The notes under the pieces were generated by a model. It was given only the letters and a program-made list of their open reading frames with translations. It did no database searches and had not been told where the DNA came from. A stretch of DNA of 63,374 bases, filler included, from Bacteriovoracaceae bacterium (GTDB lineage: Bacteria > Bdellovibrionota > Bacteriovoracia > Bacteriovoracales > Bacteriovoracaceae), in assembly GCA_018649885.1 (NCBI GenBank). It is 4 parts of 4 records of this genome, joined end to end, with 100 filler letters (N's around TTAATTAATTAA, not from the genome) between each part and the next. Parts side by side here need not be neighbours in the genome. Positions count along the whole stretch, not along the records: positions 38,815 to 53,671 come from JABIHA010000061.1; 3 more parts are not named here. The stretch is one strand, 5' to 3'. A program made the translations under genes and the position numbers. This document shows, one piece after another, positions 1 to 63,374 of the stretch (the first letter of the stretch is position 1; the number at the start of each line of letters is the position of its first letter).

Positions 1-140
1 GTCTTATCATCACAATAAAGCCTTCTTCTATTCACTTCATTGATGTGCCTCAGGAACTGACGAGTGGAGTATTCTTCTTTTTCATTCCACATTTTAGTGT
101 CTGCTATAAGTCTTTCATCTGATAAATTTTGTAGTGACAA
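1..140 (-). CDS. 5' part of a Bdellovibrionota-type multicopy HNH-endonuclease/DUF222-like protein (runs off window start)
   Basis: Not in ORF track. TTG at 140 preceded by GGGAGG RBS; reads LSLQNLSDERLIADTKMWNEKEEYSTRQFLRHINEVNRRRLYCDDK, resembling the N-terminus I recall for that family. The HNH domain itself is outside the window. Confidence 0.55.
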   Translation of the reverse strand, partial: MSLQNLSDERLIADTKMWNEKEEYSTRQFLRHINEVNRRRLYCDDK

Positions 141-305
141 GACGACCTCCCAGGTTGAAGTAACATACCATTTTGATCACGTTTATTAAACAAAAAGATT
201 CAACTTTGTCCCTTATGAAAACCTCCAAAGCTATTACAGGAACCGATCCCAAGCAACTAAAGATAACCAACCCTCTCAAAAAAAACTCAAAGAAATTCAA
301 ACACC

Positions 306-403
306 GCCTGCGACAAAACTACCCTGTGGGTAGTTTTGAAGCTGAGTGGAACACACCAAGAGAAGCAAGCTCCGCCGGAGTGGCCGTAAGGCGCGGCTTC
401 GCG
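306..403. repeat. GC-rich palindromic REP/MITE-like element
   Basis: GCCTGCGAC followed by hairpin CAAAACTACC-CTGTG-GGTAGTTTTG and a CTCCG-C-CGGAG stem; shares GCCTGCGAC and GCTCCGCYGGAG with 49334-49410. Confidence 0.45.
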
Positions 404-860
404 AATACCACCCATAAAACTCCGAACTCTCATCAAAGCTTCCATAAAAGAATTACTACCACCAAAAATAAACCTACCCCCGAGCGATACATCAATAAAA
501 GATCACACCTTTTAAAAATCTTCGCCTTGCCTGGGCGGCCCCGATAAAGCCCCACCTCTTCACTTACTAAAACTCACGATACTCCCAGGGCGTGCAAACT
601 CTCCCCAGTTTCCATCAGCGCAGACTCAACTCAATTTAGAGAGTATTACCCATGACTAGAGTGGGCACCGCTGTCAACGAAATTAAAGATGCAATCAGTA
701 TGGTGTGGCGCTTCGAGAGACAATTAACATTTAGAAAATCAAAAATAGCACCGACAATTTTGTATTTGAAAATGCAGGAGACGATAGCTTTGCTCTTTTT
801 GTCAGGGACTTATCACCAAGAGAAGAATCCTCCTTTTAAAGAGCTAACTGAATCGGTTAG

Positions 861-1196
861 TTATGCTACCAAATCACCTTCTTCAGCCTGGCAAGCACAC
901 TCTAACTCTTCTTTGCAGCACTGCTTTTTGGGAGTTTGAACTTGCGTGGTAACTTGTCCTCCAAGCAGAAGTTCTTCCGGAGAAATTCCCCACTTTTCAC
1001 ATTGAGCTTGAAGCTCAGGAGATATTTGATGAATGCTTATATTTCTTTTTAATAGAGCATCATCGAGCTGATCACTGGGGATCAAATCCTCAAGATCATA
1101 ATGGTAGGGTTTTTTGTATAAAAAGGTAAAAAAGAAAATTGCAGAGGGAATTATAAACGCTAGTGCTAGTGGCACAAAAATGTAGTAGTAATCCAT
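861..1196 (-). CDS. small membrane protein with Cys-rich C-terminus
   Basis: N-terminal TM helix (YIFVPLALAFIIPSAIFFFTFLY); likely ATG start at 1196. Confidence 0.6.
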   Translation of the reverse strand: MDYYYIFVPLALAFIIPSAIFFFTFLYKKPYHYDLEDLIPSDQLDDALLKRNISIHQISPELQAQCEKWGISPEELLLGGQVTTQVQTPKKQCCKEELECACQAEEGDLVA

Positions 1197-1444
1197 TAAG
1201 CTATCCCTTGTCTTCAAACTTAACTGAGTATAGCACTTAACTATTTTTTCTCAAATCTCTTTGGGATTTTAGCTAGTTACCAATGACTGATAAAAAGCTT
1301 TTTTTAAAGGCCGCCAAATTTCTGTGTTTACTCAAAAATAGTTATTTAAATTGGGGCCTTTCTGAGGCCCTGTTAGGGTCCCATCTTCCCGGTATGAGGG
1401 CATATGGCAATTTTGGGGGTAGACAATTATTTTCTTTTGAAATC

Positions 1445-1472
1445 TAAAGATGCCTCAATTATTTGGCGAAAA
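1445..1472 (+). promoter_or_regulatory. putative sigma28/FliA-type promoter
   Basis: TAAA-N16-GGCGAAAA upstream of the 1540 CDS; same spacing at 19702, 33586 and 46337. Confidence 0.35.
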
Positions 1473-1539
1473 GTTGAACGAGAGGTGAAGAAATCTGTGC
1501 CTTAATGGTTTTGGGATTTCATGGAGCTAAGTCTTAGGG

Positions 1540-4500
1540 ATGAGAAAGTATTTAGTATTTTTTATTTATTTAATTTTGATGATCTCACTCGGCTGCAATA
1601 AAGCAACCCAAAGTGCTGGTTGTGATAATGGTAAGGTCTATGATCCTGCCACTCGTGCCTGCGTAGAAAATGTTGTAGGCGAGGTGTTCTCTGATAATCA
1701 CAAGCCACTTGCCGGAGCCGTGTCTGAAGAATTTGTCACCGAAGATGTCATCTCACATTCTTTTGGCGTTCCTCCTGGATCTGATGAAGATGGGGACGTA
1801 CTAAGTTATTTCGTTGTTAGCTCTCCAAGTTATGGAACAATTGAAGATTGCATGAATGCTAGTGGATCAACGGGTCTTGGAGATCTTACTTGTACATATC
1901 TTCCTACTGCTGAGTTTGCCGGAACTGATTCATTTACCTACCGAATTCATGATGGCAAAGAATATGGCGCTAATTACGGAAGCATCACTTTTACTTTTAC
2001 AGGGTCCAATGATTCAGCAAGTTTTATTGCTTTTCCTACCGCAGATGCCACGGCCCAATACGAAGATACTCCAAATGCTATTGCATTTACTGTTGATGAA
2101 GGTGCTGGCGGAAGTGATGAAGATAACCAGGTCGTGACCATCACAGTTAATAACACTGGCAACACTGTTGTTGCACCAGAGTCGGCGATACTTATTTCCT
2201 GGAAAGCAACTCCCATAGGATACGCCAGTAACTCACCATTTGTTTTATGTGATGCAACTGTTGATTGCGGTAGTGGAGAGACCACTATTGATATTGTAAA
2301 TACCAGCAACACCAATACCTCTTCAGCATACTGGGGAGCAGGTTCTGCAATTTTAGACATAAAAGTTGAAGACAACCTTGGTGGCTCCACAACCTTAACA
2401 GCTATTTCAAGGGCAATCACCGCCGTTGATGATATTCCAATTTTTGATCCCGCAAATCCCACTCCCACGGCAATTGCCACAGCTACTGCCGATGAAGATG
2501 TGGGGATTGCACTGGTTATGACAGTCGATGAAGGTGGTTCGATTGATGAAGATGCAACCGATGATATAACTGTAACTGTTGAGGTTACTCCCAATACAGG
2601 CACCGCGATTCCATTGACTCAAATGTTTGTAGAGTTTGCAGGAGCTCCACTAGGGGACGCAAGTACTCCTAGAGCATTTGGCTCATCCGCAGTTGATGTC
2701 AGCTTAAATAGTATGACTTTATATATTACTCCTATTGCTGAATCTAGTGGGATTACAGATGTCGCCCTGACATTTACTGATAGTGGAGGTAATGCCATCA
2801 CTCAAAGTTTTAGTGTGGTGATAAACGATGTCAACGACGCTCCTGTCTTTACTACCGCACCTGCCGCCGCAACTGGAACACCTGTGGCCGGAGCAGAGGA
2901 TACTCCTCTTGCAATTGCATTTGGCATTGATGAAGGTGGCGGAAGTGATGAAGATATTCAAAATATGGAAATTATGGCAGAGGTTCAGGGGACCTGCGAG
3001 GTTTTTGAAAATAGTGACATTACTATCTCTGTTGCAGGGACTGCAGTTGCCACTGCGGGTGCTTGGTTAAGTGTTGATGCGGACTCAACCACTGATGCTT
3101 CGGGCATTGCTCTTGAAATGAGTATTGTTCCCAATAGTGATTACAACGGTGAATGTGGCATGTCTGTCTCAATAAATGATGATATTTTGGGAACTCCTGA
3201 AGCGGTGGCCACCTTTGGTGTAAAGTTCGCCGAAGAGGATGACGCTCCAACAATTGCTACTCCAGCTGCTACTTATTCAATCAACGAGGGGACAGAAATT
3301 AGAAGTATCTCTCTTGCTGTTGATGAGGGGGGACGCTCGGGAGGAGCAGCTGCCACACCTATTGATGAAGATGCACAAGATTTAAGTATCAAGGTTACAA
3401 GTGATGATTTATCTCTTCTTCCCAATAATCGTATTAAGCTTCACTACTATAATGGCTCCGATTTTTATTATGATGGAGTTGGTTACGACTCTCTTGGGGA
3501 TATGACTGACGATCACGGGACTACTGAGCTTAAAATGCACTTATGGCCGGTGGAAGGTTATAACGGCACTGTCAATGTAACGGTTGAAATTTCAGATACA
3601 ACTAGTACTGCTTCTACCACTGTTACTCTTGTAGTGAATGATAACTCCTATACCATGGGATATTGGACAAAAATTAATGCCAGTGGCGGTATTGTCGATG
3701 CCATGGGGACACCTGATAGTACGGCAGTACCGCAAGTTGATCTTGCTTGGGACGTTCCGACTCCCAATGGAACTAGTAATACTTTGATGGGTTACAACGT
3801 CTATAGGGTTCAACAAGAAAAGGCCAATGTATACGATTTCGACTTAGATGCTCCAGTAAACTCGACACCATTGAGTTCCGCTGAATTAGCTGATGTTACA
3901 GTTACTCCTGGCACCATCTATCACTATATGGCCTTACCAGTAAATACGGCTAATCAAAAAGAGACGATGGTCTACAATGATGACAGGATTATTCGAGTTG
4001 TAGTCCCACCTGAAAACCAAGTTCTTGTTCATAGAATGATGGCCAATAAAGAGTTTTGCGATATTCAAGGTTCAACCGTTGAGCGGGGGGCGCACTATCG
4101 TTGTCCTTATGAAGGGCTTGGAGAAGTAGTCGATGGTGGCAGCTACTTTTATGATATTGAATACGATTTATTAGTGGATAAGTTTGAGGCCGGATGTAAT
4201 TATGGCCGTGCTGAAAATAGTGAGTGTATGGAAAAATCTCAAGGCTGTCTTGATATGGTCGATCCCTACGCCACACCTGTTTCTGCTTCACCCGGAACTC
4301 TTTATTATGACAGATCCACGGCTAAATGTTGGGTAAATACGGATGGGGCCTATACTTGGAAAAATAATGCCTGTGAATATGGAACTTCTACGTGTGATTC
4401 ATTTGGCACTATTGGAAATTGCATTGATAACACAGCTGCTTTTGATCCAAGTGCATCCTTAATTGCAGCATCAACTTCAACGTTATTTCTTGCTTCAGAA

Positions 4501-5619
4501 ACTGGAGCGGAGACATGCTATGAAAATACAGATGGGGCAACTACCTGGACTTCATCAAACACTGCGATGAAGAAAATTCTCTATAATGTCAGTGTCAATG
4601 ATTACGGAGTGAATACATTTAATCGCGGCTCTCTACCACCTCTTGCTTACTTTTCTCAATTGCAGGCAAACACAATGTGTGCAGGTAGCCAGATTGCTAT
4701 TAGCAATCACTCTTCATCACCATTTACTATGAGACTTCCCAATAGAGAAGAGCAGGTGGCCTATGGAAAATGGGACTCATCTATCACTATTAGTAGTATT
4801 GAGGGAACAGGAGATTTAACTGATGCATCAGGGCCTTGTAATACTGATACTGACAATAAATTAACTTATATAAATTCCCCTGCGCCCACTAGTTTGTTGT
4901 GGGATGGATTGCCGGCCACAGACGCAGCAAAGGTTACTATCGAAGGAACGTCCACCTCGCTTAGATCAGTTATTACAAATTCTACCGCCACCAAAGGTTG
5001 TGAGAGTTTTTATGGAGTTAGAGATCATGTGGGGAACTTAAGTGAGTGGGGTGATGAGCTCTTTTCAGCTTATGGTTGCGAAACGAGTGGAGCAACTATT
5101 GGTAGAAATTGTACTGACTTCGATTCAACTGCATTGGCTTCTGGGACTCCAGAAGCTGATTATTGGACTATCAATAGTGGTGGCGCCGCCAATTATAATT
5201 TTGAGTCAAGTGGACTAATGATTGGGCCTTCGGCATTATCAACAATAGATCCCAATAGGGCCTGGGTATTGTCTGCTGGACCAGCTGATAGTGCAAATCA
5301 ATATGATGGATTGTACCAATCTTACGGTCTTCCGACTCTTTATGCGGATGTTGGTCTACCTGCCTCGGTAGGAACTCCTATTTCTCTCAGTGCCGCTGCT
5401 GCCATTATGAGTAATGATGCCTTTGAATTCAGTAATGATTTTAACGTTGGAAGTGGTAGTGCTATTACAGATTTAAGTGGCTCTCAATCAACCGGAGGAT
5501 CTTATTTTAATAATGGAGGCTCTTCCGACTCGTCGGGAAGGTATTCCATAAAGATCATAAGAAAATTTGAAAATCGCCCAGACACTGGGTTTAGGTGTGT
5601 TGCACCTGTTGGATATTAA
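1540..5619 (+). CDS. large surface lipoprotein: Big_9/cadherin-like Ig repeats, FN3-like domain, C-terminal FGE-sulfatase (C-type lectin-like) fold
   Basis: Lipobox SLGC; repeated DEGG..DED and vNDAP motifs; GYNVYR; YGVRDHVGNLSEW...GFRCV FGE signature. Confidence 0.8.
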   Translation: MRKYLVFFIYLILMISLGCNKATQSAGCDNGKVYDPATRACVENVVGEVFSDNHKPLAGAVSEEFVTEDVISHSFGVPPGSDEDGDVLSYFVVSSPSYGTIEDCMNASGSTGLGDLTCTYLPTAEFAGTDSFTYRIHDGKEYGANYGSITFTFTGSNDSASFIAFPTADATAQYEDTPNAIAFTVDEGAGGSDEDNQVVTITVNNTGNTVVAPESAILISWKATPIGYASNSPFVLCDATVDCGSGETTIDIVNTSNTNTSSAYWGAGSAILDIKVEDNLGGSTTLTAISRAITAVDDIPIFDPANPTPTAIATATADEDVGIALVMTVDEGGSIDEDATDDITVTVEVTPNTGTAIPLTQMFVEFAGAPLGDASTPRAFGSSAVDVSLNSMTLYITPIAESSGITDVALTFTDSGGNAITQSFSVVINDVNDAPVFTTAPAAATGTPVAGAEDTPLAIAFGIDEGGGSDEDIQNMEIMAEVQGTCEVFENSDITISVAGTAVATAGAWLSVDADSTTDASGIALEMSIVPNSDYNGECGMSVSINDDILGTPEAVATFGVKFAEEDDAPTIATPAATYSINEGTEIRSISLAVDEGGRSGGAAATPIDEDAQDLSIKVTSDDLSLLPNNRIKLHYYNGSDFYYDGVGYDSLGDMTDDHGTTELKMHLWPVEGYNGTVNVTVEISDTTSTASTTVTLVVNDNSYTMGYWTKINASGGIVDAMGTPDSTAVPQVDLAWDVPTPNGTSNTLMGYNVYRVQQEKANVYDFDLDAPVNSTPLSSAELADVTVTPGTIYHYMALPVNTANQKETMVYNDDRIIRVVVPPENQVLVHRMMANKEFCDIQGSTVERGAHYRCPYEGLGEVVDGGSYFYDIEYDLLVDKFEAGCNYGRAENSECMEKSQGCLDMVDPYATPVSASPGTLYYDRSTAKCWVNTDGAYTWKNNACEYGTSTCDSFGTIGNCIDNTAAFDPSASLIAASTSTLFLASETGAETCYENTDGATTWTSSNTAMKKILYNVSVNDYGVNTFNRGSLPPLAYFSQLQANTMCAGSQIAISNHSSSPFTMRLPNREEQVAYGKWDSSITISSIEGTGDLTDASGPCNTDTDNKLTYINSPAPTSLLWDGLPATDAAKVTIEGTSTSLRSVITNSTATKGCESFYGVRDHVGNLSEWGDELFSAYGCETSGATIGRNCTDFDSTALASGTPEADYWTINSGGAANYNFESSGLMIGPSALSTIDPNRAWVLSAGPADSANQYDGLYQSYGLPTLYADVGLPASVGTPISLSAAAAIMSNDAFEFSNDFNVGSGSAITDLSGSQSTGGSYFNNGGSSDSSGRYSIKIIRKFENRPDTGFRCVAPVGY

Positions 5620-5620
5620 T

Positions 5621-8600
5621 ATGGGTAAAAGAGTGCACATTCACTTTTTGATTATCATGCTGCTAGCATCTGCTTGCTTTAATGATAAAAGTGGAGTTGT
5701 GTGCTCAGGTGGTCAAACTTGGGATGGGGCCTTACGCTCTTGTGTTAAAGGAACTGCCGCTCTTGAGGGAACTCCCAATCATATGCCCAACGTGGGACCC
5801 GATCAAGTTGAAGCTGCCTACGAAGATACTCCCTACGCCTTCACATTGAGTACGGGGAGTGATCAAGATAACAATCCGATTACTTATGCTATAGCGACTG
5901 CCCCAGCTAATGGAACTCTGGCCGATTGTATGGATCTTAGTGGTTCTAGTGCACTTGATGATTTGAGTTGTACCTACACCAGTAGTGATGATTACAATGG
6001 CTCAGATACTTTTAGCTATATGGCAAGTGATGGACAAGATGATTCAATTTCTCTGGCCACTGTTGTAGTAACTGTTATTGCCGTTGACGATCCTCCAGAG
6101 TTTACTGGGCCTACTCCTTCAGTGACCATGGAAGAAAGTGCGCCAACCCCTCCTACTTATGAGAGCGTTTTCTTTTATCCTGCCGAAGGTGGATCTAGTG
6201 ATGAAGATACCCAGGGACTAAGTATTTCTCTTGAGAGCTCTGATGTCACAGTGGTAGATCCTACCGAAATTTTAATTAGCTATGATGCTACTCCTATTGG
6301 AACCAGTGGTGGTCCAGCCGATTATATTGACATAACAGACAGTACAGCAGATGCAGAGCTTCTAAAAATAAAGCTTGATATAAAGCCAGTTGATTTTGCC
6401 AATGGGACTGTCACACTGACTGTTAGATTAAATGATGGGACCAACATCACAAGCGATACCATTACTATTACTGTTGATGAGTTAGATAACGAACCGTATA
6501 TCATAAATTTTCCAACACCTTCGACAGCTACCGAGGGAACCCCTATCTCAGTTGGTTCTTGGTTTGCAGATGAAGGGGGCGGGCTCGATGGAGCTGCTGG
6601 AGACGAAGAGGACCAGGATCTGACAGTTCAAATTACTTCGCAAAGCTCAGACTTTACCGATGCTACTGATATTAGTATTAACGGTGGCTCTTATACCGGA
6701 GTTGTAGTCAATACCGGAGTAGGTGATGATGCTAAGGATGATCCCTTTGGTGTGGTGATTTCTCCATTAACAAAACCCGATGCCAATGGAACTTATACTT
6801 TTGATCTAGAGATTACTGATGGAGTTGAGACTTATAATGGAAGTTTTGATGTGGTGATTACCGCTGTCAATGATGTCCCACTTATTTGTGATCACTCAGG
6901 TGGCGCCTTCACTGGAGAGCCCTCTACTTGTGCAGCTATATCTGACCCCACATCTGTGGCAGAAGATACGGGAATTGGTGGATATGAGTTTTTAGTTGAT
7001 GAGGGAGGAGATTCCTTTGAAGATTCACAAGAGCTTACTGTAAAAGTCGAATCCCAAAATACAACAATTATTGCAGATAGCGATATCTTCATTGCTTGGG
7101 GAGCAGCTACTGCAGTTGGTGGAACAGATTTGGCACTTGCCGATGGAACTGCAGATGCCTCTGATACACCTATTGCTATTTATGTTACACCTCAGGCCAA
7201 TGTTAACACGGCACTTTCAGGACCGGTTCCACTTAAGATTACTGTCACCGATGATGAAGGTGGATCTACTACTGGAACAGTTAATATAGAAATCGCTGCC
7301 GTTAATGACACTCCCACTTTTACACCTGACGCTGACTATGCAACAGATGGCATTGTCGCCAATGAAGGTGGCTATATTTACAATGTTGGGTTTACCATTG
7401 ATGAGGGTGGGGGAAGTGATGAAGACCTTCAAAGTTTAGTATTAACACTTGCAAGCTCCAACACTCAGCTCTTTCCAGCGTCAAATCTCGATACGACATT
7501 TTATGATATGAGCACGGCCTTAACTGGGGATATGACTCCTATGGACTGGAACGATTCAGTTAACGATGCCTCAGATACTGGTAAAAAAGTCGTTTTAACC
7601 CTTCAGCCCGATGCTCATTACGTTGGGAGCTCCACCATCACTTTGACAGTTGATGATCAAAATGGAGGAGTCAATACTTATTCATTTGATGTGGAGGTGA
7701 GAGCGATCTCCGCCGTTCATAATGGCTGGGAAAATGTGAAATCCCTTGGTTCGGCCACTGATAGTGAGGCCAATACGATTGCAACCGCATATGTAGAACT
7801 TGAATGGAATGAAATGGCCATGTATGGGGGAACTCCTTCGGCCTATAATATCTACCGAGCAGAAGGTCCAGATCTCACCGACTTTAATTTTGCAACTCCT
7901 ATTGCCACAGTTTTGGCAGCAGAAGTTTCGACCACTGGAAGCTATACAGATGGAACTGTCACTGACGGTACAATGTATTGGTATGTGGTGGCACCGGTTG
8001 ATAATAATTCAACCCCTGCTTACACAATGCCTCAAGGCCTAGATAGCATTATCAGAGTTGTAGTTCCTCCCACAAATATGGCCTTAGTCCATAGATGGAT
8101 TGGAAATAAAGAAATGTGTACGATGATGGGTGAAACCCCTGATAGAACCCAAAATTATCGTTGTCCTTACTACGGACCAGAAGATATTTTAGATGGTACT
8201 GACCACTATTTTGATCTCACAACGGATGTTGTAGTCGATCAATTTGAAGCTGGATGTAATTACGCCAAGGCCGGCTCTGGTGAATGTACTGATGGAGCAA
8301 ACCCTGAGGGTTGTATTGCCATAGGGCCTCCTATTGGGACAGCTAACTACTCAGCTTCAGCGGGAAGTTTGTACTGGGATCGGGCTGCAGGAGAGTGTCA
8401 TATCTACAACGGCACGGCCTGGGAAAATCTCAATACAACTGAGTACAATGGCGGCACTATGACCACAGGTATGGTCGATAATGGGACCATTGATTGGGGA
8501 GACACTGTTTTTAATCAAGCTCACCTTCCACCTCTAAATCGTGTGAGTCAATCGCAGGCCAGTTCATTTTGTGCTGATGGTAATGATGATTTTACTCTGA

Positions 8601-9565
8601 CAAATGACCCCAATGCCTCAACCTATAGAAGGCAGCTGCCAAAAAGAATGCATCAAATTATTGCAACGGCTTGGCCCACGGCCACAATATCCGTTTCAGC
8701 AACCTATGAAGGCGGCGCTAATCTCGATACCACTTTTTATTGCAATACCAATCTTGGCGATGGCCTTACCTATACCAGTGACCAGGTTCCACCAAGTGAG
8801 TTGATTGATACTCTTCCTGCAACAGATGCTTCAACTGTCAAAATGGTTAGGACAGGATCGACGGCGACCTCAGCATGTAAGTCGAGATACGGAATTCAAG
8901 ATATGATTGGAAATGTGAAAGAGTGGTCTATTGAGCAGTTTACCTGTACAGGTGCTCCTCCAGGTGGATCGTGCTCTAACCCAGTCCCCGTCGATGGCTC
9001 TAGTGCCAATGCATTTGAGAGTACGGCTGCAATTGATAGCGGTGGGACAGAATTATTTTATGAATTTGATGGATATTCAGGTCCCTGTGCTGACGATGTT
9101 GCTAGTGATGAGGATTGTGATGATGGACATATGGCCAATATTCCTTGGTCATTATTGTCAGCATTGTCTCCAGATACTACCAAAATTTATTTTCCGGTAG
9201 GGCTTCCAGGTGATTCAGATGCAAGTCTTAATCACTCACCCGTCCAAAATGCCTTAACTGATTTGACCTCTAGCTCACTTGATAACGGTGACTATCTCTT
9301 TATCGGGGCCAATGGAATTTCACTTACCCAACTCGATGATGGCGCCGGTGCTGATACAGGTTCCGATGTCGCTGGGGTAACTTTTGGCGGAAGCTATTTG
9401 ACCGAGTCCCTTAGTAGTGGTGCTGCTGGTAGATGGTATCTTAAGCTAGAGGCCACAAGTAAGGACGGCGCTCCCGACTTAGTGGCCAATCCCACACCTG
9501 TTGCCAGCCAAACAGGGCCTCAAGATGACACAGGTTTTAGATGCGTCGCACCTGTGGGGTATTAG
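5621..9565 (+). CDS. tandem paralog of the 1540-5619 lipoprotein (Ig-like repeats + FN3 + FGE-like domain)
   Basis: ATG at 5621, 1 nt after the upstream stop; lipobox ASAC; YGIQDMIGNVKEW...DTGFRCVAPVGY, with C-terminus identical to the paralog. Confidence 0.8.
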   Translation: MGKRVHIHFLIIMLLASACFNDKSGVVCSGGQTWDGALRSCVKGTAALEGTPNHMPNVGPDQVEAAYEDTPYAFTLSTGSDQDNNPITYAIATAPANGTLADCMDLSGSSALDDLSCTYTSSDDYNGSDTFSYMASDGQDDSISLATVVVTVIAVDDPPEFTGPTPSVTMEESAPTPPTYESVFFYPAEGGSSDEDTQGLSISLESSDVTVVDPTEILISYDATPIGTSGGPADYIDITDSTADAELLKIKLDIKPVDFANGTVTLTVRLNDGTNITSDTITITVDELDNEPYIINFPTPSTATEGTPISVGSWFADEGGGLDGAAGDEEDQDLTVQITSQSSDFTDATDISINGGSYTGVVVNTGVGDDAKDDPFGVVISPLTKPDANGTYTFDLEITDGVETYNGSFDVVITAVNDVPLICDHSGGAFTGEPSTCAAISDPTSVAEDTGIGGYEFLVDEGGDSFEDSQELTVKVESQNTTIIADSDIFIAWGAATAVGGTDLALADGTADASDTPIAIYVTPQANVNTALSGPVPLKITVTDDEGGSTTGTVNIEIAAVNDTPTFTPDADYATDGIVANEGGYIYNVGFTIDEGGGSDEDLQSLVLTLASSNTQLFPASNLDTTFYDMSTALTGDMTPMDWNDSVNDASDTGKKVVLTLQPDAHYVGSSTITLTVDDQNGGVNTYSFDVEVRAISAVHNGWENVKSLGSATDSEANTIATAYVELEWNEMAMYGGTPSAYNIYRAEGPDLTDFNFATPIATVLAAEVSTTGSYTDGTVTDGTMYWYVVAPVDNNSTPAYTMPQGLDSIIRVVVPPTNMALVHRWIGNKEMCTMMGETPDRTQNYRCPYYGPEDILDGTDHYFDLTTDVVVDQFEAGCNYAKAGSGECTDGANPEGCIAIGPPIGTANYSASAGSLYWDRAAGECHIYNGTAWENLNTTEYNGGTMTTGMVDNGTIDWGDTVFNQAHLPPLNRVSQSQASSFCADGNDDFTLTNDPNASTYRRQLPKRMHQIIATAWPTATISVSATYEGGANLDTTFYCNTNLGDGLTYTSDQVPPSELIDTLPATDASTVKMVRTGSTATSACKSRYGIQDMIGNVKEWSIEQFTCTGAPPGGSCSNPVPVDGSSANAFESTAAIDSGGTELFYEFDGYSGPCADDVASDEDCDDGHMANIPWSLLSALSPDTTKIYFPVGLPGDSDASLNHSPVQNALTDLTSSSLDNGDYLFIGANGISLTQLDDGAGADTGSDVAGVTFGGSYLTESLSSGAAGRWYLKLEATSKDGAPDLVANPTPVASQTGPQDDTGFRCVAPVGY

Positions 9566-9567
9566 AA

Positions 9568-9921
9568 ATGATCAAATCACTATTTTTGATGCTTTGCCTT
9601 TTCACCGTTAGTGAAACTGTGTGGGCCGAAGGTACTCATTGCCTCAAGGCCGAAAGACCAAAGCCTAGACCCAAAACTTGTGACGCTGTATTTGAGCATC
9701 ATAAAAAGCTGATGGTCGACGTAAAGACCTGCAAGAAGGATGAGTGCTGTCTTTATCACTATTATTATTTGATTAAGTACGAAAGAAAATGGGCGAGAAA
9801 GCTGAGGTGTCGATATTCTCATCCAGAGCTAGTGCGAAGACTTCGAGACGATAGAGAGAGTATAAAAAAACAGAGAAAAAAAATCAGGCATGCAAAAAAT
9901 CAGAAAGCGTCTCAGAAATAA
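9568..9921 (+). CDS. small secreted Cys-rich basic protein
   Basis: Signal peptide (MIKSLFLMLCLFTVSETVWA); ATG 2 nt after the upstream stop; 6 Cys in the mature part. Confidence 0.6.
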   Translation: MIKSLFLMLCLFTVSETVWAEGTHCLKAERPKPRPKTCDAVFEHHKKLMVDVKTCKKDECCLYHYYYLIKYERKWARKLRCRYSHPELVRRLRDDRESIKKQRKKIRHAKNQKASQK

Positions 9922-10004
9922 TCAAAATCACATTTTTCTTTAATTTACATTTGAAGCATCCAAAAATATAATGCTTTCACTGTCTGGCGAATATTCGCAC
10001 TACA

Positions 10005-10886
10005 GTGGGGTCGCTCGTGTTTGGATTTACAAATCGCAATAAAGAAAACAGTACCGCTGTTGAAAAGGGCAAGGTAATTGCGCTTCTCAACCAAAAAGGT
10101 GGAGTCGGTAAAACTACCATGGCCTACAATCTGGCCTTCGCTCTCGCCACCACTGGCAAAAAGGTGCTATGCATCGATTTTGACCCACAGGCCAATTTAA
10201 CTCATTTGTTTGGTGGACTCGAAGAAAACAAAGATAGTGTCTCTATTTTTCAAATGCTTATCAACTCCATTAAGGAACTTAAAAAGTTGCACACTGCAGC
10301 CTTCTTGAGCGATGCCATCCTCGAAAAAGGACCAGTGGACTTGATTGCCTCCTCTCAGGAGCTTTCGGGATTCGACTTAACTGTGGCCGGGATTAACCGT
10401 CCAAGGCAGATGATCCTCAAAAACTTCATTGATAAAAATGGACTGACTGATATTTACGACTACATCGTTATTGATGGACCACCTACGCTAGGTCTTTTGG
10501 TTGTGAATATTCTATGTGCTGCAAACGGAGTTTTAATTCCTTTTCAGGCAGATCAATTCAGTCGCGTAGGTCTCGAGCACTTTCACCAAACCTTGGAAGA
10601 TATTGATGATATGGGACTTGTGCCCTCTCCCAAGATAATTGGTTATATTCCCAATCTGGTAGATCAAAGAAGAAAACAAACAAAAGAAGATTTTAGTGCC
10701 ATAAAAAATGATCTTGGTATGAGTAATATTACAGCACGTATATTCGATCCGTTTTTCAATAGAGCTTCCCTTTCAAAGGCAGGCTCTCTTGGTAAATCGG
10801 TTTTTGAATTTAAAAATAAAGATTTCATGGAGTTGCAAAAGCAGTTTGAGAATATGGCGATCCATATTCAGGAGACACTTGAATGA
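10005..10886 (+). CDS. ParA/Soj-family ATPase (orphan)
   Basis: Deviant Walker A KGGVGKTT, CIDFDPQAN, YIVIDGPPTLG. Confidence 0.9.
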   Translation: MGSLVFGFTNRNKENSTAVEKGKVIALLNQKGGVGKTTMAYNLAFALATTGKKVLCIDFDPQANLTHLFGGLEENKDSVSIFQMLINSIKELKKLHTAAFLSDAILEKGPVDLIASSQELSGFDLTVAGINRPRQMILKNFIDKNGLTDIYDYIVIDGPPTLGLLVVNILCAANGVLIPFQADQFSRVGLEHFHQTLEDIDDMGLVPSPKIIGYIPNLVDQRRKQTKEDFSAIKNDLGMSNITARIFDPFFNRASLSKAGSLGKSVFEFKNKDFMELQKQFENMAIHIQETLE

Positions 10887-11161
10887 GCAATAGAAAAAAG
10901 AATCCTCTCTACGTAGTTACTAATAATGGAAAAGATGTTGAACAGGCCAAGGGTGCACTGGACGCATTTATTAAGAAGTACGGTTTGGAGCCTGCGATGA
11001 AAGTTTTCAATATTATTATGGAGCTTCTAGCGACTAAGGCCACGACTTACCCTATGTTCATGGTCTTTAAAAATGCCCTTGATAATTTACTGACTCAACT
11101 TGAAACTATGCTTAACATGCTAGAAAGTTGGACCAAAACCTGGAAACCAAAAGCAAACTAG
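10883..11161 (+). CDS. hypothetical protein translationally coupled to ParA
   Basis: ATGA overlap with the parA stop; GGAG RBS. Confidence 0.7.
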   Translation: MSNRKKNPLYVVTNNGKDVEQAKGALDAFIKKYGLEPAMKVFNIIMELLATKATTYPMFMVFKNALDNLLTQLETMLNMLESWTKTWKPKAN

Positions 11162-11162
11162 A

Positions 11163-11405
11163 TTATCTTCTGCGAGTAAGTCTTTTCGTTTTTTTTATTC
11201 CGATTTTTGTATCTTGAATTTTTGGTGGACTTAGTTTCGCCCATCCTTTTTTACCCTTAGCTTTTGCCTTTTTAATATCCTCAACCTTGAGTTCTACAAA
11301 GGGTACCGATGAGTGCTTGTCTAACCCCTTTTTCATTTCTTCCCACGTACTTGCACTGAGAGTCGAGCAGTAAAAGGCAATTAGTAGCGTGATGGCAAAT
11401 TTCAT
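11163..11405 (-). CDS. small secreted basic protein
   Basis: Signal peptide; 4-bp overlap with the upstream gene. Confidence 0.6.
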   Translation of the reverse strand: MKFAITLLIAFYCSTLSASTWEEMKKGLDKHSSVPFVELKVEDIKKAKAKGKKGWAKLSPPKIQDTKIGIKKTKRLTRRR

Positions 11406-11953
11406 AGCTTTTCCTTTTGATAGTAGGCAGATACATCTGTAGTCACTTTTGCTATGACTTGATCGTAAAGATTTTTTAAATTTTTCTCTAAGAGCTCTTG
11501 AGAGCTAGTGGAAAAATTCATTTTGGCACTAAGGGAGCTTGTTGCGATATGAACACCTGTATCAGTTGTAGCAGTAAGAGAAAAAGTGAGCTCCATAGAT
11601 TTTTCTAAAACGGCGTCGTCTGTTACTTTGATAACAAGAGAAGGAGAGAGTCCAATATCTTGTTCAGTTTTTACACGCTTGTGGTTGAAAAATTTAATCT
11701 TTCTAAAGTTAGGGCGAAGCTTTCCTATGATAAAATTTTTGAGATTTGTTTTGACTCCAATGTAGCGATACTTGGATCCACTTTCCCTGGATTCGTATCT
11801 ATCTCTTACGGCCTCATCGGGGACAAAAACCGCCAGCCTGACATGGCGAAGACCTGAAACAGCATATGGTGCAGGGCTAAGATTGTTGAGTTCATATTTT
11901 CTAGAGCAACCCAGGAGGAGAGTCAGAAGAAAAACTGAGTATAATGCTTTCAA
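11402..11953 (-). CDS. lipoprotein, unknown function
   Basis: Lipobox LLGC; AAGGA RBS before TTG. Confidence 0.7.
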   Translation of the reverse strand: MKALYSVFLLTLLLGCSRKYELNNLSPAPYAVSGLRHVRLAVFVPDEAVRDRYESRESGSKYRYIGVKTNLKNFIIGKLRPNFRKIKFFNHKRVKTEQDIGLSPSLVIKVTDDAVLEKSMELTFSLTATTDTGVHIATSSLSAKMNFSTSSQELLEKNLKNLYDQVIAKVTTDVSAYYQKEKL

Positions 11954-12052
11954 TAGGGTTCCTTTGTCTAGTTGTCATTATACTGCTGGTCACCTACTTA
12001 TCAACCCCCTTAATTTAACCTATAATACTTTTACCACTATTCAGGACGGATT

Positions 12053-14011
12053 TTGATGACCAAATTATGGATTTTATTTTTTGCTACTATACTTATTTCT
12101 TGTTCCAAAGATGATGTTAACGTCGGTCTTACGTTAGATAATATGCTCCATGATTTTCCGACTTTTCATCCCAGACTGCCAGATTACAATTTTAAAAAAT
12201 TGTCTGAAAATATTCCCTATAATACTTCTCCAAGTTCTACCTATTCGAAGAAAACTAGATGTAAGTTGAATTCCAAACGCTTTAGTGGGGGAGTTAACAA
12301 ATCAATCCTCGATATAAAGTTTTCACCAAAGAGAACTTGTTTTTCTGTTGAAGAAAGTAGTTCAAGTCAAATAGAAATCTCGTGTGTGGGTAAACCCATA
12401 AAAATTCCAAAGGTTAATGGAGCAGCTAAGTTTTCCATTGGTCTTAACCATATATGCGTTGCCAGTGATAGCGAATTAAACTGCAGCGGTGATATTAATC
12501 TCTCACAGTACCTTGAGCCTGATGCACTTGTAGAGTCTAGTCACAATTACCTTTGTTACACCGAGGATCATCAAATTTACTGCATGGGTAGAGCAAAGAA
12601 TAAAAGTCTTTTAAGTCCTCCCAAAACTATCAATCCTCAAAAGTTGGTACTGGGGAAAAGTCACGCTTGTGTTTTAGATAAGATTGATGAAATGAGAAAT
12701 ATTGTAAAATGTTGGGGAAGTAATGCTCATGGTGAAATAGAGTTTACAAATTATCTAAATAATCCCCAAGACATTTCAGTGGGCAAAGATTTTTCTTGTG
12801 CAATTGATAGAGATAAAGAAGGTGCTCGAAAGGTTTTCTGCTTTGGAAAAAAGAAAGGTCCTCAAACCATTGTGCCTACATTAAATCATCCCATTAGCAT
12901 CACTAGTTCAAAAGATTTTACTTGTGCACAAGATGCTACCTCTCCATTTTACGATGAGTATCGACTCAAGTGTTGGGGAGAGCTTGGAGATATGGCGGGC
13001 ATTGGAAATTTTAAAGCGACCAGGTTTATCAAAGCGGGCTCTTATGGCCTTTGCCTTGAGACAGATACTGGCACCAAATGTCTTGGGCCCAATTATTTTG
13101 GAGAAGTATCGACTCCGCGCATGTTAAGTAAGTTATTTATCTCTGATAAATCCATAGTCAAAAAATCCTGTGATGAAGAAGTTCCACTTAAGCATGCGCT
13201 TAGTACAGGCAGATCAGATGCTTGTGCTATTTTAAAAGACGAAATCTTTTGTTGGGGGGAAAGTCCCATCTCCACTCAAATCCCTGAGCTCGATACTCCT
13301 ATTCAAATAGTTACCGGTGAAAACCATCGGTGTGCCCTACACCGAGAGGGTATAAAGTGTTGGGGAGAAAACTATTACGGACAGCTCAATGTTCCCAGCA
13401 TAAAAAGGCCCATAGAGATTGGTCGTAGTGCTGGAAATCACACATGTGCTCTGATGTTAAATGGAAAGATCACTTGCTGGGGAGATGATTCTTTTGGCCA
13501 AATTAGTCGTATGCCAAAGCTTAGCTACCCTGTGAAAAAGATCATGACTGGAGGAGCTTACTCCTGTGTGCTTGATCAAAGTGGCCTTTCGTGTTGGGGA
13601 GGAAATTCATATGTACCCTATATGAAAGACCCCATTGATCTGGCCCCCACAAAAAACAATGCCTGCGCACTGACAAAGGATGAAATTATCTGCTGGGATT
13701 TTTTCATGAATATGGTGAGCATAAGAGAAAAGCTGATAGCACCCAAATGGATTACCTCTGATAGATCTGAAGTATGTGTAATGGATCAATCAACACTCAA
13801 GTGTTTTAAAGAGAATTTCTTTTTTGGCATGACAGAAATAGGGCAAATCAAAAAGGATTTTCGAATTTATCAACCAGTTTCAGGTGATAGCAATGTTTTT
13901 TGTGGGATTGAAGAAAAGTCAGATACTATAGTTTGTGAAGGGGCTCCTGAAAGTCGCGGCTTTGGTACTCCGAGATTGAAATATACAAAATTTGGTTTTA
14001 AAAAATATTAG
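12053..14011 (+). CDS. RCC1/BLIP-II-like repeat lipoprotein
   Basis: Lipobox LISC; repeated H.C.L....KCWG.N..GQ motifs. Confidence 0.8.
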   Translation: MMTKLWILFFATILISCSKDDVNVGLTLDNMLHDFPTFHPRLPDYNFKKLSENIPYNTSPSSTYSKKTRCKLNSKRFSGGVNKSILDIKFSPKRTCFSVEESSSSQIEISCVGKPIKIPKVNGAAKFSIGLNHICVASDSELNCSGDINLSQYLEPDALVESSHNYLCYTEDHQIYCMGRAKNKSLLSPPKTINPQKLVLGKSHACVLDKIDEMRNIVKCWGSNAHGEIEFTNYLNNPQDISVGKDFSCAIDRDKEGARKVFCFGKKKGPQTIVPTLNHPISITSSKDFTCAQDATSPFYDEYRLKCWGELGDMAGIGNFKATRFIKAGSYGLCLETDTGTKCLGPNYFGEVSTPRMLSKLFISDKSIVKKSCDEEVPLKHALSTGRSDACAILKDEIFCWGESPISTQIPELDTPIQIVTGENHRCALHREGIKCWGENYYGQLNVPSIKRPIEIGRSAGNHTCALMLNGKITCWGDDSFGQISRMPKLSYPVKKIMTGGAYSCVLDQSGLSCWGGNSYVPYMKDPIDLAPTKNNACALTKDEIICWDFFMNMVSIREKLIAPKWITSDRSEVCVMDQSTLKCFKENFFFGMTEIGQIKKDFRIYQPVSGDSNVFCGIEEKSDTIVCEGAPESRGFGTPRLKYTKFGFKKY

Positions 14012-14072
14012 CCAATTCTACTTGAAGGTAGTACCAAAAACCGTGTCCCAAATCTCTAATTTTGAAGAATAT

Positions 14073-17000
14073 CTACTCTAGCGAGAAAGGAATGACTTGG
14101 TAGTCACCTTCATTATAAGTCGCTTCATTATCTGAGACATCAGTTTCTCCAGCACGTCTGAAGTAATCAAAATTTAAATTAATAGTTGTTGGGACATCCC
14201 CATTGAGATTTCTGATTCTTTCTATTGGAACAAATGATTCGTAGGTGTTTCCTGGGTAAACTCTAAATCCATTACCGTATCTTGCAGAACCGTTCATGAC
14301 AGCAGAGTAAACCATATTTTGGTCATTAACCTCCATTGGGCAATCTCCAGCATAACTAAAGCTGAGTCTCAAGGCCCCCCAATTGTGGTCCATTACAGGG
14401 GCAAGTGGGGTGGCATTTTTTGCACAAAGATAGTCAAAAGGAATTGAACCATTGGTGGGGAAAAATTTAATTGTTCTGGTAAGGTTATTATTTTGGATAT
14501 TATTTTCAACCATTCTTCCATCTGTATTAATACTCGCTTCTACAGTTATATCCATGGCCTCGCCTTGTGCATTGACCAAATCTTCAATTCCCAAGTCGAG
14601 ATTTATTTTATAAACAAAGCCTCTTTCTGGAGATGGAGTTGAGAAGATTCCACTGCTTGAACGTGTTATTCCTGTTTGAGGAATACTGATGTAGATATTT
14701 GGCCTATAGCCTCTATCATCTCTGCCAGGCTCTGTACCAATATTTTTAACAAGTACAAGAATTTCACCATTCATTCCTTTGAAGTTGAGCTTGATATCCT
14801 CAATTTTAAAATCGGCAACACCTTCAGCGGGAATAGACAAGCTTTTTGAGAAGTCATTATTAGTTTCTCCCTCTGCTCCTTCACCTATTGTATTTTGAGT
14901 ATCAATACTGGCACTTACTTGAACAGTTTGACCGCGAATAGTATCTAGCTCTGAGATGGGAATTGAAATGAATTCTTTATAAAGATCATAAACTCGAAAT
15001 GTATGCTCCCTAGTATAGGTATGACCACCTATATTGAGATCAATTTTAAATTTTGTTCCTCTGGCAAGTCCATTGGCCTCGCCACTGTATTCGTATGTCA
15101 GCTTGACCACCAAATCATCTACAACCACATCGGTGATTGTCAGATCGGGGATTCCAACTTCACTAAAATTGATATTTGTATTGTAAATATTATCTACTTC
15201 GTTGTGCTCAACATAGGCATTAACTGGGTCAACAATAAAGAGGACTGGGTTATCAATGCCGATTTCAAAGCCCAGTTCATATAAACTAAATCTCACTTCA
15301 ACGCCATTTCCCCAAGTGGTAGGAGGTAAAGCTTCTCTTACTCCAACAGTTTTTGAAATTTGAGTACCATCTGCTAGAATTGCCCAAAGTATAATACTTC
15401 TTGTAAAACTGACATCAGCACTTGCATCTCCTCCATTTTTTACAAAAACCTTTAGAGTTTCTCCTTCAATTTCATGAGTTGAGACAAATAAATTGGATCT
15501 CAATTGAGGTATGTTGATTTGCTCTTGAAATATTTCATTGTTGTCTTCATTGATTTCTGGAAATCTATCAAAGTAGTCGAGTTGAACTTTAAAAGATGAG
15601 CTCGCACTTGATTCATTAGATCCAAGCTTATCAACAAGTGCTGTCCACACTCCATCAGTCACTTCATGTGTTTTGATTTCTCCATCTTGGGGTAGTGGAA
15701 GATTTACAATTGTGTAGTCATTATCGTCAGAGTTTTCTAGTGTGATTTTTGCTTCAAAACGATCTCTTCCGCTTAGGGTACCTCTTGTTAACTGATAACT
15801 AAATCGAACCTTTCTATTTTCGCCATCAAATTCAGCAGAAATAAGGTGTAAGTCTGGTGCAACAAAAGTAAAGGTTTCAAAAACCTCATTATCTTCACCA
15901 TCACCTTCAGTGGTACTTTGATCATAGTAATATTTGTAAACCCTTGCCGAAATGGTGACATCTCCATCGAGAAGAGATGACCAATTAATTGATCCCATTG
16001 ATTTTCTCACAACCAGCTCTTCTCCCGGTGCAAGAGGGCCTTGATTTTGATCAATGTGAAGATAGTGAGACTCATTAATTGCTTGTCTTTTTATCCGAAC
16101 AGCAAAGTTATTTGTTGGTGCACTTCCTTCATTTTTAACTGTTGCACTGAAGAGGCCTGTTTCGCTATTAAAATTAAAATTTGAAATAGATAGGTCATAG
16201 CCATATTTTGGGTGAATAGAGGAGTTCGAAATATTATTTTCCTCACTAGTTTCTTCAAGAGAGTTGGTTGGATCAAGTACAATCTTTATATTTTGATCTC
16301 TTTTGTAATCAATTCTAAAATTAGCTGGACTGATGTTGAAAGTGTGACCAGGGCCTAATTGATCCAGTGTAAAGTCAATTTGGTGTGATCTCAGTTGTTC
16401 TAAATTCTCACCTACTTCAAATATTTTAAAAGAAGCACTTGGACAACCACTTGGGCAAACCATTTCTAAATTTTGAACTTCTACAGTTGAGCCTTCAGGA
16501 GAGAGCGTGATTTCACCAAATGCTAAGTCAACAATTTGTGGAGTATAGACATTTTCATGAGTCAGTTGGTTATCAGTGCTATCCCCATCGCTTGCAGCAT
16601 TTGTAGTGAACTCAAAACTACCGCCATACACAGCAATTTGTTGATCACTACTTAATTGATAACCCACAAGTAGTTTTTCTCCCGGCGCAAGAGAGCTTAG
16701 AGCTCTTGGTGAGCTCATGACAACGTTCTGTCCATTATAAGTGAGCGTTACACTATAGCTAGATAGCTGATTGACGCCTTTATTTTCAATCAATGCACTC
16801 ATAACCTCGCTTGTCTTATCGAAAGTTAAACTCAACACTGAAAGATCATAGAGATACTTTGGAGTTCTTGTACTATTGTATAGGTTATTTTCCTCTGAAA
16901 GCTCAGAAATGAGTTTTCCTGGGTCAATCACAAAGCTTAAGTCATAAGGAGCTTTTTTATCAAGAGATAGTTCGCTGTCATAAACACTCAAATCACCGCC

Positions 17001-19331
17001 TTGCTGAGAAATCGTTTTGTCGATTCTGCCAATCAGTTTCTTTGATGAATCATAGGCAGAAATTTGAATTGTTACATCCTCACAACTCTCACAAGAATTG
17101 GTACTTGTGACTGAAAAGGTGGTTCTATCGGAATAACTGCTGACATTGAGGCTGGATAATTCAAACTCAGGTAAAGGGCGTGCGGGAGTGGTGTAGGAAA
17201 TTGTTTGTGAGTTATTACTTTGATTGTCTTCTGCTAGCTCAATTAAAAAATCCATATTTACTGAAAATTTATAGGCACTTTCATAGTCCAAATTAAATTC
17301 TGACAAGTCATATGAGTATTGTTGTGATTCTCCAATATTTAGGCCTGCGACTGGAAGAGAGGCCATTTTAATTACTCCGGCAGCCTCTAATATTACTTGG
17401 ATATCTGATTCACCTTGTGCGATATAATCTAGGTCACCAATATTTTCGATTTTAAACTTTACGCTTTCATCTTCAATTTTAAGACCTGATACAGCGAAAT
17501 CAACTTTTCTTTGTCTAACAAAAATGGGAACATTTCTGGTGTATTCATTATTTGATAGATTTGTTTCCCCCTCAATCCCACTTACCTTAAAAATGAGAAA
17601 GACTTCTTCATCAAAAAAGAGCCCGTCGAGATTATCAATCAACTCACTCATCCAGACGGATAATGCAGCAGTATTGTTACCGTTTACATTTCCAGGTGAA
17701 ATAGTTTTAATTAAATGGCGATCTCCACTTCCTTGTGCATAAACTTCTATTAATGGCTTAATAAAGTATGAATTCAAACCACCTTTTAATTTATAATATA
17801 TTATTAAAGATTGTCCCAGATCGTAGGTGTACAAAAGTTGAAGATCTGGCTCAGAGTAGTTAACCTGTGCCACTCTTTTATTATTTTTTTCATCACTTTC
17901 ATGAATGGCATCGTCTTGATCAACGATTAAATAAAGCATGTATTGGCCATAGCGATATTTTAGGCCGAGCTCAGAAAAAGTAAGCTCTTTGTTAAATACT
18001 TGTTGTGGTGCTAAAGGCTGAGCAGCATTCGAAGCATAAATGAGCTCTCCACCACTTTGAGTGACAATTTTATAACTAACTCCCTCAATCGCCTCTGGTG
18101 ATAGATTTTGAATAGAGAGAGAAATAGTGCCATTTCTTGAATCGATGACAAATCCACTGGCCTTCAAATCACTGGTAAAGCTACTTTCTGCTGTGATCTC
18201 AACTTGAGAAATGATCGAATTGTTATCATCTTGATATTCTTCAGCACTTTGGTGTGGTTGAATCACACTGATAAGGTTTTGGATCCCTTCTTCCAATTCA
18301 AGCTGATCAATTCTAATGCTCACTATTTTTGACGCTCCTGGCGCTATCGCTGGAATTGAATCAACTCTTTGGTGATTTGAAAAACTTTCGTCACCACTTG
18401 TTTGAATTATTAATTCTGGAGAGCTGGCAAATCCTTCATTTGTAATAGTAAGATTTAAATATGATTCATTTTGACCACTGGATGTAATTTTAAGATCATA
18501 CTTTTCAATTGCCTCAAATAAGGTCACATCAAAACTGCCTCTATTATTTTCTTTATTAAATTCAAAAATTTCTCCATCTGGGTCAACGACTACATGGACA
18601 GAGAGACTTTCAATGGCCTGATCATTTGATGAAAATAGTGCGGCCAAGTCTTTAAGTGGAAATTTTGAAAATTTAATTTCAACGACTTCTTGAGGAGCTG
18701 GGATTTTAATTGGAGCACTTTCAATTAAATACTCACTGGGAAGATAGCTCCCCATATGTTTTCCATCTAAAATTTCAAAGTTTACGAAAAGCTTGATTTT
18801 AAACTCTGAAGAATCTAGGTGGTAGTTAACATCACTAGTGCTTTCATTTATTATGCTCAAATTGAGAAATTTACCATCATTAGTAATGCCCAATACTTTG
18901 AGATCCGGCAAAATGGGAAACTCGATGACATCTTCTAGTAAATCTGATTTCTGGCTCAATTTATGGTTTGAGCTAATTCTGCCTTTGATTTTTGATTCTG
19001 AGCTCAAATCACTTAAGTACAGGGAGTCTGAGACTTTATTATCATCTACATAAATTTCATTTACAATCTCAATCAGCTCTTGATCTAGCTTTAACTCAGC
19101 ACTTGGAGCAACGGAAAAATTAGTGACGATTTCCACTCCTTCAAAAAGTTCAGCTTTAGGGGCGATATCCCACTCAATTTTTGAAATATGTGGATGTGGC
19201 TCGGGAGCGGCGACTATTGGGGGCTGGGTAGAAGTTCCACCTCTGGCTCCGGCACTTCCTCCTCCTCCTGAATTGCAACCAGAGAAAAGAATAACAGAAA
19301 GTAATACAGTTGTTGGGAGAAGGTTTTTCAT
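14073..19331 (-). CDS. large CARDB-repeat lipoprotein (putative adhesin)
   Basis: Lipobox FSGC + Gly linker; many DL.I....N.G...DP...I.E..E.NN repeats. Confidence 0.8.
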   Translation of the reverse strand: MKNLLPTTVLLSVILFSGCNSGGGGSAGARGGTSTQPPIVAAPEPHPHISKIEWDIAPKAELFEGVEIVTNFSVAPSAELKLDQELIEIVNEIYVDDNKVSDSLYLSDLSSESKIKGRISSNHKLSQKSDLLEDVIEFPILPDLKVLGITNDGKFLNLSIINESTSDVNYHLDSSEFKIKLFVNFEILDGKHMGSYLPSEYLIESAPIKIPAPQEVVEIKFSKFPLKDLAALFSSNDQAIESLSVHVVVDPDGEIFEFNKENNRGSFDVTLFEAIEKYDLKITSSGQNESYLNLTITNEGFASSPELIIQTSGDESFSNHQRVDSIPAIAPGASKIVSIRIDQLELEEGIQNLISVIQPHQSAEEYQDDNNSIISQVEITAESSFTSDLKASGFVIDSRNGTISLSIQNLSPEAIEGVSYKIVTQSGGELIYASNAAQPLAPQQVFNKELTFSELGLKYRYGQYMLYLIVDQDDAIHESDEKNNKRVAQVNYSEPDLQLLYTYDLGQSLIIYYKLKGGLNSYFIKPLIEVYAQGSGDRHLIKTISPGNVNGNNTAALSVWMSELIDNLDGLFFDEEVFLIFKVSGIEGETNLSNNEYTRNVPIFVRQRKVDFAVSGLKIEDESVKFKIENIGDLDYIAQGESDIQVILEAAGVIKMASLPVAGLNIGESQQYSYDLSEFNLDYESAYKFSVNMDFLIELAEDNQSNNSQTISYTTPARPLPEFELSSLNVSSYSDRTTFSVTSTNSCESCEDVTIQISAYDSSKKLIGRIDKTISQQGGDLSVYDSELSLDKKAPYDLSFVIDPGKLISELSEENNLYNSTRTPKYLYDLSVLSLTFDKTSEVMSALIENKGVNQLSSYSVTLTYNGQNVVMSSPRALSSLAPGEKLLVGYQLSSDQQIAVYGGSFEFTTNAASDGDSTDNQLTHENVYTPQIVDLAFGEITLSPEGSTVEVQNLEMVCPSGCPSASFKIFEVGENLEQLRSHQIDFTLDQLGPGHTFNISPANFRIDYKRDQNIKIVLDPTNSLEETSEENNISNSSIHPKYGYDLSISNFNFNSETGLFSATVKNEGSAPTNNFAVRIKRQAINESHYLHIDQNQGPLAPGEELVVRKSMGSINWSSLLDGDVTISARVYKYYYDQSTTEGDGEDNEVFETFTFVAPDLHLISAEFDGENRKVRFSYQLTRGTLSGRDRFEAKITLENSDDNDYTIVNLPLPQDGEIKTHEVTDGVWTALVDKLGSNESSASSSFKVQLDYFDRFPEINEDNNEIFQEQINIPQLRSNLFVSTHEIEGETLKVFVKNGGDASADVSFTRSIILWAILADGTQISKTVGVREALPPTTWGNGVEVRFSLYELGFEIGIDNPVLFIVDPVNAYVEHNEVDNIYNTNINFSEVGIPDLTITDVVVDDLVVKLTYEYSGEANGLARGTKFKIDLNIGGHTYTREHTFRVYDLYKEFISIPISELDTIRGQTVQVSASIDTQNTIGEGAEGETNNDFSKSLSIPAEGVADFKIEDIKLNFKGMNGEILVLVKNIGTEPGRDDRGYRPNIYISIPQTGITRSSSGIFSTPSPERGFVYKINLDLGIEDLVNAQGEAMDITVEASINTDGRMVENNIQNNNLTRTIKFFPTNGSIPFDYLCAKNATPLAPVMDHNWGALRLSFSYAGDCPMEVNDQNMVYSAVMNGSARYGNGFRVYPGNTYESFVPIERIRNLNGDVPTTINLNFDYFRRAGETDVSDNEATYNEGDYQVIPFSLE

Positions 19332-19701
19332 TTAGTATCATCCTTGATAGCAAACATTTTTCATTTGGCCATGCTTCATGCACACTCCTTATTATTCAAG
19401 TTGGATGCCAAGTTTTTGAACAAAAAAGCAGTTAGTTAAAAGATTTAGGTGTTCTAAAATTTGACGGCCACGCACTTTATTTTCTACTGAGAACTCAAGT
19501 TGATAACTCTAGGTTCTGAAATGCCAAGCCGGTTTCACAATGCTGGAAAAATCCGCAAAAGAAAGGGTTTACCCAATGTGACTGTTCTATTGTTGTAGCA
19601 TTCTAAATAATAAATAGAGAGTAAGGAGGCATGGATAGTCCGATCAGCACTTTGCTCCTAAATAGTATTAATTGAAATTAAGTTTGATTTTAAATGTATA
19701 G

Positions 19702-19729
19702 TAAGGTTGTTCCTTTACTTGACCGAACG
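19702..19729 (+). promoter_or_regulatory. putative sigma28/FliA-type promoter
   Basis: TAAG-N16-ACCGAACG upstream of the 19784 CDS. Confidence 0.3.
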
Positions 19730-19783
19730 GCATTTATGTAAATTTCAGCATCATTTGCTATTACTTAATCGGGAGCACATAGC

Positions 19784-20098
19784 GTGAAACAATATCTACT
19801 TTATTTATCTCTCTTTTTTTCTTTTTGGCTCATTGCAACTCCTGTTAATGCGGATTGGTTTGTCAATGGTAACGGTAATCTTGAAAATGAGAATGGAACC
19901 ATACAAGTATGCGGTGAAGGTGGATGTAATGCAAGGAAGGCCAATCGAGACCAAAAGAAATTAGATCGTAAAAAAAGAAGAAAAGCAAGGAAAGCAGCTC
20001 GAAAAAGGCGTAAGTCTGCCAAAGATAGTGGTAACGGTGTTCAGGGCGGAAATGGGGCTTGTGATGATTCTGATCTTGGATGTCTAAATTGGAAGTAA
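19784..20098 (+). CDS. small secreted protein with Lys/Arg-rich core
   Basis: Signal peptide ending VNA; GGGAG RBS; basic stretch flanked by Cys pairs. Confidence 0.7.
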   Translation: MKQYLLYLSLFFSFWLIATPVNADWFVNGNGNLENENGTIQVCGEGGCNARKANRDQKKLDRKKRRKARKAARKRRKSAKDSGNGVQGGNGACDDSDLGCLNWK

Positions 20099-20229
20099 CA
20101 CGAGTCGCGTTTACAACACCTGACTAAAATTGCCTTTTAATTTTGAGTCATACGTCTTCAGTTAAAATTGTAATTACTACAGAACAATTTTAACAAAGGA
20201 AAAACGTATGACTCATCAACAGTATCTCA

Positions 20230-20329
20230 NNNNNNNNNNNNNNNNNNNNNNNNNNNNNNNNNNNNNNNNNNNNTTAATTAATTAANNNNNNNNNNNNNNN
20301 NNNNNNNNNNNNNNNNNNNNNNNNNNNNN
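20230..20329. other. assembly linker (N44-TTAATTAATTAA-N44)
   Basis: 100-nt spacer with all-frame stop linker. Confidence 0.97.
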
Positions 20330-20715
20330 GCAACAGCAGAAGCTCAGGCGAGTGCCACTGCAGAAGCTCAGGCGAGTGCCACTGCAGAAGCTCAGGCGAG
20401 TGCCACTGCAAATGCTCAGGCATCAGCAACAGCAGAAGCAGCAGCGAGTGCCACAGCAGAAGCTCAGGCAAGTGCCACAGCAGAAGCTCAGGCGAGTGCA
20501 ACAGCAGAAGCTCAGGCGAGTGCCACTGCAGAAGCTCAGGCGAGTGCCACTGCATATGCGGAGGCAAGTGCCACAGCAAATGCTCAGGCAAGTGCAACGG
20601 CAGAGGCAGCAGCAAGTGCCACAGCAGAAGCGGCTGCGAGCGCAACAGCTGAGGCCCAAGCTAGTGCAACAGCAGATGCTCAGGCGTCGGCCACAGCAGA
20701 TGCTCAGGCAACAGT
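20330..20715 (+). repeat. 24-bp coding tandem repeat (GCAGAAGCTCAGGCGAGTGCCACT; AEAQASAT)
   Basis: About 16 variably degenerate units abutting the gap. Confidence 0.9.
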
Positions 20716-23107
20716 AGCTGCTCAGGATTATCCTGAAACAAAAGTTGTGGCATCCGATGCAGCTGCAGATGATTGGTTTGGATGGTCTGTCTCTATTTCG
20801 GGTAATAACGCTATTGTAGGAAGTTATCAAGATGACGATGGTGCCAGTAAAGCTGGATCAGCTTACATTTATATATACGACCACTCAACTAATACTTGGG
20901 ATCAAACAGCAAAGCTCAATGCACCTGTCCCAGCGGCCCAAGATTACTTTGGGTATTCTGTTTCAATCTCAGGAAATACAGCTGTTGTGGGAAGCCAAGC
21001 AGACGATGATACTTTTGTTAACTCTGGATCAGCTTATATTTTTCAATACGATCCTTCATCGAATACTTGGGATCAAACTGCAAAACTCAACGCATCTGAC
21101 CCAGCTGCTACTGATAATTTCGGAAGAGCAGTTTCAATTTCAGGAAATACTGCCATTATCGCAGCTCCTCTTGATGACGATGCTGGAGGCCTCTCAGGGT
21201 CTGCTTACATATTTCAATACGATCCTTCCTCTGATACTTGGGATCAAACAACTAAGCTAACCGCTTCCGATGCAGCTGGAGGTGACTGGTTTGGAAACTC
21301 TGTTTCAATTTCTGAAAATACGGCGATAGTTGGTGGCCCATACAACGATAATGGTGGTGCTGACTCAGGCTCGGCATACCTCTTCCAATATGATCTCTCC
21401 ACTAATACTTGGGATCAAAAAATAAAATTTACTGCTTCCGATGCAGCGGCAGGTGACAATTTTGGAATTGCTGTATCAGTTTCTCAGAACACGGCAATTG
21501 TGGGTAGCCCATACAACGATGATGATGGAGGTGACTCAGGGTCTGCTTACATTTTTCAATATGATCCTAGCCTCAATACTTGGGCACAAAAGGCAAAACT
21601 CACTGCCTCTGATGCGGCAGCGGGAGATAATTTTGGATTTTCAGTTTCAGTATCAGGAAATACAGCTGTTGTAGGCGCATACAATGATGATGACGGCGGA
21701 GGTAATGCGGGATCAACATATATTTTTCAATACGATCCCACTTCAGACACTTGGAGTGAAACAAAAAAACTGACGGCTTCTGATGGAGCTGGAAGCGATG
21801 CATTTGGATATGCTGTATCAAATTCAGGAAATACCACAATTGTTGGAGGATACCTTGATGACGACGATGGCCCTGCCTCAGGATCGGCTTATATTTATGA
21901 ACTCAATATCGACAATATTGCACCCGCACCATTATGGGAGGAAGAAAAAATCAGCCAGGGGGGAGCAGGTGAATATTTTGGAATAGCTTTATCAATATCG
22001 GGGAATACTGCTATCTCGGGTGCTGCTTCCCCCACTTCCACTGCTGGTAAGGTAAAGTTTTTTCACTATGAGCCTAGCGCCAACACTTGGGATTACAAAC
22101 TGACAGTCACAGCTTCAGATTCAGCCGCTGGGAATTATTTTGGAGAATCCGTATCACTTTCAGGAAATAACATGATAGCTGGAAGTCGTTTGAACGATGA
22201 TAACGGAGCAGATTCAGGATCTGCTTACATCTTTCAGTATGAACCGACCTATATAATTAATATGTACAGATGGACAGAAAAAGTGAAATTGATCGCTTCT
22301 GATGCAGCTGCTGGAGATGAGTTTGGAAAGTCAGTTGCTATATCGGGCAACACTGCAATTGTAGGTAGCCACTATGATGATGATGGAGGTTCCAAATCTG
22401 GATCGGCCTATATCTTCCAATACGACCCCTCCTCTAATACCTGGATTCAAAAAACAAAATTGACAGCTAGTGATGCGCAAGCAAGTGATTACTTCGGTAA
22501 CTCAGTTGCAATATCAGGAAATATAGCTGTTATTGGTGCACACTACAGTGATGATATTGGAGCTTCTGCGGGGTCAGCTTATATATTTCAATATGATCCA
22601 TCAACCAACACATGGGAGCAAAAGGCAAAACTGACTGCCTTTGATGCGGCAGCGGGAGATAATTTTGGAGGTTCAGTTGCAGTTTCAGAAAATACTGTAG
22701 TAGTGGGCGCAATTGGTGATGATGATGCCTATTCTAGTCTTGCAGGGTCTGCTTATATCTTTCACCATGATCCTTCTACCAATACCTGGGATTTTAAACA
22801 AAAAGTGATATCACTTAATGTGAGTCAAGGAAGTATTCGTTTTGGAGGTTCTGTTTCGGTTTCAGGGAGCAATATTGTTGTAGGCACTCTTACTGAAAAT
22901 AAAGCTTACTTTTATCAATACAATCCCTATACCCATCTTTGGGAAGAAAAAGACGTTCTAACCTCTTCAGATCTGGATCCATTCGATTATTTTGGGAGAG
23001 CTGTTTCAATTTCAGGAAATACAATTATGTCGGGGGCCTATGCAGATGATGATAATGGAGCAGAGTCTGGATCAGCCTACATTTATCGCTTAGATTTCGC
23101 CCCCTAA
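20330..23107 (+). CDS. FG-GAP (integrin alpha-like) repeat protein with Ala-rich repeat stalk; 5' end lost in gap
   Basis: Frame is open from 20330 (ATAEAQAS repeats) in frame with ORF 20747-23107; 14 D.FG.SVSISG...GSAYIF repeats, i.e. two 7-blade propellers. A possible start (AAAGGA RBS, ATG 20208) lies before the gap. Confidence 0.85.
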   Translation, partial: ATAEAQASATAEAQASATAEAQASATANAQASATAEAAASATAEAQASATAEAQASATAEAQASATAEAQASATAYAEASATANAQASATAEAAASATAEAAASATAEAQASATADAQASATADAQATVAAQDYPETKVVASDAAADDWFGWSVSISGNNAIVGSYQDDDGASKAGSAYIYIYDHSTNTWDQTAKLNAPVPAAQDYFGYSVSISGNTAVVGSQADDDTFVNSGSAYIFQYDPSSNTWDQTAKLNASDPAATDNFGRAVSISGNTAIIAAPLDDDAGGLSGSAYIFQYDPSSDTWDQTTKLTASDAAGGDWFGNSVSISENTAIVGGPYNDNGGADSGSAYLFQYDLSTNTWDQKIKFTASDAAAGDNFGIAVSVSQNTAIVGSPYNDDDGGDSGSAYIFQYDPSLNTWAQKAKLTASDAAAGDNFGFSVSVSGNTAVVGAYNDDDGGGNAGSTYIFQYDPTSDTWSETKKLTASDGAGSDAFGYAVSNSGNTTIVGGYLDDDDGPASGSAYIYELNIDNIAPAPLWEEEKISQGGAGEYFGIALSISGNTAISGAASPTSTAGKVKFFHYEPSANTWDYKLTVTASDSAAGNYFGESVSLSGNNMIAGSRLNDDNGADSGSAYIFQYEPTYIINMYRWTEKVKLIASDAAAGDEFGKSVAISGNTAIVGSHYDDDGGSKSGSAYIFQYDPSSNTWIQKTKLTASDAQASDYFGNSVAISGNIAVIGAHYSDDIGASAGSAYIFQYDPSTNTWEQKAKLTAFDAAAGDNFGGSVAVSENTVVVGAIGDDDAYSSLAGSAYIFHHDPSTNTWDFKQKVISLNVSQGSIRFGGSVSVSGSNIVVGTLTENKAYFYQYNPYTHLWEEKDVLTSSDLDPFDYFGRAVSISGNTIMSGAYADDDNGAESGSAYIYRLDFAP

Positions 23108-23112
23108 AAGCG

Positions 23113-23187
23113 GTTTCGGGTTTCTAGGGTTTCTAGTTTCTAGCGTTTCTAGCGTTTCTAGTACGTGGTACCCATGGCGACTGACTG
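23113..23187 (+). repeat. stutter array A (TTTCTA-starting units) plus end motif GTACGTGGTACCCATGGCGACTGACTG
   Basis: Six units beginning (G)TTTC; the last runs into the motif at 23161. Confidence 0.85.
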
Positions 23188-23340
23188 AGAAAAAATGTGC
23201 CATGCTCTTTTGGTTTCGCAAGTGCAAAAACATATCACTGCTTTCATAATAAGGTCGTAGGTGCCATGACACTGTTTCACCGTTTTGCTTGAGCTTCTTG
23301 TTAGAATGACCGCTCTTGTCGTTATTAACAGTTATATCTT

Positions 23341-23413
23341 CGGGTAAGCTCGGGCAACATGATCACTAAAACTATTGCCCGGTCTTGCCCGATTTCGCCC
23401 GGTATGCGATAAT
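23341..23413 (+). promoter_or_regulatory. sigma70-type promoter (TTGCCC-N17-GATAAT, extended TG) overlapped by TTGCCCG repeats
   Basis: CGGGTAA/CGGGCAA at 23341/23351 and TTGCCCG/TTGCCCG/TCGCCCG at 23375/23385/23395; -10 box ends 7 nt before ATG 23421. Confidence 0.55.
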
Positions 23414-23420
23414 TGCAATT

Positions 23421-24548
23421 ATGTTGTCATTTCAAATAGATAGCCAAATCACAAAACAGCTAATTGCTCTAAATGAGCTTATGGCTGAGAAATATGCTTT
23501 TTTGGAGTCCCTACCCAAAGACGAGAAAGAGAACATCCACCGTTATGCCTGGATAAGCATGGTAGGGGCCTCGACTCGGATCGAGAATGCCATTCTAACA
23601 GACAGTGAAATTGATTGGTTGGATTCAGTCCTTGGTAAGGACGGAAAGCAAACCGCTCTAGATGCTCATAGGACGCAAATTGAAGACAAGCTCTCAAAAG
23701 ACAAAGAAAGAAGCGTGGAGGAAGTAGCAGGATGTAGAACTGTTCTTCTTCTGATTTACGAGCAGGCCAAAGACCACCTTCCTTTAACAGAGCATGTAAT
23801 AAGATCGCTCCATCATGAACTACTACGGCATTACTCAAGGCCTGGTATTGTTAAAGGTGATTACAAGGATCATTCAAACTCAGTCGTGGAGAAAAACCAC
23901 GAAACAGGCGATAAAAAGACCATATTCAAAACGGCCGATCCGAGTGTTGAAACAGAAATGGCGATGAAGGAGCTTATAGAATGGTACAACAAGGCCATTA
24001 AAGAAGAGCCTTGGCCACTTGTGGTTGCCGTTGAATTTGTTTATCGTTTTTTGGCCATCCATCCTTTTCAAGACGGAAATGGTCGTCTGGGCCGTGCACT
24101 TTTTCTTATGTCGCTTCTACATTGCCCTAACGAAAAAATGGCCGAAGTCGTTTACCATTTGGCAGTAGATCGTCATATAGAAAAACACAAAGAAGAGTAT
24201 TACATTGTATTAAATCAATGCTCTGATGGCATCTATCGTTCTGACTCTACAGAGTATAAGATTGAATACTTTTTGAAGTACATGATTAAAGTCCTCCAGG
24301 GTGCCATGGCCGATGTAGACTTTTATGCCAAGAGGGCCAAAGAGTTTAAAAAATTGCCAGATAAAGCGATCAAATTATTGGAATGCTTTAAGGAAAAAGT
24401 AGAAGAAAGAGTAAAGACTAAAGATATGATCGAAGCAACTGGCTTCCCAAAAAGAACCGTGACAACCAATTTAAAAACCCTTGTCGATAAAGAGTTCATT
24501 GCCCGTTATGGTCAAGGTTCTGCCACTTATTATCAGCTAATTTTCTAG
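23421..24548 (+). CDS. Fic-domain protein (class II) with C-terminal wHTH
   Basis: Canonical HPFQDGNGRLGR; N-terminal inhibitory motif STRIEN; C-terminal GFPKRTVTTNLKTLVDKEFI...G.GSATYY wHTH. Confidence 0.92.
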   Translation: MLSFQIDSQITKQLIALNELMAEKYAFLESLPKDEKENIHRYAWISMVGASTRIENAILTDSEIDWLDSVLGKDGKQTALDAHRTQIEDKLSKDKERSVEEVAGCRTVLLLIYEQAKDHLPLTEHVIRSLHHELLRHYSRPGIVKGDYKDHSNSVVEKNHETGDKKTIFKTADPSVETEMAMKELIEWYNKAIKEEPWPLVVAVEFVYRFLAIHPFQDGNGRLGRALFLMSLLHCPNEKMAEVVYHLAVDRHIEKHKEEYYIVLNQCSDGIYRSDSTEYKIEYFLKYMIKVLQGAMADVDFYAKRAKEFKKLPDKAIKLLECFKEKVEERVKTKDMIEATGFPKRTVTTNLKTLVDKEFIARYGQGSATYYQLIF

Positions 24549-24672
24549 TCTAGGAGTCCATTGGGAGTCTAGGAGTCTAGTACAGCGGAGTCTAGTACGT
24601 GGTTCCCATGGCGACTAAGTCCAGTCTAGTAAGTCTAGAAGTCTAGTACGTGGTTCCCATGGCGACTGACTG
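24547..24672 (+). repeat. stutter array B (AGTCTA-starting units) with two end-motif copies
   Basis: Nine units starting AGTC; GTACGTGGTTCCCATGGCGACT at 24595 and 24646. Confidence 0.88.
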
Positions 24673-25381
24673 TGTAATCATTTTCTAGGTCGCCGAAGTT
24701 TAAACTCGGTTTTCTTAAGTCCTTTTTTAATTTGATTTAGTTCATCAGAAAAAATAGCTTCATTGATTAAACAACTGTGGTTTTCATAAATAATTTTGGA
24801 CTCCAATGGATAACCTATTTCTAAGTTCCTTGAGAGGTAAAAGAGGGTTGAATATTGATAATCTTCACAACGGGTAACAATACCAGCACGCAAGGGATTT
24901 TGATAAATGTATCGGGCCACTTTTAAGAGATAAAACTCATCGTAGATAATACTCCACTTATAAGAACTTCCAAACATGCGATTAACTCTTTTTGTTTTGG
25001 CCCTAAGTAAATCGCTAAATGTTTTATTAAACCAAAACATAAATTGGTCAATATTTGAATCAGGAGTTTTTATCAAAAGATGATAGTGGTTATTCATAAG
25101 AACAAATTGCGAGACTATGGCCGGACACTTCCTTTGTGCTTTCAAAAAGGAATTTTTTGATATTTCCCAAACTTTATCTAAAGGAAGGCAGAACCATTCT
25201 TTGTTATTTGCCCTGGTTGTAATGTGGTAGTAATACAAATTTGTTCGAATTAGATTCTTTCTTGGCATCCCAATCAATTCTATCAATTGGGATAGTCTGA
25301 CAATAATTTTTATGTATCCAATCTCATTACCTCATTTTTGAGATAATGCCATTAGTCTCCAAAGGAACCACGTACGAATAG
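24640..25381. mobile_element. RAYT-like element bounded by inverted ~22-bp end motifs
   Basis: GTACGTGGTTCCCATGGCGACT (+, 24646) and GTACGTGGTTCCTTTGGAGACT (-, from 25375) face inward around the transposase. Confidence 0.7.
24678..25268 (-). CDS. Y1 HUH transposase (IS200/IS605 TnpA superfamily, RAYT-like)
   Basis: MPRK...YHITTRANNK, FVLMNNHYHLL (HUH motif), YIYQNPLRAG (catalytic Tyr), YQYST. Confidence 0.9.
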   Translation of the reverse strand: MPRKNLIRTNLYYYHITTRANNKEWFCLPLDKVWEISKNSFLKAQRKCPAIVSQFVLMNNHYHLLIKTPDSNIDQFMFWFNKTFSDLLRAKTKRVNRMFGSSYKWSIIYDEFYLLKVARYIYQNPLRAGIVTRCEDYQYSTLFYLSRNLEIGYPLESKIIYENHSCLINEAIFSDELNQIKKGLKKTEFKLRRPRK

Positions 25382-25558
25382 TATACGAATAGTACAATAG
25401 TACGAATAGCAAAGGAACCACGTACGAATAGCGTACGAATAGCCACCGAATAGCCCTACGAATAGCCCGAATAGCCCAGCCAAAGGAATCACGTACGAAT
25501 AGCCCAAAGGAACCACGTACGAATAGGTACGTACGAATAGGTACGAATAGCCGAATAG
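25354..25558 (-). repeat. stutter array C (14 units, CTATT(C)-starting on minus strand)
   Basis: 14 units ending AATAG on the + strand, four carrying the CAAAGGAAYCACGTAC core. Confidence 0.9.
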
Positions 25559-25796
25559 TGGTAAATTTATTGTACATTACGCTCCGAGAGTTCAGGCAAA
25601 TAGAAAGAAGCGCTTTTCCATTAGGCTAATGGTAGAAGAGCGTGAAAAGTCAGGCAAATATCCTGCTATCCTTGATGGCTTCTTGCCAGGGCATGGAGCT
25701 AATCCGTATTACCTAAATCGAGCTAAAATCTATTGCCATGCTTTTGCATGGTAAATTTCTAGTCAATTGATGAATCAGGGGGTCTTCTTTGGCCCT

Positions 25797-28700
25797 CTAT
25801 TTTAAAATAGGGTAGAGGAAGTCACCACCTGCGGGCATTTGCCAATCATTTATAAAGTCAAAATTTGTAAATTCATTCTGATCCTTCATCTCTGAGTCTA
25901 TAAGACCTATCCCTCCATTTGTGAGAGCGCACCCACCTCCAGCACCAGCATTGCACGAAGGATCCAGAGCAAAGGAATCATTTACTGTTGCATCGGCCGT
26001 TGAGTCGCTACCGATAATTGGATTGGCATTGGTGGCGCCTCCGTCCAAGCTGCCAGCTGCATAGGCACGAGTAATGGTTGCTGTTGTATCGGTCATACCT
26101 GCAATTCCTGATATTGAATCAGCTCCATTGAGGACATTTCCACTAGAGTAGCAGTCAGTAACAACGCTTGAGTCTGCCATAGAGCCCACAAGTGCAGAGA
26201 TATATCTACGGTTAATACCTCTTGGATCAGCATAGGCATTTCCTGTGGCGTAGGAGTTAGTAATGGTTCCACGAACGGATTCACCTACTAGTGCTCCTAT
26301 TTTCTGATTGCCCATTCCTGCATTTCCAGTGGCATAGCTATTACTCACACTACTCCAGCTTATTGAGCCTGATAGACCTCCTATTTGCGACCTTGAGGAG
26401 TGATTGGAAATAGCTGCTGAACGAGAATTTGAGTTAGAAATAGTTGATGTGTTAGAGGCAGTACCCACGGCCCCTCCGGTTCCATAATCACCTTGTACGT
26501 ATGAAGCATAAACACTTCCTTCGTCGAGGGTAGAGCCACTGAGAAATCCTGCAATTGAGCCATTGCGGTTTTCTTCACTAAGTATATTCACATAGCTGAC
26601 GATGGAATTTTGTAGTGTTGAAGAATTGACTTCCCCAGCGATCCCTCCAACTTCAAGTCCATTATGTTTAAAAATATTGCCTGCAACTGTTACATTACTA
26701 ATGGTTGATCCACTTGAAATCTTACCTGCAAGTACACCAATTTCAGTGACACTAGTTGCGGTTCTATGGGCGTCAAATAGGTGGATGCGCATTGAGAGAT
26801 TCAGGTTTTGCACTAGGCCTGCTTCGATTTCTCCAAAAAGTCCTAGTCCATTTGCTGCAACATTAATTCCCAGACCCAAGATACTTTTACTATTACCATA
26901 AAGTTTTCCAGTGAAGGGACTGGCATCACTACCAATAGGGGCCCATTTGTAGCACTCCTCAGTAACATCTATATCACTTGTAAGGATATATGAAGCCGAG
27001 AGATTTGCTGCCATTGCAGCAAGGTCCCCCACACCTGTAATTTGATAAGGATCTCCATCACTTCCCGAACCAGACAGTGACGCTGAGGCGGTAATTGTAT
27101 TGGGGAATTGGCCACCACAATTCATTGTAGACGGCATTAAAAGCGAGGTATTTGAATCTACTTCCCAATACTTTTCTTTACCTATTCCCCACTCAGAGTA
27201 AGTAGACTGATCTTTTAGCTCGCTCAAAGTTTTTGCACTACCAGTTATCGTTCCTCCACTAGCGGCTCCTGCGGAGTTGTAGTAATGCTTGCCTCCTTCA
27301 TAGAGTTTATTAGTGCTATCATCTTGAGCTACTATTCCGCCAGATATTGTTCCTGAAACGGTTCCGGAAAAATAACTATCATTAAAAGTGACCTCTTTGA
27401 GAGTGCTCACTACAAATCCTATGATTCCACCAACTTTTGTGTTGCCGCTAATATTGCCGCGAGCACCTAATAGATTGAGGTATACTGGGCCTTTGTCTAA
27501 AGCGCCAATCACTCCTCCTACATTAACTCCTCCAGTGTCAATATCTCCAGTTGATAGCACTCCAATAACATAACTGTTCCAGGAGTTTCCTATTATACCC
27601 CCAACATTACCCGAGCTGTTTGGAGCGTAAATTTTACTGTGGGACTCAGAGAATTTGATATTACTCCAGGTAGAAGTTCCAATGAGTCCACCAATATTAC
27701 TTCCTGTAGAAGTCGTAGAAATATTAACATAACTGCGAAGATAGTGACCTATACTTCTTCTATAGTAGCCGGTAATACCACCGATGCTATTTCCTGTTCC
27801 ATAGCCAGATATAACTCCTGTCGTGGTTAGGTTACGCATATAGTTTACATCTACGTAGCTTAATTCAAACCTTCCTGCCAGCCCTCCTACATAACCTGAG
27901 CCAGAGCGGATATAGGCATCAACATAAATATTTTCTAAGTAGCTATCCTCTCTAATATTGCCAAAAGCTCCTCCCGCATAACCGCCGGAGACTATTTGTC
28001 CGTGAATTGAAATATTGCTTGCAGAGGAAGTATTTTGGAAGTCCCCTGCAAGAATCCCAGTATGGGATTGACCTGTGTTGAAAATATAGGCGTCTACAAT
28101 CACTAAATTGGAAACCTCTGCAGTGTCTGTTTGGCCTAGAAGACCTTGGTAATCTGCTACGGGAGACTCAATTGTAAGGCCAGAGATTTGGTAGTAATCC
28201 CCATCAATCTTTCCATCGAAATTTGTCCCCGCATCTCCTAGCGCCGCCCAACTAGAGCAGCTGAGATCAATATCGTTAGTTAACTTGAAGTATTTTCCAG
28301 AATTAATATATGAGTTGATGCGAGCAAGTTCTTCTTTTGTAGAGATCTCCCAGGCCGAAACAGCGGTATTTCCATCACCGCCTGCAAAGGCCCCTGCTGG
28401 TGTAATGGCGGCAAGGGAAGCACACTTTACCAGGGTAGTAGTATTCGAGGAGCTCTCGCTGCCATTATTTCCAGTCACAATAAGGGTGTGAGCTCCGCTG
28501 GAAGCTATGCTAGCACTAAGACTCCATATTCCGTCACTGCAATCGTCATCTGCAATTGTGATAGTACTTCCATCTAAGCTAGCACTTAGTGAAGTCACAT
28601 TGGTAGTGCAATGGCCGTAAACTGTAGGGTTGGCATCAGTTGTGCTAAATCCTGAGCTCGATACTCGAACAGGAGAAGTTGTAAAGTAAACGATACTATC

Positions 28701-29426
28701 CGAGGAAAAGCTTTGTGCATTCGTATTGGCAAGAGAAGAGCTCAAGTCTATTCGGTAGCTCATTTGTGGGAGGAGAGGAACCACTGGGTTAATTGTAATA
28801 CTCTTGTTTGTTGAATTATAGCTGAGTGAGGCCTCAATTCGCTGGCCCGCTCTCGTTTCTCTAAGAAAAATATTACTTCTTGTAAGAAGAGTCGTATTTA
28901 AATTAGAGTTAAGAACTATTTGAATATCGCTATTACCGTCAACGCCAGTTGAGTTATTTGATGGAGATGTAGTTGAGACATTGAAAGCTACACCCATTCC
29001 GCTAAGTCGAATCTCTTTTTCCGATTTCTCACATGCATAATTCAAGCTCGCTGTTTTACTTCCTGTGCTACTTGGAGTGAAAGCAACACCAACAATGCAT
29101 CTTGCTGATGACTTAATCTCACCACTACTACAGTTTGAGCTTACGATCGAGAACTCACTTGCACCACTTCCCGCAATCGTAGGTGCCTGGCATTTTTTTA
29201 AATCAAAAAAACCGCTATTAATGAAAGTAAGCTCAATTGAATCTGCTGTATCAAGAGGAACGGTGTCGCTGAAATTAATGGAGGCCTTATCAGAGCTTAA
29301 CTGAGCTGGATCATTAGAGTCCGCGAGAAATAGATTATCAAGTTCACTCTTACCGGCATTGCAACCCAGTAAATGCATGAAAAACAAGATAGTCATTAGA
29401 ACTTGAATTTTTTGTCCAGAACCCAC
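25797..29426 (-). CDS. surface lipoprotein with ASH/choice-of-anchor-D, Big_5 and GLUG-motif beta-helix domains
   Basis: Lipobox LLGC; CIVGVAFTPSSTGSKTASL; TSPSNNSTGV; F.GGDG....W.I...EL, Y.LT.DIDL and VGGLAG repeats. Confidence 0.8.
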   Translation of the reverse strand: MGSGQKIQVLMTILFFMHLLGCNAGKSELDNLFLADSNDPAQLSSDKASINFSDTVPLDTADSIELTFINSGFFDLKKCQAPTIAGSGASEFSIVSSNCSSGEIKSSARCIVGVAFTPSSTGSKTASLNYACEKSEKEIRLSGMGVAFNVSTTSPSNNSTGVDGNSDIQIVLNSNLNTTLLTRSNIFLRETRAGQRIEASLSYNSTNKSITINPVVPLLPQMSYRIDLSSSLANTNAQSFSSDSIVYFTTSPVRVSSSGFSTTDANPTVYGHCTTNVTSLSASLDGSTITIADDDCSDGIWSLSASIASSGAHTLIVTGNNGSESSSNTTTLVKCASLAAITPAGAFAGGDGNTAVSAWEISTKEELARINSYINSGKYFKLTNDIDLSCSSWAALGDAGTNFDGKIDGDYYQISGLTIESPVADYQGLLGQTDTAEVSNLVIVDAYIFNTGQSHTGILAGDFQNTSSASNISIHGQIVSGGYAGGAFGNIREDSYLENIYVDAYIRSGSGYVGGLAGRFELSYVDVNYMRNLTTTGVISGYGTGNSIGGITGYYRRSIGHYLRSYVNISTTSTGSNIGGLIGTSTWSNIKFSESHSKIYAPNSSGNVGGIIGNSWNSYVIGVLSTGDIDTGGVNVGGVIGALDKGPVYLNLLGARGNISGNTKVGGIIGFVVSTLKEVTFNDSYFSGTVSGTISGGIVAQDDSTNKLYEGGKHYYNSAGAASGGTITGSAKTLSELKDQSTYSEWGIGKEKYWEVDSNTSLLMPSTMNCGGQFPNTITASASLSGSGSDGDPYQITGVGDLAAMAANLSASYILTSDIDVTEECYKWAPIGSDASPFTGKLYGNSKSILGLGINVAANGLGLFGEIEAGLVQNLNLSMRIHLFDAHRTATSVTEIGVLAGKISSGSTISNVTVAGNIFKHNGLEVGGIAGEVNSSTLQNSIVSYVNILSEENRNGSIAGFLSGSTLDEGSVYASYVQGDYGTGGAVGTASNTSTISNSNSRSAAISNHSSRSQIGGLSGSISWSSVSNSYATGNAGMGNQKIGALVGESVRGTITNSYATGNAYADPRGINRRYISALVGSMADSSVVTDCYSSGNVLNGADSISGIAGMTDTTATITRAYAAGSLDGGATNANPIIGSDSTADATVNDSFALDPSCNAGAGGGCALTNGGIGLIDSEMKDQNEFTNFDFINDWQMPAGGDFLYPILK

Positions 29427-30024
29427 CTTATATACTTCCTCCTGCTTGATTATAAGGGCTTAATATAATGAAGCTTACCTACCTTCAGTTGGAACCATAA
29501 ATAGCTAGAAGTTTATTACTTCCAAAATAAAATTTAGTGAGTACCTCTTGGTTCCGCCCATATGGATTGGCAACTCACTGCACCGCCCATATTTGTCGAC
29601 AAAATGCAAAAAATTAATGAATCTAGAGAAAATTTATTTAGAAACGAGGTCGTGGTGTGGAGGGGGAGCTGCCTATTTTCATCTTTTGGAAAAGGTATTG
29701 TATGTTTCCAAGACTTCAGGCATGTTGATGGAGTTTTTGCTCAAGTGAAACTCAAACCGACATACAAGAAACTCTCCTTGCCGCAGGTCTAGATTGTAAC
29801 CTAGAAGGTTTATTGGCCTATTGCTTTAAATCAAGCTTGGAATCTGGGGAACGATCAAACTCAGTTGTAAAATTTAAATTTGTAGAAACAACAGAAATCA
29901 AAAGTTTGACTACTTCTCCTTTGGTATTTGAACAAACAAGGAAGTATGGCTTCAAACTTTCGTCTATGTATAGTGGTTGCCAGGTATTGATAAAGTAAAG
30001 AAATAAAAATAGATATGCCCACTT

Positions 30025-30840
30025 TCAGAAATCAAAAAAATCAATATTTAAACATTTTAAAATTTGAGGCTCTTCTGAAATTACAATATCGGTAAGATTT
30101 CTAATGAATTCGTTGAGTTTTTGTCTTATTTCTTTTTCACCTTGGTGTGAGACCGAAAGGGGAGCTGTATAGAAAAGATCTTTTTTTCTTTGATTTGGCA
30201 TTTTTTCAAAGCCCTTTAGTCGCCAATCCATTTGCCTTGATCTTACGTATGGAGAAGATGATTCAAGATGAATCCTGGCGGGCCCCATTTTGAGTTCATC
30301 ATTTTCCTTGATACAAAGTCCATGAGAGAGAAGAAACTCAACTACCTCTGCAGCAGTTTCAGGTGGAATTTTAAATCGGCTTGCAAGGCTGCTAATATCT
30401 TTTTCTGTGTTTAAAGAACTGTAAAGCCTTATGCCGCTGTAATACCAGTTTGAATAAAACTTGGCCTTCTCCTTATCACTCATTTTTTTATCGTGATCTA
30501 CAATATTTACCAATTTTTTTGACTTCTCCTTAAGCTCATCTAGTTTTTCTTGATAATATTCTTTAAGCTCTACACTTCCTGCTCTTGATATTTGGACTAG
30601 AGTAAAAAAGTATTCTCTTTCAAGCTTGGAGAGATTAAAAAAATGAGAGAGCTTATGGCCTTGCTCTGGCCCAATTTCACGGTCGCCGTTAAAGATTTGG
30701 CTTATCATCACACTGCTCATGGATAAAAAATTAGCGATCTTACGAAATTGCCCATACCCCTGCTTGGGCATGGCCTTTAGCTTTGCTTTTACAAAGGCCC
30801 TAAAATCAGAATATTCGAAAATATTTACACTTGAAGACAT
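30025..30840 (-). CDS. TIGR02147/DUF4423-family HTH protein
   Basis: IFEYSDFRAF, HTH (SSVMISQIFNGDR), LS..EREYF..LV, SNWYYSGIR, C-terminal LNIDFF. Confidence 0.8.
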   Translation of the reverse strand: MSSSVNIFEYSDFRAFVKAKLKAMPKQGYGQFRKIANFLSMSSVMISQIFNGDREIGPEQGHKLSHFFNLSKLEREYFFTLVQISRAGSVELKEYYQEKLDELKEKSKKLVNIVDHDKKMSDKEKAKFYSNWYYSGIRLYSSLNTEKDISSLASRFKIPPETAAEVVEFLLSHGLCIKENDELKMGPARIHLESSSPYVRSRQMDWRLKGFEKMPNQRKKDLFYTAPLSVSHQGEKEIRQKLNEFIRNLTDIVISEEPQILKCLNIDFFDF

Positions 30841-31015
30841 AGTAAAATCACCTACTTATGGGTAAAGTTTGCAGTTAATTTAACACCTTCCGTTAGTTAT
30901 TTGCAACTAAAATCTATTCATGAAACTTATCATTAAGTATCAATGTAAATGTAACTTATTAAGACGCCATAATAGGCGATTATTGATAACAAACTATAAC
31001 AACTTGGAGATAATA

Positions 31016-31705
31016 ATGAAGACCAGTTTAATTTTTTTACTAATCAGCGCAAGCTTTTCTCTTTTTGCTGAGATACCTGAACATTGTAGAAAAGATCGAC
31101 TTAAAAATAACCAGACTTATACGAGACCAGTAAGTGGACCTGTAATCGCTCTAAATATGGTTAGCTGCTATTGGATTGAAGGCAAAGATGAATGGGGTGA
31201 TCCAAAGTGGCATTTGAAAATGGTGCCGAGCTATTGGATTCCCGGTACAAAACTTCCACATAATCAGCGAAGAAAAATAGAAAGAATAATTTCCCATAAA
31301 ATAATTGAACTTAAAGGAAAAGATCAATTCAATCTCATTTTAAGTCATATAGTTGGATATATCTCAAAAGTTGATTTTCCCATCATTTATAATCTTTTGA
31401 TGAAAATTGGAGCAATCCAAAAAGATACCTCTGGCGCCAATGCAATTGTAAAAACAGCTTTGATGGAGTCCCTTCTTGAAATGCAACTAAGAGATGATAA
31501 AGGAATAAGGGTAAGTAGTGATGTTGAGGCAGTGATCTATTATGGACTTAAAATGGGGCAAGATTTTAATGTCGTTGATAAAAGCATAGATCTAGATAGT
31601 ACATCAAAAGCTTTAGCTAGCACTATAAAACAAGATACAACTTATAACCAAAGGTTTGAGGATTTTTCAAGGAATTTAGATAAATTAGACATTGATGTAT
31701 TCTAA
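31016..31705 (+). CDS. secreted hypothetical protein
   Basis: GGAGA RBS, ATG 31016, signal peptide ending LFA; paralogous to the C-terminal domain of the next gene. Confidence 0.75.
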   Translation: MKTSLIFLLISASFSLFAEIPEHCRKDRLKNNQTYTRPVSGPVIALNMVSCYWIEGKDEWGDPKWHLKMVPSYWIPGTKLPHNQRRKIERIISHKIIELKGKDQFNLILSHIVGYISKVDFPIIYNLLMKIGAIQKDTSGANAIVKTALMESLLEMQLRDDKGIRVSSDVEAVIYYGLKMGQDFNVVDKSIDLDSTSKALASTIKQDTTYNQRFEDFSRNLDKLDIDVF

Positions 31706-31762
31706 ATCATCGAGGGAATCATCTTGATAAATTAGAACACTCTACATCTAAAGGAAAAAGTA

Positions 31763-33499
31763 ATGAAAAATTTAATCTTGGTAATTTTATTATCTTCAAT
31801 GTACGTAAGTTGTACAAAAAAGATAGTTGAAACAAAGTACATAAACAATCAAGAAAGCTCTGGAGGGGGGATTGATGGCTCTGGAGGCGAGACAGTACAA
31901 AGCTCTAAAATAGAGGTTGAAAATACATTAGAATCTATTCAAAAATCAGCAGCCGAATCTCTTTTTCGATTAACACTAGAATATATGTTCTTATCAAGTG
32001 AAACTCTTGATTATATTTATGGAAAGAATTCTGCCAACGCCCTTAGCAAATTATTTAAGGCAAAAAACTTTAATGCAACAAAGGTTTTCAATAAACTAAT
32101 CACTCAAAATGTAAACCTAAATGTGAAAGATAAAGGGTATTGTTCAACTAAACTAAATGGAAAGATAAAGCACACTCATGGCTCAGCCACGGGAAATTTT
32201 CCACATGGCTCAATTTGTTTAAGTATCAATGCGCTCCAGGAAATTCCCAAGGAAGGACTAAGAGTTCAGGCCTCTGCCTTATTTATCCATGAACTTACCC
32301 ATCTCTTTTATTTAAATGAAGAGGACGCTAAATCCATTCAAAATATAATAATAAAGGGAAGAAGATATTTATCTCCACTTAAGTCTGAGCAAAGAGAGCT
32401 GATCGTATATGCCGAAGGCCTTCTCAATATGTTTAATAGTAGAGCTGTATTCGATCCAGAAAAAAATGATACTGGTACTTTGTGTCGGAGTGTAAATCGG
32501 GCTGTAACTATTTCAGATAAACTCGATGCTTTAGTTAAGTCTTCCATGAATATCGATTTAAATAGAAGACTCCCTGAATATATCACACTCGATATTATGA
32601 CCATGGCCAATATGATCAAGGGTCTTAGAGGATATTGCAATAGCTCGCCCCTTTCTACAGTGGCATCACATAATGTACAGCCAGGAAATAATATAGATCT
32701 CTCACTGAAAATTGAAAGTATTTTAGTTATGGTGATGACAACCCATAAGAGAATGAACACGTATCTTGACCCTCTAAGAAACCCCAAAAAAATAGCGCAA
32801 CAAATCAAAGACTTTGATCGATATGCTAAGCTACCTGAAAAGCCAAAAGAAAGCTCTGAGAGTAAGAGGAAAATTCCAAGGCATTGCTACTTCAATGACA
32901 TCAAGAAAAATCTTTCTTATTACCCTCCCAAAAAGGGGCCCACTATAAAGGGCGAAGATGCTACTTGTTTAGTAAGTATAAAAATAAAGGAATTAAACCT
33001 TACTTATTATATTATGGTTCCAGTGCCAACTTACTGGATCCCAGGAGCAAAACTTCCCCATATTTTGCGTAAAAAGGCCGAGAAATTCTTTTATAAAACA
33101 GTAATAGAGCTTAAAATAAAAGATCAACTAGGTGATATCATCAAGCACTTTTTGGGTTACACCTATAGCGAAAAAGCTAAAAAATTGGGCAAGCTTCTAA
33201 GTAAAGTTACTTGGATTCCAAAATCTTCAAAAATGGGAATAGGCAAAACAATAAAAAATAATTTGCTAGAAACACTGTTAGATATGGAGTTTAATAACTT
33301 TTCAGCAAATGAGCAAAAAGCAGTAATCTACTATGGCCTTTTCCAGCTAAGAAAAATGAAATTAATGAGTGAAGGCTCAAAAATTAACACGGCCACCAAT
33401 CAATTAACCAAATCATTTCAGCTCGACTCTGACTATAAAACTCGCTATAGATTATCCTTGAACCAGCTTGAAAGATTAAATATTAAAGTATTTGAGTAA
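31763..33499 (+). CDS. lipoprotein with GGGIDGSGG motif, HExxH motif and C-terminal domain paralogous to 31016-31705
   Basis: Lipobox YVSC; FIHELTH; VPTYWIPGAKLPH vs MVPSYWIPGTKLPH; both end L..L.I.VF. Confidence 0.8.
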   Translation: MKNLILVILLSSMYVSCTKKIVETKYINNQESSGGGIDGSGGETVQSSKIEVENTLESIQKSAAESLFRLTLEYMFLSSETLDYIYGKNSANALSKLFKAKNFNATKVFNKLITQNVNLNVKDKGYCSTKLNGKIKHTHGSATGNFPHGSICLSINALQEIPKEGLRVQASALFIHELTHLFYLNEEDAKSIQNIIIKGRRYLSPLKSEQRELIVYAEGLLNMFNSRAVFDPEKNDTGTLCRSVNRAVTISDKLDALVKSSMNIDLNRRLPEYITLDIMTMANMIKGLRGYCNSSPLSTVASHNVQPGNNIDLSLKIESILVMVMTTHKRMNTYLDPLRNPKKIAQQIKDFDRYAKLPEKPKESSESKRKIPRHCYFNDIKKNLSYYPPKKGPTIKGEDATCLVSIKIKELNLTYYIMVPVPTYWIPGAKLPHILRKKAEKFFYKTVIELKIKDQLGDIIKHFLGYTYSEKAKKLGKLLSKVTWIPKSSKMGIGKTIKNNLLETLLDMEFNNFSANEQKAVIYYGLFQLRKMKLMSEGSKINTATNQLTKSFQLDSDYKTRYRLSLNQLERLNIKVFE

Positions 33500-33585
33500 A
33501 ATATAGATTATTATCACATTTTTTCTAAAGTCTAATGTTCTTGTCGGGTACTTCTGTGTTGGCCTAGTTATCACGGACTAAAGTT

Positions 33586-33613
33586 TAAAGAAATACTATT
33601 GTCATTCCGATAA
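33586..33613 (+). promoter_or_regulatory. putative sigma28/FliA-type promoter
   Basis: TAAA-N16-TCCGATAA, 36 nt upstream of ATG 33650. Confidence 0.45.
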
Positions 33614-33649
33614 ATTTAATCAACGAATTGATATTTCGGAGAAGTAATT

Positions 33650-34636
33650 ATGAGGTTTTTTTCTATTGTAGTGATATCTGCAATTTTTTCTATTTCATCT
33701 CTAATGGCCAAGGATATGGAACCCAAATTTAAAAAGTGTATTAAGAAAGGTAAAAAGCCTATGGTCTGCGCTGATCAATGCAGACTGAAATATGCAAAAT
33801 CAGGAAAGGAAAGAAAGCAATGTGGGATTTTAGCAAAAATTGCTAGGCAAGATAAAAAAATAAAAAAAGCAACGAACAAAATCAATAAAGCTCGGAAATC
33901 TTCTAAAAATATAAATAAATCTTTGCGTTCGAGTTTCAAGAAATGTGCTTCGAAGTATTCTAAGAATCTTGAAAAATGTAGAATCAAATGTGTAAAGAAA
34001 GCAAAATCGAAAAACTTGAGCAAGAAGCAATGCAAATTATTGAAGAAGGAGTTTGTTGGTAGTCGAAAAGCAGGAAACTTGGCGAAAAGGCAAAGTAAGA
34101 GAGAGGCCAGGTTTAAGAAAAATAAGGATAGAAAAAATAAAAATCTCGATCGAAAAATAAAAAATGCTCGCAATGATAATGCCAAAAGAAGATTAAAGAA
34201 GAGAAAGAAGAATATGAACAAAAATTTTTCTAAGAAAAATTTTAAGAAAGTTTGCCGTGGCGGAATTCCTGATCGCGATGGTGTTCTTAAAGATCTAAAA
34301 AGTAGAAATAAATGTTGCAAGCAATTACATGCAGAGTTAGCACCAGTTGTAGCTGGAATTTCAGTGGCCGCAGCCGTCGCCACTGTTCTCTCCTTTGGAA
34401 CTGCCTCAATTGCAGTTGCAGGAGGATCCATGGCCATAGCAAGTGTTGCGATTGCCGGCGGTACTAGTGCAGTTGGCGTTGGTTCTGGAATTGGAGCTGC
34501 GGGAGTTGCAGCTTCTGCTACTTTGGGCACGGGAATTAAGAGAATGAATGGTCTTAAATGCAAGCAAACTGGAAAATTATTAAGATCTCTTAAGAGAAAG
34601 GCAAAACTTAAAAAGAAGCTGAATAAATTGAGATAA
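33650..34636 (+). CDS. secreted, very basic Cys-containing protein with Gly/Ala-rich hydrophobic segment
   Basis: Signal peptide; GGAGA RBS; Lys-rich helices; ~65-aa uncharged G/A/V/S stretch. Confidence 0.8.
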   Translation: MRFFSIVVISAIFSISSLMAKDMEPKFKKCIKKGKKPMVCADQCRLKYAKSGKERKQCGILAKIARQDKKIKKATNKINKARKSSKNINKSLRSSFKKCASKYSKNLEKCRIKCVKKAKSKNLSKKQCKLLKKEFVGSRKAGNLAKRQSKREARFKKNKDRKNKNLDRKIKNARNDNAKRRLKKRKKNMNKNFSKKNFKKVCRGGIPDRDGVLKDLKSRNKCCKQLHAELAPVVAGISVAAAVATVLSFGTASIAVAGGSMAIASVAIAGGTSAVGVGSGIGAAGVAASATLGTGIKRMNGLKCKQTGKLLRSLKRKAKLKKKLNKLR

Positions 34637-34638
34637 TT

Positions 34639-35106
34639 GTGCCTATGAAAGGTGCCATTTTGCTTTCTGGCCCTTTTCTTTTTTTAAGCTCCTGCGGAAA
34701 CGGTGAAGAGAGCAATCTTAGGCTCGTAGTACTCAACTTTAAAAATAAAGCCCCCTCTGAAAAGAACTGTTTTGGTCAAACAATCCCTACAACGGCTTCC
34801 GGGTATAATTGCTACGCGATAATGGTGACCTACCCAGAGCAAGACTCCAGAACTTCATGCTACGAGGTAGATTCAGGCGATTTAGTTGCCACTCCAAATG
34901 TAGCGTCTGGAAGTGTTAGCGCAAGGAAGTTTGAAGTCGTTGGTTTTTACTCCACTGGAAGTTGCACCGACCTCAGAGATCTTAGTTTTAATGAAACGAA
35001 TACAATTTCTAATCCTGTCATTCTAGGGGGAACTACCACCGATGTTTACTTAGATATCACTGTCCCCATAACTATAAGTAGCAGGTCTACTCCATTTTTT
35101 TTATAG
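34639..35106 (+). pseudogene. probable remnant of a lipoprotein gene
   Basis: Protein-like sequence with LSSC, but the start overlaps a terminator-like hairpin, no RBS is evident, and it ends abruptly. Confidence 0.35.
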
Positions 35107-35336
35107 GTGATGAAGAAGTACCATCAATAGATATATGGTATCAATGAGAAATAAAAAAATACATCTTTTTGATACAATTCTTAATTTAACTAAAGCGCTT
35201 CTCAGGGTGCCACTCATTGCATCTTTTTCTCATATTTTTTAGTCAGTGTAAAAAAGTTGATTGCTTCATAGGATATGAGTATGCTGTGAACCACTGAAAT
35301 AACAAGAGCTTTCTAAACAAACTCTTTTGATAAAAA

Positions 35337-35352
35337 TGGAATTAAACTTGCA
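35337..35352 (+). promoter_or_regulatory. putative sigma54 -24/-12 promoter
   Basis: TGGAATTAAACTTGCA (GG-N10-GC) upstream of TTG 35407. Confidence 0.4.
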
Positions 35353-35406
35353 CTTTAAATATGTGTTCCATGAGGGAAACACCGGATTTAAACAAGGATT
35401 GTTTAA

Positions 35407-38007
35407 TTGAAAAATCAAATCACAATCAAACTTCTTTTACTTATTATTTTAGCTGCAACTTTGTCTGCATGTAATAGCGGCGGAGATGGTGGTGGAGCTG
35501 GCGGCGCTGCTACAGGCGCTCCAGCAATTGTGCCAGAGGAAGAGGGAACGGCGAAGGTTGAACCAACCGCCACCCCAACAATTGCTGAGGAATATGTAAA
35601 TTTAGAAGTTGTCTCATTAGAATTTGATGGAAGAAAAGGTGAGCTCACTATTTTTATCAAAAATACCGGAAATGTCCCATCCACTAGTTTTGGAACACAG
35701 GTCACAACTCAAAATCATGACACTGACGTTACATATAATGATTCAATTGGACCAGGCGAAACTATTTCAGTTGTGGCCCATATTCCAGTTTGGGAGCTTT
35801 CAGGAGCACACGATTACGATCTATCAACAAGAGTTTATTTAGATAGTGGACAAGAAATAGAGGAGAGCAATGAAGATGACAATGAGGCTTCTCTACCTAT
35901 TCAGTTTAATCTTGTTGAGAAAAAAATCGAAGGAGTTGAGCTGAGAGATGATAGCTTTTCTTTTCGCTATACGCTTAGAGGAAATGGGGAAAGAGTTGGC
36001 TACCATTTGGGTTTTAATATTTCATATACAGATAGTTCTACTCAAATCAACTCATTTATCGAGGGCAGTATTCCAAGTGATCAAATTGCTGATGATGGAA
36101 GTTATACTCTTTCTTCTGAGGAATTTAAATCTCTTTTCCCAAACAAGACTCATGATACAACTGGAATCCTTAGAGTTGAGCTTTACTCGGATGATTATCT
36201 AATTGCACACGATACTAATATTGATGACGATACCATGGAAAAAGAAAACTTCATTGCACCAGCAAGAGATGTTCAACTGGCATTTACAGATATTAAAGTG
36301 GAGCTAGATAAGTTAAAAATTGATATAATCAATGCTGGAAGAAGCACACTCTATGCTAATGAAAATGAAAAAGTAAAATTTTCTTTGAATGGAATTGGTA
36401 AAGAGTATCAGGTAGGGGAGTTAAGCCCTGGCGGCTCAAAAACTATTTTCGTAGAATTAAAAGAGTTTCGTTTACATAAGACCGTTGAGTACAACAGTGA
36501 GCTGAGCTTTGCTCAAGATAGCTCGACTGCCAATTTCTCCTTTGTAGCAACTGAAAGTCATATCCCAGACTCCTATGTAGACTTTAGTATCGTCAAGTAC
36601 CGATTTGAGCACAAATATGTAGGAGATAATAGCGACTATATCTTTCATGTAGAAGTGAAAAACAATAGTACTGCAGATATAACTGATATAGTTCCACAAA
36701 TTAATATTATAAAATTTAATGTTGATGGAGTTGCCATAAGATCAGTTTGGAGTTCTGGCATTGATATAGAAAATGGTAAAAGAGTTTATAGCTTTTCTAG
36801 TGCCAGTACTGGGTTAGACTTTAGTATTGAAGACCCTTCAAGATACCAAATCGAAATTGTTTTACCCAATGAATATCTTGACTACAACCCAGAGGACAAT
36901 ACTGTTGATAAAGTGATTCAAAGACCCTTTGATAAAGATGTGGCACTGCGGAGATTTGACTATAATAGTGTTGAAAATTACTTTGAACTAGAGGTCCAAA
37001 ATGTAGGCCTAATCTCAACAATTTTTAGAGTTGAGATTTCTAACTCAAACTCTGATAGTTTTTTTAGTAATAGAACTAGAAACCTTTCACCCGATCAGTC
37101 TGTTACCATTAAAATCCCGGCCACTAGCTTTGAAAGTATTCTCCCTCTTCCAGATAATAAGTTAAAAGCAACACTCACTTATTATTACAATTACTATAAC
37201 AATTATGACCAAAACCTAGAAAATAATAGCATTGAAAAAGAATTTGATTTCTCACAAGTCGGTTACGATTTAAAAGGTGGAGTAGTTGGAAGTAGTGATC
37301 GACCAGTTGATTTGGCGGTAATTGATCTGATCGCCAATCCAAGCGGTGGCGTCATTCATATAATAGCTAAAAATATCGGGACAGGAACATTCTTTGGAAA
37401 ATTACAATTAGAATATGAAAATTTGAATACTGGAGAAATAATCACAAGAGATTTAGATTATACAGAAGTTGATGGCCAATACTCACAATTTCATTTTTAT
37501 ATTTGGATAACTGATGAAGGTCTAACTCAGGAAACTGAATTTAGCTACAGAGCTTCAATAAAACCAAATACAGCTATCCAGGAAATTAATCCTGAAAATA
37601 ACACTGATACTGTTACTTTTACGATGTACCCTGAATTAGTAGAAGAACAAGATGGCTGTCAATTCAATTTAGTTCCAGATAACATGACCCTTATGGCAAA
37701 TATCGATCAAATAAAAGTTGACTGGCACTTGGAAGGAAGTTGTAGTATCCGTCAAACTGGAATTAGCTTAGTACTTAATACTGAAGGCGACCGACAGTAT
37801 CAAGGTTATTACTATGTTTATAATACTCTTGTACCTGGTAGAACCTACAGCTCATATTTTTCCACTGATCTATTACGACATAATAATATGCGCAAAACTC
37901 TTCGTCTGAGCATGGACACTTTCAATAATTTAGTAGAGACAAATGAAGCTGATAACCACTTATTTAACGATACAATTGTTGATCAATTTAAAAGTTTACA
38001 ACAGTAA
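35407..38007 (+). CDS. CARDB-repeat lipoprotein, paralog of 14073-19331
   Basis: Lipobox LSAC-NSGG; IKNTG...IEESNEDDN repeats; AAGGA RBS. Confidence 0.8.
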   Translation: MKNQITIKLLLLIILAATLSACNSGGDGGGAGGAATGAPAIVPEEEGTAKVEPTATPTIAEEYVNLEVVSLEFDGRKGELTIFIKNTGNVPSTSFGTQVTTQNHDTDVTYNDSIGPGETISVVAHIPVWELSGAHDYDLSTRVYLDSGQEIEESNEDDNEASLPIQFNLVEKKIEGVELRDDSFSFRYTLRGNGERVGYHLGFNISYTDSSTQINSFIEGSIPSDQIADDGSYTLSSEEFKSLFPNKTHDTTGILRVELYSDDYLIAHDTNIDDDTMEKENFIAPARDVQLAFTDIKVELDKLKIDIINAGRSTLYANENEKVKFSLNGIGKEYQVGELSPGGSKTIFVELKEFRLHKTVEYNSELSFAQDSSTANFSFVATESHIPDSYVDFSIVKYRFEHKYVGDNSDYIFHVEVKNNSTADITDIVPQINIIKFNVDGVAIRSVWSSGIDIENGKRVYSFSSASTGLDFSIEDPSRYQIEIVLPNEYLDYNPEDNTVDKVIQRPFDKDVALRRFDYNSVENYFELEVQNVGLISTIFRVEISNSNSDSFFSNRTRNLSPDQSVTIKIPATSFESILPLPDNKLKATLTYYYNYYNNYDQNLENNSIEKEFDFSQVGYDLKGGVVGSSDRPVDLAVIDLIANPSGGVIHIIAKNIGTGTFFGKLQLEYENLNTGEIITRDLDYTEVDGQYSQFHFYIWITDEGLTQETEFSYRASIKPNTAIQEINPENNTDTVTFTMYPELVEEQDGCQFNLVPDNMTLMANIDQIKVDWHLEGSCSIRQTGISLVLNTEGDRQYQGYYYVYNTLVPGRTYSSYFSTDLLRHNNMRKTLRLSMDTFNNLVETNEADNHLFNDTIVDQFKSLQQ

Positions 38008-38047
38008 AAGTAGGAAAACAAAGTAGTGCCGGCACCATCATATCATT

Positions 38048-38476
38048 TTAATGAATTGGGAGACCAATAATCATTCGACTATGTCCGCCATGATACTCGG
38101 GATAACTATGCCCTGTGATAGCGATAACCTTTATATTAAATTTTTCTAAAATGGGAGAAAGTATTCTGGGACTAATACTTTCTTTTTGCATATTACTTAT
38201 CTCAAAATTGAGAATCTTGTATTGATCGTCTTGACTAGGGGGATACTCTTGTCCAACTACATTTACAGTGTATGTATTTGAACTACCCCACCGGTCATTA
38301 GTCATTTCACAGCTAGCGAGTGTATATTCTAGTTTTGAACGTTGTTTTAAAAAGGTAAAAGATCTCCTGACCATTTGACAAAAAGAGCTACCGGCGTAAT
38401 TAATGTCAACTTGTTTGGTCTCACTACTATAAGCAGTACTGAAAGTTAAAAGCATGAGAAATACTATTTTTAACAT
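38048..38476 (-). CDS. secreted hypothetical protein
   Basis: Signal peptide; GGAG RBS. Confidence 0.7.
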   Translation of the reverse strand: MLKIVFLMLLTFSTAYSSETKQVDINYAGSSFCQMVRRSFTFLKQRSKLEYTLASCEMTNDRWGSSNTYTVNVVGQEYPPSQDDQYKILNFEISNMQKESISPRILSPILEKFNIKVIAITGHSYPEYHGGHSRMIIGLPIH

Positions 38477-38714
38477 ATAAAACTCCGAAATTTCGATTTT
38501 TCACCTTCTAATATATCACTGCTATTAACAATGGCCTGCAAACCATGAAAATTTACATGCACTGTCTATTTTTTTGACAGAGAGGAGGTAACTGCCCAAT
38601 ATACTGTTTTTAAAGAGATCGTATAGTTTGGGCAAGAAAAGGAAGTTCTCCGCGGGTCGAAGTTCGGTCATCTAGGTATTTCCAAAAACTCACACCAAGC
38701 TTTCTGCAAGTTGA

Positions 38715-38814
38715 NNNNNNNNNNNNNNNNNNNNNNNNNNNNNNNNNNNNNNNNNNNNTTAATTAATTAANNNNNNNNNNNNNNNNNNNNNNNNNNNNNN
38801 NNNNNNNNNNNNNN
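38715..38814. other. assembly linker
   Basis: N44-TTAATTAATTAA-N44. Confidence 0.97.
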
Positions 38815-38857
38815 CTTCGTGTCATATCAAAATGTGAGGTGGGTGACTTTTAGGCCG

Positions 38858-39025
38858 TTAAATGGCACTTACCCGGGTGACTATTGGACTGCTAAAACCA
38901 CTTACAATCTTACGTACAGTATTTCTTGCAAGTCCCACTTCCTTCACAGTTGCTTTTATACTTCCGGTAGCTAAAAACTTCATTAAAGTTTCGTCTTTTT
39001 TTTCCTCAGATATACAGTTGCCCAT
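38858..39025 (-). CDS. 55-aa HTH ORF, possibly a transposase N-terminal remnant
   Basis: AGGAG RBS; MGNCISEEKKDETLMKFLATGSIKATVKEVGLARNTVRKIV resembles the IS21 IstA-type N-terminal HTH. Below ORF-track cutoff. Confidence 0.4.
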   Translation of the reverse strand: MGNCISEEKKDETLMKFLATGSIKATVKEVGLARNTVRKIVSGFSSPIVTRVSAI

Positions 39026-39141
39026 AAAAAAAATCTCCTGAACTTAACCCCTCTGGGGTCATTGCCTGTTAATATTTTCTGATGTTAGACAACACTCGGT
39101 CAACTTTAGGAAAAATAATTAGGGATTTCATTTTATAAAAT

Positions 39142-39351
39142 TCAGTAGATTTTATTATCAAGTAAATATTCAAAATATTTAGGTTTTATTCCATATACAC
39201 TTAAAATCATCACTAACACTCTATACTTCGGTATTTTAGTCCGACCATTTTCAATTTGAGAAATATAGCCTTTTGTAACTTTCATACAATCCGCAACGTT
39301 TTGTTGGGTTAAATTCTTTTTCAACCTCAATTCCCTTAACAGATTTCTCAC
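39142..39351 (-). CDS. XRE-family HTH regulator
   Basis: LRELRLKKNLTQQNVADCMKVTKGYISQIENG; start uncertain (GTG 39351 preferred). Confidence 0.85.
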   Translation of the reverse strand: MRNLLRELRLKKNLTQQNVADCMKVTKGYISQIENGRTKIPKYRVLVMILSVYGIKPKYFEYLLDNKIY

Positions 39352-39540
39352 ATTTGCATTTGTATAGCAGTACACTACCAAGGCCCTCCACAGTACACAC
39401 CAATATAACATTTTAAATTAAACAAACTAAAACAAAATGAAATGTAAAAAAGGTATAAACCCAATATTTCTATAGAGTTAGTGAGTAAATGTGAAATGAA
39501 ATGAACATAAGTTAAAGAGCTGATTTTACAATCAGCAGAA

Positions 39541-39617
39541 TGGTGGAGGTGGTGGAGATGCCATAACTCTCCAAAATTAAAGACTCACATTTTGAAAAGT
39601 ACTACAGATTACTACAG
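39541..39617. repeat. att-like site 1: tmRNA 3'-end copy plus ACTAC doublet
   Basis: TGGTGGAGGTGGTGG, 15/15 identical to 48856-48870; ACTAC at 39601 and 39611. Confidence 0.88.
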
Positions 39618-39621
39618 CTAT

Positions 39622-40068
39622 CTATTCACCATTAGAGATTTTAAAACACTGAAGCTCAATTGAGTGATTTTCATCAAAAGAGCTATGAGAAATTCCCCTT
39701 TGACCTTTATCAAATACCACGTTGTAAAGTTTTTCTACTGTAAATCCATCTTCTGCCAGAAACCTAACAGATAAACTTCCATCTCCTGGTTTAAATGCAA
39801 CAGGAGGAACTCTGTCGTACTGAAACTCTGCATACGTTTCACTATACTTAAAGAAATACATTGCATACTGATCATTTGAAAAGATGGGAGTATTGTCTTC
39901 TATTTCGTTTTTTTCTGTTGGTGTAATACTATTAAAAGTATTGTATATCTTCTGAACTATTTCACCACTATCTTTAACCATATAAGAAAGACTACAGTTA
40001 TATCTATCTTCTGCGAAAGCATTGCTAATTAGCCCCATTAATAGACTCGTGAAAATAAATTTATACAT
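39622..40068 (-). CDS. secreted hypothetical protein (cassette cargo)
   Basis: Signal peptide ending AFA; GGGGG RBS. Confidence 0.75.
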   Translation of the reverse strand: MYKFIFTSLLMGLISNAFAEDRYNCSLSYMVKDSGEIVQKIYNTFNSITPTEKNEIEDNTPIFSNDQYAMYFFKYSETYAEFQYDRVPPVAFKPGDGSLSVRFLAEDGFTVEKLYNVVFDKGQRGISHSSFDENHSIELQCFKISNGE

Positions 40069-40260
40069 TTTTTAGCCCCCCAGCTTATTGTGACATCCCA
40101 AAATAATATTTAATTTGGAAAGTTTCTGTTTGACTCAATTATCGCAGATTTAAAGTGGATATAAATAGACATGAAAAAAAAACATAGGGTGCCCAAAATA
40201 ACTTCAATTCTTGAGGTCTCGCCTGGCATTTGATTACAAGAGCTTAGGGGAGAGGAGGAA

Positions 40261-40336
40261 CGGTGGAGGTGGTGGAGTACTTCTAATTTGTTGTTTTTGT
40301 TATGCTCAGTCTTGCAAAGAACTACGGTTAACTACA
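40261..40336. repeat. att-like site 2
   Basis: cGGTGGAGGTGGTGGAG; ACTAC at 40321 and 40331, the same +60/+70 spacing as site 1. Confidence 0.85.
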
Positions 40337-40392
40337 AAGTAATAGACACAGCCCGTATTCCTCCTGGCACCTTATACTTTTCTCAATGGTGA

Positions 40393-41319
40393 TTAATCTT
40401 TGTCCATTATGTTATCCCAGCAATCAGAACAAATAGATTCTTCAGTACTACCACTTTTTATTTGCCCACACTTACTACACCAGTCGATTGAATCGTGAGA
40501 ATAGACTTCAGAGCATTCAAAGCAAATATGGCCATCATCATCAAAACCAAGAATTAAAGATTCCGTTCCACACTCTAAACAATTTTCCAGCACTTCATCT
40601 TGACGACCTTTTGCTATGCCATATGAACTAATATGTAATACGTTCGACCTATAACTGTAGGCAAGGGACTCTCCATCTACTTCAGAATGAAAACAAAAAA
40701 GACACGTTCTATTTTCTGTGCATAGAGGGAAAGTTTCATTAAAACATTCGGGGCATTTAAAAATGACATCATACTCATCCAACTTACCCTTAATTTCTAT
40801 AAGTCTTTTTTTCCGATACGAAGCATATGAAATTATTTTTTCTCTTAATTTAGAAATTGAAGTAGAATACTCCGAACCCTCAACCTCTAGCTTATTTGAA
40901 ATAAAACCCAAGGTGAATTTTAAAACTTTATAGGAAAGGCTTCTTAAAGAATTTACGTTGTCTGAAATGGCATAGTGTTCAATATTTTTTCTTTTATCTC
41001 TTAGAACATACAAGATATTTTCAAATTCTTCACTTATCATTTCTTCTTCAAGTTGGTTCAATCTCAAAATACAGTTCTTAAATGCCACTGACTGAAAGTG
41101 ACCAGATACTAACTTTTTTTCATCAGCCTCATCTACATTTTCAAATAATAAACACCAAGACTCATTAGCCAATCGCTCTTTAAAAGCTAGTGATATCCCT
41201 GAGAATAAGTCTCTAATCGCGTATTTTAACCTACGCTCCTCTTTGGACTCCAAGTGCTCTACAGCAGACTGTAAATAATCGAGCCCATTCTCTAATAATG
41301 TAAAAGTTAGTTCACTCAT
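40393..41319 (-). CDS. HEPN-like protein with C-terminal Zn-ribbon repeats
   Basis: Helical LLENGLDYL...LKYAI...LRDKRKNIEHY (Rx4H); several CxxC pairs. Confidence 0.65.
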   Translation of the reverse strand: MSELTFTLLENGLDYLQSAVEHLESKEERRLKYAIRDLFSGISLAFKERLANESWCLLFENVDEADEKKLVSGHFQSVAFKNCILRLNQLEEEMISEEFENILYVLRDKRKNIEHYAISDNVNSLRSLSYKVLKFTLGFISNKLEVEGSEYSTSISKLREKIISYASYRKKRLIEIKGKLDEYDVIFKCPECFNETFPLCTENRTCLFCFHSEVDGESLAYSYRSNVLHISSYGIAKGRQDEVLENCLECGTESLILGFDDDGHICFECSEVYSHDSIDWCSKCGQIKSGSTEESICSDCWDNIMDKD

Positions 41320-41517
41320 GTTTATTTTTATACCTTATTATTTGTAATTTGCGACTCGATTATTACAAGAGTATTCACAAGTACTGATTCCTACTTAGTT
41401 CCAATGAGTTACAAAAAACTAAAAATTTAATTAATTGTTTCTAAGGGCTCGCAATGAAAAAGTTTTTCTATTAGTGGGTGATGCACCACTGTTATGCATA
41501 GTAGCAGTGGTGGAGCC

Positions 41518-42384
41518 CTAGATGGTGCCTAAAATATCTTTCTCCATCAACTTTCGAAGTGTAATTTTCGTACAGTTTGTCTGGGTTCCATCTTCAGCAG
41601 TGATGCTTAACCCTGGTGAAGAAAATTCTTCATCTAGAACTTTGGAAATCCAAGCAAATTGAGAATTTCCATCGTCAAAGGATGATGAGCATATCCCAAT
41701 TAGTCCAAAATCATTGGTCATTACTGGGCCACCGCTATGTCCAGGTTCTGTTTTAGCGTCTGATTCAATTGTTGGAAAAAAGCAAATGCTGTTGCTTTCC
41801 CCATTCGGATGAAGGTCGACGACTTTTCCTTCACTTTTCACCATAGAAGGTGTGAAATGAACAACCTTGATCTTGTTATTTTCATCACATTCTACTTTGA
41901 ACTGATTTGAACTAGCGGGGTAACCAAGTACTGTGATGCCTGCGCCTTTAGCCACGTCCTCTTTGATAGGCAATCGAGGTCCAGGGGGTAAAGGATCAGG
42001 TGAATCATGTATTACATGTATGATAGCAATGTCGTGATGGAAAAAGACATTCACGCTGTGAGCTTTATGAAAGCTAAAAGATTCGAGGTTATTTCTTTTA
42101 AATATCCCTATTCGATTATCTTCTTCTCTAAGGAGAATTCGTCTCTGTAAAATCTCTGGCTTCCTCCTCTCTCCATTTAAACTTTCAAATATAGGAAAAA
42201 GGTGAGCAGCAGTTAAATATATCCCCATTCTGGCAATCTGGGCACATGAACCTATCAGCTCAATAGGAATACCCTGTTCGTTCAACCTAAAAACCGGGTG
42301 AACTAATTCGTAAACGGAGTGCTTGCTACCAGGAATAGTAGAGTTCTTTGTTGGGACAATTGAGTACGTCACATTTTCCACCAA
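41518..42384 (-). CDS. trypsin-like (S1) serine protease
   Basis: LTAAH, HDIAI and PGHSGGP catalytic triad motifs; weak TTG start next to att site 3. Confidence 0.85.
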   Translation of the reverse strand: MVENVTYSIVPTKNSTIPGSKHSVYELVHPVFRLNEQGIPIELIGSCAQIARMGIYLTAAHLFPIFESLNGERRKPEILQRRILLREEDNRIGIFKRNNLESFSFHKAHSVNVFFHHDIAIIHVIHDSPDPLPPGPRLPIKEDVAKGAGITVLGYPASSNQFKVECDENNKIKVVHFTPSMVKSEGKVVDLHPNGESNSICFFPTIESDAKTEPGHSGGPVMTNDFGLIGICSSSFDDGNSQFAWISKVLDEEFSSPGLSITAEDGTQTNCTKITLRKLMEKDILGTI

Positions 42385-42393
42385 GTTTTCACT

Positions 42394-42463
42394 GAGGTGG
42401 TGATTGTATTTTAACTGTCTGATTTTGTTCAGTTAATTTTTAGAAAGAATACAAATGACTACA
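42394..42463. repeat. att-like site 3 (degenerate core; integrase-proximal end)
   Basis: GAGGTGGTG core; AATAC/ACTAC at 42448/42458, within 1 nt of the spacing at sites 1 and 2. Confidence 0.65.
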
Positions 42464-42505
42464 CGATGTTTCTTACTCTAGTAATTTGAATACTTTACAC
42501 ATTTC

Positions 42506-43594
42506 TTACAGTTTAAAACTTAGAAGACTTGCTGCGGTAGTTGAAGGGTCGTGGAGCTTTAAGCAATCAGAAATCCCAGAAATACTCACCCCTGACTTTC
42601 TCACATATATTTGAAGGGTCTTAAGATCTTTCCAACCTCCGGCCATCATCACCTTTATAGGCGCTATCCCTTTTGAAAGCATTATGGTCGCCCAGGTGGC
42701 TCTTAAATCGTGAAATCTAACCCTAGGAAGTCCTACGCCCTCTAAAAACCTTCTCAACTCACGTGCCTGCTCTCCCCTATCCCACTTATCAATTCGGGGA
42801 AGAACAAAATTAGAATCAGAGTTTTTAATTTTCAATTCTCTAAGAACACAGATTAAGTTAGGGGCGATCTCAACTATCCGGTCATCCCCGCTTTTAGTAT
42901 CTTTGTAACCGTCTTGTTTGCTCCATGAAGAATCAACCTTTATACGGCGGCTTTCTAAATCAACCTTGTCCCAAGTGAGAGCGTATAACTCTCCATTTCT
43001 CATACCCGTATAAAGTGCCATCGCCCAAACTGGATACCACTCAATATCGACAAGTTTTGCCTGCGTTAATAGTGTCCTAACCTGAGATTCTGTTAATGCA
43101 GACTTGATCTTGTCGCCTATCTTAAATTTCATCTTTGGTGTTGGGTTTCGATCAATATAACCAGCCTCAAGGGCGTATTCAAAAGCACTTCTAATGTATT
43201 TTAGAACATTTTTTTGATGGCTTGCTGATCTATTTCCAACTTTTATGGGTATCAGCTCTCTAATTTCTTTTGACGTTATGGAATCAATTAACCTATTACC
43301 CCAATCATTAAAGGTATGAGCCCTTAAACCAAGCCAATAGCTTTCAATGGTTTTTTTTGAAATATCTCTTTGCCCAAGAGCTTCAATGTACTCTTTAACA
43401 AGAGTGGACCAATTTGGGACAACAGTTTCTTTGAACTTCTTGTGCACTTCAACGATGAGACTCGCGTAAACTTGATTGGCCTCTGTTTTTGTTTTTATTG
43501 CCTTACGCCTAAGCGAATAGGGTTTCCTTGTTACAGGGTGCCTCTTACTAAAAGAAACGCTATAAGTTTTAGTCGCTTTCTCGAATTTGATCAT
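42506..43594 (-). CDS. tyrosine recombinase/integrase
   Basis: TGMRNGE (R), TKSG (K), HDLR, GGW (W in place of His), IYVR (Y); N-terminal arm-binding-like region. Confidence 0.95.
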   Translation of the reverse strand: MIKFEKATKTYSVSFSKRHPVTRKPYSLRRKAIKTKTEANQVYASLIVEVHKKFKETVVPNWSTLVKEYIEALGQRDISKKTIESYWLGLRAHTFNDWGNRLIDSITSKEIRELIPIKVGNRSASHQKNVLKYIRSAFEYALEAGYIDRNPTPKMKFKIGDKIKSALTESQVRTLLTQAKLVDIEWYPVWAMALYTGMRNGELYALTWDKVDLESRRIKVDSSWSKQDGYKDTKSGDDRIVEIAPNLICVLRELKIKNSDSNFVLPRIDKWDRGEQARELRRFLEGVGLPRVRFHDLRATWATIMLSKGIAPIKVMMAGGWKDLKTLQIYVRKSGVSISGISDCLKLHDPSTTAASLLSFKL

Positions 43595-43598
43595 CTTA

Positions 43599-43814
43599 TT
43601 AACCTCTAGGCTCTGCCATCAATAGCTTTCTCAAGTCATCAATACGGTAGCGATTACTTCTAAAGAACTTCATATATGGGAGCCGACCGGAACTTGTTAA
43701 GTTGTATAGCCTAAACTTTGAAATACTCAAGTAATTAGCTGCTTCATCAGAATTGAGAAATTCTTTCTCAAACACTCCCGCATCTTTCTCTCTACCTTCT
43801 ACTTTTTTTTTCAT
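43599..43814 (-). CDS. excisionase-like HTH protein
   Basis: FLNSDEAANYLSISKFRLYNL..GRLPY.K....RYRIDDL; immediately upstream of int. Confidence 0.88.
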   Translation of the reverse strand: MKKKVEGREKDAGVFEKEFLNSDEAANYLSISKFRLYNLTSSGRLPYMKFFRSNRYRIDDLRKLLMAEPRG

Positions 43815-43824
43815 GATTTTCCTA

Positions 43825-44439
43825 CTAGCCTTTGAGCACTTTTCGGCATTGATTTAACAGGTTTCCATTTTCTGCATCAAACAATTCTAGTATCTGCTCG
43901 TGCTTGTAATGAGAGAGTAAAGTTATAATATATACATCTCTAAGCAGTCTCTTTCTTGGCCTAAATGATAGAGTTTCCAGCGTAGGAATTTGAGAAATCA
44001 TCCTACGTGTACCTTCCAAATTGATATCATTATTTTCAATAGTTAGTAGCGCGATATCGAGTTTATGAAGTTGACGATACTTAGAATTATCTTTTTTCAT
44101 TTTAAATTCTGTATTGTGAATCTCTCCATCAATTTCAATTGCCAGCCCCTTAAAAACTCTTGGAGACCAAAAATGATCAGCATTATTTACCTCTGGAGCT
44201 TCACCCTTAACGCCAGGAATGAAAATATCAACGTTCCGGTTTCCGATCCAAAAAGAGGTCAAGATTTCACCTGAGTAGTGCTTTCGAATCTCTTTAACAA
44301 TTTTTGCCTCGTGTCTTGTTTGCGTTCTCTCGTATAACTTATACAGCTCCAAGCGCAACATATCGTAAGCAAACTCTAATTCCTGGAATGATACCTTTTC
44401 CTCAACATTTCTAAATAACGACCCTTTCATGGCATGCAT
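43825..44439 (-). CDS. DUF559/Vsr-like endonuclease-domain protein
   Basis: IGNRNVDIF...LAIEIDGEIH...KD....L.KL.I.LL.I.N.D pattern. Confidence 0.75.
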   Translation of the reverse strand: MHAMKGSLFRNVEEKVSFQELEFAYDMLRLELYKLYERTQTRHEAKIVKEIRKHYSGEILTSFWIGNRNVDIFIPGVKGEAPEVNNADHFWSPRVFKGLAIEIDGEIHNTEFKMKKDNSKYRQLHKLDIALLTIENNDINLEGTRRMISQIPTLETLSFRPRKRLLRDVYIITLLSHYKHEQILELFDAENGNLLNQCRKVLKG

Positions 44440-44658
44440 GATTCCTCCTTGGTACTAAAGACCCTGGTTACATTTATTTGTAACTTGTTTAATTCGATAT
44501 ATTTCAAAGGTTTATAAACTTACCTTCAAAACTTTGAGCACTTATTCACTTAGAGACATCTTTGTGCTATTAGTGCCGTAAGTACTTTTTAAACATAATG
44601 CTTGAAGTGTCGTCTGTGGAGTCGGATGAGTTGCCGATTAATTACTGGGAGCGTTATT

Positions 44659-45327
44659 ATGTTAAATGAAAGTCAGATCCAATTTCTAAAAGATGCCATT
44701 AAAATTGAAGCACAGAGGGGCTACTTTCTCCACAATGAATGCAAGAACTATAAAGCAAGAGTGGAAGATGGTAATTTTTGGGAATTCGCAACTTTTCATG
44801 GCGACTTATCAAGGAAGCCAATAAAGCTAGCCCTAACTATAATAGCTGCAATTGAAGCCTCCCAAGGCTCTGTTGTAAACATGGAGTGGTTAAGACTATT
44901 TTTTCAAGAAAAAGGTGAATTTAACAAATTTTTAAATGAGAATATGCTAAATACCTTTTACCGGCCCGAGAGTGCTCCCAAATACACCCCTGATGATAAT
45001 CTTTGGAGTAGAAGATTAAAAAATGATTTGTGGCGCTCAGTATTGAGTCCCCCACTAAAAGGGATTGTTAAAAACACTTCAGGTTCAAAAAATTCTCAAA
45101 AAAAACAATTCCATATTGAAAGTTATATAAGCCCACTTCTCAAGTGTGTTGAAGCAGCGAAATCAGGTGACTCAATGAGGGTTCACCTACAACTATTGGA
45201 AGATGAGCAAAATAATAATGGAATTTCATATGCCGACGCTGAATTTTTCAAAAAAAAACATCCAGACTATTTTAATACAGAGCTAAAAAACATAAAGGTT
45301 CACAAGCTATCAACTGAATTGAATTAG
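44659..45327 (+). CDS. hypothetical protein (island)
   Basis: GGGAG RBS, ATG 44659; no recognised motif. Confidence 0.65.
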   Translation: MLNESQIQFLKDAIKIEAQRGYFLHNECKNYKARVEDGNFWEFATFHGDLSRKPIKLALTIIAAIEASQGSVVNMEWLRLFFQEKGEFNKFLNENMLNTFYRPESAPKYTPDDNLWSRRLKNDLWRSVLSPPLKGIVKNTSGSKNSQKKQFHIESYISPLLKCVEAAKSGDSMRVHLQLLEDEQNNNGISYADAEFFKKKHPDYFNTELKNIKVHKLSTELN

Positions 45328-45334
45328 ATTGATA

Positions 45335-46273
45335 TTAAGCAGCCTTTTTTTCTTCACCTGTACTTGATCCTTCTGGATTATCTTGATCTTTGGCAACAGT
45401 TGACTCGCTTGTATTGGTGACTGGCAATTGTAGGATCGTTGCTCCCTCACCTTCAGTGCTATCACACTCATCACTGGAGTTTGATTTAGAAGTATCACTG
45501 CTCTTGGGTGCTTTAGACTTTTTAGCTGGTTTTTCATTTATCTTTTTAAGTAATTTTTTATTTACTGTATCAACTGAAGATTTCACAATCTGATTTTCAA
45601 TAATTTCTTTAACCATGTCTTCACTTATTTTAAGGCCTGATAGGGTTGAAAGTTCTTTGGTTACTAATTTGATTACTTTATCACTCAGTATTACAGCTAC
45701 TACATCTTCAACTTTTGTAGCTTTCACCTGCTCAGATACCGATTTCCAATCATTATTTAAATATGATGCTTTTGAGAATAAGTAAAATTCTTCAGCTAGT
45801 GACTCAGGGCTATTGTTTGTACCAAAGTCAACCTCATGAATAAGGTTTGCCGTAGGCTCTTTTTTTGATCTCTTAACCATGTAAAGTCGCCATTTCACAG
45901 CATTTGTTAACATGAAAAAATCCATTCCCTTTGTTAGGCAGTAAGACATGGTTTGATCTATGTGATGCTGGTTTAACTCTATATGAGCAGCTTTTGCCTC
46001 GATAACAAAATCAAACTTATCTTTTTTCTTTGAATTAGGACCTTCCATGAGCTTAACAACGTAATCATACCTACTGTTCTTCTCTCTCATTTCAGTTTTA
46101 AGTTCATTATATTTATCGTAACCAAGTACATAAGAAAGTATGTCATTTAAGAGAATTCTTGCATCGTCTTCAGAAGAAGACTTCCCTTTTGCCTGCAAAT
46201 TATGAATCAATGGCATGAATCTTTTCAATTCTTGAGTTATCATTTTTTTATGCTTTGATGGCACCTTATACAT
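45335..46273 (-). CDS. stand-alone HsdR N-terminal-like PD-(D/E)xK nuclease-domain protein
   Basis: SEDDAR...LGYD...E...DY...VIEAKA...Q..SY...FMLTNAVKWRLY; no helicase domain; disordered tail. Confidence 0.8.
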   Translation of the reverse strand: MYKVPSKHKKMITQELKRFMPLIHNLQAKGKSSSEDDARILLNDILSYVLGYDKYNELKTEMREKNSRYDYVVKLMEGPNSKKKDKFDFVIEAKAAHIELNQHHIDQTMSYCLTKGMDFFMLTNAVKWRLYMVKRSKKEPTANLIHEVDFGTNNSPESLAEEFYLFSKASYLNNDWKSVSEQVKATKVEDVVAVILSDKVIKLVTKELSTLSGLKISEDMVKEIIENQIVKSSVDTVNKKLLKKINEKPAKKSKAPKSSDTSKSNSSDECDSTEGEGATILQLPVTNTSESTVAKDQDNPEGSSTGEEKKAA

Positions 46274-46309
46274 AACATTCCCCTATTATTTAAGCTTTTG
46301 TTCACACTC

Positions 46310-46337
46310 GTATCGTCAAAAATGTGTGCTCAACTTA
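46310..46337 (-). promoter_or_regulatory. putative sigma28/FliA-type promoter
   Basis: TAAG-N16-GACGATAC, 36 nt upstream of ATG 46273. Confidence 0.4.
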
Positions 46338-46471
46338 ATTTGTTTCACTAAACGGATTTGTCCTATTTTAAACAAAGCTCATATATTTTGGTGTTTCCAA
46401 ATCATTAGTATTTTCAACCTTGTTAAGCATCCGGAAACTCCACGTGATTCCAGTATTATTCAACGGTTTAT

Positions 46472-47044
46472 TCAACCGTAAAATTTGAGGGTTTTGGAAA
46501 CGGCTGATTTTGTCACCCCAATCCTCTTTGCAATCTGGGAAAGGCTTAATCCTTCAGATCTCAGCCTTATTACCTGGTCAGCATCAATAACCTTTGGCCT
46601 TCCTAGCTTCTTTCCATTGGCCTTTGCATTATTTAGTCCCGCTATGACCCTTTCTCTAATCAATGAGGCCTCAAACTCCGCAAAACTCGCTAGAATATGG
46701 GCCATTAGCCTGCCACTGGCGGTAGTTAGATCTATATTGTCCTTTAAAGAAATAAACTCGATATTGAGATCTGATAGCTCCTGTAGAGTACCAACCATCC
46801 CCTTTAAAGATCTAAAGAGCCTGTCCATCTTCCAACAGATCAAGACATCAAATGCTCTCTGTTTAGCGTCGCTCATAAGCAATCTAAACTCTGCTCTATT
46901 CCCATTGAGCCCAGTTGCCTTATCTTGATAAATGCGGGTTATTTGCCATCCTCTCGCCTTAGAAAAGGCTTCTAAGTCTCTTCTTTGCATTTCGCAAGAT
47001 TGGTCTTCTGTAGAAACTCTGAGGTAAATAGCGACTCTTTTCAT
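46472..47044 (-). CDS. serine resolvase/invertase with C-terminal HTH
   Basis: IYLRVSTEDQ, DRLFRS, AEFE...IRERV..G...A...G..LGRP. Confidence 0.95.
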   Translation of the reverse strand: MKRVAIYLRVSTEDQSCEMQRRDLEAFSKARGWQITRIYQDKATGLNGNRAEFRLLMSDAKQRAFDVLICWKMDRLFRSLKGMVGTLQELSDLNIEFISLKDNIDLTTASGRLMAHILASFAEFEASLIRERVIAGLNNAKANGKKLGRPKVIDADQVIRLRSEGLSLSQIAKRIGVTKSAVSKTLKFYG

Positions 47045-47063
47045 AGACAGAGTATAATGCATC

Positions 47064-47104
47064 GCAATAAATTGTCAAGCAATATATTGTCTTGCAATAA
47101 TTCC
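47064..47104. promoter_or_regulatory. three 15-bp-period direct repeats (GCAATAWATTGTC) between divergent genes
   Basis: Starts at 47064, 47079 and 47094 (third partial). Confidence 0.55.
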
Positions 47105-47125
47105 AACAAAGTTTATTATGTGGTT

Positions 47126-47344
47126 ATGAGAAGAAAGAAGGCCCCTGGGGATTACCCACAATTTTCATTTAGAGTCTCTCCCGATGATAAAGAAGAGCTT
47201 ATGGACAAAGCTAATGACCTCTACCAAAAATTTAATTCAAGCCTTAAAGATGACCAAAGAGTGTACAAGAAAAATGAGATATTAATAGCTGCGTTAAAAA
47301 TTGGATTGAAGCAAATAAAAAAGGCAGACATAGATGACTCATGA
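47126..47344 (+). CDS. ribbon-helix-helix-like DNA-binding protein
   Basis: PQFSFRV strand followed by helices (KNEILIAALKIGL). Confidence 0.65.
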   Translation: MRRKKAPGDYPQFSFRVSPDDKEELMDKANDLYQKFNSSLKDDQRVYKKNEILIAALKIGLKQIKKADIDDS

Positions 47345-48164
47345 GATTCAATTGATTATCAAAGAGATTCAGGATCAAGAGAAGATAAGGGATTCAGCAA
47401 TAAATGTAGTTGGTGGTATTGCTTCTTCAGTCGCTCTATTTACAGATTTATTTGCTACTGGTGGATTCTTATCATTGCTATCTCCAATTGTAGGTGAAGC
47501 CACAAAAAACCTAATACGAGGGCAATTCATTGAGAACAAGACACCTAACAGGAGAACCAAGTTAATAGCATCCCTGAAGCATGCACTAATACAGATTGAT
47601 GATATGCAAAAAAATGGAATTAGCTTTAGAAACGATGGAGAGCTTACTGGAATTTGGTCAGGTAGAACATCAATTGAGGAAATCCTTGAAGATTTTTTTA
47701 AATTCAGCATTAATGAGTCTGAAGCCAAAAAGCTAAAATTTTACTCTAATCTCTTTACTAGTGCAGTATTCGAGAATGGCTTCTCAAAACAAGAGTTTCA
47801 TCATTTAATAAAAACACTTGATACACTAACCTATAAACAGCTGGTGCTTATTAATATCGCATATAAAAAATCTCAGGGTCCTTATCAAACCCTGCTTAAA
47901 GCAGATCACAGTCAGTTTGAAGCCACTCCAGAAAAACTCCCGCCTGAACTACTTTGCACACTTCAGGAAATATTAAATTTATTTCAATTGGGATTTGTTG
48001 GAGAAAGAAATACTGGGGGAACATTTTTAAGTTTACCTGATGCATTTGCAGTGACACCAGATCAGTTAATTATTTATGGCCAAGGAAAAAGGCTCTACGA
48101 ACTCTGTAAATTAGATCAAATTGAAGATGCAGATGTGCAGTATGTTGCTGATCTACTGTCCTAA
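47334..48164 (+). CDS. hypothetical protein, possibly Abi-alpha/DUF4393-like
   Basis: ESEAKKLKFYSNLF...HLIKTLDTLTYKQL pattern; family call tentative. Confidence 0.6.
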   Translation: MTHEIQLIIKEIQDQEKIRDSAINVVGGIASSVALFTDLFATGGFLSLLSPIVGEATKNLIRGQFIENKTPNRRTKLIASLKHALIQIDDMQKNGISFRNDGELTGIWSGRTSIEEILEDFFKFSINESEAKKLKFYSNLFTSAVFENGFSKQEFHHLIKTLDTLTYKQLVLINIAYKKSQGPYQTLLKADHSQFEATPEKLPPELLCTLQEILNLFQLGFVGERNTGGTFLSLPDAFAVTPDQLIIYGQGKRLYELCKLDQIEDADVQYVADLLS

Positions 48165-48198
48165 AGATTGTTTTTTATAATGACTCAATTGCCTCAAA

Positions 48199-48549
48199 TC
48201 AAATATCGTACTTTTGAACAAAATTAATTTCTATTGGTTTATTTGTAGCTGATAGATCATTTTGTGGCTTCTCTGACCAGCCTGCCCTGCACTTAAGCCA
48301 GAACATAGTCATTGCAGGATAGTCTCCAGACATGGCCATTTCAAAGGCTTTGGATGCCACTTCAGTAACTCCATAAGATCGCCCTTTCTCAAGCGCTAGC
48401 TTTAATTCTTCTGATTCAGCGATTCTTCTATCAAGAGTTGATTTTGAAATCCCAAGTGAGCCTGCAATGCTCCCTACGGACAAACCTTTTGCTGCTAATT
48501 GCTCAACTTTTTGAATCTCTTGAGCAGTTAATTCGATTTTATCTCTCAT
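48199..48549 (-). CDS. phage terminase small-subunit-like HTH protein
   Basis: N-terminal HTH (IAGSLGISKSTL), ALEKGR, A.SGD..AM.FWLK.RAGW.E and a C-terminal beta-strand (IEINF). Confidence 0.65.
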   Translation of the reverse strand: MRDKIELTAQEIQKVEQLAAKGLSVGSIAGSLGISKSTLDRRIAESEELKLALEKGRSYGVTEVASKAFEMAMSGDYPAMTMFWLKCRAGWSEKPQNDLSATNKPIEINFVQKYDI

Positions 48550-48678
48550 AGTACCATTATAAGCTCATTTGGGTCTCTTTGTGGAGTTTCAAATTACATT
48601 AGCGAGAGTGCTTTTGTAGTTAACGTCATCTTTCAAAAAGGCTTCCTACAAATGCTTTGAACAATCACATGCCTATTT

Positions 48679-48718
48679 GTAGTCACTTTTTTAGCGGTAA
48701 CTACGGCCGAGTACTACA
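48679..48718. repeat. ACTAC arm-type motifs at the tmRNA-proximal end
   Basis: GTAGT at 48679, ACTACGG at 48700, ACTACA at 48713. Confidence 0.55.
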
Positions 48719-48815
48719 ATTGACATCAACTGGGGTTATTTCAGGTGATTTCCAGTGATGTCGTGGTGTGAACTAATCGTGTTGAAAAAATCTATGTCAT
48801 TGAAAAAGTTGAAAT

Positions 48816-48840
48816 AAAAAAAGCTCCTGCGGTGGAGCTT
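48816..48840 (-). terminator. rho-independent terminator downstream of tmRNA
   Basis: Minus strand AAGCTCC-ACCGCA-GGAGCTT followed by a T-tract. Confidence 0.75.
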
Positions 48841-48855
48841 AATTTAGTTTTTCTG

Positions 48856-49219
48856 TGGTGGAGGTGGTGGGAATCGAACCCACGTCCAAATACCCAATTA
48901 GAATCGGCCTACGTGTGTAGTCTCAAGAGTTTTGGAGTGAGACGCTCCTATCTGGTTTTGTATTACCAGAAAACCTCGGGTGTTTTTTAACGAGTTTACC
49001 GACTGTTCTCGTGAGAGCTTTGTTTAGCGAGTGACTCACGACACTCTTAACCTACTTGTTGTTATTGGTGTAGGCCCCGCAAAGTCTGCTGTTAGGCAGC
49101 CATAGCCATTTGGTTTTCGCCAAATAAAAGTTTGGTCTCCTTTTTACCAGGACCGTGGAGACCAACCTGGACACGCCCGGAACCCTTCTTGATGTACCTG
49201 TCGAAGCCAGTGCACCCCC
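48856..49219 (-). ncRNA. ssrA: tmRNA
   Basis: 5' GGGGGTGCACTGGCTTCGAC; 3' GGACGTGGGTTCGATTCCCACCACCTCCACCA; acceptor stem with G3.U; tag ORF 49121-49092 GENQMAMAA-stop. Confidence 0.97.
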
Positions 49220-49333
49220 ATAGAATTATTCCGATTAATTTCAAAGAACTAAACTAAGATGGATATTACTATAATTTAAAGGGTTCGGGAAATTGTGGAA
49301 TGGGTTTGGGTGAAATTGGGCTAATATGTATGA

Positions 49334-49410
49334 GCCTGCGACTGGGGGAGTCGCCTCTAGGTGTTCCACCCGCATTAAAACGCTCCGCTGGAGCCTTTTG
49401 ATGCGGGTGG
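49334..49410. repeat. palindromic REP-like element / terminator
   Basis: CCACCCGCATTAAAA...TTTTGATGCGGGTGG long hairpin plus a GCGACT...AGTCGC stem. Confidence 0.55.
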
Positions 49411-50148
49411 TCATAATTTAAATTTCTCATCGTAAAATGTAGCAATTTTGCTTGTGATATTTGGGGATTTCAAAAAAACCTTGTCGAAAATTTCTGTGTC
49501 TTCGAATTTTTGATTTGAAGTAACAAGGATAACCCCTTTGGGTCTTTTTTTCATTACTTCGAGAATTTGGACCAGGTTAATACCATCAATTTCACCGCTT
49601 TCTAAACAAGTAATGATGCTATCAAAGTTTTCATTAAGAATTCTACCGAGGGCCTGATAACCGCTTTCAACGATAGAAACAAAGATCCCCTTTTCAGTGA
49701 AATATTCTCTATAAACATTGGCAACCACTCGAGTTTTTTCAACGATCAACACTCTGTGCTCGCTTGCGGAATCCAATTTGATTAACTTATCTAGCTTGTT
49801 ACGGAAGGCGATATCATCTGGAGGGTCGACCAACTTTGCATGCTCAAAAAATTCCGACAAAAGATCCATATACTTTAAAAAACTGTCCACATGATCTGAA
49901 AGGTCATCTTCTTTTTCACAGCAACTATTAAGGAAGTCTTCAAACACGTGAGAAATAGTCGTTCCCATCATTAGACCAAAGCTTCCACTAGTTCCCTTTA
50001 TAGTGTGCAATTCTCTTTTCAATGTATTTAAGGCCTCTGTGCTACCTGATTCATTTTGCAATGCCAAGATGCACTTTTCCACGACTCCAACTTTTTCTTG
50101 GATACTTTCAATAAACTGAATCATGATCTCATGAAAATCATTTTCCAA
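49411..50148 (-). CDS. Hpt domain + response-regulator receiver-like protein
   Basis: RELHTIKGTSGSFG (Hpt His); VLIVE...ESGYQAL...IDG..L receiver with atypical acidic pocket; GGAGG RBS. Confidence 0.85.
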   Translation of the reverse strand: MENDFHEIMIQFIESIQEKVGVVEKCILALQNESGSTEALNTLKRELHTIKGTSGSFGLMMGTTISHVFEDFLNSCCEKEDDLSDHVDSFLKYMDLLSEFFEHAKLVDPPDDIAFRNKLDKLIKLDSASEHRVLIVEKTRVVANVYREYFTEKGIFVSIVESGYQALGRILNENFDSIITCLESGEIDGINLVQILEVMKKRPKGVILVTSNQKFEDTEIFDKVFLKSPNITSKIATFYDEKFKL

Positions 50149-50262
50149 AATTCATCCTCCAAAGCCTTGTACTGTGCTAAGTAACCTCTTCGACTAACTC
50201 TGGACATAACTAAATTTAAGAATATGAAAGAGATATGCGATATAACCATGCAAGTCAGTTAG

Positions 50263-53200
50263 CTAAGGAGCACGCCTTTGCATTATTTCTCCCACCATAT
50301 ATGACTTAAACACAGACCTGCTACCCACTTGAAAGATATGATCAACCCCAAAGCCCCAGCACCTAAGAGCATTAGTTGCACTGACAGCACAACTGACATA
50401 AACATTACTATCAACTTGAATAGCATCATCTATAGGATTGAGGTCTCCCTTTAAAACCGTCATATTCAAGTATTGATTTGTACCGCTAGCATTATCACCC
50501 ATTTGGTATCTCAAACCTGTACCTGCGCAAAAGACTTGGGAGATATCGTCAATAACACATGTTGAAAAGAGACCCAGGGCCACATAAGTTGCCGTACCAA
50601 AATATGTGGGAACTGCATCAACCCTCATGGCCTCATCTGCTATTGCCCTCGGGTTTGTTGTCCCAAGACCTTTTTGAGTATTTACATTTGAGCCCCACAC
50701 CCTGACTGTACCATCAATTAACATGGCAACCGCATGGGAGTTATGTATTTCAATTTGAGAAATATTTGTCATATCGACATTGGGACCAGTCGAGGCCAAT
50801 ACTTTGGTGTCTGCGTAGTTATTTGAGGCCACATTATCATCACCATTAACACCATTACCTGTGGCCCCCCAGCAACTGGCAGTATCATCAGTATAAAGGA
50901 CACATGTATTCTTATCGCCCACTGAAATTTTATCAACTGTTGAAATATTTGTGACAACGTCTGATTTTACAAATTCAGCAAAAGGATTATCAACAGTTGA
51001 GCCATCACCTAGGGCCCCATTAGCACCATCTCCCCAGCACTTTGCATTTCCACCAGTGGTTACAATGCAAGTATGGTTATCTTCTGTACTAATCCAAACA
51101 GCGTCGTTTACAGGAATAGTTGACCCTGCATTGGCCCAAACTGTAACCGCGTGGTTCCTGGATATAGTGGTGTTGTCACCCAACTGATTTTGAGAATTGT
51201 CTCCCCAACACTTGACTGTATTGTCGGTAAACCTGGCACAAGCATGTTTATCACCTGCTACGATTTGGGCGACATTGGTTAGGTCGACTCCCACAGAATC
51301 CTCTACAAATGCAAAACTTGCAGTGGTTGCGGGCAGTGTATGAAGAACAGGGTTGAGATTATTTCCAATAGTTCCCCACTCTCCTCTTCCCCAGCAGCTG
51401 GCCTTACCTGCAGGAGTTCTAATACAAATAAAGAATTTTCCTACGGCAACTTCGGCGGCGCTAATATCTTCATAGGTTATACCAGGGTCACTTCCCTGTA
51501 CTTCCATAAAACCATATTTATCGTTAGAGGAGTCTCTAATACTTCCTAGGGTTCCATACCTACTAGCACCCCAGCATTTTAAAAATCCATCGGGGGGAAA
51601 TAGAGCACATGTAAAATAATCAAAACCATCACTTGCTTGTACTTTTGAGGCCCTTGTTAGGACTGTCGAGCCGTCACTTTTGAAAGCATATTTATCAGCA
51701 TAGTTTGAACCACCAGTCGAATTATTACCAAAATTCCCTGCAGTACCATTTCCCCAACAAATAATTTTCCCGCTTCCTTTTAAAACTGCACAAGTGCTTT
51801 CGCTCCCGACATCGATGCCAACAACCCCTGTCAGATTTGTTACCGCATCTGTTTTTACTATTGTTGCTTTTTCATTATCAGTTGAAAGTCCATCACCTAA
51901 TTTTCCGCTGGTCCCATCTCCCCAACACTTAACCAGACCATCATTTTGTGAAGCACAGGTATGCTTGGCATAGCTTCCACTTCTGAGTGTAAGACTACCT
52001 GTCAGGTTTCCGCCTAAATCATCCAAAACTTGTTGATCGGCGTAGAGTTGATCCGCCAAATTATTATTACCAAGGGCGTAATCTGTCCCTTTTCCCCAAC
52101 ATCTCACTGTGGTGTCGGCCATAAGTGCACAAGTATGATTATTCCCGGCCGTAATATTGTCGACCGCTACAAGATTTGTCGCTACTGCAGAGAGTGCATA
52201 TTCTGCATATTGATTATCGGCAGTCCCACCATTGGCAAGTCGCCCATTAGCACCCTCTCCCCAGCACCGGACTTCTCCAGTATTCAAGCGAGCACAAGCG
52301 TGATAGCCACCAAGGGCAATTTCTGTAACATCTGTTAAAGCAGTAACGGCGTCAGTTTTCACTTGAACCGCCTGCCCTTTGTCAGCATTAAAATTTCCAT
52401 CTCCAAGTTTATAGGGCCAGCTAGTTCCCCAACACCAAACGGTTCCATCAGTTTTAAGTGCACAGGCAAACTGAAATCCCAGAGCAACCTTATCTACACC
52501 GGTTAAATTGCCCCCTCCATCAACCTGAACTATTTGAGGGATGACTGCCATTGAGGTCATATCGTCGGCCACACCGAGCATGCCTTTGTTCATGGATTCT
52601 CGGCCGAGTCCCCAGCATTTCACCGTATCGTCCGTCATCACCGCGCAGCCCATATTTTTTCCTAACTCAAAATAATCAACACCAGTAAGTGCATTGGGTG
52701 AAACTGCTCCCACTCCCACTTTGACCTCTCCCGTGTTGTCCACATGACCAGATCCATCGTCAGCTATAATTTTATCTGCATTGACAACTGAGGCCGCCGT
52801 TAAAATAGTAGAGGTAGCAGGCCCGGCTACAATATTTCCAATGACACTTGCTTGGTTTCCTGTTGAGTCAAAAGTCCAAGTTGAAGAAATTGCCCCTTTG
52901 TAGTTACTACTGGCATCGTATCCAACTGCAAAGAGCTGCATCCCAGTTCCGGCCACAACATTATTGTCCACATTGCCAGTTGAGTATGCGACCCCTGTTC
53001 CATCACTTTTTGACTCCACTCTTATGGAAGCAAGTGCCCCAGCTACAATTTCAAAACCTGCACCAATAACACCTGTATCATCAGTATGAATGCCAACAAG
53101 AATATGAAGGACTGCGTGATCACCTGGAGCAGTAATTTGATCGGCATGAAAAGTCGCCGTGCTCTTTGCATTGTAGGTGTTTACATCACCTCCTCCACTA

Positions 53201-53670
53201 AAAGAGCCTTTGTCATTGGTAAAAGACCAATCAGCACCGGGATTTTCAATAAAATTTGAATCGGCGTCGTAGGCAGCAGCGTAGAGAACAATGTTATCAT
53301 CTGCGGTCATAGCATTGGTTTCTTTTGCGGCTCCACCAGATCCAGCAGCATCGTTGATCCTGACACTGGCCTGGGCCCCTGCTGCTATCTCAATTCCAGC
53401 TGCCACTGTTCCGGTGACATCATTGTGTGCACCAAAAGTAGCTCGCACCACTGCATGATCTCCAGGGGCAGTAACCACATCGGCGTTAAAGGTGACGTTG
53501 CTTACTCCTGAGACCGAATTAACACCGCCATTAAAAGATCCTTTGTCATTGTCAAAAATCCAGTCCGCATTAACATTATCGATCCAATTGGAATCGGCAT
53601 CGTATGAAGAAGCGTAGAGCGTATCTGTTTGGTCTGCAGTTAAGGTATTTGTGTTGAGCTCAGTTCCACC
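50263..53670 (-). CDS. large RCC1-repeat protein with N-terminal Ig-like repeats; 5'-truncated at gap
   Basis: Many H.CA....G.V.CWG....G.LG repeats; frame stays open up to the gap. Confidence 0.85.
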   Translation of the reverse strand, partial: GGTELNTNTLTADQTDTLYASSYDADSNWIDNVNADWIFDNDKGSFNGGVNSVSGVSNVTFNADVVTAPGDHAVVRATFGAHNDVTGTVAAGIEIAAGAQASVRINDAAGSGGAAKETNAMTADDNIVLYAAAYDADSNFIENPGADWSFTNDKGSFSGGGDVNTYNAKSTATFHADQITAPGDHAVLHILVGIHTDDTGVIGAGFEIVAGALASIRVESKSDGTGVAYSTGNVDNNVVAGTGMQLFAVGYDASSNYKGAISSTWTFDSTGNQASVIGNIVAGPATSTILTAASVVNADKIIADDGSGHVDNTGEVKVGVGAVSPNALTGVDYFELGKNMGCAVMTDDTVKCWGLGRESMNKGMLGVADDMTSMAVIPQIVQVDGGGNLTGVDKVALGFQFACALKTDGTVWCWGTSWPYKLGDGNFNADKGQAVQVKTDAVTALTDVTEIALGGYHACARLNTGEVRCWGEGANGRLANGGTADNQYAEYALSAVATNLVAVDNITAGNNHTCALMADTTVRCWGKGTDYALGNNNLADQLYADQQVLDDLGGNLTGSLTLRSGSYAKHTCASQNDGLVKCWGDGTSGKLGDGLSTDNEKATIVKTDAVTNLTGVVGIDVGSESTCAVLKGSGKIICWGNGTAGNFGNNSTGGSNYADKYAFKSDGSTVLTRASKVQASDGFDYFTCALFPPDGFLKCWGASRYGTLGSIRDSSNDKYGFMEVQGSDPGITYEDISAAEVAVGKFFICIRTPAGKASCWGRGEWGTIGNNLNPVLHTLPATTASFAFVEDSVGVDLTNVAQIVAGDKHACARFTDNTVKCWGDNSQNQLGDNTTISRNHAVTVWANAGSTIPVNDAVWISTEDNHTCIVTTGGNAKCWGDGANGALGDGSTVDNPFAEFVKSDVVTNISTVDKISVGDKNTCVLYTDDTASCWGATGNGVNGDDNVASNNYADTKVLASTGPNVDMTNISQIEIHNSHAVAMLIDGTVRVWGSNVNTQKGLGTTNPRAIADEAMRVDAVPTYFGTATYVALGLFSTCVIDDISQVFCAGTGLRYQMGDNASGTNQYLNMTVLKGDLNPIDDAIQVDSNVYVSCAVSATNALRCWGFGVDHIFQVGSRSVFKSYMVGEIMQRRAP

Positions 53671-53671
53671 A

Positions 53672-53771
53672 NNNNNNNNNNNNNNNNNNNNNNNNNNNNN
53701 NNNNNNNNNNNNNNNTTAATTAATTAANNNNNNNNNNNNNNNNNNNNNNNNNNNNNNNNNNNNNNNNNNNN
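53672..53771. other. assembly linker
   Basis: N44-TTAATTAATTAA-N44. Confidence 0.97.
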
Positions 53772-54068
53772 GCAATGTTTTTTAGATCATCAAATGACAT
53801 GTTAAAATATTGGCAGAAAAATTACGATTGGCCAAATAATATAAATGACATAGGGCCGCACCGGCAAAAAGATAGAAGGGCCCGACAACTTATTGGGCAG
53901 TTACCCTTTTGCCTAGCTGCTCAACCAAGTATGTTAATTTGATCAACACTTTAGAAAATATTTCATCGATTACTGAAACAATAATCTATCGTTAATTATT
54001 TCTACTAAGAACTTCACCCTATCTGAGTCCATAATTTAATTACTTTAACTTTTTAAAAAGGAGAGTCT

Positions 54069-54821
54069 ATGAACCGGCTAATTAAATTTTCTTTGTTAGC
54101 TTTTATTATAATGATTTCGCTATCTTTAAAATCAGATCTCTTTGCCACAGTACAAGTGCATTTAAACTTTGAAGATAATTACCAAGAGCTGACAAGTAAT
54201 AATATTAATATAAACGAACCGGATATTGCCAGACTGATCGAGGCTTCGAGTGATTATGAAAGTAAAAGATTGCGCAGTGACATTTACTCCAAGGAAGATA
54301 TTCAAGTTTGTTTTCTTCTTCACTTAGCAGTCGGAGATAAGAGATGGGACAGTTTTTATAATTTCAGCTATACAATCGATTCAATAAAAAAATTTGGAAT
54401 AATGAATGTCTATTGGGCCTTGCTGCAAGGTAAGACTCAAAAGGGAGACAAGTGGTACTTTCGCGCTAGTGATGCAGAGTATATCTCACAATATGGGAAA
54501 CGAGATGCTGGAGCAACATTAGTATTATATAAATATATTGGTGCTAAATACTGGGAGGCTCGTCGTGATCAGACTCAGTATGTTGTTCAATATGGACTCA
54601 GTAATGTTCGTTTTACTCTTCAAATATTTAAGGCTTTTAAGGATAAAGTGAATTGGAGTTCAAGGGCAGAACTTGCAAAGTATGCACAAAGTTATGGGGA
54701 GCCAAAAGCATTTAAGGCATTTAAAATTGCCCTGAAAGAGGTAAAAATGTTTCCATTCTTAGGAGATAGTAATAGCAGACTTGATGAAATTCTTAATGGA
54801 TTGGACTGGGATTCCCTTTAG
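54069..54821 (+). CDS. secreted hypothetical protein
   Basis: AGGAG RBS; signal peptide. Confidence 0.75.
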   Translation: MNRLIKFSLLAFIIMISLSLKSDLFATVQVHLNFEDNYQELTSNNININEPDIARLIEASSDYESKRLRSDIYSKEDIQVCFLLHLAVGDKRWDSFYNFSYTIDSIKKFGIMNVYWALLQGKTQKGDKWYFRASDAEYISQYGKRDAGATLVLYKYIGAKYWEARRDQTQYVVQYGLSNVRFTLQIFKAFKDKVNWSSRAELAKYAQSYGEPKAFKAFKIALKEVKMFPFLGDSNSRLDEILNGLDWDSL

Positions 54822-54825
54822 TTAA

Positions 54826-54865
54826 AATAGTTAATTGACCCACCTAGATGAGTCAATTAACTATT
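54826..54865. terminator. hairpin after the 54069 gene
   Basis: AATAGTTAATTGAC...GTCAATTAACTATT 14-bp inverted repeat. Confidence 0.5.
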
Positions 54866-54972
54866 ATCGGCAATTACCTTTATGCAGCGAGCAAACACTT
54901 ACTAGTATTACAAGCTAAGTACTCCCCAACTTTTGAGGCGACATCCCATAGGCCTTAGTCCATACTTACTCC

Positions 54973-55551
54973 ATGACAGATGACAACGAAGACAACAATT
55001 TAGATGATTTCCTAAGCGGCTACCAAAAAAGTAAAACCTACTCACCGATTAGCAATAATCAGCTAAGTAAATTCGAAACTTCATTAAAAAAGAATTGGAC
55101 GGGCCTTTTTCGGAAACAGGTTGACCTCGAAATTACCAATCAGACCCATGTTCAGTTCAAAGAAATACTAGCTAGCTCTCCCACCAACAGTGCATATTTC
55201 TTATTGGAAAAAAAAGGTGGAGCTCGTTCAAAAATGGTTATTCTTTGGCCTGAGCTTGCAATGGGCCTGGTTGATTTGCTTTTAGGGGGAAAGGGAGCAG
55301 GCTCTAGCACAACTCTTAATAGAGAGCTTAGCGCCACCGACTTCAATGTGCTTGATGGTCCAGTCGAAGCTATGAAACTTCTTATAGACACAAGCTTTGA
55401 GGGTTGGGAAAAAAGTGAGTCCATCAGGCCCTGCATTCACGGCTCATCATTTATTAACGGGATTATGGAGGCAGATGTATTTACTCTTCTCACCTACCGA
55501 TTAGAAATAAAAGAGTGCGGTGGTGAATTTCAAATAGCATTGCCAGTTTAA
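54973..55551 (+). CDS. FliM/CheC-like middle-domain protein
   Basis: LAMGLVDLLLGGKG...RELSATD...G.FQIALP; no SpoA domain. Confidence 0.7.
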   Translation: MTDDNEDNNLDDFLSGYQKSKTYSPISNNQLSKFETSLKKNWTGLFRKQVDLEITNQTHVQFKEILASSPTNSAYFLLEKKGGARSKMVILWPELAMGLVDLLLGGKGAGSSTTLNRELSATDFNVLDGPVEAMKLLIDTSFEGWEKSESIRPCIHGSSFINGIMEADVFTLLTYRLEIKECGGEFQIALPV

Positions 55552-56456
55552 TGATGTCCTTTTCAAATCAATATATCGGAGATGTTGCTTCTGTTACCAC
55601 CGCTCTTAGTTGGTCTATTGCCGTCATTTTGTTTCAAAGTATAGGATACAAGTACCGGGTTCTTGCTTTCAACTTATTTAAAAATACTGCTGCCATTGTT
55701 TTCTTTGGGGTAACTCTCGTGGTTTTGGGGGAGACCAGCATTCCCAATATGAGTGCCAGAGATTGGGGGATAATTACTTTTAGTGGAGTTTTAGGAGTGG
55801 CCTTGGGCGATATTCTTTTTATATCTTCATTAAATAAAATTGGGGCCTCTATGCAGGCCATTGTTGACTGTCTTTATTCCCCCATGGTTTTAGTCATGGC
55901 CTACTTTCTTTTCTCAGAAGTGTTGTCCCCAATAGATTTGTTGGGTGGTTTTTTAGTTTTAAGTGGGATATTTGTCGTAGGCTTTGAACGCGGAGGAGAA
56001 GGATCTGCAAAGTCTGCAAAATTTGTGGGAATTGTCTTTGGGGTTCTGTCTCAGTTTTTTACAATTCTTGCGGTTTTGATTAGTAGGGATGTCTTTCAAA
56101 AAGAATACTCTCTAGTTTGGTTAACCTTTTATAGATTCTTCTTTGGAAATATCACCCTCATTATCTACATCTTGGTATCTAGGCAAAAAGGACATTTTAA
56201 AGAGGCCTTTGAGCTATTTAAGACATTCGATTTGCGTGCTTGGGCCTCATCATTTTTTGGCCCCTTCCTAGCTACAATTTTATGGTTTACTGGATTTAAA
56301 TATACTATGGCCGGTAAAGCTGCCATCTACAATCAGCTCTCAACCGTATTCATTATTCTGCTTAGTACTTGGTTTTTAAAAGAAAAGTTGTCATTCAGAA
56401 AAGTGTTGGCCGTGGCCCTCGGAATAACTGGTGCCGTGTTGGTGAGTTGGAACTGA
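55551..56456 (+). CDS. DMT/EamA-family transporter
   Basis: About 10 TM helices in two repeats; FLKEKL motif. Confidence 0.9.
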   Translation: MMSFSNQYIGDVASVTTALSWSIAVILFQSIGYKYRVLAFNLFKNTAAIVFFGVTLVVLGETSIPNMSARDWGIITFSGVLGVALGDILFISSLNKIGASMQAIVDCLYSPMVLVMAYFLFSEVLSPIDLLGGFLVLSGIFVVGFERGGEGSAKSAKFVGIVFGVLSQFFTILAVLISRDVFQKEYSLVWLTFYRFFFGNITLIIYILVSRQKGHFKEAFELFKTFDLRAWASSFFGPFLATILWFTGFKYTMAGKAAIYNQLSTVFIILLSTWFLKEKLSFRKVLAVALGITGAVLVSWN

Positions 56457-57725
56457 GCTAAACTTGAAAATTGTAGGATTCTTTTTAAGATGAGTTAAAA
56501 TTAACTGTTTAAAATCTCTGTCTTCAATGCAAGGAAATTCGACACTAGAGTGACACAATTGTTCCGGGTGCTCAAGGTCCCTTATATCAAAATGTCCAAA
56601 GCCTTCGAATATTCCATTACGAATAAGGATGTAGCCTCTTTCAAAATGGTGGCGTCCAGTTGAGGTGGCCACAAAGTTTTCTGAAGGGTAGCTAAATTGG
56701 TCATTGATCTTATCAAGGATTTGATTTTTCATATCCTCTGACATTTTTTGATCGAGCATATATGTGCTGATCATTCTTTCGATAAAATTTTCTGCGCGAC
56801 TTTTGGTGGCAAAGTTTTTGATGGGGCTCGCTACTGCCTGCTCATTTCCAACTTTTAATTCACCGTTTGATATGTAGACGCTATAGGGGAATTTCAATCC
56901 CTTGGCGGCCCTATTAAAGGGAGGCCTGTGGGATTTTATTTCTCGGTATTCTAGCAGAAGGGCAATGAGCTCACTGCCTGTTAAAATGCAATCGATTTTG
57001 GCCACAGAGTTTTTAAATATCATCTTTTTTGGGCTTTTATACTCTGTTGCAAGGTGGGTCAGCACTCTTGATTTTATATTGAGGCTTTTTCCAATGTAGA
57101 GAATTTTACCATCCACATCTTTTAGGTAGTAGACTCCACATTCATCTGGAAGGTTATCAAGGGATCTTTTTTGAAGATTGGGGGGAAGGCATTTTAAAGC
57201 TGCACTACTTTCGAGTTTTCCACCACTTTTTTTATAAACCATTTCAAAGATCTTAGAGCAACTGATAGCATCGTCCATTGCTCGGTGATGGGCCTTTTGA
57301 GTTATCTTGAAATGATGGCAAAGCTTTGACAGGGAATAGCTTCTTAGTCCTGGAAAGTACTCCTTTGCCAGTCTGACAGTGCATAGGTTCTTTCTTTGAT
57401 AGCTATAACCCAGCTCAGAGAACTCTTTTTTGATAAAACCATAATCAAAGCGAGCATTATGGGCCACAAAAATCATTCCATCAGTTATTTCCACAATTTT
57501 CTTGGCCACCTCATAAAACTTAGGGGCATCCTCCACCATTTCATCTGTAATACCCGTGAGAGAGGAAATCATGGAAGGGATAGATCGTTGTGGGTTAATG
57601 AGAGTTGAAAAGCTATCAATCACTTTCTTCCCATTGTGGATTAGTATGCCAATTTCAGTGATTTTATTATCACCAGTTCTAAGTCCAGTGGTTTCAATGT
57701 CGATAATGGCAAACATGGTGGACAT
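56391..57725 (-). CDS. DEDDh 3'-5' exonuclease (DnaQ-like) fused to GIY-YIG nuclease
   Basis: IIDIETTG, VAHNARFD, HRAMDDA; LPDECGVY...ILYIGKS.NIKSRV. Start 57725 or 57716. Confidence 0.92.
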   Translation of the reverse strand: MSTMFAIIDIETTGLRTGDNKITEIGILIHNGKKVIDSFSTLINPQRSIPSMISSLTGITDEMVEDAPKFYEVAKKIVEITDGMIFVAHNARFDYGFIKKEFSELGYSYQRKNLCTVRLAKEYFPGLRSYSLSKLCHHFKITQKAHHRAMDDAISCSKIFEMVYKKSGGKLESSAALKCLPPNLQKRSLDNLPDECGVYYLKDVDGKILYIGKSLNIKSRVLTHLATEYKSPKKMIFKNSVAKIDCILTGSELIALLLEYREIKSHRPPFNRAAKGLKFPYSVYISNGELKVGNEQAVASPIKNFATKSRAENFIERMISTYMLDQKMSEDMKNQILDKINDQFSYPSENFVATSTGRHHFERGYILIRNGIFEGFGHFDIRDLEHPEQLCHSSVEFPCIEDRDFKQLILTHLKKNPTIFKFSSVPTHQHGTSYSEGHGQHFSE

Positions 57726-57818
57726 CTTAGTACGGTAGTGGGGATTTTGCGAGAAGATCTCTGGTGCTTGCTGCGTCTTGTCTTTGAACAAAAGTGCCCT
57801 TTTCATTAAACTAATTAG

Positions 57819-58463
57819 ATGAAGATAATTTACATCGCCTGTTTATCCCTTATTTCTCTCAACCTCTATGCTAGCATTGGTGAAAATGATCAACTGAAGT
57901 GGCGCGGAAGAGCTCAAAATAAGATGAGAGCGGGAAGTTTATCTGAATTTAGCTTTGTGCTGGATAATTTAACAATTTCAAAAAATGGCAATATTTCTAT
58001 TGCAGGCTCGCCCCCCAAAATTTTACAACTTAAAAAATTTAAAGGCTGCGCCGTTGTAACCGCCAACTCTATTACCACTTCTGAGAATAAGATATTTCTT
58101 GGCATCCAATTAAACTGTCGGCCCACTCCAGTGGTTAGCTACTCCTTAATTGACACTAAAAAAGGAGAGTTTGTTTGGAGTAAAGGCCAATATTCTTTAG
58201 GCCTGGGCCCAATGCTCTTTTTTAAAGGAGATTTATATTTAAATACTGGATCTGAACTGAAAAAATTGTCTACCAAAACTGGCAATGCCATGTGGTCAAT
58301 TGATGACTTAGAAAAAGAGCGTGGTATTAGGCATTTAAAGCGGATACTTGCAGAAGGTGATAGGTTGATTCTTCATCACACTATAGGGAAATATGGTCGC
58401 AGTTTTAGTGAGCTGGCGCTCAATTTAAAAACAGGTAGTGTCTATGTGGAGGAAGAGTATTGA
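57819..58463 (+). CDS. secreted protein with PQQ-like beta-propeller repeats
   Basis: Signal peptide; D.K.G..VW and KTGNAMW motifs. Confidence 0.6.
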   Translation: MKIIYIACLSLISLNLYASIGENDQLKWRGRAQNKMRAGSLSEFSFVLDNLTISKNGNISIAGSPPKILQLKKFKGCAVVTANSITTSENKIFLGIQLNCRPTPVVSYSLIDTKKGEFVWSKGQYSLGLGPMLFFKGDLYLNTGSELKKLSTKTGNAMWSIDDLEKERGIRHLKRILAEGDRLILHHTIGKYGRSFSELALNLKTGSVYVEEEY

Positions 58464-59878
58464 TACTACTTTTCCTGTTATTTTTTTTAGTTTCCTGCGG
58501 AAACCTGACTACCACTAAAAGTGTGGTTCAATTAGATTCAAAGCCTAGAGGCCTTTATGTTTATGATCACGAGAAAAAATTTGTTGGTCGTTCTCCCATT
58601 TTCTTGGAAGTAGATAAGGGTTTTCATTACCAATTTCACTATTCAGTCAAAAAAGATGGACCGCTAAAAAAGATGAGAAGGCATTGCCGTGTCAACTGGC
58701 TTGGCTCAGTTCTTCCAAATTCAATATTTTTGCCTTTCTTTCCAGCAGGGACTGCCATGGGGGCAAGCTTTTTGGGAACAGATTTGATCAATGGTGGGCT
58801 CAACGACTGCACTGAAAAATTCATTCTTAAGAGTAAAAATGGCGCGGGCAAAATTGCACGGCCTTTGGCACAAAGGCTTTTGATTCTTCCTCCTGAACAT
58901 TATGATGGAGTTGTGTCCAATTCTCTAGCAAGGCACTTCAAGAAAAACATTTTTCAAAAATTCCGAGTGAACCCTACTGATCAAGTGGTTTCCTTCAATC
59001 AAACTAGCTCGGATTTAAGATTTTTTGGAATCGATCACGACAACGCCAAAGATCTGAAAATTATGAGAGATGAAATTTATCTATATCTGGCACAGAAATA
59101 TCAAGTCACTGGGTTCGTCAAAATCACCTATAAAGATGGAGTGATGTACTCTCAAGTGATAGATGCTTTTACTAAGAAATATACCCCTTCTGTTTATAAT
59201 AAAAAGGTAAAGCTCACTATTAAGGGAATCAAAAAGCGTTCATCAATTATTCAATTTCTTGTGAAGTCTATTAGTTTATTACCCAATGCCGCCACAGTTA
59301 CTAAAACTGAGGGAGCGGCGACATTTAAGGTAGGGCCTGGAAGAGGAGAGGTGAATGAGGATAGGAGGAGTCATCCCGATGCCTTTCCAAAGTGGGCATC
59401 TTCTTTTGGAATAGAGACCATAAGACCCACTTTTTTCTATGGGATGTGGGACGCTGATGTTTGGATTTCTCCAGCAATGGGGCTTTCATCTTTTCAATAT
59501 AAAACAGATGTTCAAGGCCATGGAAACCTGGTTGTTAATTTTAGCTCACTTAACCTTTTTATGATGGGTAATGTCGCCTTGTTTACTCCTTTTGGGGCCC
59601 TTCAGTTAGGAGCAGGAATTGGAGGCAGCTATTTTGAGGGAAGGGATAATAAAGGCGGCGAATTTAAGAAAGGATCAACATTATACCGGATTTTGATATC
59701 ACATTACTTTTTTTGGAGTAGAAGAGTTTACAGCACCATTAATTTTTCTAGTAACCATTTTGGAAGTAATCCACCCTCTGGCACACTCTACGAGATGGAC
59801 CACTTCAATGAGGCCTCAATTGGGCTAGGGATGTATTTTCCAGAAGCCAAGTCTTTAACTCGTGCATTTTTTAAGTAA
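58460..59878 (+). CDS. lipoprotein with PEGA-like N-terminus and probable C-terminal beta-barrel
   Basis: Lipobox LVSC; LDSKPRG..V....VG.SP; amphipathic strands ending ASIGLGMYF. Confidence 0.65.
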   Translation: MILLFLLFFLVSCGNLTTTKSVVQLDSKPRGLYVYDHEKKFVGRSPIFLEVDKGFHYQFHYSVKKDGPLKKMRRHCRVNWLGSVLPNSIFLPFFPAGTAMGASFLGTDLINGGLNDCTEKFILKSKNGAGKIARPLAQRLLILPPEHYDGVVSNSLARHFKKNIFQKFRVNPTDQVVSFNQTSSDLRFFGIDHDNAKDLKIMRDEIYLYLAQKYQVTGFVKITYKDGVMYSQVIDAFTKKYTPSVYNKKVKLTIKGIKKRSSIIQFLVKSISLLPNAATVTKTEGAATFKVGPGRGEVNEDRRSHPDAFPKWASSFGIETIRPTFFYGMWDADVWISPAMGLSSFQYKTDVQGHGNLVVNFSSLNLFMMGNVALFTPFGALQLGAGIGGSYFEGRDNKGGEFKKGSTLYRILISHYFFWSRRVYSTINFSSNHFGSNPPSGTLYEMDHFNEASIGLGMYFPEAKSLTRAFFK

Positions 59879-59914
59879 ATGGCCAAAAATTTGTATTAGT
59901 ATTAAAATATAAGC

Positions 59915-61042
59915 ATGAGTGAAAGAAAAATGGGTTTAGTACTTACTGGAGGAGGAGCGAGAGGCGCCTACCAGGCAGGGGCCCTATCTGCGCTGCTCGA
60001 AATCGCACAACCTCATTTCAAGTCTTGGCCCTTTCCCGTCATTACAGGTACGAGTGCTGGTGCTATTAATGCCAGCTATATTGCTAGCGAGATTTTGGAT
60101 CGGCCGATGGCCCAATTGGCAGATGACTTGGTTGAGTTGTGGTCTGATATAAAAACACGAAATGTATTTCGAAGTGATCCCGTTTCCGTGGCATGGAATG
60201 GAGTCAAATGGATGAAAATGCTTTCAGCTGGAGGGCTTTTTCCTAGCAAGCGGGGTTTTGCTCTTTTTAATGCCACTCCACTTAGGATGTTTTTAGAAAG
60301 ACATATGGATATTTCAAAAATTGAAAGATCCATTGCCAGGGGGGCCCTACGAGGAATTGGGATAACAAGTGTTTGTTATAATAGCGGTGTAAGTCGAACC
60401 TTTTATCAAGGGAGCTCAGAGTTAAAAGACTGGCATAGAACACAAAGACATGGTGAAAGACATAAAATAGGGCTTCAACATATTATGGCGTCTGCCTCAA
60501 TTCCCATATTCTTTCCTCCTATCAAAATCGGTGAAAAATTTTATGGGGATGGCTCTCTTAGAGACTATACTCCGCTAAGTCCGGCCATAAAGATGGGGGC
60601 AGAAAAGCTTATCGTCATTGGAGTTAGAAAAAGTTACAAGCATGTTGAAGAGCATCTTGGTGCACCTGGACCTGCAAAAATTTTCAGTTTAATTTTAAAT
60701 GGTCTTCTTCTCGATTCTCTCGATTTAGATTTGGAAAGACTCCACCGCATTAATCAAACTGTAGGCGGGCTCGATTCTCCAGCGGATTTTAAGTTGAAAA
60801 AAGTCGATACTCTTGTCTTGTGTCCCTCACAAGATATAGGAGGAATCGCCGAAAGACATTTTGATGAACTCCCTGTATCACTCAAATATTTTATTAACGG
60901 TCTGGGTAAGCCGGAAGATACTGCAGATTTAATTAGTTATATTCTTTTTGAATCCGGGTTTACCGGTGATTTGATTGAGCTGGGAAGAAAAGATGTCTAC
61001 GCTCAAAAGAAAAAAGTGCTCGATTATCTTCTGATGGAGTAA
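59915..61042 (+). CDS. patatin-like phospholipase
   Basis: GGGARGAYQAG, GTSAG, DGS motifs. Confidence 0.93.
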   Translation: MSERKMGLVLTGGGARGAYQAGALSALLEIAQPHFKSWPFPVITGTSAGAINASYIASEILDRPMAQLADDLVELWSDIKTRNVFRSDPVSVAWNGVKWMKMLSAGGLFPSKRGFALFNATPLRMFLERHMDISKIERSIARGALRGIGITSVCYNSGVSRTFYQGSSELKDWHRTQRHGERHKIGLQHIMASASIPIFFPPIKIGEKFYGDGSLRDYTPLSPAIKMGAEKLIVIGVRKSYKHVEEHLGAPGPAKIFSLILNGLLLDSLDLDLERLHRINQTVGGLDSPADFKLKKVDTLVLCPSQDIGGIAERHFDELPVSLKYFINGLGKPEDTADLISYILFESGFTGDLIELGRKDVYAQKKKVLDYLLME

Positions 61043-61205
61043 TTTTTTTACGGAGCAAATTGACCCTCTATCTCACAATAAAACTAACAGCAGCTGTAAG
61101 CTTTAATAGATTCTAATAACTTGGGACTTCTCCTAACACCTCTTTTCAAATTTATTCTTGCAGCAAATCTCATTTTCTTACATATCTATAGGTGGGAGAG
61201 TAACT

Positions 61206-61817
61206 ATGAGGAAAATTATAACGCCACTATTTTTTTTAAGTCTGATTGCCTGTAACAACCAACCTAAATCACCTGAAGATATCGAACCACTCACGACAGA
61301 TGTGGGCGGACAAAGCAAGGGAGCCGCTGGTTGCGAGGGAATTAAATTCACATCAACAACTGATCAAAAAAAAGAAGAGCTTAAAACCATGCTCAGTGTA
61401 GGGATTTGGAAACAGCTTGAATGCGATTCAGGTCAAAACCAATTAGTTAGTTTTGGATCTGCTCTTGTTTTAGATCGTGAAGCACCATTTAGCTACAATA
61501 CTGGCAGTGTAGAGTGCAACGGACCTATTTTTTCAGCACCTTTGACTAGGCAGTTTCCAGCAGCATCAAAGGAGCTTAAAGGGGGCAATATTAGTGATGC
61601 CATTCAAGTTGATGGTCAGGATTATCATATTATTCAATTTGATCAATCTGATCTAGGTGGAGAGTACGACTGCATGAACCTCGCTATTAGTTTTCAGGGG
61701 GCAAATCTACAAATTAGTGAGAGTGACTACGATAGTGCCAAGTCAGGTCAGGCTAGAAGTACTCAGAGCGCGCAAGAGTTTATTGAATCATCTTCATTTT
61801 CCACATTTGGGAGGTAA
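61206..61817 (+). CDS. lipoprotein, unknown function
   Basis: GGGAG RBS, ATG 61206, lipobox LIAC. Confidence 0.75.
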   Translation: MRKIITPLFFLSLIACNNQPKSPEDIEPLTTDVGGQSKGAAGCEGIKFTSTTDQKKEELKTMLSVGIWKQLECDSGQNQLVSFGSALVLDREAPFSYNTGSVECNGPIFSAPLTRQFPAASKELKGGNISDAIQVDGQDYHIIQFDQSDLGGEYDCMNLAISFQGANLQISESDYDSAKSGQARSTQSAQEFIESSSFSTFGR

Positions 61818-61820
61818 TAA

Positions 61821-62027
61821 ATGAATAAGAGAAAACTAACAATTCCCAAGGATATTCATTTTCAAATGGATCAAAACTGTTTGAGGTATGATGTATCAGA
61901 TACTCGGTTTGGAAATATCAGTTGGCATCCTGATGCCTCTGAGCTTAATGTGAGTTTTACTTTTAGGGTTAAAGGAGTTACCCGTCATAAGAGCACTCCT
62001 TTGTTCGTTAAGAAATTCTTACGTTAA
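61821..62027 (+). CDS. small hypothetical protein
   Basis: GGAGG RBS; follows the upstream stop by 3 nt. Confidence 0.5.
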   Translation: MNKRKLTIPKDIHFQMDQNCLRYDVSDTRFGNISWHPDASELNVSFTFRVKGVTRHKSTPLFVKKFLR

Positions 62028-62830
62028 TTTAATTTGATAAATATATCAGATCCAATAATTTCAACACCTGGAATGGCTGCCTTTTTTAGTTGAAGTAAAA
62101 AGATTGATCTTAGCTCAAATCCACTTATTTTAAATGAGTTGAGTGTAAGCTTAATCTGTTTCTTTGCTCCCAGGTACTCAGTATCAAATTTTGCTGCAAT
62201 AGGAATTGGAAATAGACCGGGTATTTCACCTGTTACAGTAGTGCTGCCAAAAATTGTTTTAATATTTATATACTCAATGGTGTTGAGATTAATGGGAGTT
62301 CTCTTACCTGGAATTTTAAACTTTAGACCCATAGGTAGCTTGAGCATTGTAGAGTTGGCATCTAAATCGTAGAGAAGAGAGTAAATAGTGCTCTCCCAAC
62401 TTCTTTTAAATGGAGAAACTCTAATATCAGACGAAGAAATATTTAGGTTCTCTACTGCAAGAGTTCCTTTGATAAACTTCATTTTGAGATCATCAAGTCC
62501 AATACTTAATGTGGTTGGTTTGGTTTGAAAATCGAGAGAGTCCACATTGATAGACAAGACATCTTCAAAGACTGTCGGAAGTTTGTACTGAACACTGAAG
62601 TTGGCATTTTTGTGATAGATAGTATCATCTACGATTTTGGCATCAAATTTTGATGGGAAGTATTCAAAGACAACCCCATCTTTGTCAAAGTAGATCTTTT
62701 CAAAAGACACATTGCCTTTTAATTGGTCAGCAGTTAGTTGAAAATTTTTAACTTCAGATTTTACAAAACCAGCAAAAGCAGATGATAAGTAAAGAGATGA
62801 AAAGGCCAGTAGTATTAATTTGTTAAACAT
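62024..62830 (-). CDS. secreted beta-rich hypothetical protein
   Basis: GGGAGG RBS, ATG 62830, signal peptide ending AFA. Confidence 0.75.
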   Translation of the reverse strand: MFNKLILLAFSSLYLSSAFAGFVKSEVKNFQLTADQLKGNVSFEKIYFDKDGVVFEYFPSKFDAKIVDDTIYHKNANFSVQYKLPTVFEDVLSINVDSLDFQTKPTTLSIGLDDLKMKFIKGTLAVENLNISSSDIRVSPFKRSWESTIYSLLYDLDANSTMLKLPMGLKFKIPGKRTPINLNTIEYINIKTIFGSTTVTGEIPGLFPIPIAAKFDTEYLGAKKQIKLTLNSFKISGFELRSIFLLQLKKAAIPGVEIIGSDIFIKLN

Positions 62831-62953
62831 TAGATTCCCTCCCAATAGTTTTTTTCAAAATGAGACCATGCTTGGCAGAGAAGTTCAATGGTTTAGAGGT
62901 CGTGCCGCTTTGCTTTTAGTGGCAAAATGGTTCCAGATGATTAAACTATCTAG

Positions 62954-63253
62954 GTGAAAACACTTTTATTTTTGCCATTATTACTTTTTGTTACATTTTG
63001 TACTTCGAGAGACAGAATTGTTAAACACGAGGTCTGCGAGCTAGGTTATTGGAAAGAACACCGTTTTTACAAATCCCGCGAAGTCTTTTATCAGTCGAGC
63101 AAAAGCGAGCTTGGGTGCGGTGATTATGTTCACAAGCATCGCCCTGTGCTTAGAAAAACTTGCCAACGATTTGATGGTGACCAATATGGTTGGAGAATGA
63201 GAAGACATAAGGGTGGCTTTAAAAGAGAGAAGTTTGATTGCTATATACGCTAG
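62954..63253 (+). CDS. small Cys-containing lipoprotein-like protein
   Basis: Hydrophobic leader ending in Cys. Confidence 0.55.
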   Translation: MKTLLFLPLLLFVTFCTSRDRIVKHEVCELGYWKEHRFYKSREVFYQSSKSELGCGDYVHKHRPVLRKTCQRFDGDQYGWRMRRHKGGFKREKFDCYIR

Positions 63254-63297
63254 TACTCCATCCATTAAGTTTACTCTAATCAAACTTGATCTTTTTC

Positions 63298-63361
63298 AAT
63301 CTGAGATGCTTCACTCAATCGGCATACTTCAGTATGCCTCACTCGTTCAGCACCTCAGATT
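63298..63361. repeat. nested palindromic element
   Basis: Outer AATCTGAGATGCT...AGCACCTCAGATT; inner GGCATACT-TC-AGTATGCC. Confidence 0.6.
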
Positions 63362-63374
63362 AAAAAATCTCTGC

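Follow-up and report, generated by a model that had tools for sequence, protein, structure and literature searches.

Nested repeat arrays with a near-constant start at the ends of a TIRtron element in a Bacteriovoracaceae genome

Both ends of a Y1-transposase element in the genome of a Bacteriovoracaceae bacterium (GCA_018649885.1) carry arrays of partial end copies—units that begin 5–7 nt outside the 13-nt core of the terminal inverted repeat (TIR) on the inward-reading strand, run inward for a variable length, and often close with a few extra bases. The link between such arrays and the ends of Y1-transposase elements, at an approximately constant distance, holds in this genome and across the family of related elements. 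The simplest cause, as far as sequence comparison goes, would be a nick that leaves a 5'-phosphotyrosine, and the arrays would most likely be leftovers of abortive transposase action, serving no function themselves. The locus lies in a window of 63,374 nt (the whole stretch of DNA analysed), in which separate contigs are joined by runs of N (20230–20329, 38715–38814, and 53672–53771); the element and its arrays fall wholly inside a single contig, C118 (Table 1).

Table 1. Layout of the element and its surroundings, in window coordinates
Feature	Position	Strand	Description
Upstream gene	20747–23107		Long; array A begins just past its stop codon
Array A	23113–23159	+	Five partial units plus innermost start (G)TTTCT
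Orphan right-TIR copy (copy A)	23160–23187	+	28 nt, flank TTTCT; identified by sequence
Second-family TIRtron TIR	23196–23222	+	Behind copy A; matches TIRs of relatives, e.g., L167 and L009
Third TIR core	23260–23272		Behind copy A; from another TIRtron family
Fic/DOC-family gene	23385–24548	+	PF02661; stop codon overlaps outer edge of array B
Array B	24547–24644	+	Eight partial units plus innermost start AGTCT, outside right TIR
Right TIR	24645–24672	+	13-nt core plus inner part
TnpA-Y1 (TIRYT) gene	24678–25268	-	Intact, 196 aa
Left TIR	25353–25376	-	
Array C	25377–25558	-	Thirteen partial units plus innermost start CTATT, outside left TIR

The motif GTACGTGGTWCC, allowing at most one mismatch, occurs seven times in the window, all within 23161–25520, where shuffled sequences average 0.12; this agrees with an initial sequence-only reading of the locus, which had described inverted copies on either side of the transposase gene and a further copy at 23161. 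Exact copies are restricted to this locus in the genome (5.4 Mb in 151 contigs, 92% complete), as a scan suggested by that reading confirmed, and eight scattered one-mismatch matches elsewhere have no array. Its count of six, nine, and 14 units is likewise borne out, as five, eight, and 13 extra units plus one innermost copy each. With positions numbered from core base 1, one base before GTAC, arrays B and C fit best at an offset of -5, array A at -5 or -6, and those of the two other families in the same genome at -6. The shared start placed 6 nt before GTAC stands for B and C, whereas A parses slightly better at 7 nt, an option the same reading had allowed, and the breakpoint that it called fixed is so only in the sense of a roughly constant distance, with a wobble of 1 nt. 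The 3' ends are variable, as described, but many are not pure truncations, given that 17 of the 23 parsed window units carry 1–7 extra nt; the comparison with telomeres is merely a visual analogy. Contigs from other public sequencing runs cover all three arrays with 0 differences (X3 spans array A, X2 and X5 span B, and X2, X3, and X4 span C; 4 of 18 listed runs were compared, with the possible source run excluded, and the runs may come from related campaigns). This agreement indicates that the arrays are real, though not thereby static, as run contigs lose rare variants; among the four runs compared there was no variation in array length, so any activity at present is hypothetical.

Two further features flank the locus. 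A 24-nt tandem repeat of approximately 16 copies (20333–20709), next to an assembly gap, is in frame with the start of the long gene upstream of array A. Just outside array C, an open frame of 66 aa without a start (25551–25751) matches nothing in Pfam, is single-copy, and may be a gene remnant.

TnpA is a Y1 transposase matching PF01797, and it scores 69 bits against the RAYT model NF047646, below the cut-off of 80. It carries the motifs H61-Y-H63 (NHYH) and Y120-x3-N-P (YIYQNP), of which H61, H63, Y120, N124, and P125 do not vary among the 18 homologues aligned, so that the catalytic residues are intact; a structure model (pLDDT 86) finds its best fold match in 4ER8, the Escherichia coli TnpA-REP. 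A second model, NF033573, examined for likeness to IS200/IS605, matches only two of the 18 members, this TnpA not among them, and a Pfam search detected no HTH family in the protein. Homologues occur in 143 of the 238 genomes of the class, with the named relatives being Oligoflexia and Bdellovibrionales genomes, which would make the host a marine Bdellovibrionota. A search of genome contigs with the single TnpA protein returned only four loci. This genome has a fourth tnpA paralogue (C7, 59355–59963), for which no TIR pair was detected. Among 100 candidate viral stretches examined, no TnpA homologue was confirmed, and plasmids yielded 11 records of distant homologues, with 27–35% identity among the 10 listed.

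Around this tnpA, the TIRs form a 24-nt inverted pair. Across relatives, 245 loci were reduced to 233 distinct elements, and an inverted TIR pair (score of at least 14) flanks the gene in 154; from the 147 TIR-paired elements used, 106 were anchored on a common 13-nt core—GGT[GA]CC...C, then TTT—and 41, mostly of a GGGGTCA type, were dropped. The ends fold no better than shuffled sequences (z -0.4 to +1.0 in four of four stretches), which bears out the earlier remark that the motif is not a long hairpin and led us to reject REP hairpin ends. No target-site duplication rose above shuffled pairs (104 elements, offsets 0–7, lengths of at least 5). In this genome the TIR has one extra end only, copy A; in relatives there are many non-autonomous mini-elements, REPIN-like and comprised of two TIRs 50–150 bp apart (L296, L297, L342–L361, L264, L269, and L277). 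Among the 104 anchored elements of relatives, a stop-codon triplet occupies position -2 at 19 ends upstream and 24 downstream; for position -5 the counts are 16 and 19. These raw counts suggest that elements often adjoin gene ends.

The boundary of insertion coincides with the start of the core or falls close to it, and not at -6, a point against the proposed nick (below), whose part in transposition would be conjectural. That the outer 5–7 nt are carried along at each transposition was rejected, because mini-element flanks diverge from about -1 outward and because native host codons occupy those positions at three loci. True empty sites were sought among relatives without success: for g16, relative G144 has a remnant left by deletion and G127 is just 67–69% identical, all five orthologues of a mini-element site keep TIR remains, and a search around L124 gave no usable empty site.

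Fixed-offset duplications extend across the family, a possibility that the sequence-only reading had proposed to check in the flanks of homologues. In 212 ends, duplication starts peak at -5 to -8, where 36 were counted; the 49 positions between -4 and +44 together gave 38. In a test of 203 ends of relatives—this genome and short flanks being left out—31 had a start at -5 to -8, compared with 414 of 88227 control positions on the outer side and 204 of 17847 on the inner, an enrichment of 13- to 30-fold over controls that are positive at 0.5–1.1%, for a test range picked after the histogram had been seen. The positive ends fall in 30 of 176 independent flank clusters, and approximately 85% of relatives' ends are without a duplication. 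Distant homologues with GGGGTCA show the same duplications; of the 41 ends in that class, 11 have starts between -5 and -12. Polarity is mirror-imaged at the two ends, junctions are without shared homology (unlike slippage products), and the opening bases vary from end to end, so that distance rather than sequence fixes the start, as had been claimed of its independence from the flanking letters. The best-fitting offset does vary among elements, from 4 to 12 with a mode of 5–7, which counts against the nick that we propose.

Within this genome, a scan that used no motif picked out eight places, of which one is a plain microsatellite and seven adjoin the TIR core of a TIRtron family, three such families being represented; of 13 ends examined, 10 have at least two extra units, one has a single unit, and two have no convincing units. 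At one orthologous site in five species, the extra units number 0, 0, 0, 1 (11 nt), and 2 (13 nt), and this difference in number and length indicates that arrays grow after insertion. Mini-elements without tnpA bear the same duplications, consistent with action in trans.

Fic homologues were found twice in 237 other genomes, neither near a TIR core, so a role as regular passenger is not supported, and the Fic gene at this locus is either a neighbour or a passenger. Stacks of TIR ends that belong to different TIRtron families and point the same way occur at 23160–23272 of the window, at 2905–3252 of C67, and at about 3536–3611 of C91; in the window, copy A ends 6–8 nt ahead of the second-family core, and the second-family TIR and third core have profile scores of 13.7 and 17.1. 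A DDE element (PF01609 on C51, C44, and C89), which we take to be IS4-like from the likeness of its TIRs, adjoins an 11-nt TIRtron core at every one of the 16 ends found, nine in outer and seven in inner orientation (contigs C6, C24, C26, C44, C51, C59, C89, C91, C93, C94, C126, and C130), a pattern that insertion into TIRtron cores with duplication of the core would produce. Targeting of REPs by the IS4 family has been described, according to the text consulted (PMC1525189). As a cause of the arrays this element was rejected, since none lies beside the window arrays or those of the C65 family.

The fine structure of the units bears on where and how they were made. From one unit to the next, the base preceding the start is repeated in 41 of 64 transitions, against 31.8 expected (p = 0.0004; 14 arrays, with offsets set by hand), which fits a break that sometimes falls one base further out; a shift from G tails to A tails over time was dropped because this 1-nt wobble explains the data better. 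Extra 3' bases are present in 40 of 74 units of this genome and are G-rich (25 of 52 bases by a conservative count). Among the longer tails, 12 of 32 match the template after a skip of 1–5 nt, where 7.2–7.6 are expected (p = 0.005–0.02), pointing to sloppy synthesis; most tails are not explained by skips, and the G-rich ones, for which the proposed mechanism does not account, are a point against nicking, extension, and rejoining.

Host DNA makes up the first 5–7 nt of the units at the loci where this could be tested. In relatives, these bases are the last codons of neighbouring genes at two loci, and the outer edge of array B encodes the conserved YYQLIF-stop of the Fic protein, whose homologues end in the same codons; the breakpoint thus lies outside the insertion boundary. 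Copy A follows another gene yet retains exactly TTTCT, the 5 nt of the Fic gene end 1.4 kb downstream. Judged by these bases, array A is a displaced right-end copy carrying 5 nt of the Fic gene end. The flank AGTCT of array B (24542–24551) may derive from the Fic flank TTTCT through a 5-nt duplication. Three further TIR ends retain just the last 5–6 nt of an IS4-like end, and joints with foreign DNA share the array offset. At the left end of the C65 element, two copies share six flank bases and differ beyond them, for which chance is possible in A-rich DNA.

A fixed 5' start combined with a variable 3' end and no homology requires a DNA end at the start. Repeated cutting and rejoining, suggested earlier to write the copies, fails on its own because it adds no bases, so that DNA synthesis is needed. 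We consider it probable that the transposase nicks at -5 to -7, that a host polymerase extends the 3'-OH, and that the product is rejoined to the tyrosine-held 5' end. TnpA would bind the TIR, probably as single-stranded DNA at a fork, and nick the inward-reading strand 5–7 nt outside the core, with the 5' end staying bound through Tyr120. A host polymerase would then extend the free 3'-OH of the flank, displacing between 4 and about 44 nt of the bound strand before a sloppy stop, and the new 3'-OH would attack the phosphotyrosine, sealing in a duplication whose start is fixed and whose end varies. Every round would insert beside the innermost intact TIR, leaving a polar array with, we infer, the oldest units outside. 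Were the attacking 3'-OH to come from elsewhere, the same breakpoint would mark a deletion or rearrangement instead, which is how copy A would have arisen. The notion of ruler-like cutting stands in that the distance to the core is approximately constant, 5–7 nt whatever the flank, but it wobbles, and cleavage itself is what the products suggest; the strand cut and the resealing agent are likewise those that we infer. The chemistry has precedent in the accessible text of Ton-Hoang 2012 (PMC3333891): HUH enzymes generate a 5'-phosphotyrosine and a free 3'-OH, and a model for BIMEs has a polymerase-extended 3'-OH attack the adduct and add a unit (Fig. 7B there). In vitro, the 3'-OH of an added oligonucleotide resolves the TnpA-REP adduct, as reported in the part of PMC8266576 consulted.

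Host repair might instead write the units after TnpA has broken the DNA at the same place, either by a ligase once the adduct is removed or by a cut of the opposite strand and re-priming in the TIR through 1–2 nt of microhomology. The G-rich tails and template skips suggest error-prone host synthesis, and two Y-family polymerase genes are present in the genome. Against it, PolX and LigD polymerase were not found in the 92%-complete genome; the families of terminal-transferase-like enzymes PF14791 and PF21686 were not found there either. This route needs extra steps, whereas HUH enzymes self-religate (per the text of PMC3333891), and we regard it as rather unlikely. A scheme in which TnpA cuts twice, at -5 to -7 and inside the TIR, and then reinserts the single-stranded piece or joins at the second cut—models A and B as given in that text of Ton-Hoang—would account for the 28 of 101 templated 3' ends that stop once the invariant G of core position 1 has been copied, close to the apparent boundary of insertion, and TnpA-REP is reported in the same text to cleave several sites. 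The other 73 ends are nonetheless scattered from -1 to +36, the peak at the invariant G is possibly inflated by G tails scored as templated, and a clean second cut leaves the tail bases unexplained; we think two cuts improbable.

Neither of the remaining explanations involves the transposase. Slippage during replication, or recombination, at an imperfect palindrome prone to stalling has in its favour that the core is a weak palindrome and that certain arrays are perfect tandem copies (L009, L013, and L157), which slippage could extend and which count against nicking and rejoining. It is hard to reconcile with units of variable length that share one start, with junctions lacking homology, with a strictly outside-only, mirror-image polarity and no significant hairpin, or with the enrichment over control positions, and we judge it very improbable. 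An assembly or sequencing artefact could be suspected in an assembly this fragmented, with many TIRtron ends close to contig ends, but the concordant contigs of other runs and the arrays at orthologous sites of near-complete relatives make it extremely improbable.

If a nick, extension by a host polymerase, and rejoining do generate the arrays, they predict the nick to base level, 5–7 nt outside the core, set by distance and with no guide sequence. The questions on which they bear are how TIRYTs cut and how RAYT-like enzymes amplify repeats, and the genome is a good source of substrates because it holds three TIRtron families and at least 10 arrayed ends, one of 14 units. We also entertain, as an unlikely extension, that TIRtron ends are polar, iterative DNA-writing sites, at which the 5' end held at -5 to -7 would take any 3'-OH, writing a time-ordered tape of units and rarely splicing TIR ends or passenger genes such as the Fic segment; were this so, domesticated-looking elements would act as capture points in the manner of integrons, from which hypervariable islands are built, and a recorder made of a single protein might serve as a tool.

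The element is a TIRtron with its TIRYT gene, as its Y1 transposase lies between terminal inverted repeats that are not REPs, and the earlier impression of a system not yet described is therefore not upheld. In the text available of Di Nocera 2013 (PMC3733652), TIRtrons are HUH/Tyr transposase genes bracketed by element-specific TIRs unrelated to REPs, their genomes hold small families of solo or paired TIRs elsewhere, and many, not all, TIRs contain GGGGWSAS, the others being unrelated. Our element shares the HUH motif, the catalytic tyrosine, and a gene set between TIRs, not REPs, but its core is of the GGT[AG]CC type, without GGGGWSAS. The same text mentions TIR dimers and clusters; partial copies nested in arrays, a constant offset, and data on cleavage do not figure in the part available, and the literature searched (main texts outside subscription) held no description of nested arrays at TIRtron ends; the word "tandem" is absent from the text consulted of PMC6006769 and PMC5581495. 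No biochemical study of TIRYTs, named in 2013, was found in the literature searched.

The TIRtron arrangement has been tied to TnpA-Y1 subclass 2.1, equivalent to RAYT group 1 of Bertels, in the text seen of Quentin 2018 (PMC6006769). By that account our protein resembles the subclass in NH[YF]H, in the class-2 signature Y-x3-NP, in the few divergent copies per genome, and in the lack of REPs; it differs in its 196 aa against a median of 238, in having no detected distal HTH, and in having FG where subclass 2.1 has W[EQ]/FQ. Lacking the distal HTH and the W/FQ motif, it is related to subclass 2.1 and not a proven member. Classical RAYTs and REPtrons differ further, as our motif is not dispersed, has no GTAG-footed REP hairpin, and goes with a protein below the NF047646 cut-off. 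TnpA-REP shares with our enzyme the fold of 4ER8, and its 5'-phosphotyrosine chemistry and nick-extension-rejoin model (PMC3333891, text consulted) are those invoked here. In the texts consulted of PMC3333891 and PMC8266576, however, it depends on a hairpin with a GTAG foot, and the C|T sites that it cuts lie at varied distances, whereas our element has no stable hairpin, no common breakpoint dinucleotide, and a start set by distance. IS200/IS605 elements (IS608, ISDra2) have the Y1 fold and no target-site duplication in common with ours; they are described, in the available text of PMC3333891, with subterminal hairpins, no TIRs, and action on one strand, in contrast to inverted ends that both bear arrays and to Y-x3-NP rather than Y-x3-Q.

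Already known, then, are the element class and, from the text of Ton-Hoang, a mechanism proposed for a sister enzyme, the arrays resembling the in vivo product of the nick-extend-rejoin model put forward for BIMEs. New here are long arrays in three families of one genome and the 1-nt wobble, together with the host origin of the unit starts, at the loci tested, and joints with foreign DNA at the same offset.

Follow-up and report, generated by a model that had tools for sequence, protein, structure and literature searches.

Repeated att-like sites and the cassettes between them downstream of the tmRNA gene in Bacteriovoracaceae

Our main reading of a locus downstream of the tmRNA gene (ssrA) in the genome of a marine Bacteriovoracaceae bacterium, held with a probability of about 0.7, is that three repeats of the ssrA 3' end are right-end att sites bounding two integrase-less cassettes (720 and 2,128 bp) behind a 6.5-kb island with integrase (int), excisionase-like (xis), and terminase-small-subunit-like (TerS-like) genes, that the ssrA-side end and the outermost site meet in a 9,315-bp circle, probably through the action of the integrase of the island (Int), and that single cassettes likely also move alone when such an island visits. 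The window, that is, the whole stretch of DNA analysed (63,374 nucleotides), consists of concatenated contigs, and the feature lies on one of them (G000:C121; window 38815–53671; JABIHA010000061.1), the left end of which is a repeat common to seven other contigs.

The composite element and its repeated sites

The last 15 nt of ssrA are the crossover core (attB/attL). Exact copies of the 14-mer GGTGGAGGTGGTGG are present in the window at 39542, 40262, and, within ssrA, 48857, and the whole 5.45-Mb genome contains five, four of which are ssrA or the att sites; a 9-bp core copy lies at 42394–42402. These copies bear out the recurrence of the tmRNA 3' end at 39541, 40262, and 42394 (15-, 14-, and 9-bp cores) that a sequence-only reading of this DNA had proposed. 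Each of the three copies spans ~77 bp and comprises a TGTAGT doublet, a 43–45-nt AT-rich spacer, and the ssrA 3' core. The same reading had an ACTAC doublet follow each core at a conserved spacing, which holds for the two outer sites (39601/39611 and 40321/40331; core-to-arm offsets of 55 and 55 nt) and less strictly for the innermost one, where the doublet is imperfect (AATAC at 42448, ACTAC at 42458) and the offset is 54 nt. The pattern ACTAC-N4-6-ACTAC has three matches in the window versus 0.16 expected from shuffles, the third, at 37282, being unrelated to the sites. Core-to-core sizes are 720, 2,128, and 6,467 bp (sum, 9,315 bp), in line with the small units (720 bp and ~2.1 kb) of that reading, and its gene arrangement was likewise borne out: int and the genes for the 148-, 308-, and 288-aa proteins share the strand of ssrA, and the last gene of each unit ends beside the doublet, the distance from stop to doublet being ~7 nt for the 148-aa gene, ~58 nt for the 308-aa gene, and ~43 nt for int.

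Table 1. Features of the ssrA locus and the 9.3-kb element (window coordinates)
Feature	Position	Strand	Basis
tmRNA gene (ssrA)	48856..49219	(-)	ARAGORN; Rfam RF00023, 123 bits
Complete composite element (9,315 bp), circular in assemblies	39541..48855	(-)	joint 48855->39541; 15 letters fit both sides
Left (P') end	48600..48855	(-)	sequence; putative roles
Terminase-small-subunit-like gene, 116 aa	48199..48549	(-)	phrog_309, E 1e-18
276-aa ORF, no family found	47334..48164	(+)	family-library searches
119-aa ORF	46985..47344	(+)	paralogue adjoins second resolvase on contig C24
Small serine resolvase/invertase, 196 aa	46472..47062	(-)	PF00239, E 1.6e-42
HSDR_N_2-domain protein, 312 aa	45335..46273	(-)	PF13588, E 4e-9
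241-aa ORF, no family found	44602..45327	(+)	family-library searches
204-aa ORF upstream of xis	43825..44439	(-)	no library match
Excisionase-like HTH_17 protein (xis)	43599..43814	(-)	PF12728; TIGR01764 just above cut-off
Lambda-type tyrosine integrase, 362 aa	42506..43594	(-)	family matches, alignment, fold match
Inner att unit 1, with imperfect arm doublet and truncated 9-bp core	42394..42465	(-)	
Cassette A gene 1: trypsin-like serine protease, 288 aa	41518..42384	(-)	PF13365, E 3.6e-11
Cassette A gene 2: DUF3644/HEC-08/PDC-S64-like candidate defence protein, 308 aa	40393..41319	(-)	PADLOC, E 2e-18 to 4e-14
Inner att unit 2, with arm doublet, spacer, and 14-bp core	40262..40337	(-)	
Cassette B gene: 148-aa orphan, likely signal peptide	39622..40068	(-)	signal peptide read from sequence
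Outer att unit 3 (attR), with arm doublet, spacer, and 15-bp core; takes part in circle junction	39541..39617	(-)	
Terminator-like hairpin immediately outside element	39519..39536	(-)	
HTH_3 gene outside circle, weak P'-like arm before gene	39142..39411	(-)	

The P' end of the element contains a terminator-like hairpin, 10-bp-spaced ATCAC repeats, an arm-type pair (48700/48713), and inverted arm-type sites at 48679 and 48616, and a resembling layout follows ssrA in three relatives (G020, G031, and G027). Homologues of the TerS-like gene occur in just 3 of 150 family genomes. An Atlas search with the 241-aa ORF returned only matches under 0.9, none of them usable, and the 204-aa ORF presumably resembles a DUF559/PD-(D/E)XK nuclease, to judge only from a motif. 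Contig C5 of the same genome has a site that matches att unit 1 at 88% identity over 102 nt, and the 148-aa protein of cassette B had no family match and no homologue among 236 family genomes. Outside the circle, the HTH_3 gene with its weak arm may represent the left end of another element, interrupted by the repeat at the contig end.

The circle junction and the integrase

The outermost site (39541) is a working att site, joined to the ssrA-side end. The junction 48855->39541 at the 15-bp core was found in six of eight marine runs (X7, X8, X11, X12, X5, and X10) from six studies, with the entire circle, which carries both cassettes, assembled as a 9,345-nt circular contig in X7 and X8. Depth on the host/ssrA side was 0 in X7, X8, X11, and X12 (~700 nt examined) and in X10 (4.4 kb). 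The same junction is present in two JGI contigs (L182 and L183), of which L182 holds it together with chromosomal flank. The read evidence consists throughout of assembled contigs, from which rare forms are dropped, and the library type of the runs is not on record; as the 31-letter words exceed the 15-bp repeat in length, repeat collapse should not create the joint. The contig-based evidence and the flank in L182 would also suit a circle that is an assembly artefact or a tandem duplication, with the repeats being a dispersed regulatory or RNA motif, as their position close behind stop codons might suggest. However, the junction falls exactly on the core in all six runs, with no host flank over the examined stretch in five, a tandem duplication there would in its turn require att recombination, and the repeats gave 0 consensus pairs in RNAalifold (19 units) and no Rfam match except tmRNA, so that this explanation is largely refuted and very improbable.

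Excised 720-bp and 2.1-kb circles, which the sequence-only reading had put forward as a check, were absent from the contigs of the eight runs and the two JGI contigs, where only the 9.3-kb composite appeared. Nor did these contigs show another cassette order, and no joints or deletions at the inner sites 40262 and 42394 are listed in the contigs of the eight runs. Since no single-cassette circle was found, the cassettes at this locus are seen moving only in cis. A 39616->42386 'skip' in X2, considered as a cassette deletion, was rejected because its loose end reads the C5 flank, identifying it as the C5 paralogue.

The catalytic residues of Int (R199, K234, H295, R298, and Y330) are invariant across 35 aligned homologues, and its N-terminal domain is predicted to fold as three strands and a helix (residues 2–58), so that the enzyme has the intact catalytic residues and predicted arm-binding domain of a lambda-type tyrosine integrase. 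Indeed, model residues 1–342 align to full-length lambda Int (1z1b; Z 18.1, rmsd 7.0, 310 aligned); the Arm-DNA-bind_4 family was matched in 4 of the 35 homologues and not in the window Int. In the 9.3-kb circle, arms lie on both sides of the core (the 39601/39611 doublet and the 48700/48713 pair). The circle junction on one site and the full-length fold match support the identification of the repeats, already made in the sequence-only reading, as core-plus-arm att sites of a lambda-type integrase.

The spacer measures 43–45 nt in 96 of 105 units, and an IHF-like consensus (≤1 mismatch) is present in 44 of 105 versus 6.8 in shuffles; the genome has six HU/IHF-family genes, and 10-bp RTGAY repeats occur in 8 of 122 leaders versus 0.5. 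Presumably, Int binds the TGTAGT doublet through its N-terminal domain while an IHF-like protein bends the spacer, and newcomers would insert at ssrA or at a displaced core, pushing older units downstream. Truncation of the inner core to 9 bp may favour outer-site excision, by which the island would have captured the two cassettes in cis, and the circle could travel in helper-phage particles via the TerS-like protein. As the locus offers an integrase, xis, three sites, and an observed product, one-armed lambda-type cassette shuffling is directly testable there.

All five loci with an Int at least 65% identical (G020, G021, L184, L185, and L187) have a site 1.3–6 kb downstream, those at L184, L185, and L187 scoring only 17–23 bits. 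Among 29 close Int matches, 18 share a contig with ssrA, and all 18 are downstream and co-oriented by hand count; a quick tree placed the window Int nearest G021 and G020, without starred support. A close Int was found in just 11 of the 50 unit-bearing genomes, the association being not significant (Fisher p 0.25, with kin not independent), and several close Ints are in unit-less genomes (G015 and G027). In IMG/VR, a single-protein search gave no relative, the att site was likewise not found, and an alignment search returned only integrases of ≤30% identity.

Sites and cassettes across the family

Searched with a 77-bp profile, 65 of the 150 family genomes had the site at E ≤ 1e-3 and 50 at E ≤ 7.5e-7, with up to 31 sites per genome and seven units on one contig. 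Among 129 units, 103 abut a co-oriented gene, 19 a gene in the opposite orientation, and 7 no gene, and the stop codon lies within 30 nt of the site in 74 of the 103 co-oriented genes (median, 10 nt). The intervals have a median of 1.4 kb and are ≤3 kb in 55 of 64 cases, 27 of those 55 being single-gene. Every one of the 36 units found on a contig together with ssrA is downstream of it and co-oriented, 0.46–180 kb away; the other listed units are on non-ssrA contigs (99) or in genomes where no ssrA was found (15). The gene-accretion platform at ssrA envisaged from the window alone recurs across the family, its site being present in at least 50 of 150 genomes. Secondary insertion away from ssrA, suggested by arrays on C5 and C91 of the same genome and in G007, was dropped as undemonstrated in view of these 36 units. 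Both C5 and C91 end in repeats; the gene flanking C5 is far from ssrA in four relatives and on another contig in a fifth, and that flanking C91 was not found in those five.

Several observations in relatives point to movement of single cassettes. G154 and G120, which belong to two genera, share a ~1.23-kb cassette at 93% identity; the identity begins and stops at the cores, and the neighbours differ. ORF6N cassettes of 650–700 bp, each core-to-core, occur on three contigs of G007 and two of G095. Leaders fall into shared families in 47 of 118 cases, mostly genus-spanning and often ahead of unrelated genes; the two leaders in the window belong to none of these families. Few moves are traceable, since 87 of the 103 terminal genes lack a homologue in the rest of the set. 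Among 105 cassette-borne genes scanned, 44 had no Pfam match, others being GNATs, toxin-antitoxin genes, and candidate defence genes, and a search for cassette promoters gave 8 sites versus 11.7 expected. As a separate observation, G154:C209 and G145:C242 are 99% identical up to the core and different beyond; G154 has another ssrA, so C209 may be misbinned, and the comparison was excluded from the evidence.

These units could alternatively be decayed right ends of larger islands, that is, classical CIMEs, which would have lost the integrase and left arm by deletion, kept the last gene beside attR, and move solely in cis with a resident island. The one composite circle, with no other order, is the direct local evidence and suits such decay, as do the position of all 36 same-contig units downstream of ssrA and the lack of left arms: small cassettes are one-armed, with a right arm and a short leader but without the left-arm pair of large islands (9 of 54 leaders have GTAGT no more than 260 nt from the core, vs 14 expected), so that any separate excision would be simplified or inefficient. 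Moreover, CIME accretion is known in streptococci and, in the accessible part of the literature, was proposed for 15 of 31 Dehalococcoides ssrA islands. Random deletion, however, predicts neither left ends that start at the core with genus-spanning leader families and unrelated genes nor the short stop-to-arm distance, and decay does not predict a core-to-core cassette flanked by new neighbours at both ends or the ORF6N family. Shared leaders thus argue against a simple deletion origin, and the composites of 2–3 elements given for Streptococcus salivarius in the available text compare with up to 7 units per contig and 31 per genome here. We therefore consider an origin of these cassettes as decay products doubtful and movement solely in cis unlikely. 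Mobilisation of single cassettes in trans, which the sequence-only reading gave as one option beside pruned remnants of successive insertions, appears likely from the sequences of relatives (the core-to-core units and the G154/G120 pair), whereas locally the cassettes are only passengers of the 9.3-kb composite.

More tentatively, and with somewhat less than an even chance, Bacteriovoracaceae may have convergently evolved an integron, in which single-gene cassettes, each with a short leader and a one-armed lambda-type att site, would form a pool across the family and be excised and inserted singly at ssrA by integrases on passing phage satellites, which would also take up cassettes and spread them from one genus to another. 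Gene capture at ssrA would provide a concrete route of gene acquisition in predatory bacteria, in which the extent of horizontal transfer has been called unknown, at least in the available text of the source (PMC5760749).

Likeness to known systems

In streptococcal accretion-mobilisation of the ICESt3 type, CIMEs in tandem excise as a composite, and a survey of S. salivarius reports composites of 2–3 elements, according to the accessible text (PMC7563491). The units here resemble the CIMEs described there in being integrase-less, att-bounded, in tandem at the target gene's 3' end, distal to an integrase-bearing element, and co-excised, and they lack recombinase and transfer genes; the 9,315-bp junction corresponds to composite excision by the outer sites. 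They differ in that conjugation/relaxase genes were not found (no relaxase or T4SS among the annotated ORFs of the element, four ORFs being unannotated), the partner is a small TerS-like island, and the units are mostly single genes abutting the site, with shared short leaders. For Dehalococcoides, McMurdie et al. (2011) describe, in the text available (PMC3146451), many ssrA direct repeats downstream of a single ssrA, with conserved repeat-adjacent sequence and many members without an integration module, as here, but these are multi-kb islands with a CcrB-like serine recombinase and a presumed circular intermediate. The present system has a lambda-type tyrosine integrase, an arm doublet, short intervals, and a circle junction in assemblies, and its only serine recombinase is the 196-aa resolvase-type protein rather than a DsiB module.

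The element itself, with int, xis/alpA, and terS, no capsid or terL gene, and a size below ~15 kb, resembles a PICI in these respects. It shares with PICI-like tycheposons, in the sections of the preprint available (bioRxiv 10.1101/2020.12.28.424599), a tRNA/tmRNA-targeting tyrosine integrase, xis, a small serine recombinase, terS, ~10-kb size, marine origin, and additive islands. No extra cargo was observed in PICI-like tycheposons as described in those sections, whereas att-bounded cassettes are aboard the circle here, in another host phylum. No primase, helicase, or replication gene was identified in the element (the 241- and 276-aa ORFs being without family).

Integrons consist of small, mostly co-oriented cassettes, each followed by a site, with GNAT, glyoxalase, and toxin-antitoxin cargo and one anchored insertion point. 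The arrays here are alike in their small co-oriented cassettes (103 of 122 abutting genes; 55 of 64 intervals ≤3 kb), the site after the gene, and diverse cargo with GNATs, glyoxalases, and toxin-antitoxin pairs, and differ in the anchor, which is the ssrA 3' end, and in the recombinase, which is encoded by a mobile island and went undetected in most genomes with arrays. A classical integron with IntI and divergent attC sites would explain single co-oriented genes abutting a 3' site, and the cargo classes recall integron cassettes. It has next to no probability, however, as Int scores 30.5 bits against TIGR02249 (cut-off 265) and has a predicted lambda-type N-terminal domain, and the repeats are direct, not inverted, and form no consensus hairpin of the attC kind. 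The term 'integron-like', used in the sequence-only reading, thus fits the anatomy and cargo and fails for the enzymology; the stack is likely an integron-like gene-capture system with a phage-type integrase as its driver, not a true integron.

The sites also share features with the islands catalogued by Islander, in whose accessible description (PMC4383910) a 3' tDNA fragment is displaced and identity starts near the T-stem/acceptor junction (subsite J). Islander requires one integrase per island, so that arrays like these are filtered out; it lists four tandems of at least three islands in 2,168 genomes, according to the same text. IntegronFinder found no integron in one Bacteriovorax (PMC12642874), and we found no report of such arrays in Bacteriovoracaceae in the accessible literature. 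These arrays escape both Islander and attC-based tools, and the 77-bp profile allows genes carried on cassettes to be delimited for mining, in the way that attC serves for integrons.

Composite element at ssrA and its circular form

The sequence-only reading had placed repeats of the ssrA 3' end, each with an ACTAC doublet, at 39541, 40262 and 42394, and these are indeed present (15 of 15, 14 and 9 letters, respectively), with the doublet 54–55 nt from the shared 9-mer at all three sites, although the third doublet is imperfect. On the ssrA strand, a site consists of TGTAGT-N4-TGTAGT followed by an AT-rich spacer and then the core CACCACCTCCACCA. Behind ssrA come, in turn, the 6,467-bp island, a site, the 2,128-bp unit, a site, the 720-bp unit and a site (Table); in the concatenated window, this locus corresponds to contig C121. 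Four further strong sites are found elsewhere in the genome (two each on C5 and C91), and C135 has two weak matches.

At least 20 public runs from 16 studies contain the stretch, and eight were examined, all as assembled contigs. In six of these (X7, X8, X11, X12, X5 and X10), a single joint leads from 48855 back to 39541, both sides agreeing over 15 letters, while no joint is listed for X1 or X2, the two runs marked as potential sources. The whole element forms one circular contig of 9,345 nt in X7 and X8. Host depth on the ssrA side is zero in X7, X8, X11 and X12 (about 700 nt examined) and in X10 (4.4 kb), and in X2 the element has a depth of 15.6 versus about 8–9 for the host. The same junction occurs in two JGI contigs whose integrase is identical, one continuing into chromosomal flank and the other, in the circular form, carrying a 1.5-kb IS-like insertion in the leader (the short stretch after the preceding core) of the 720-bp cassette. 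These results show that the outer site at 39541 is functional. In the eight runs and the two JGI contigs, no joint, deletion or alternative order is listed for the inner sites (40262 and 42394); a skip in X2, considered as an inner-site deletion, was rejected as the C5 paralogue. Thus, the composite is the mobile unit seen here: the 720-bp and 2.1-kb circles predicted earlier are not among the assembled contigs, but both cassettes ride in the composite circle as passengers. Because contigs show presence and not absence, single-cassette circles may still arise rarely.

In the likeliest scheme, the 3' end of ssrA receives a small satellite-like island carrying a lambda-type integrase, presumably near the T-stem/acceptor junction and ahead of resident cassettes. 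On excision, the left end of the island would pair with any working right-end site; here, the nearest core is truncated to 9 bp and the outermost site is the one used, so that two cassettes were captured. The short core may explain this choice, and the scheme would probably include binding to the sites with roles for IHF and Xis (the excisionase-like protein), and perhaps packaging by a phage and the excision of single cassettes in trans.

Table. Positions and contents of features (C, contigs of this genome, G000; L, fetched loci; other G, relatives; bare numbers, window)
Feature	Position	Content
tmRNA gene ssrA	48856–49219	minus strand
6,467-bp island		terminase-small-subunit-like protein, resolvase, HSDR_N protein, excisionase-like protein, tyrosine integrase; four ORFs without assigned family
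2,128-bp unit		trypsin-like protease, DUF3644/HEC-08-like protein
720-bp unit		148-aa orphan
IS-like insertion	L183:56–1572	462-aa ORF; 99.9% to C97
Two-armed island, G031	L050:543–9498	8.9 kb, after ssrA
Second-subclade integrase loci	L058:9293–9620, L057:9465–9800, L180:4750–5136, L109:12824–13100
tRNA-Met island	C24:70039–75480	distant integrase
Reversed toxin-antitoxin cassettes	L097:7779–11301 (G068), L105:6553–7893 (G109)	BrnT, HigB
Second array	C5:47016–49650 (L001:11017–13650)	probable toxin-antitoxin pair, 29%-identical DUF3644-like gene, 102-aa ORF
Two cassettes	C91:5685–7020 (L002)	GNAT, 212-aa ORF
Strong inverted repeat	C91: about 5660–5710
Imperfect 33-nt repeats	25360–25537	five repeats, built on CGTACGAATAG units
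Lysine-rich ORF	33650–34636	328 aa; 262-aa antisense ORF

Integrase and related islands

In the AlphaFold model of the integrase Int (pLDDT 87.6, from a 35-sequence alignment in which the catalytic residues are invariant), residues 2–58 form three strands and a helix. Full-length lambda Int aligns with it from residue 1 (Z 18.1, rmsd 7.0, 310 aligned), a score tied with other tyrosine recombinases, which align only from about residue 60. The arm doublet is a putative Int-binding site. The array outwardly resembles that of an integron, but the system is not one; the IntI model scores 30.5 against a cut-off of 265.

Of the 150 family genomes, 25 encode close Int homologues (E ≤ 1e-80), and 18 of the 29 close matches share a contig with ssrA, all downstream and co-oriented by hand count. 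All five Int loci with at least 65% identity have a site 1.3–6 kb downstream. Among the 14 stretches displayed, those of the window, G020, G031 and G027 show a left end whose arm pair lies 130–150 nt after ssrA. The G031 island, in which tblastn found no relative of Int, may be a non-autonomous island that retains both intact ends. In a second subclade of ssrA integrases, xis-int adjoins the left end and triple GTGGCTA-like repeats replace the TGTAGT arms, the elements inserting at ssrA or immediately behind one of the cassette sites. The resolvase/119-aa-ORF pair on C24 has 71% DNA identity to that of the window element, suggesting module exchange between islands.

Distribution and cargo of cassette arrays

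A profile built from 19 sites of eight genomes, which match by construction, had matches with E ≤ 1e-3 in 65 of the 150 genomes of the family, although weak matches may be ssrA itself; the 150 matches listed of 192 fall in 50 genomes besides the present one. Deeper searches of five genomes gave 31, 19, 12, 10 and 6 sites, and of 127 genomes from the rest of the phylum, 6 had a single match. An exact pattern occurred in 54 stretches across all GTDB species genomes, by title 40 Bacteriovoracaceae or Halobacteriovorax, five broader Bdellovibrionota-level and nine Delta- or Epsilonproteobacteria. Since all 36 listed sites sharing a contig with ssrA (20 genomes) lie downstream and co-oriented, 0.46–180 kb away, an early idea of secondary insertion points away from ssrA was dropped.

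A refined HMM (cut-off 18 bits; reversed sequence at most 14.9), run on loci chosen for their site matches, gave 129 armed sites in 64 loci. The abutting gene was co-oriented at 103, opposite at 19 and absent at 7, with a median of 10 nt from stop codon to arm; 55 of 64 site-to-site intervals were at most 3 kb (27 with one gene, 16 with two), and 87 of the 103 terminal genes had no homologue among the remaining ones. The spacer measured 43–45 nt in 96 of 105 sites, and 44 of 105 matched the IHF consensus with at most one mismatch, versus 6.8 in mononucleotide shuffles. Pfam was run on 105 of 128 listed cassette proteins, the other 23 being paralogues or near-duplicates, already-scanned window proteins and large-island genes. 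No match was obtained for 44; the rest included seven GNATs, seven toxin-type proteins (AbiEii, HigB, PemK, BrnT, Fic), three glyoxalases, methyltransferases, SnoaL, HIT and ORF6N. These classes resemble integron cargo. Some toxin-antitoxin cassettes run against the array direction, as they do in large integrons.

Possible mobility of single cassettes

Several observations argue for movement of single cassettes. A cassette of about 1.23 kb is shared between two genera at 93% identity, bounded core to core with different neighbours on both sides; ORF6N cassettes (650–700 bp) lie core to core on several contigs of G007 and G095, some directly after an ssrA 3' end; and a 293-aa-gene unit recurs with the same leader in different arrays of two genera. 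Moreover, 47 of 118 leaders fall in families, most crossing genera and often ahead of unrelated genes, although a few of the links could be coincidental (threshold 23; the null reached 24 at most among 2,950). Against such movement, small cassettes lack the left arm (9 of 54 leaders versus 14 expected), single circles were not seen, a close Int occurs in just 11 of the 50 genomes that carry units (p 0.25), and the leaders of both window cassettes belong to none of the families. Single-cassette shuffling in trans has slightly less than an even chance of occurring. The ORF6N genes form a self-similar family (51–90% identity; L043, L044, L115, L162 and L166), each with its own site, and are possibly selfish cassettes.

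The system works like CIME accretion (PMC7563491) and the Dehalococcoides ssrA islands (PMC3146451), and the island partner here resembles PICI-like tycheposons (10.1101/2020.12.28.424599). No description of such arrays in Bacteriovoracaceae was found in the literature searched, although the supplements of these papers and of PMC4383910, PMC12642874 and PMC5760749 may contain such regions.

In the second array, on C5, the sites are 88–90% identical to those at 42394 and 39541, the 9-bp-truncated core being common to both copies, and the cargo differs. The C91 cassettes lie on a contig ending in inverted repeats, with an aconitase B-like gene to one side and glycosyltransferase-like genes to the other. 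The 33-nt repeats lie upstream of a 202-aa gene, which we take by its motifs to resemble a REP-associated (RAYT/Y1) transposase, and the lysine-rich ORF has a hydrophobic, glycine/alanine-rich C-terminal stretch.
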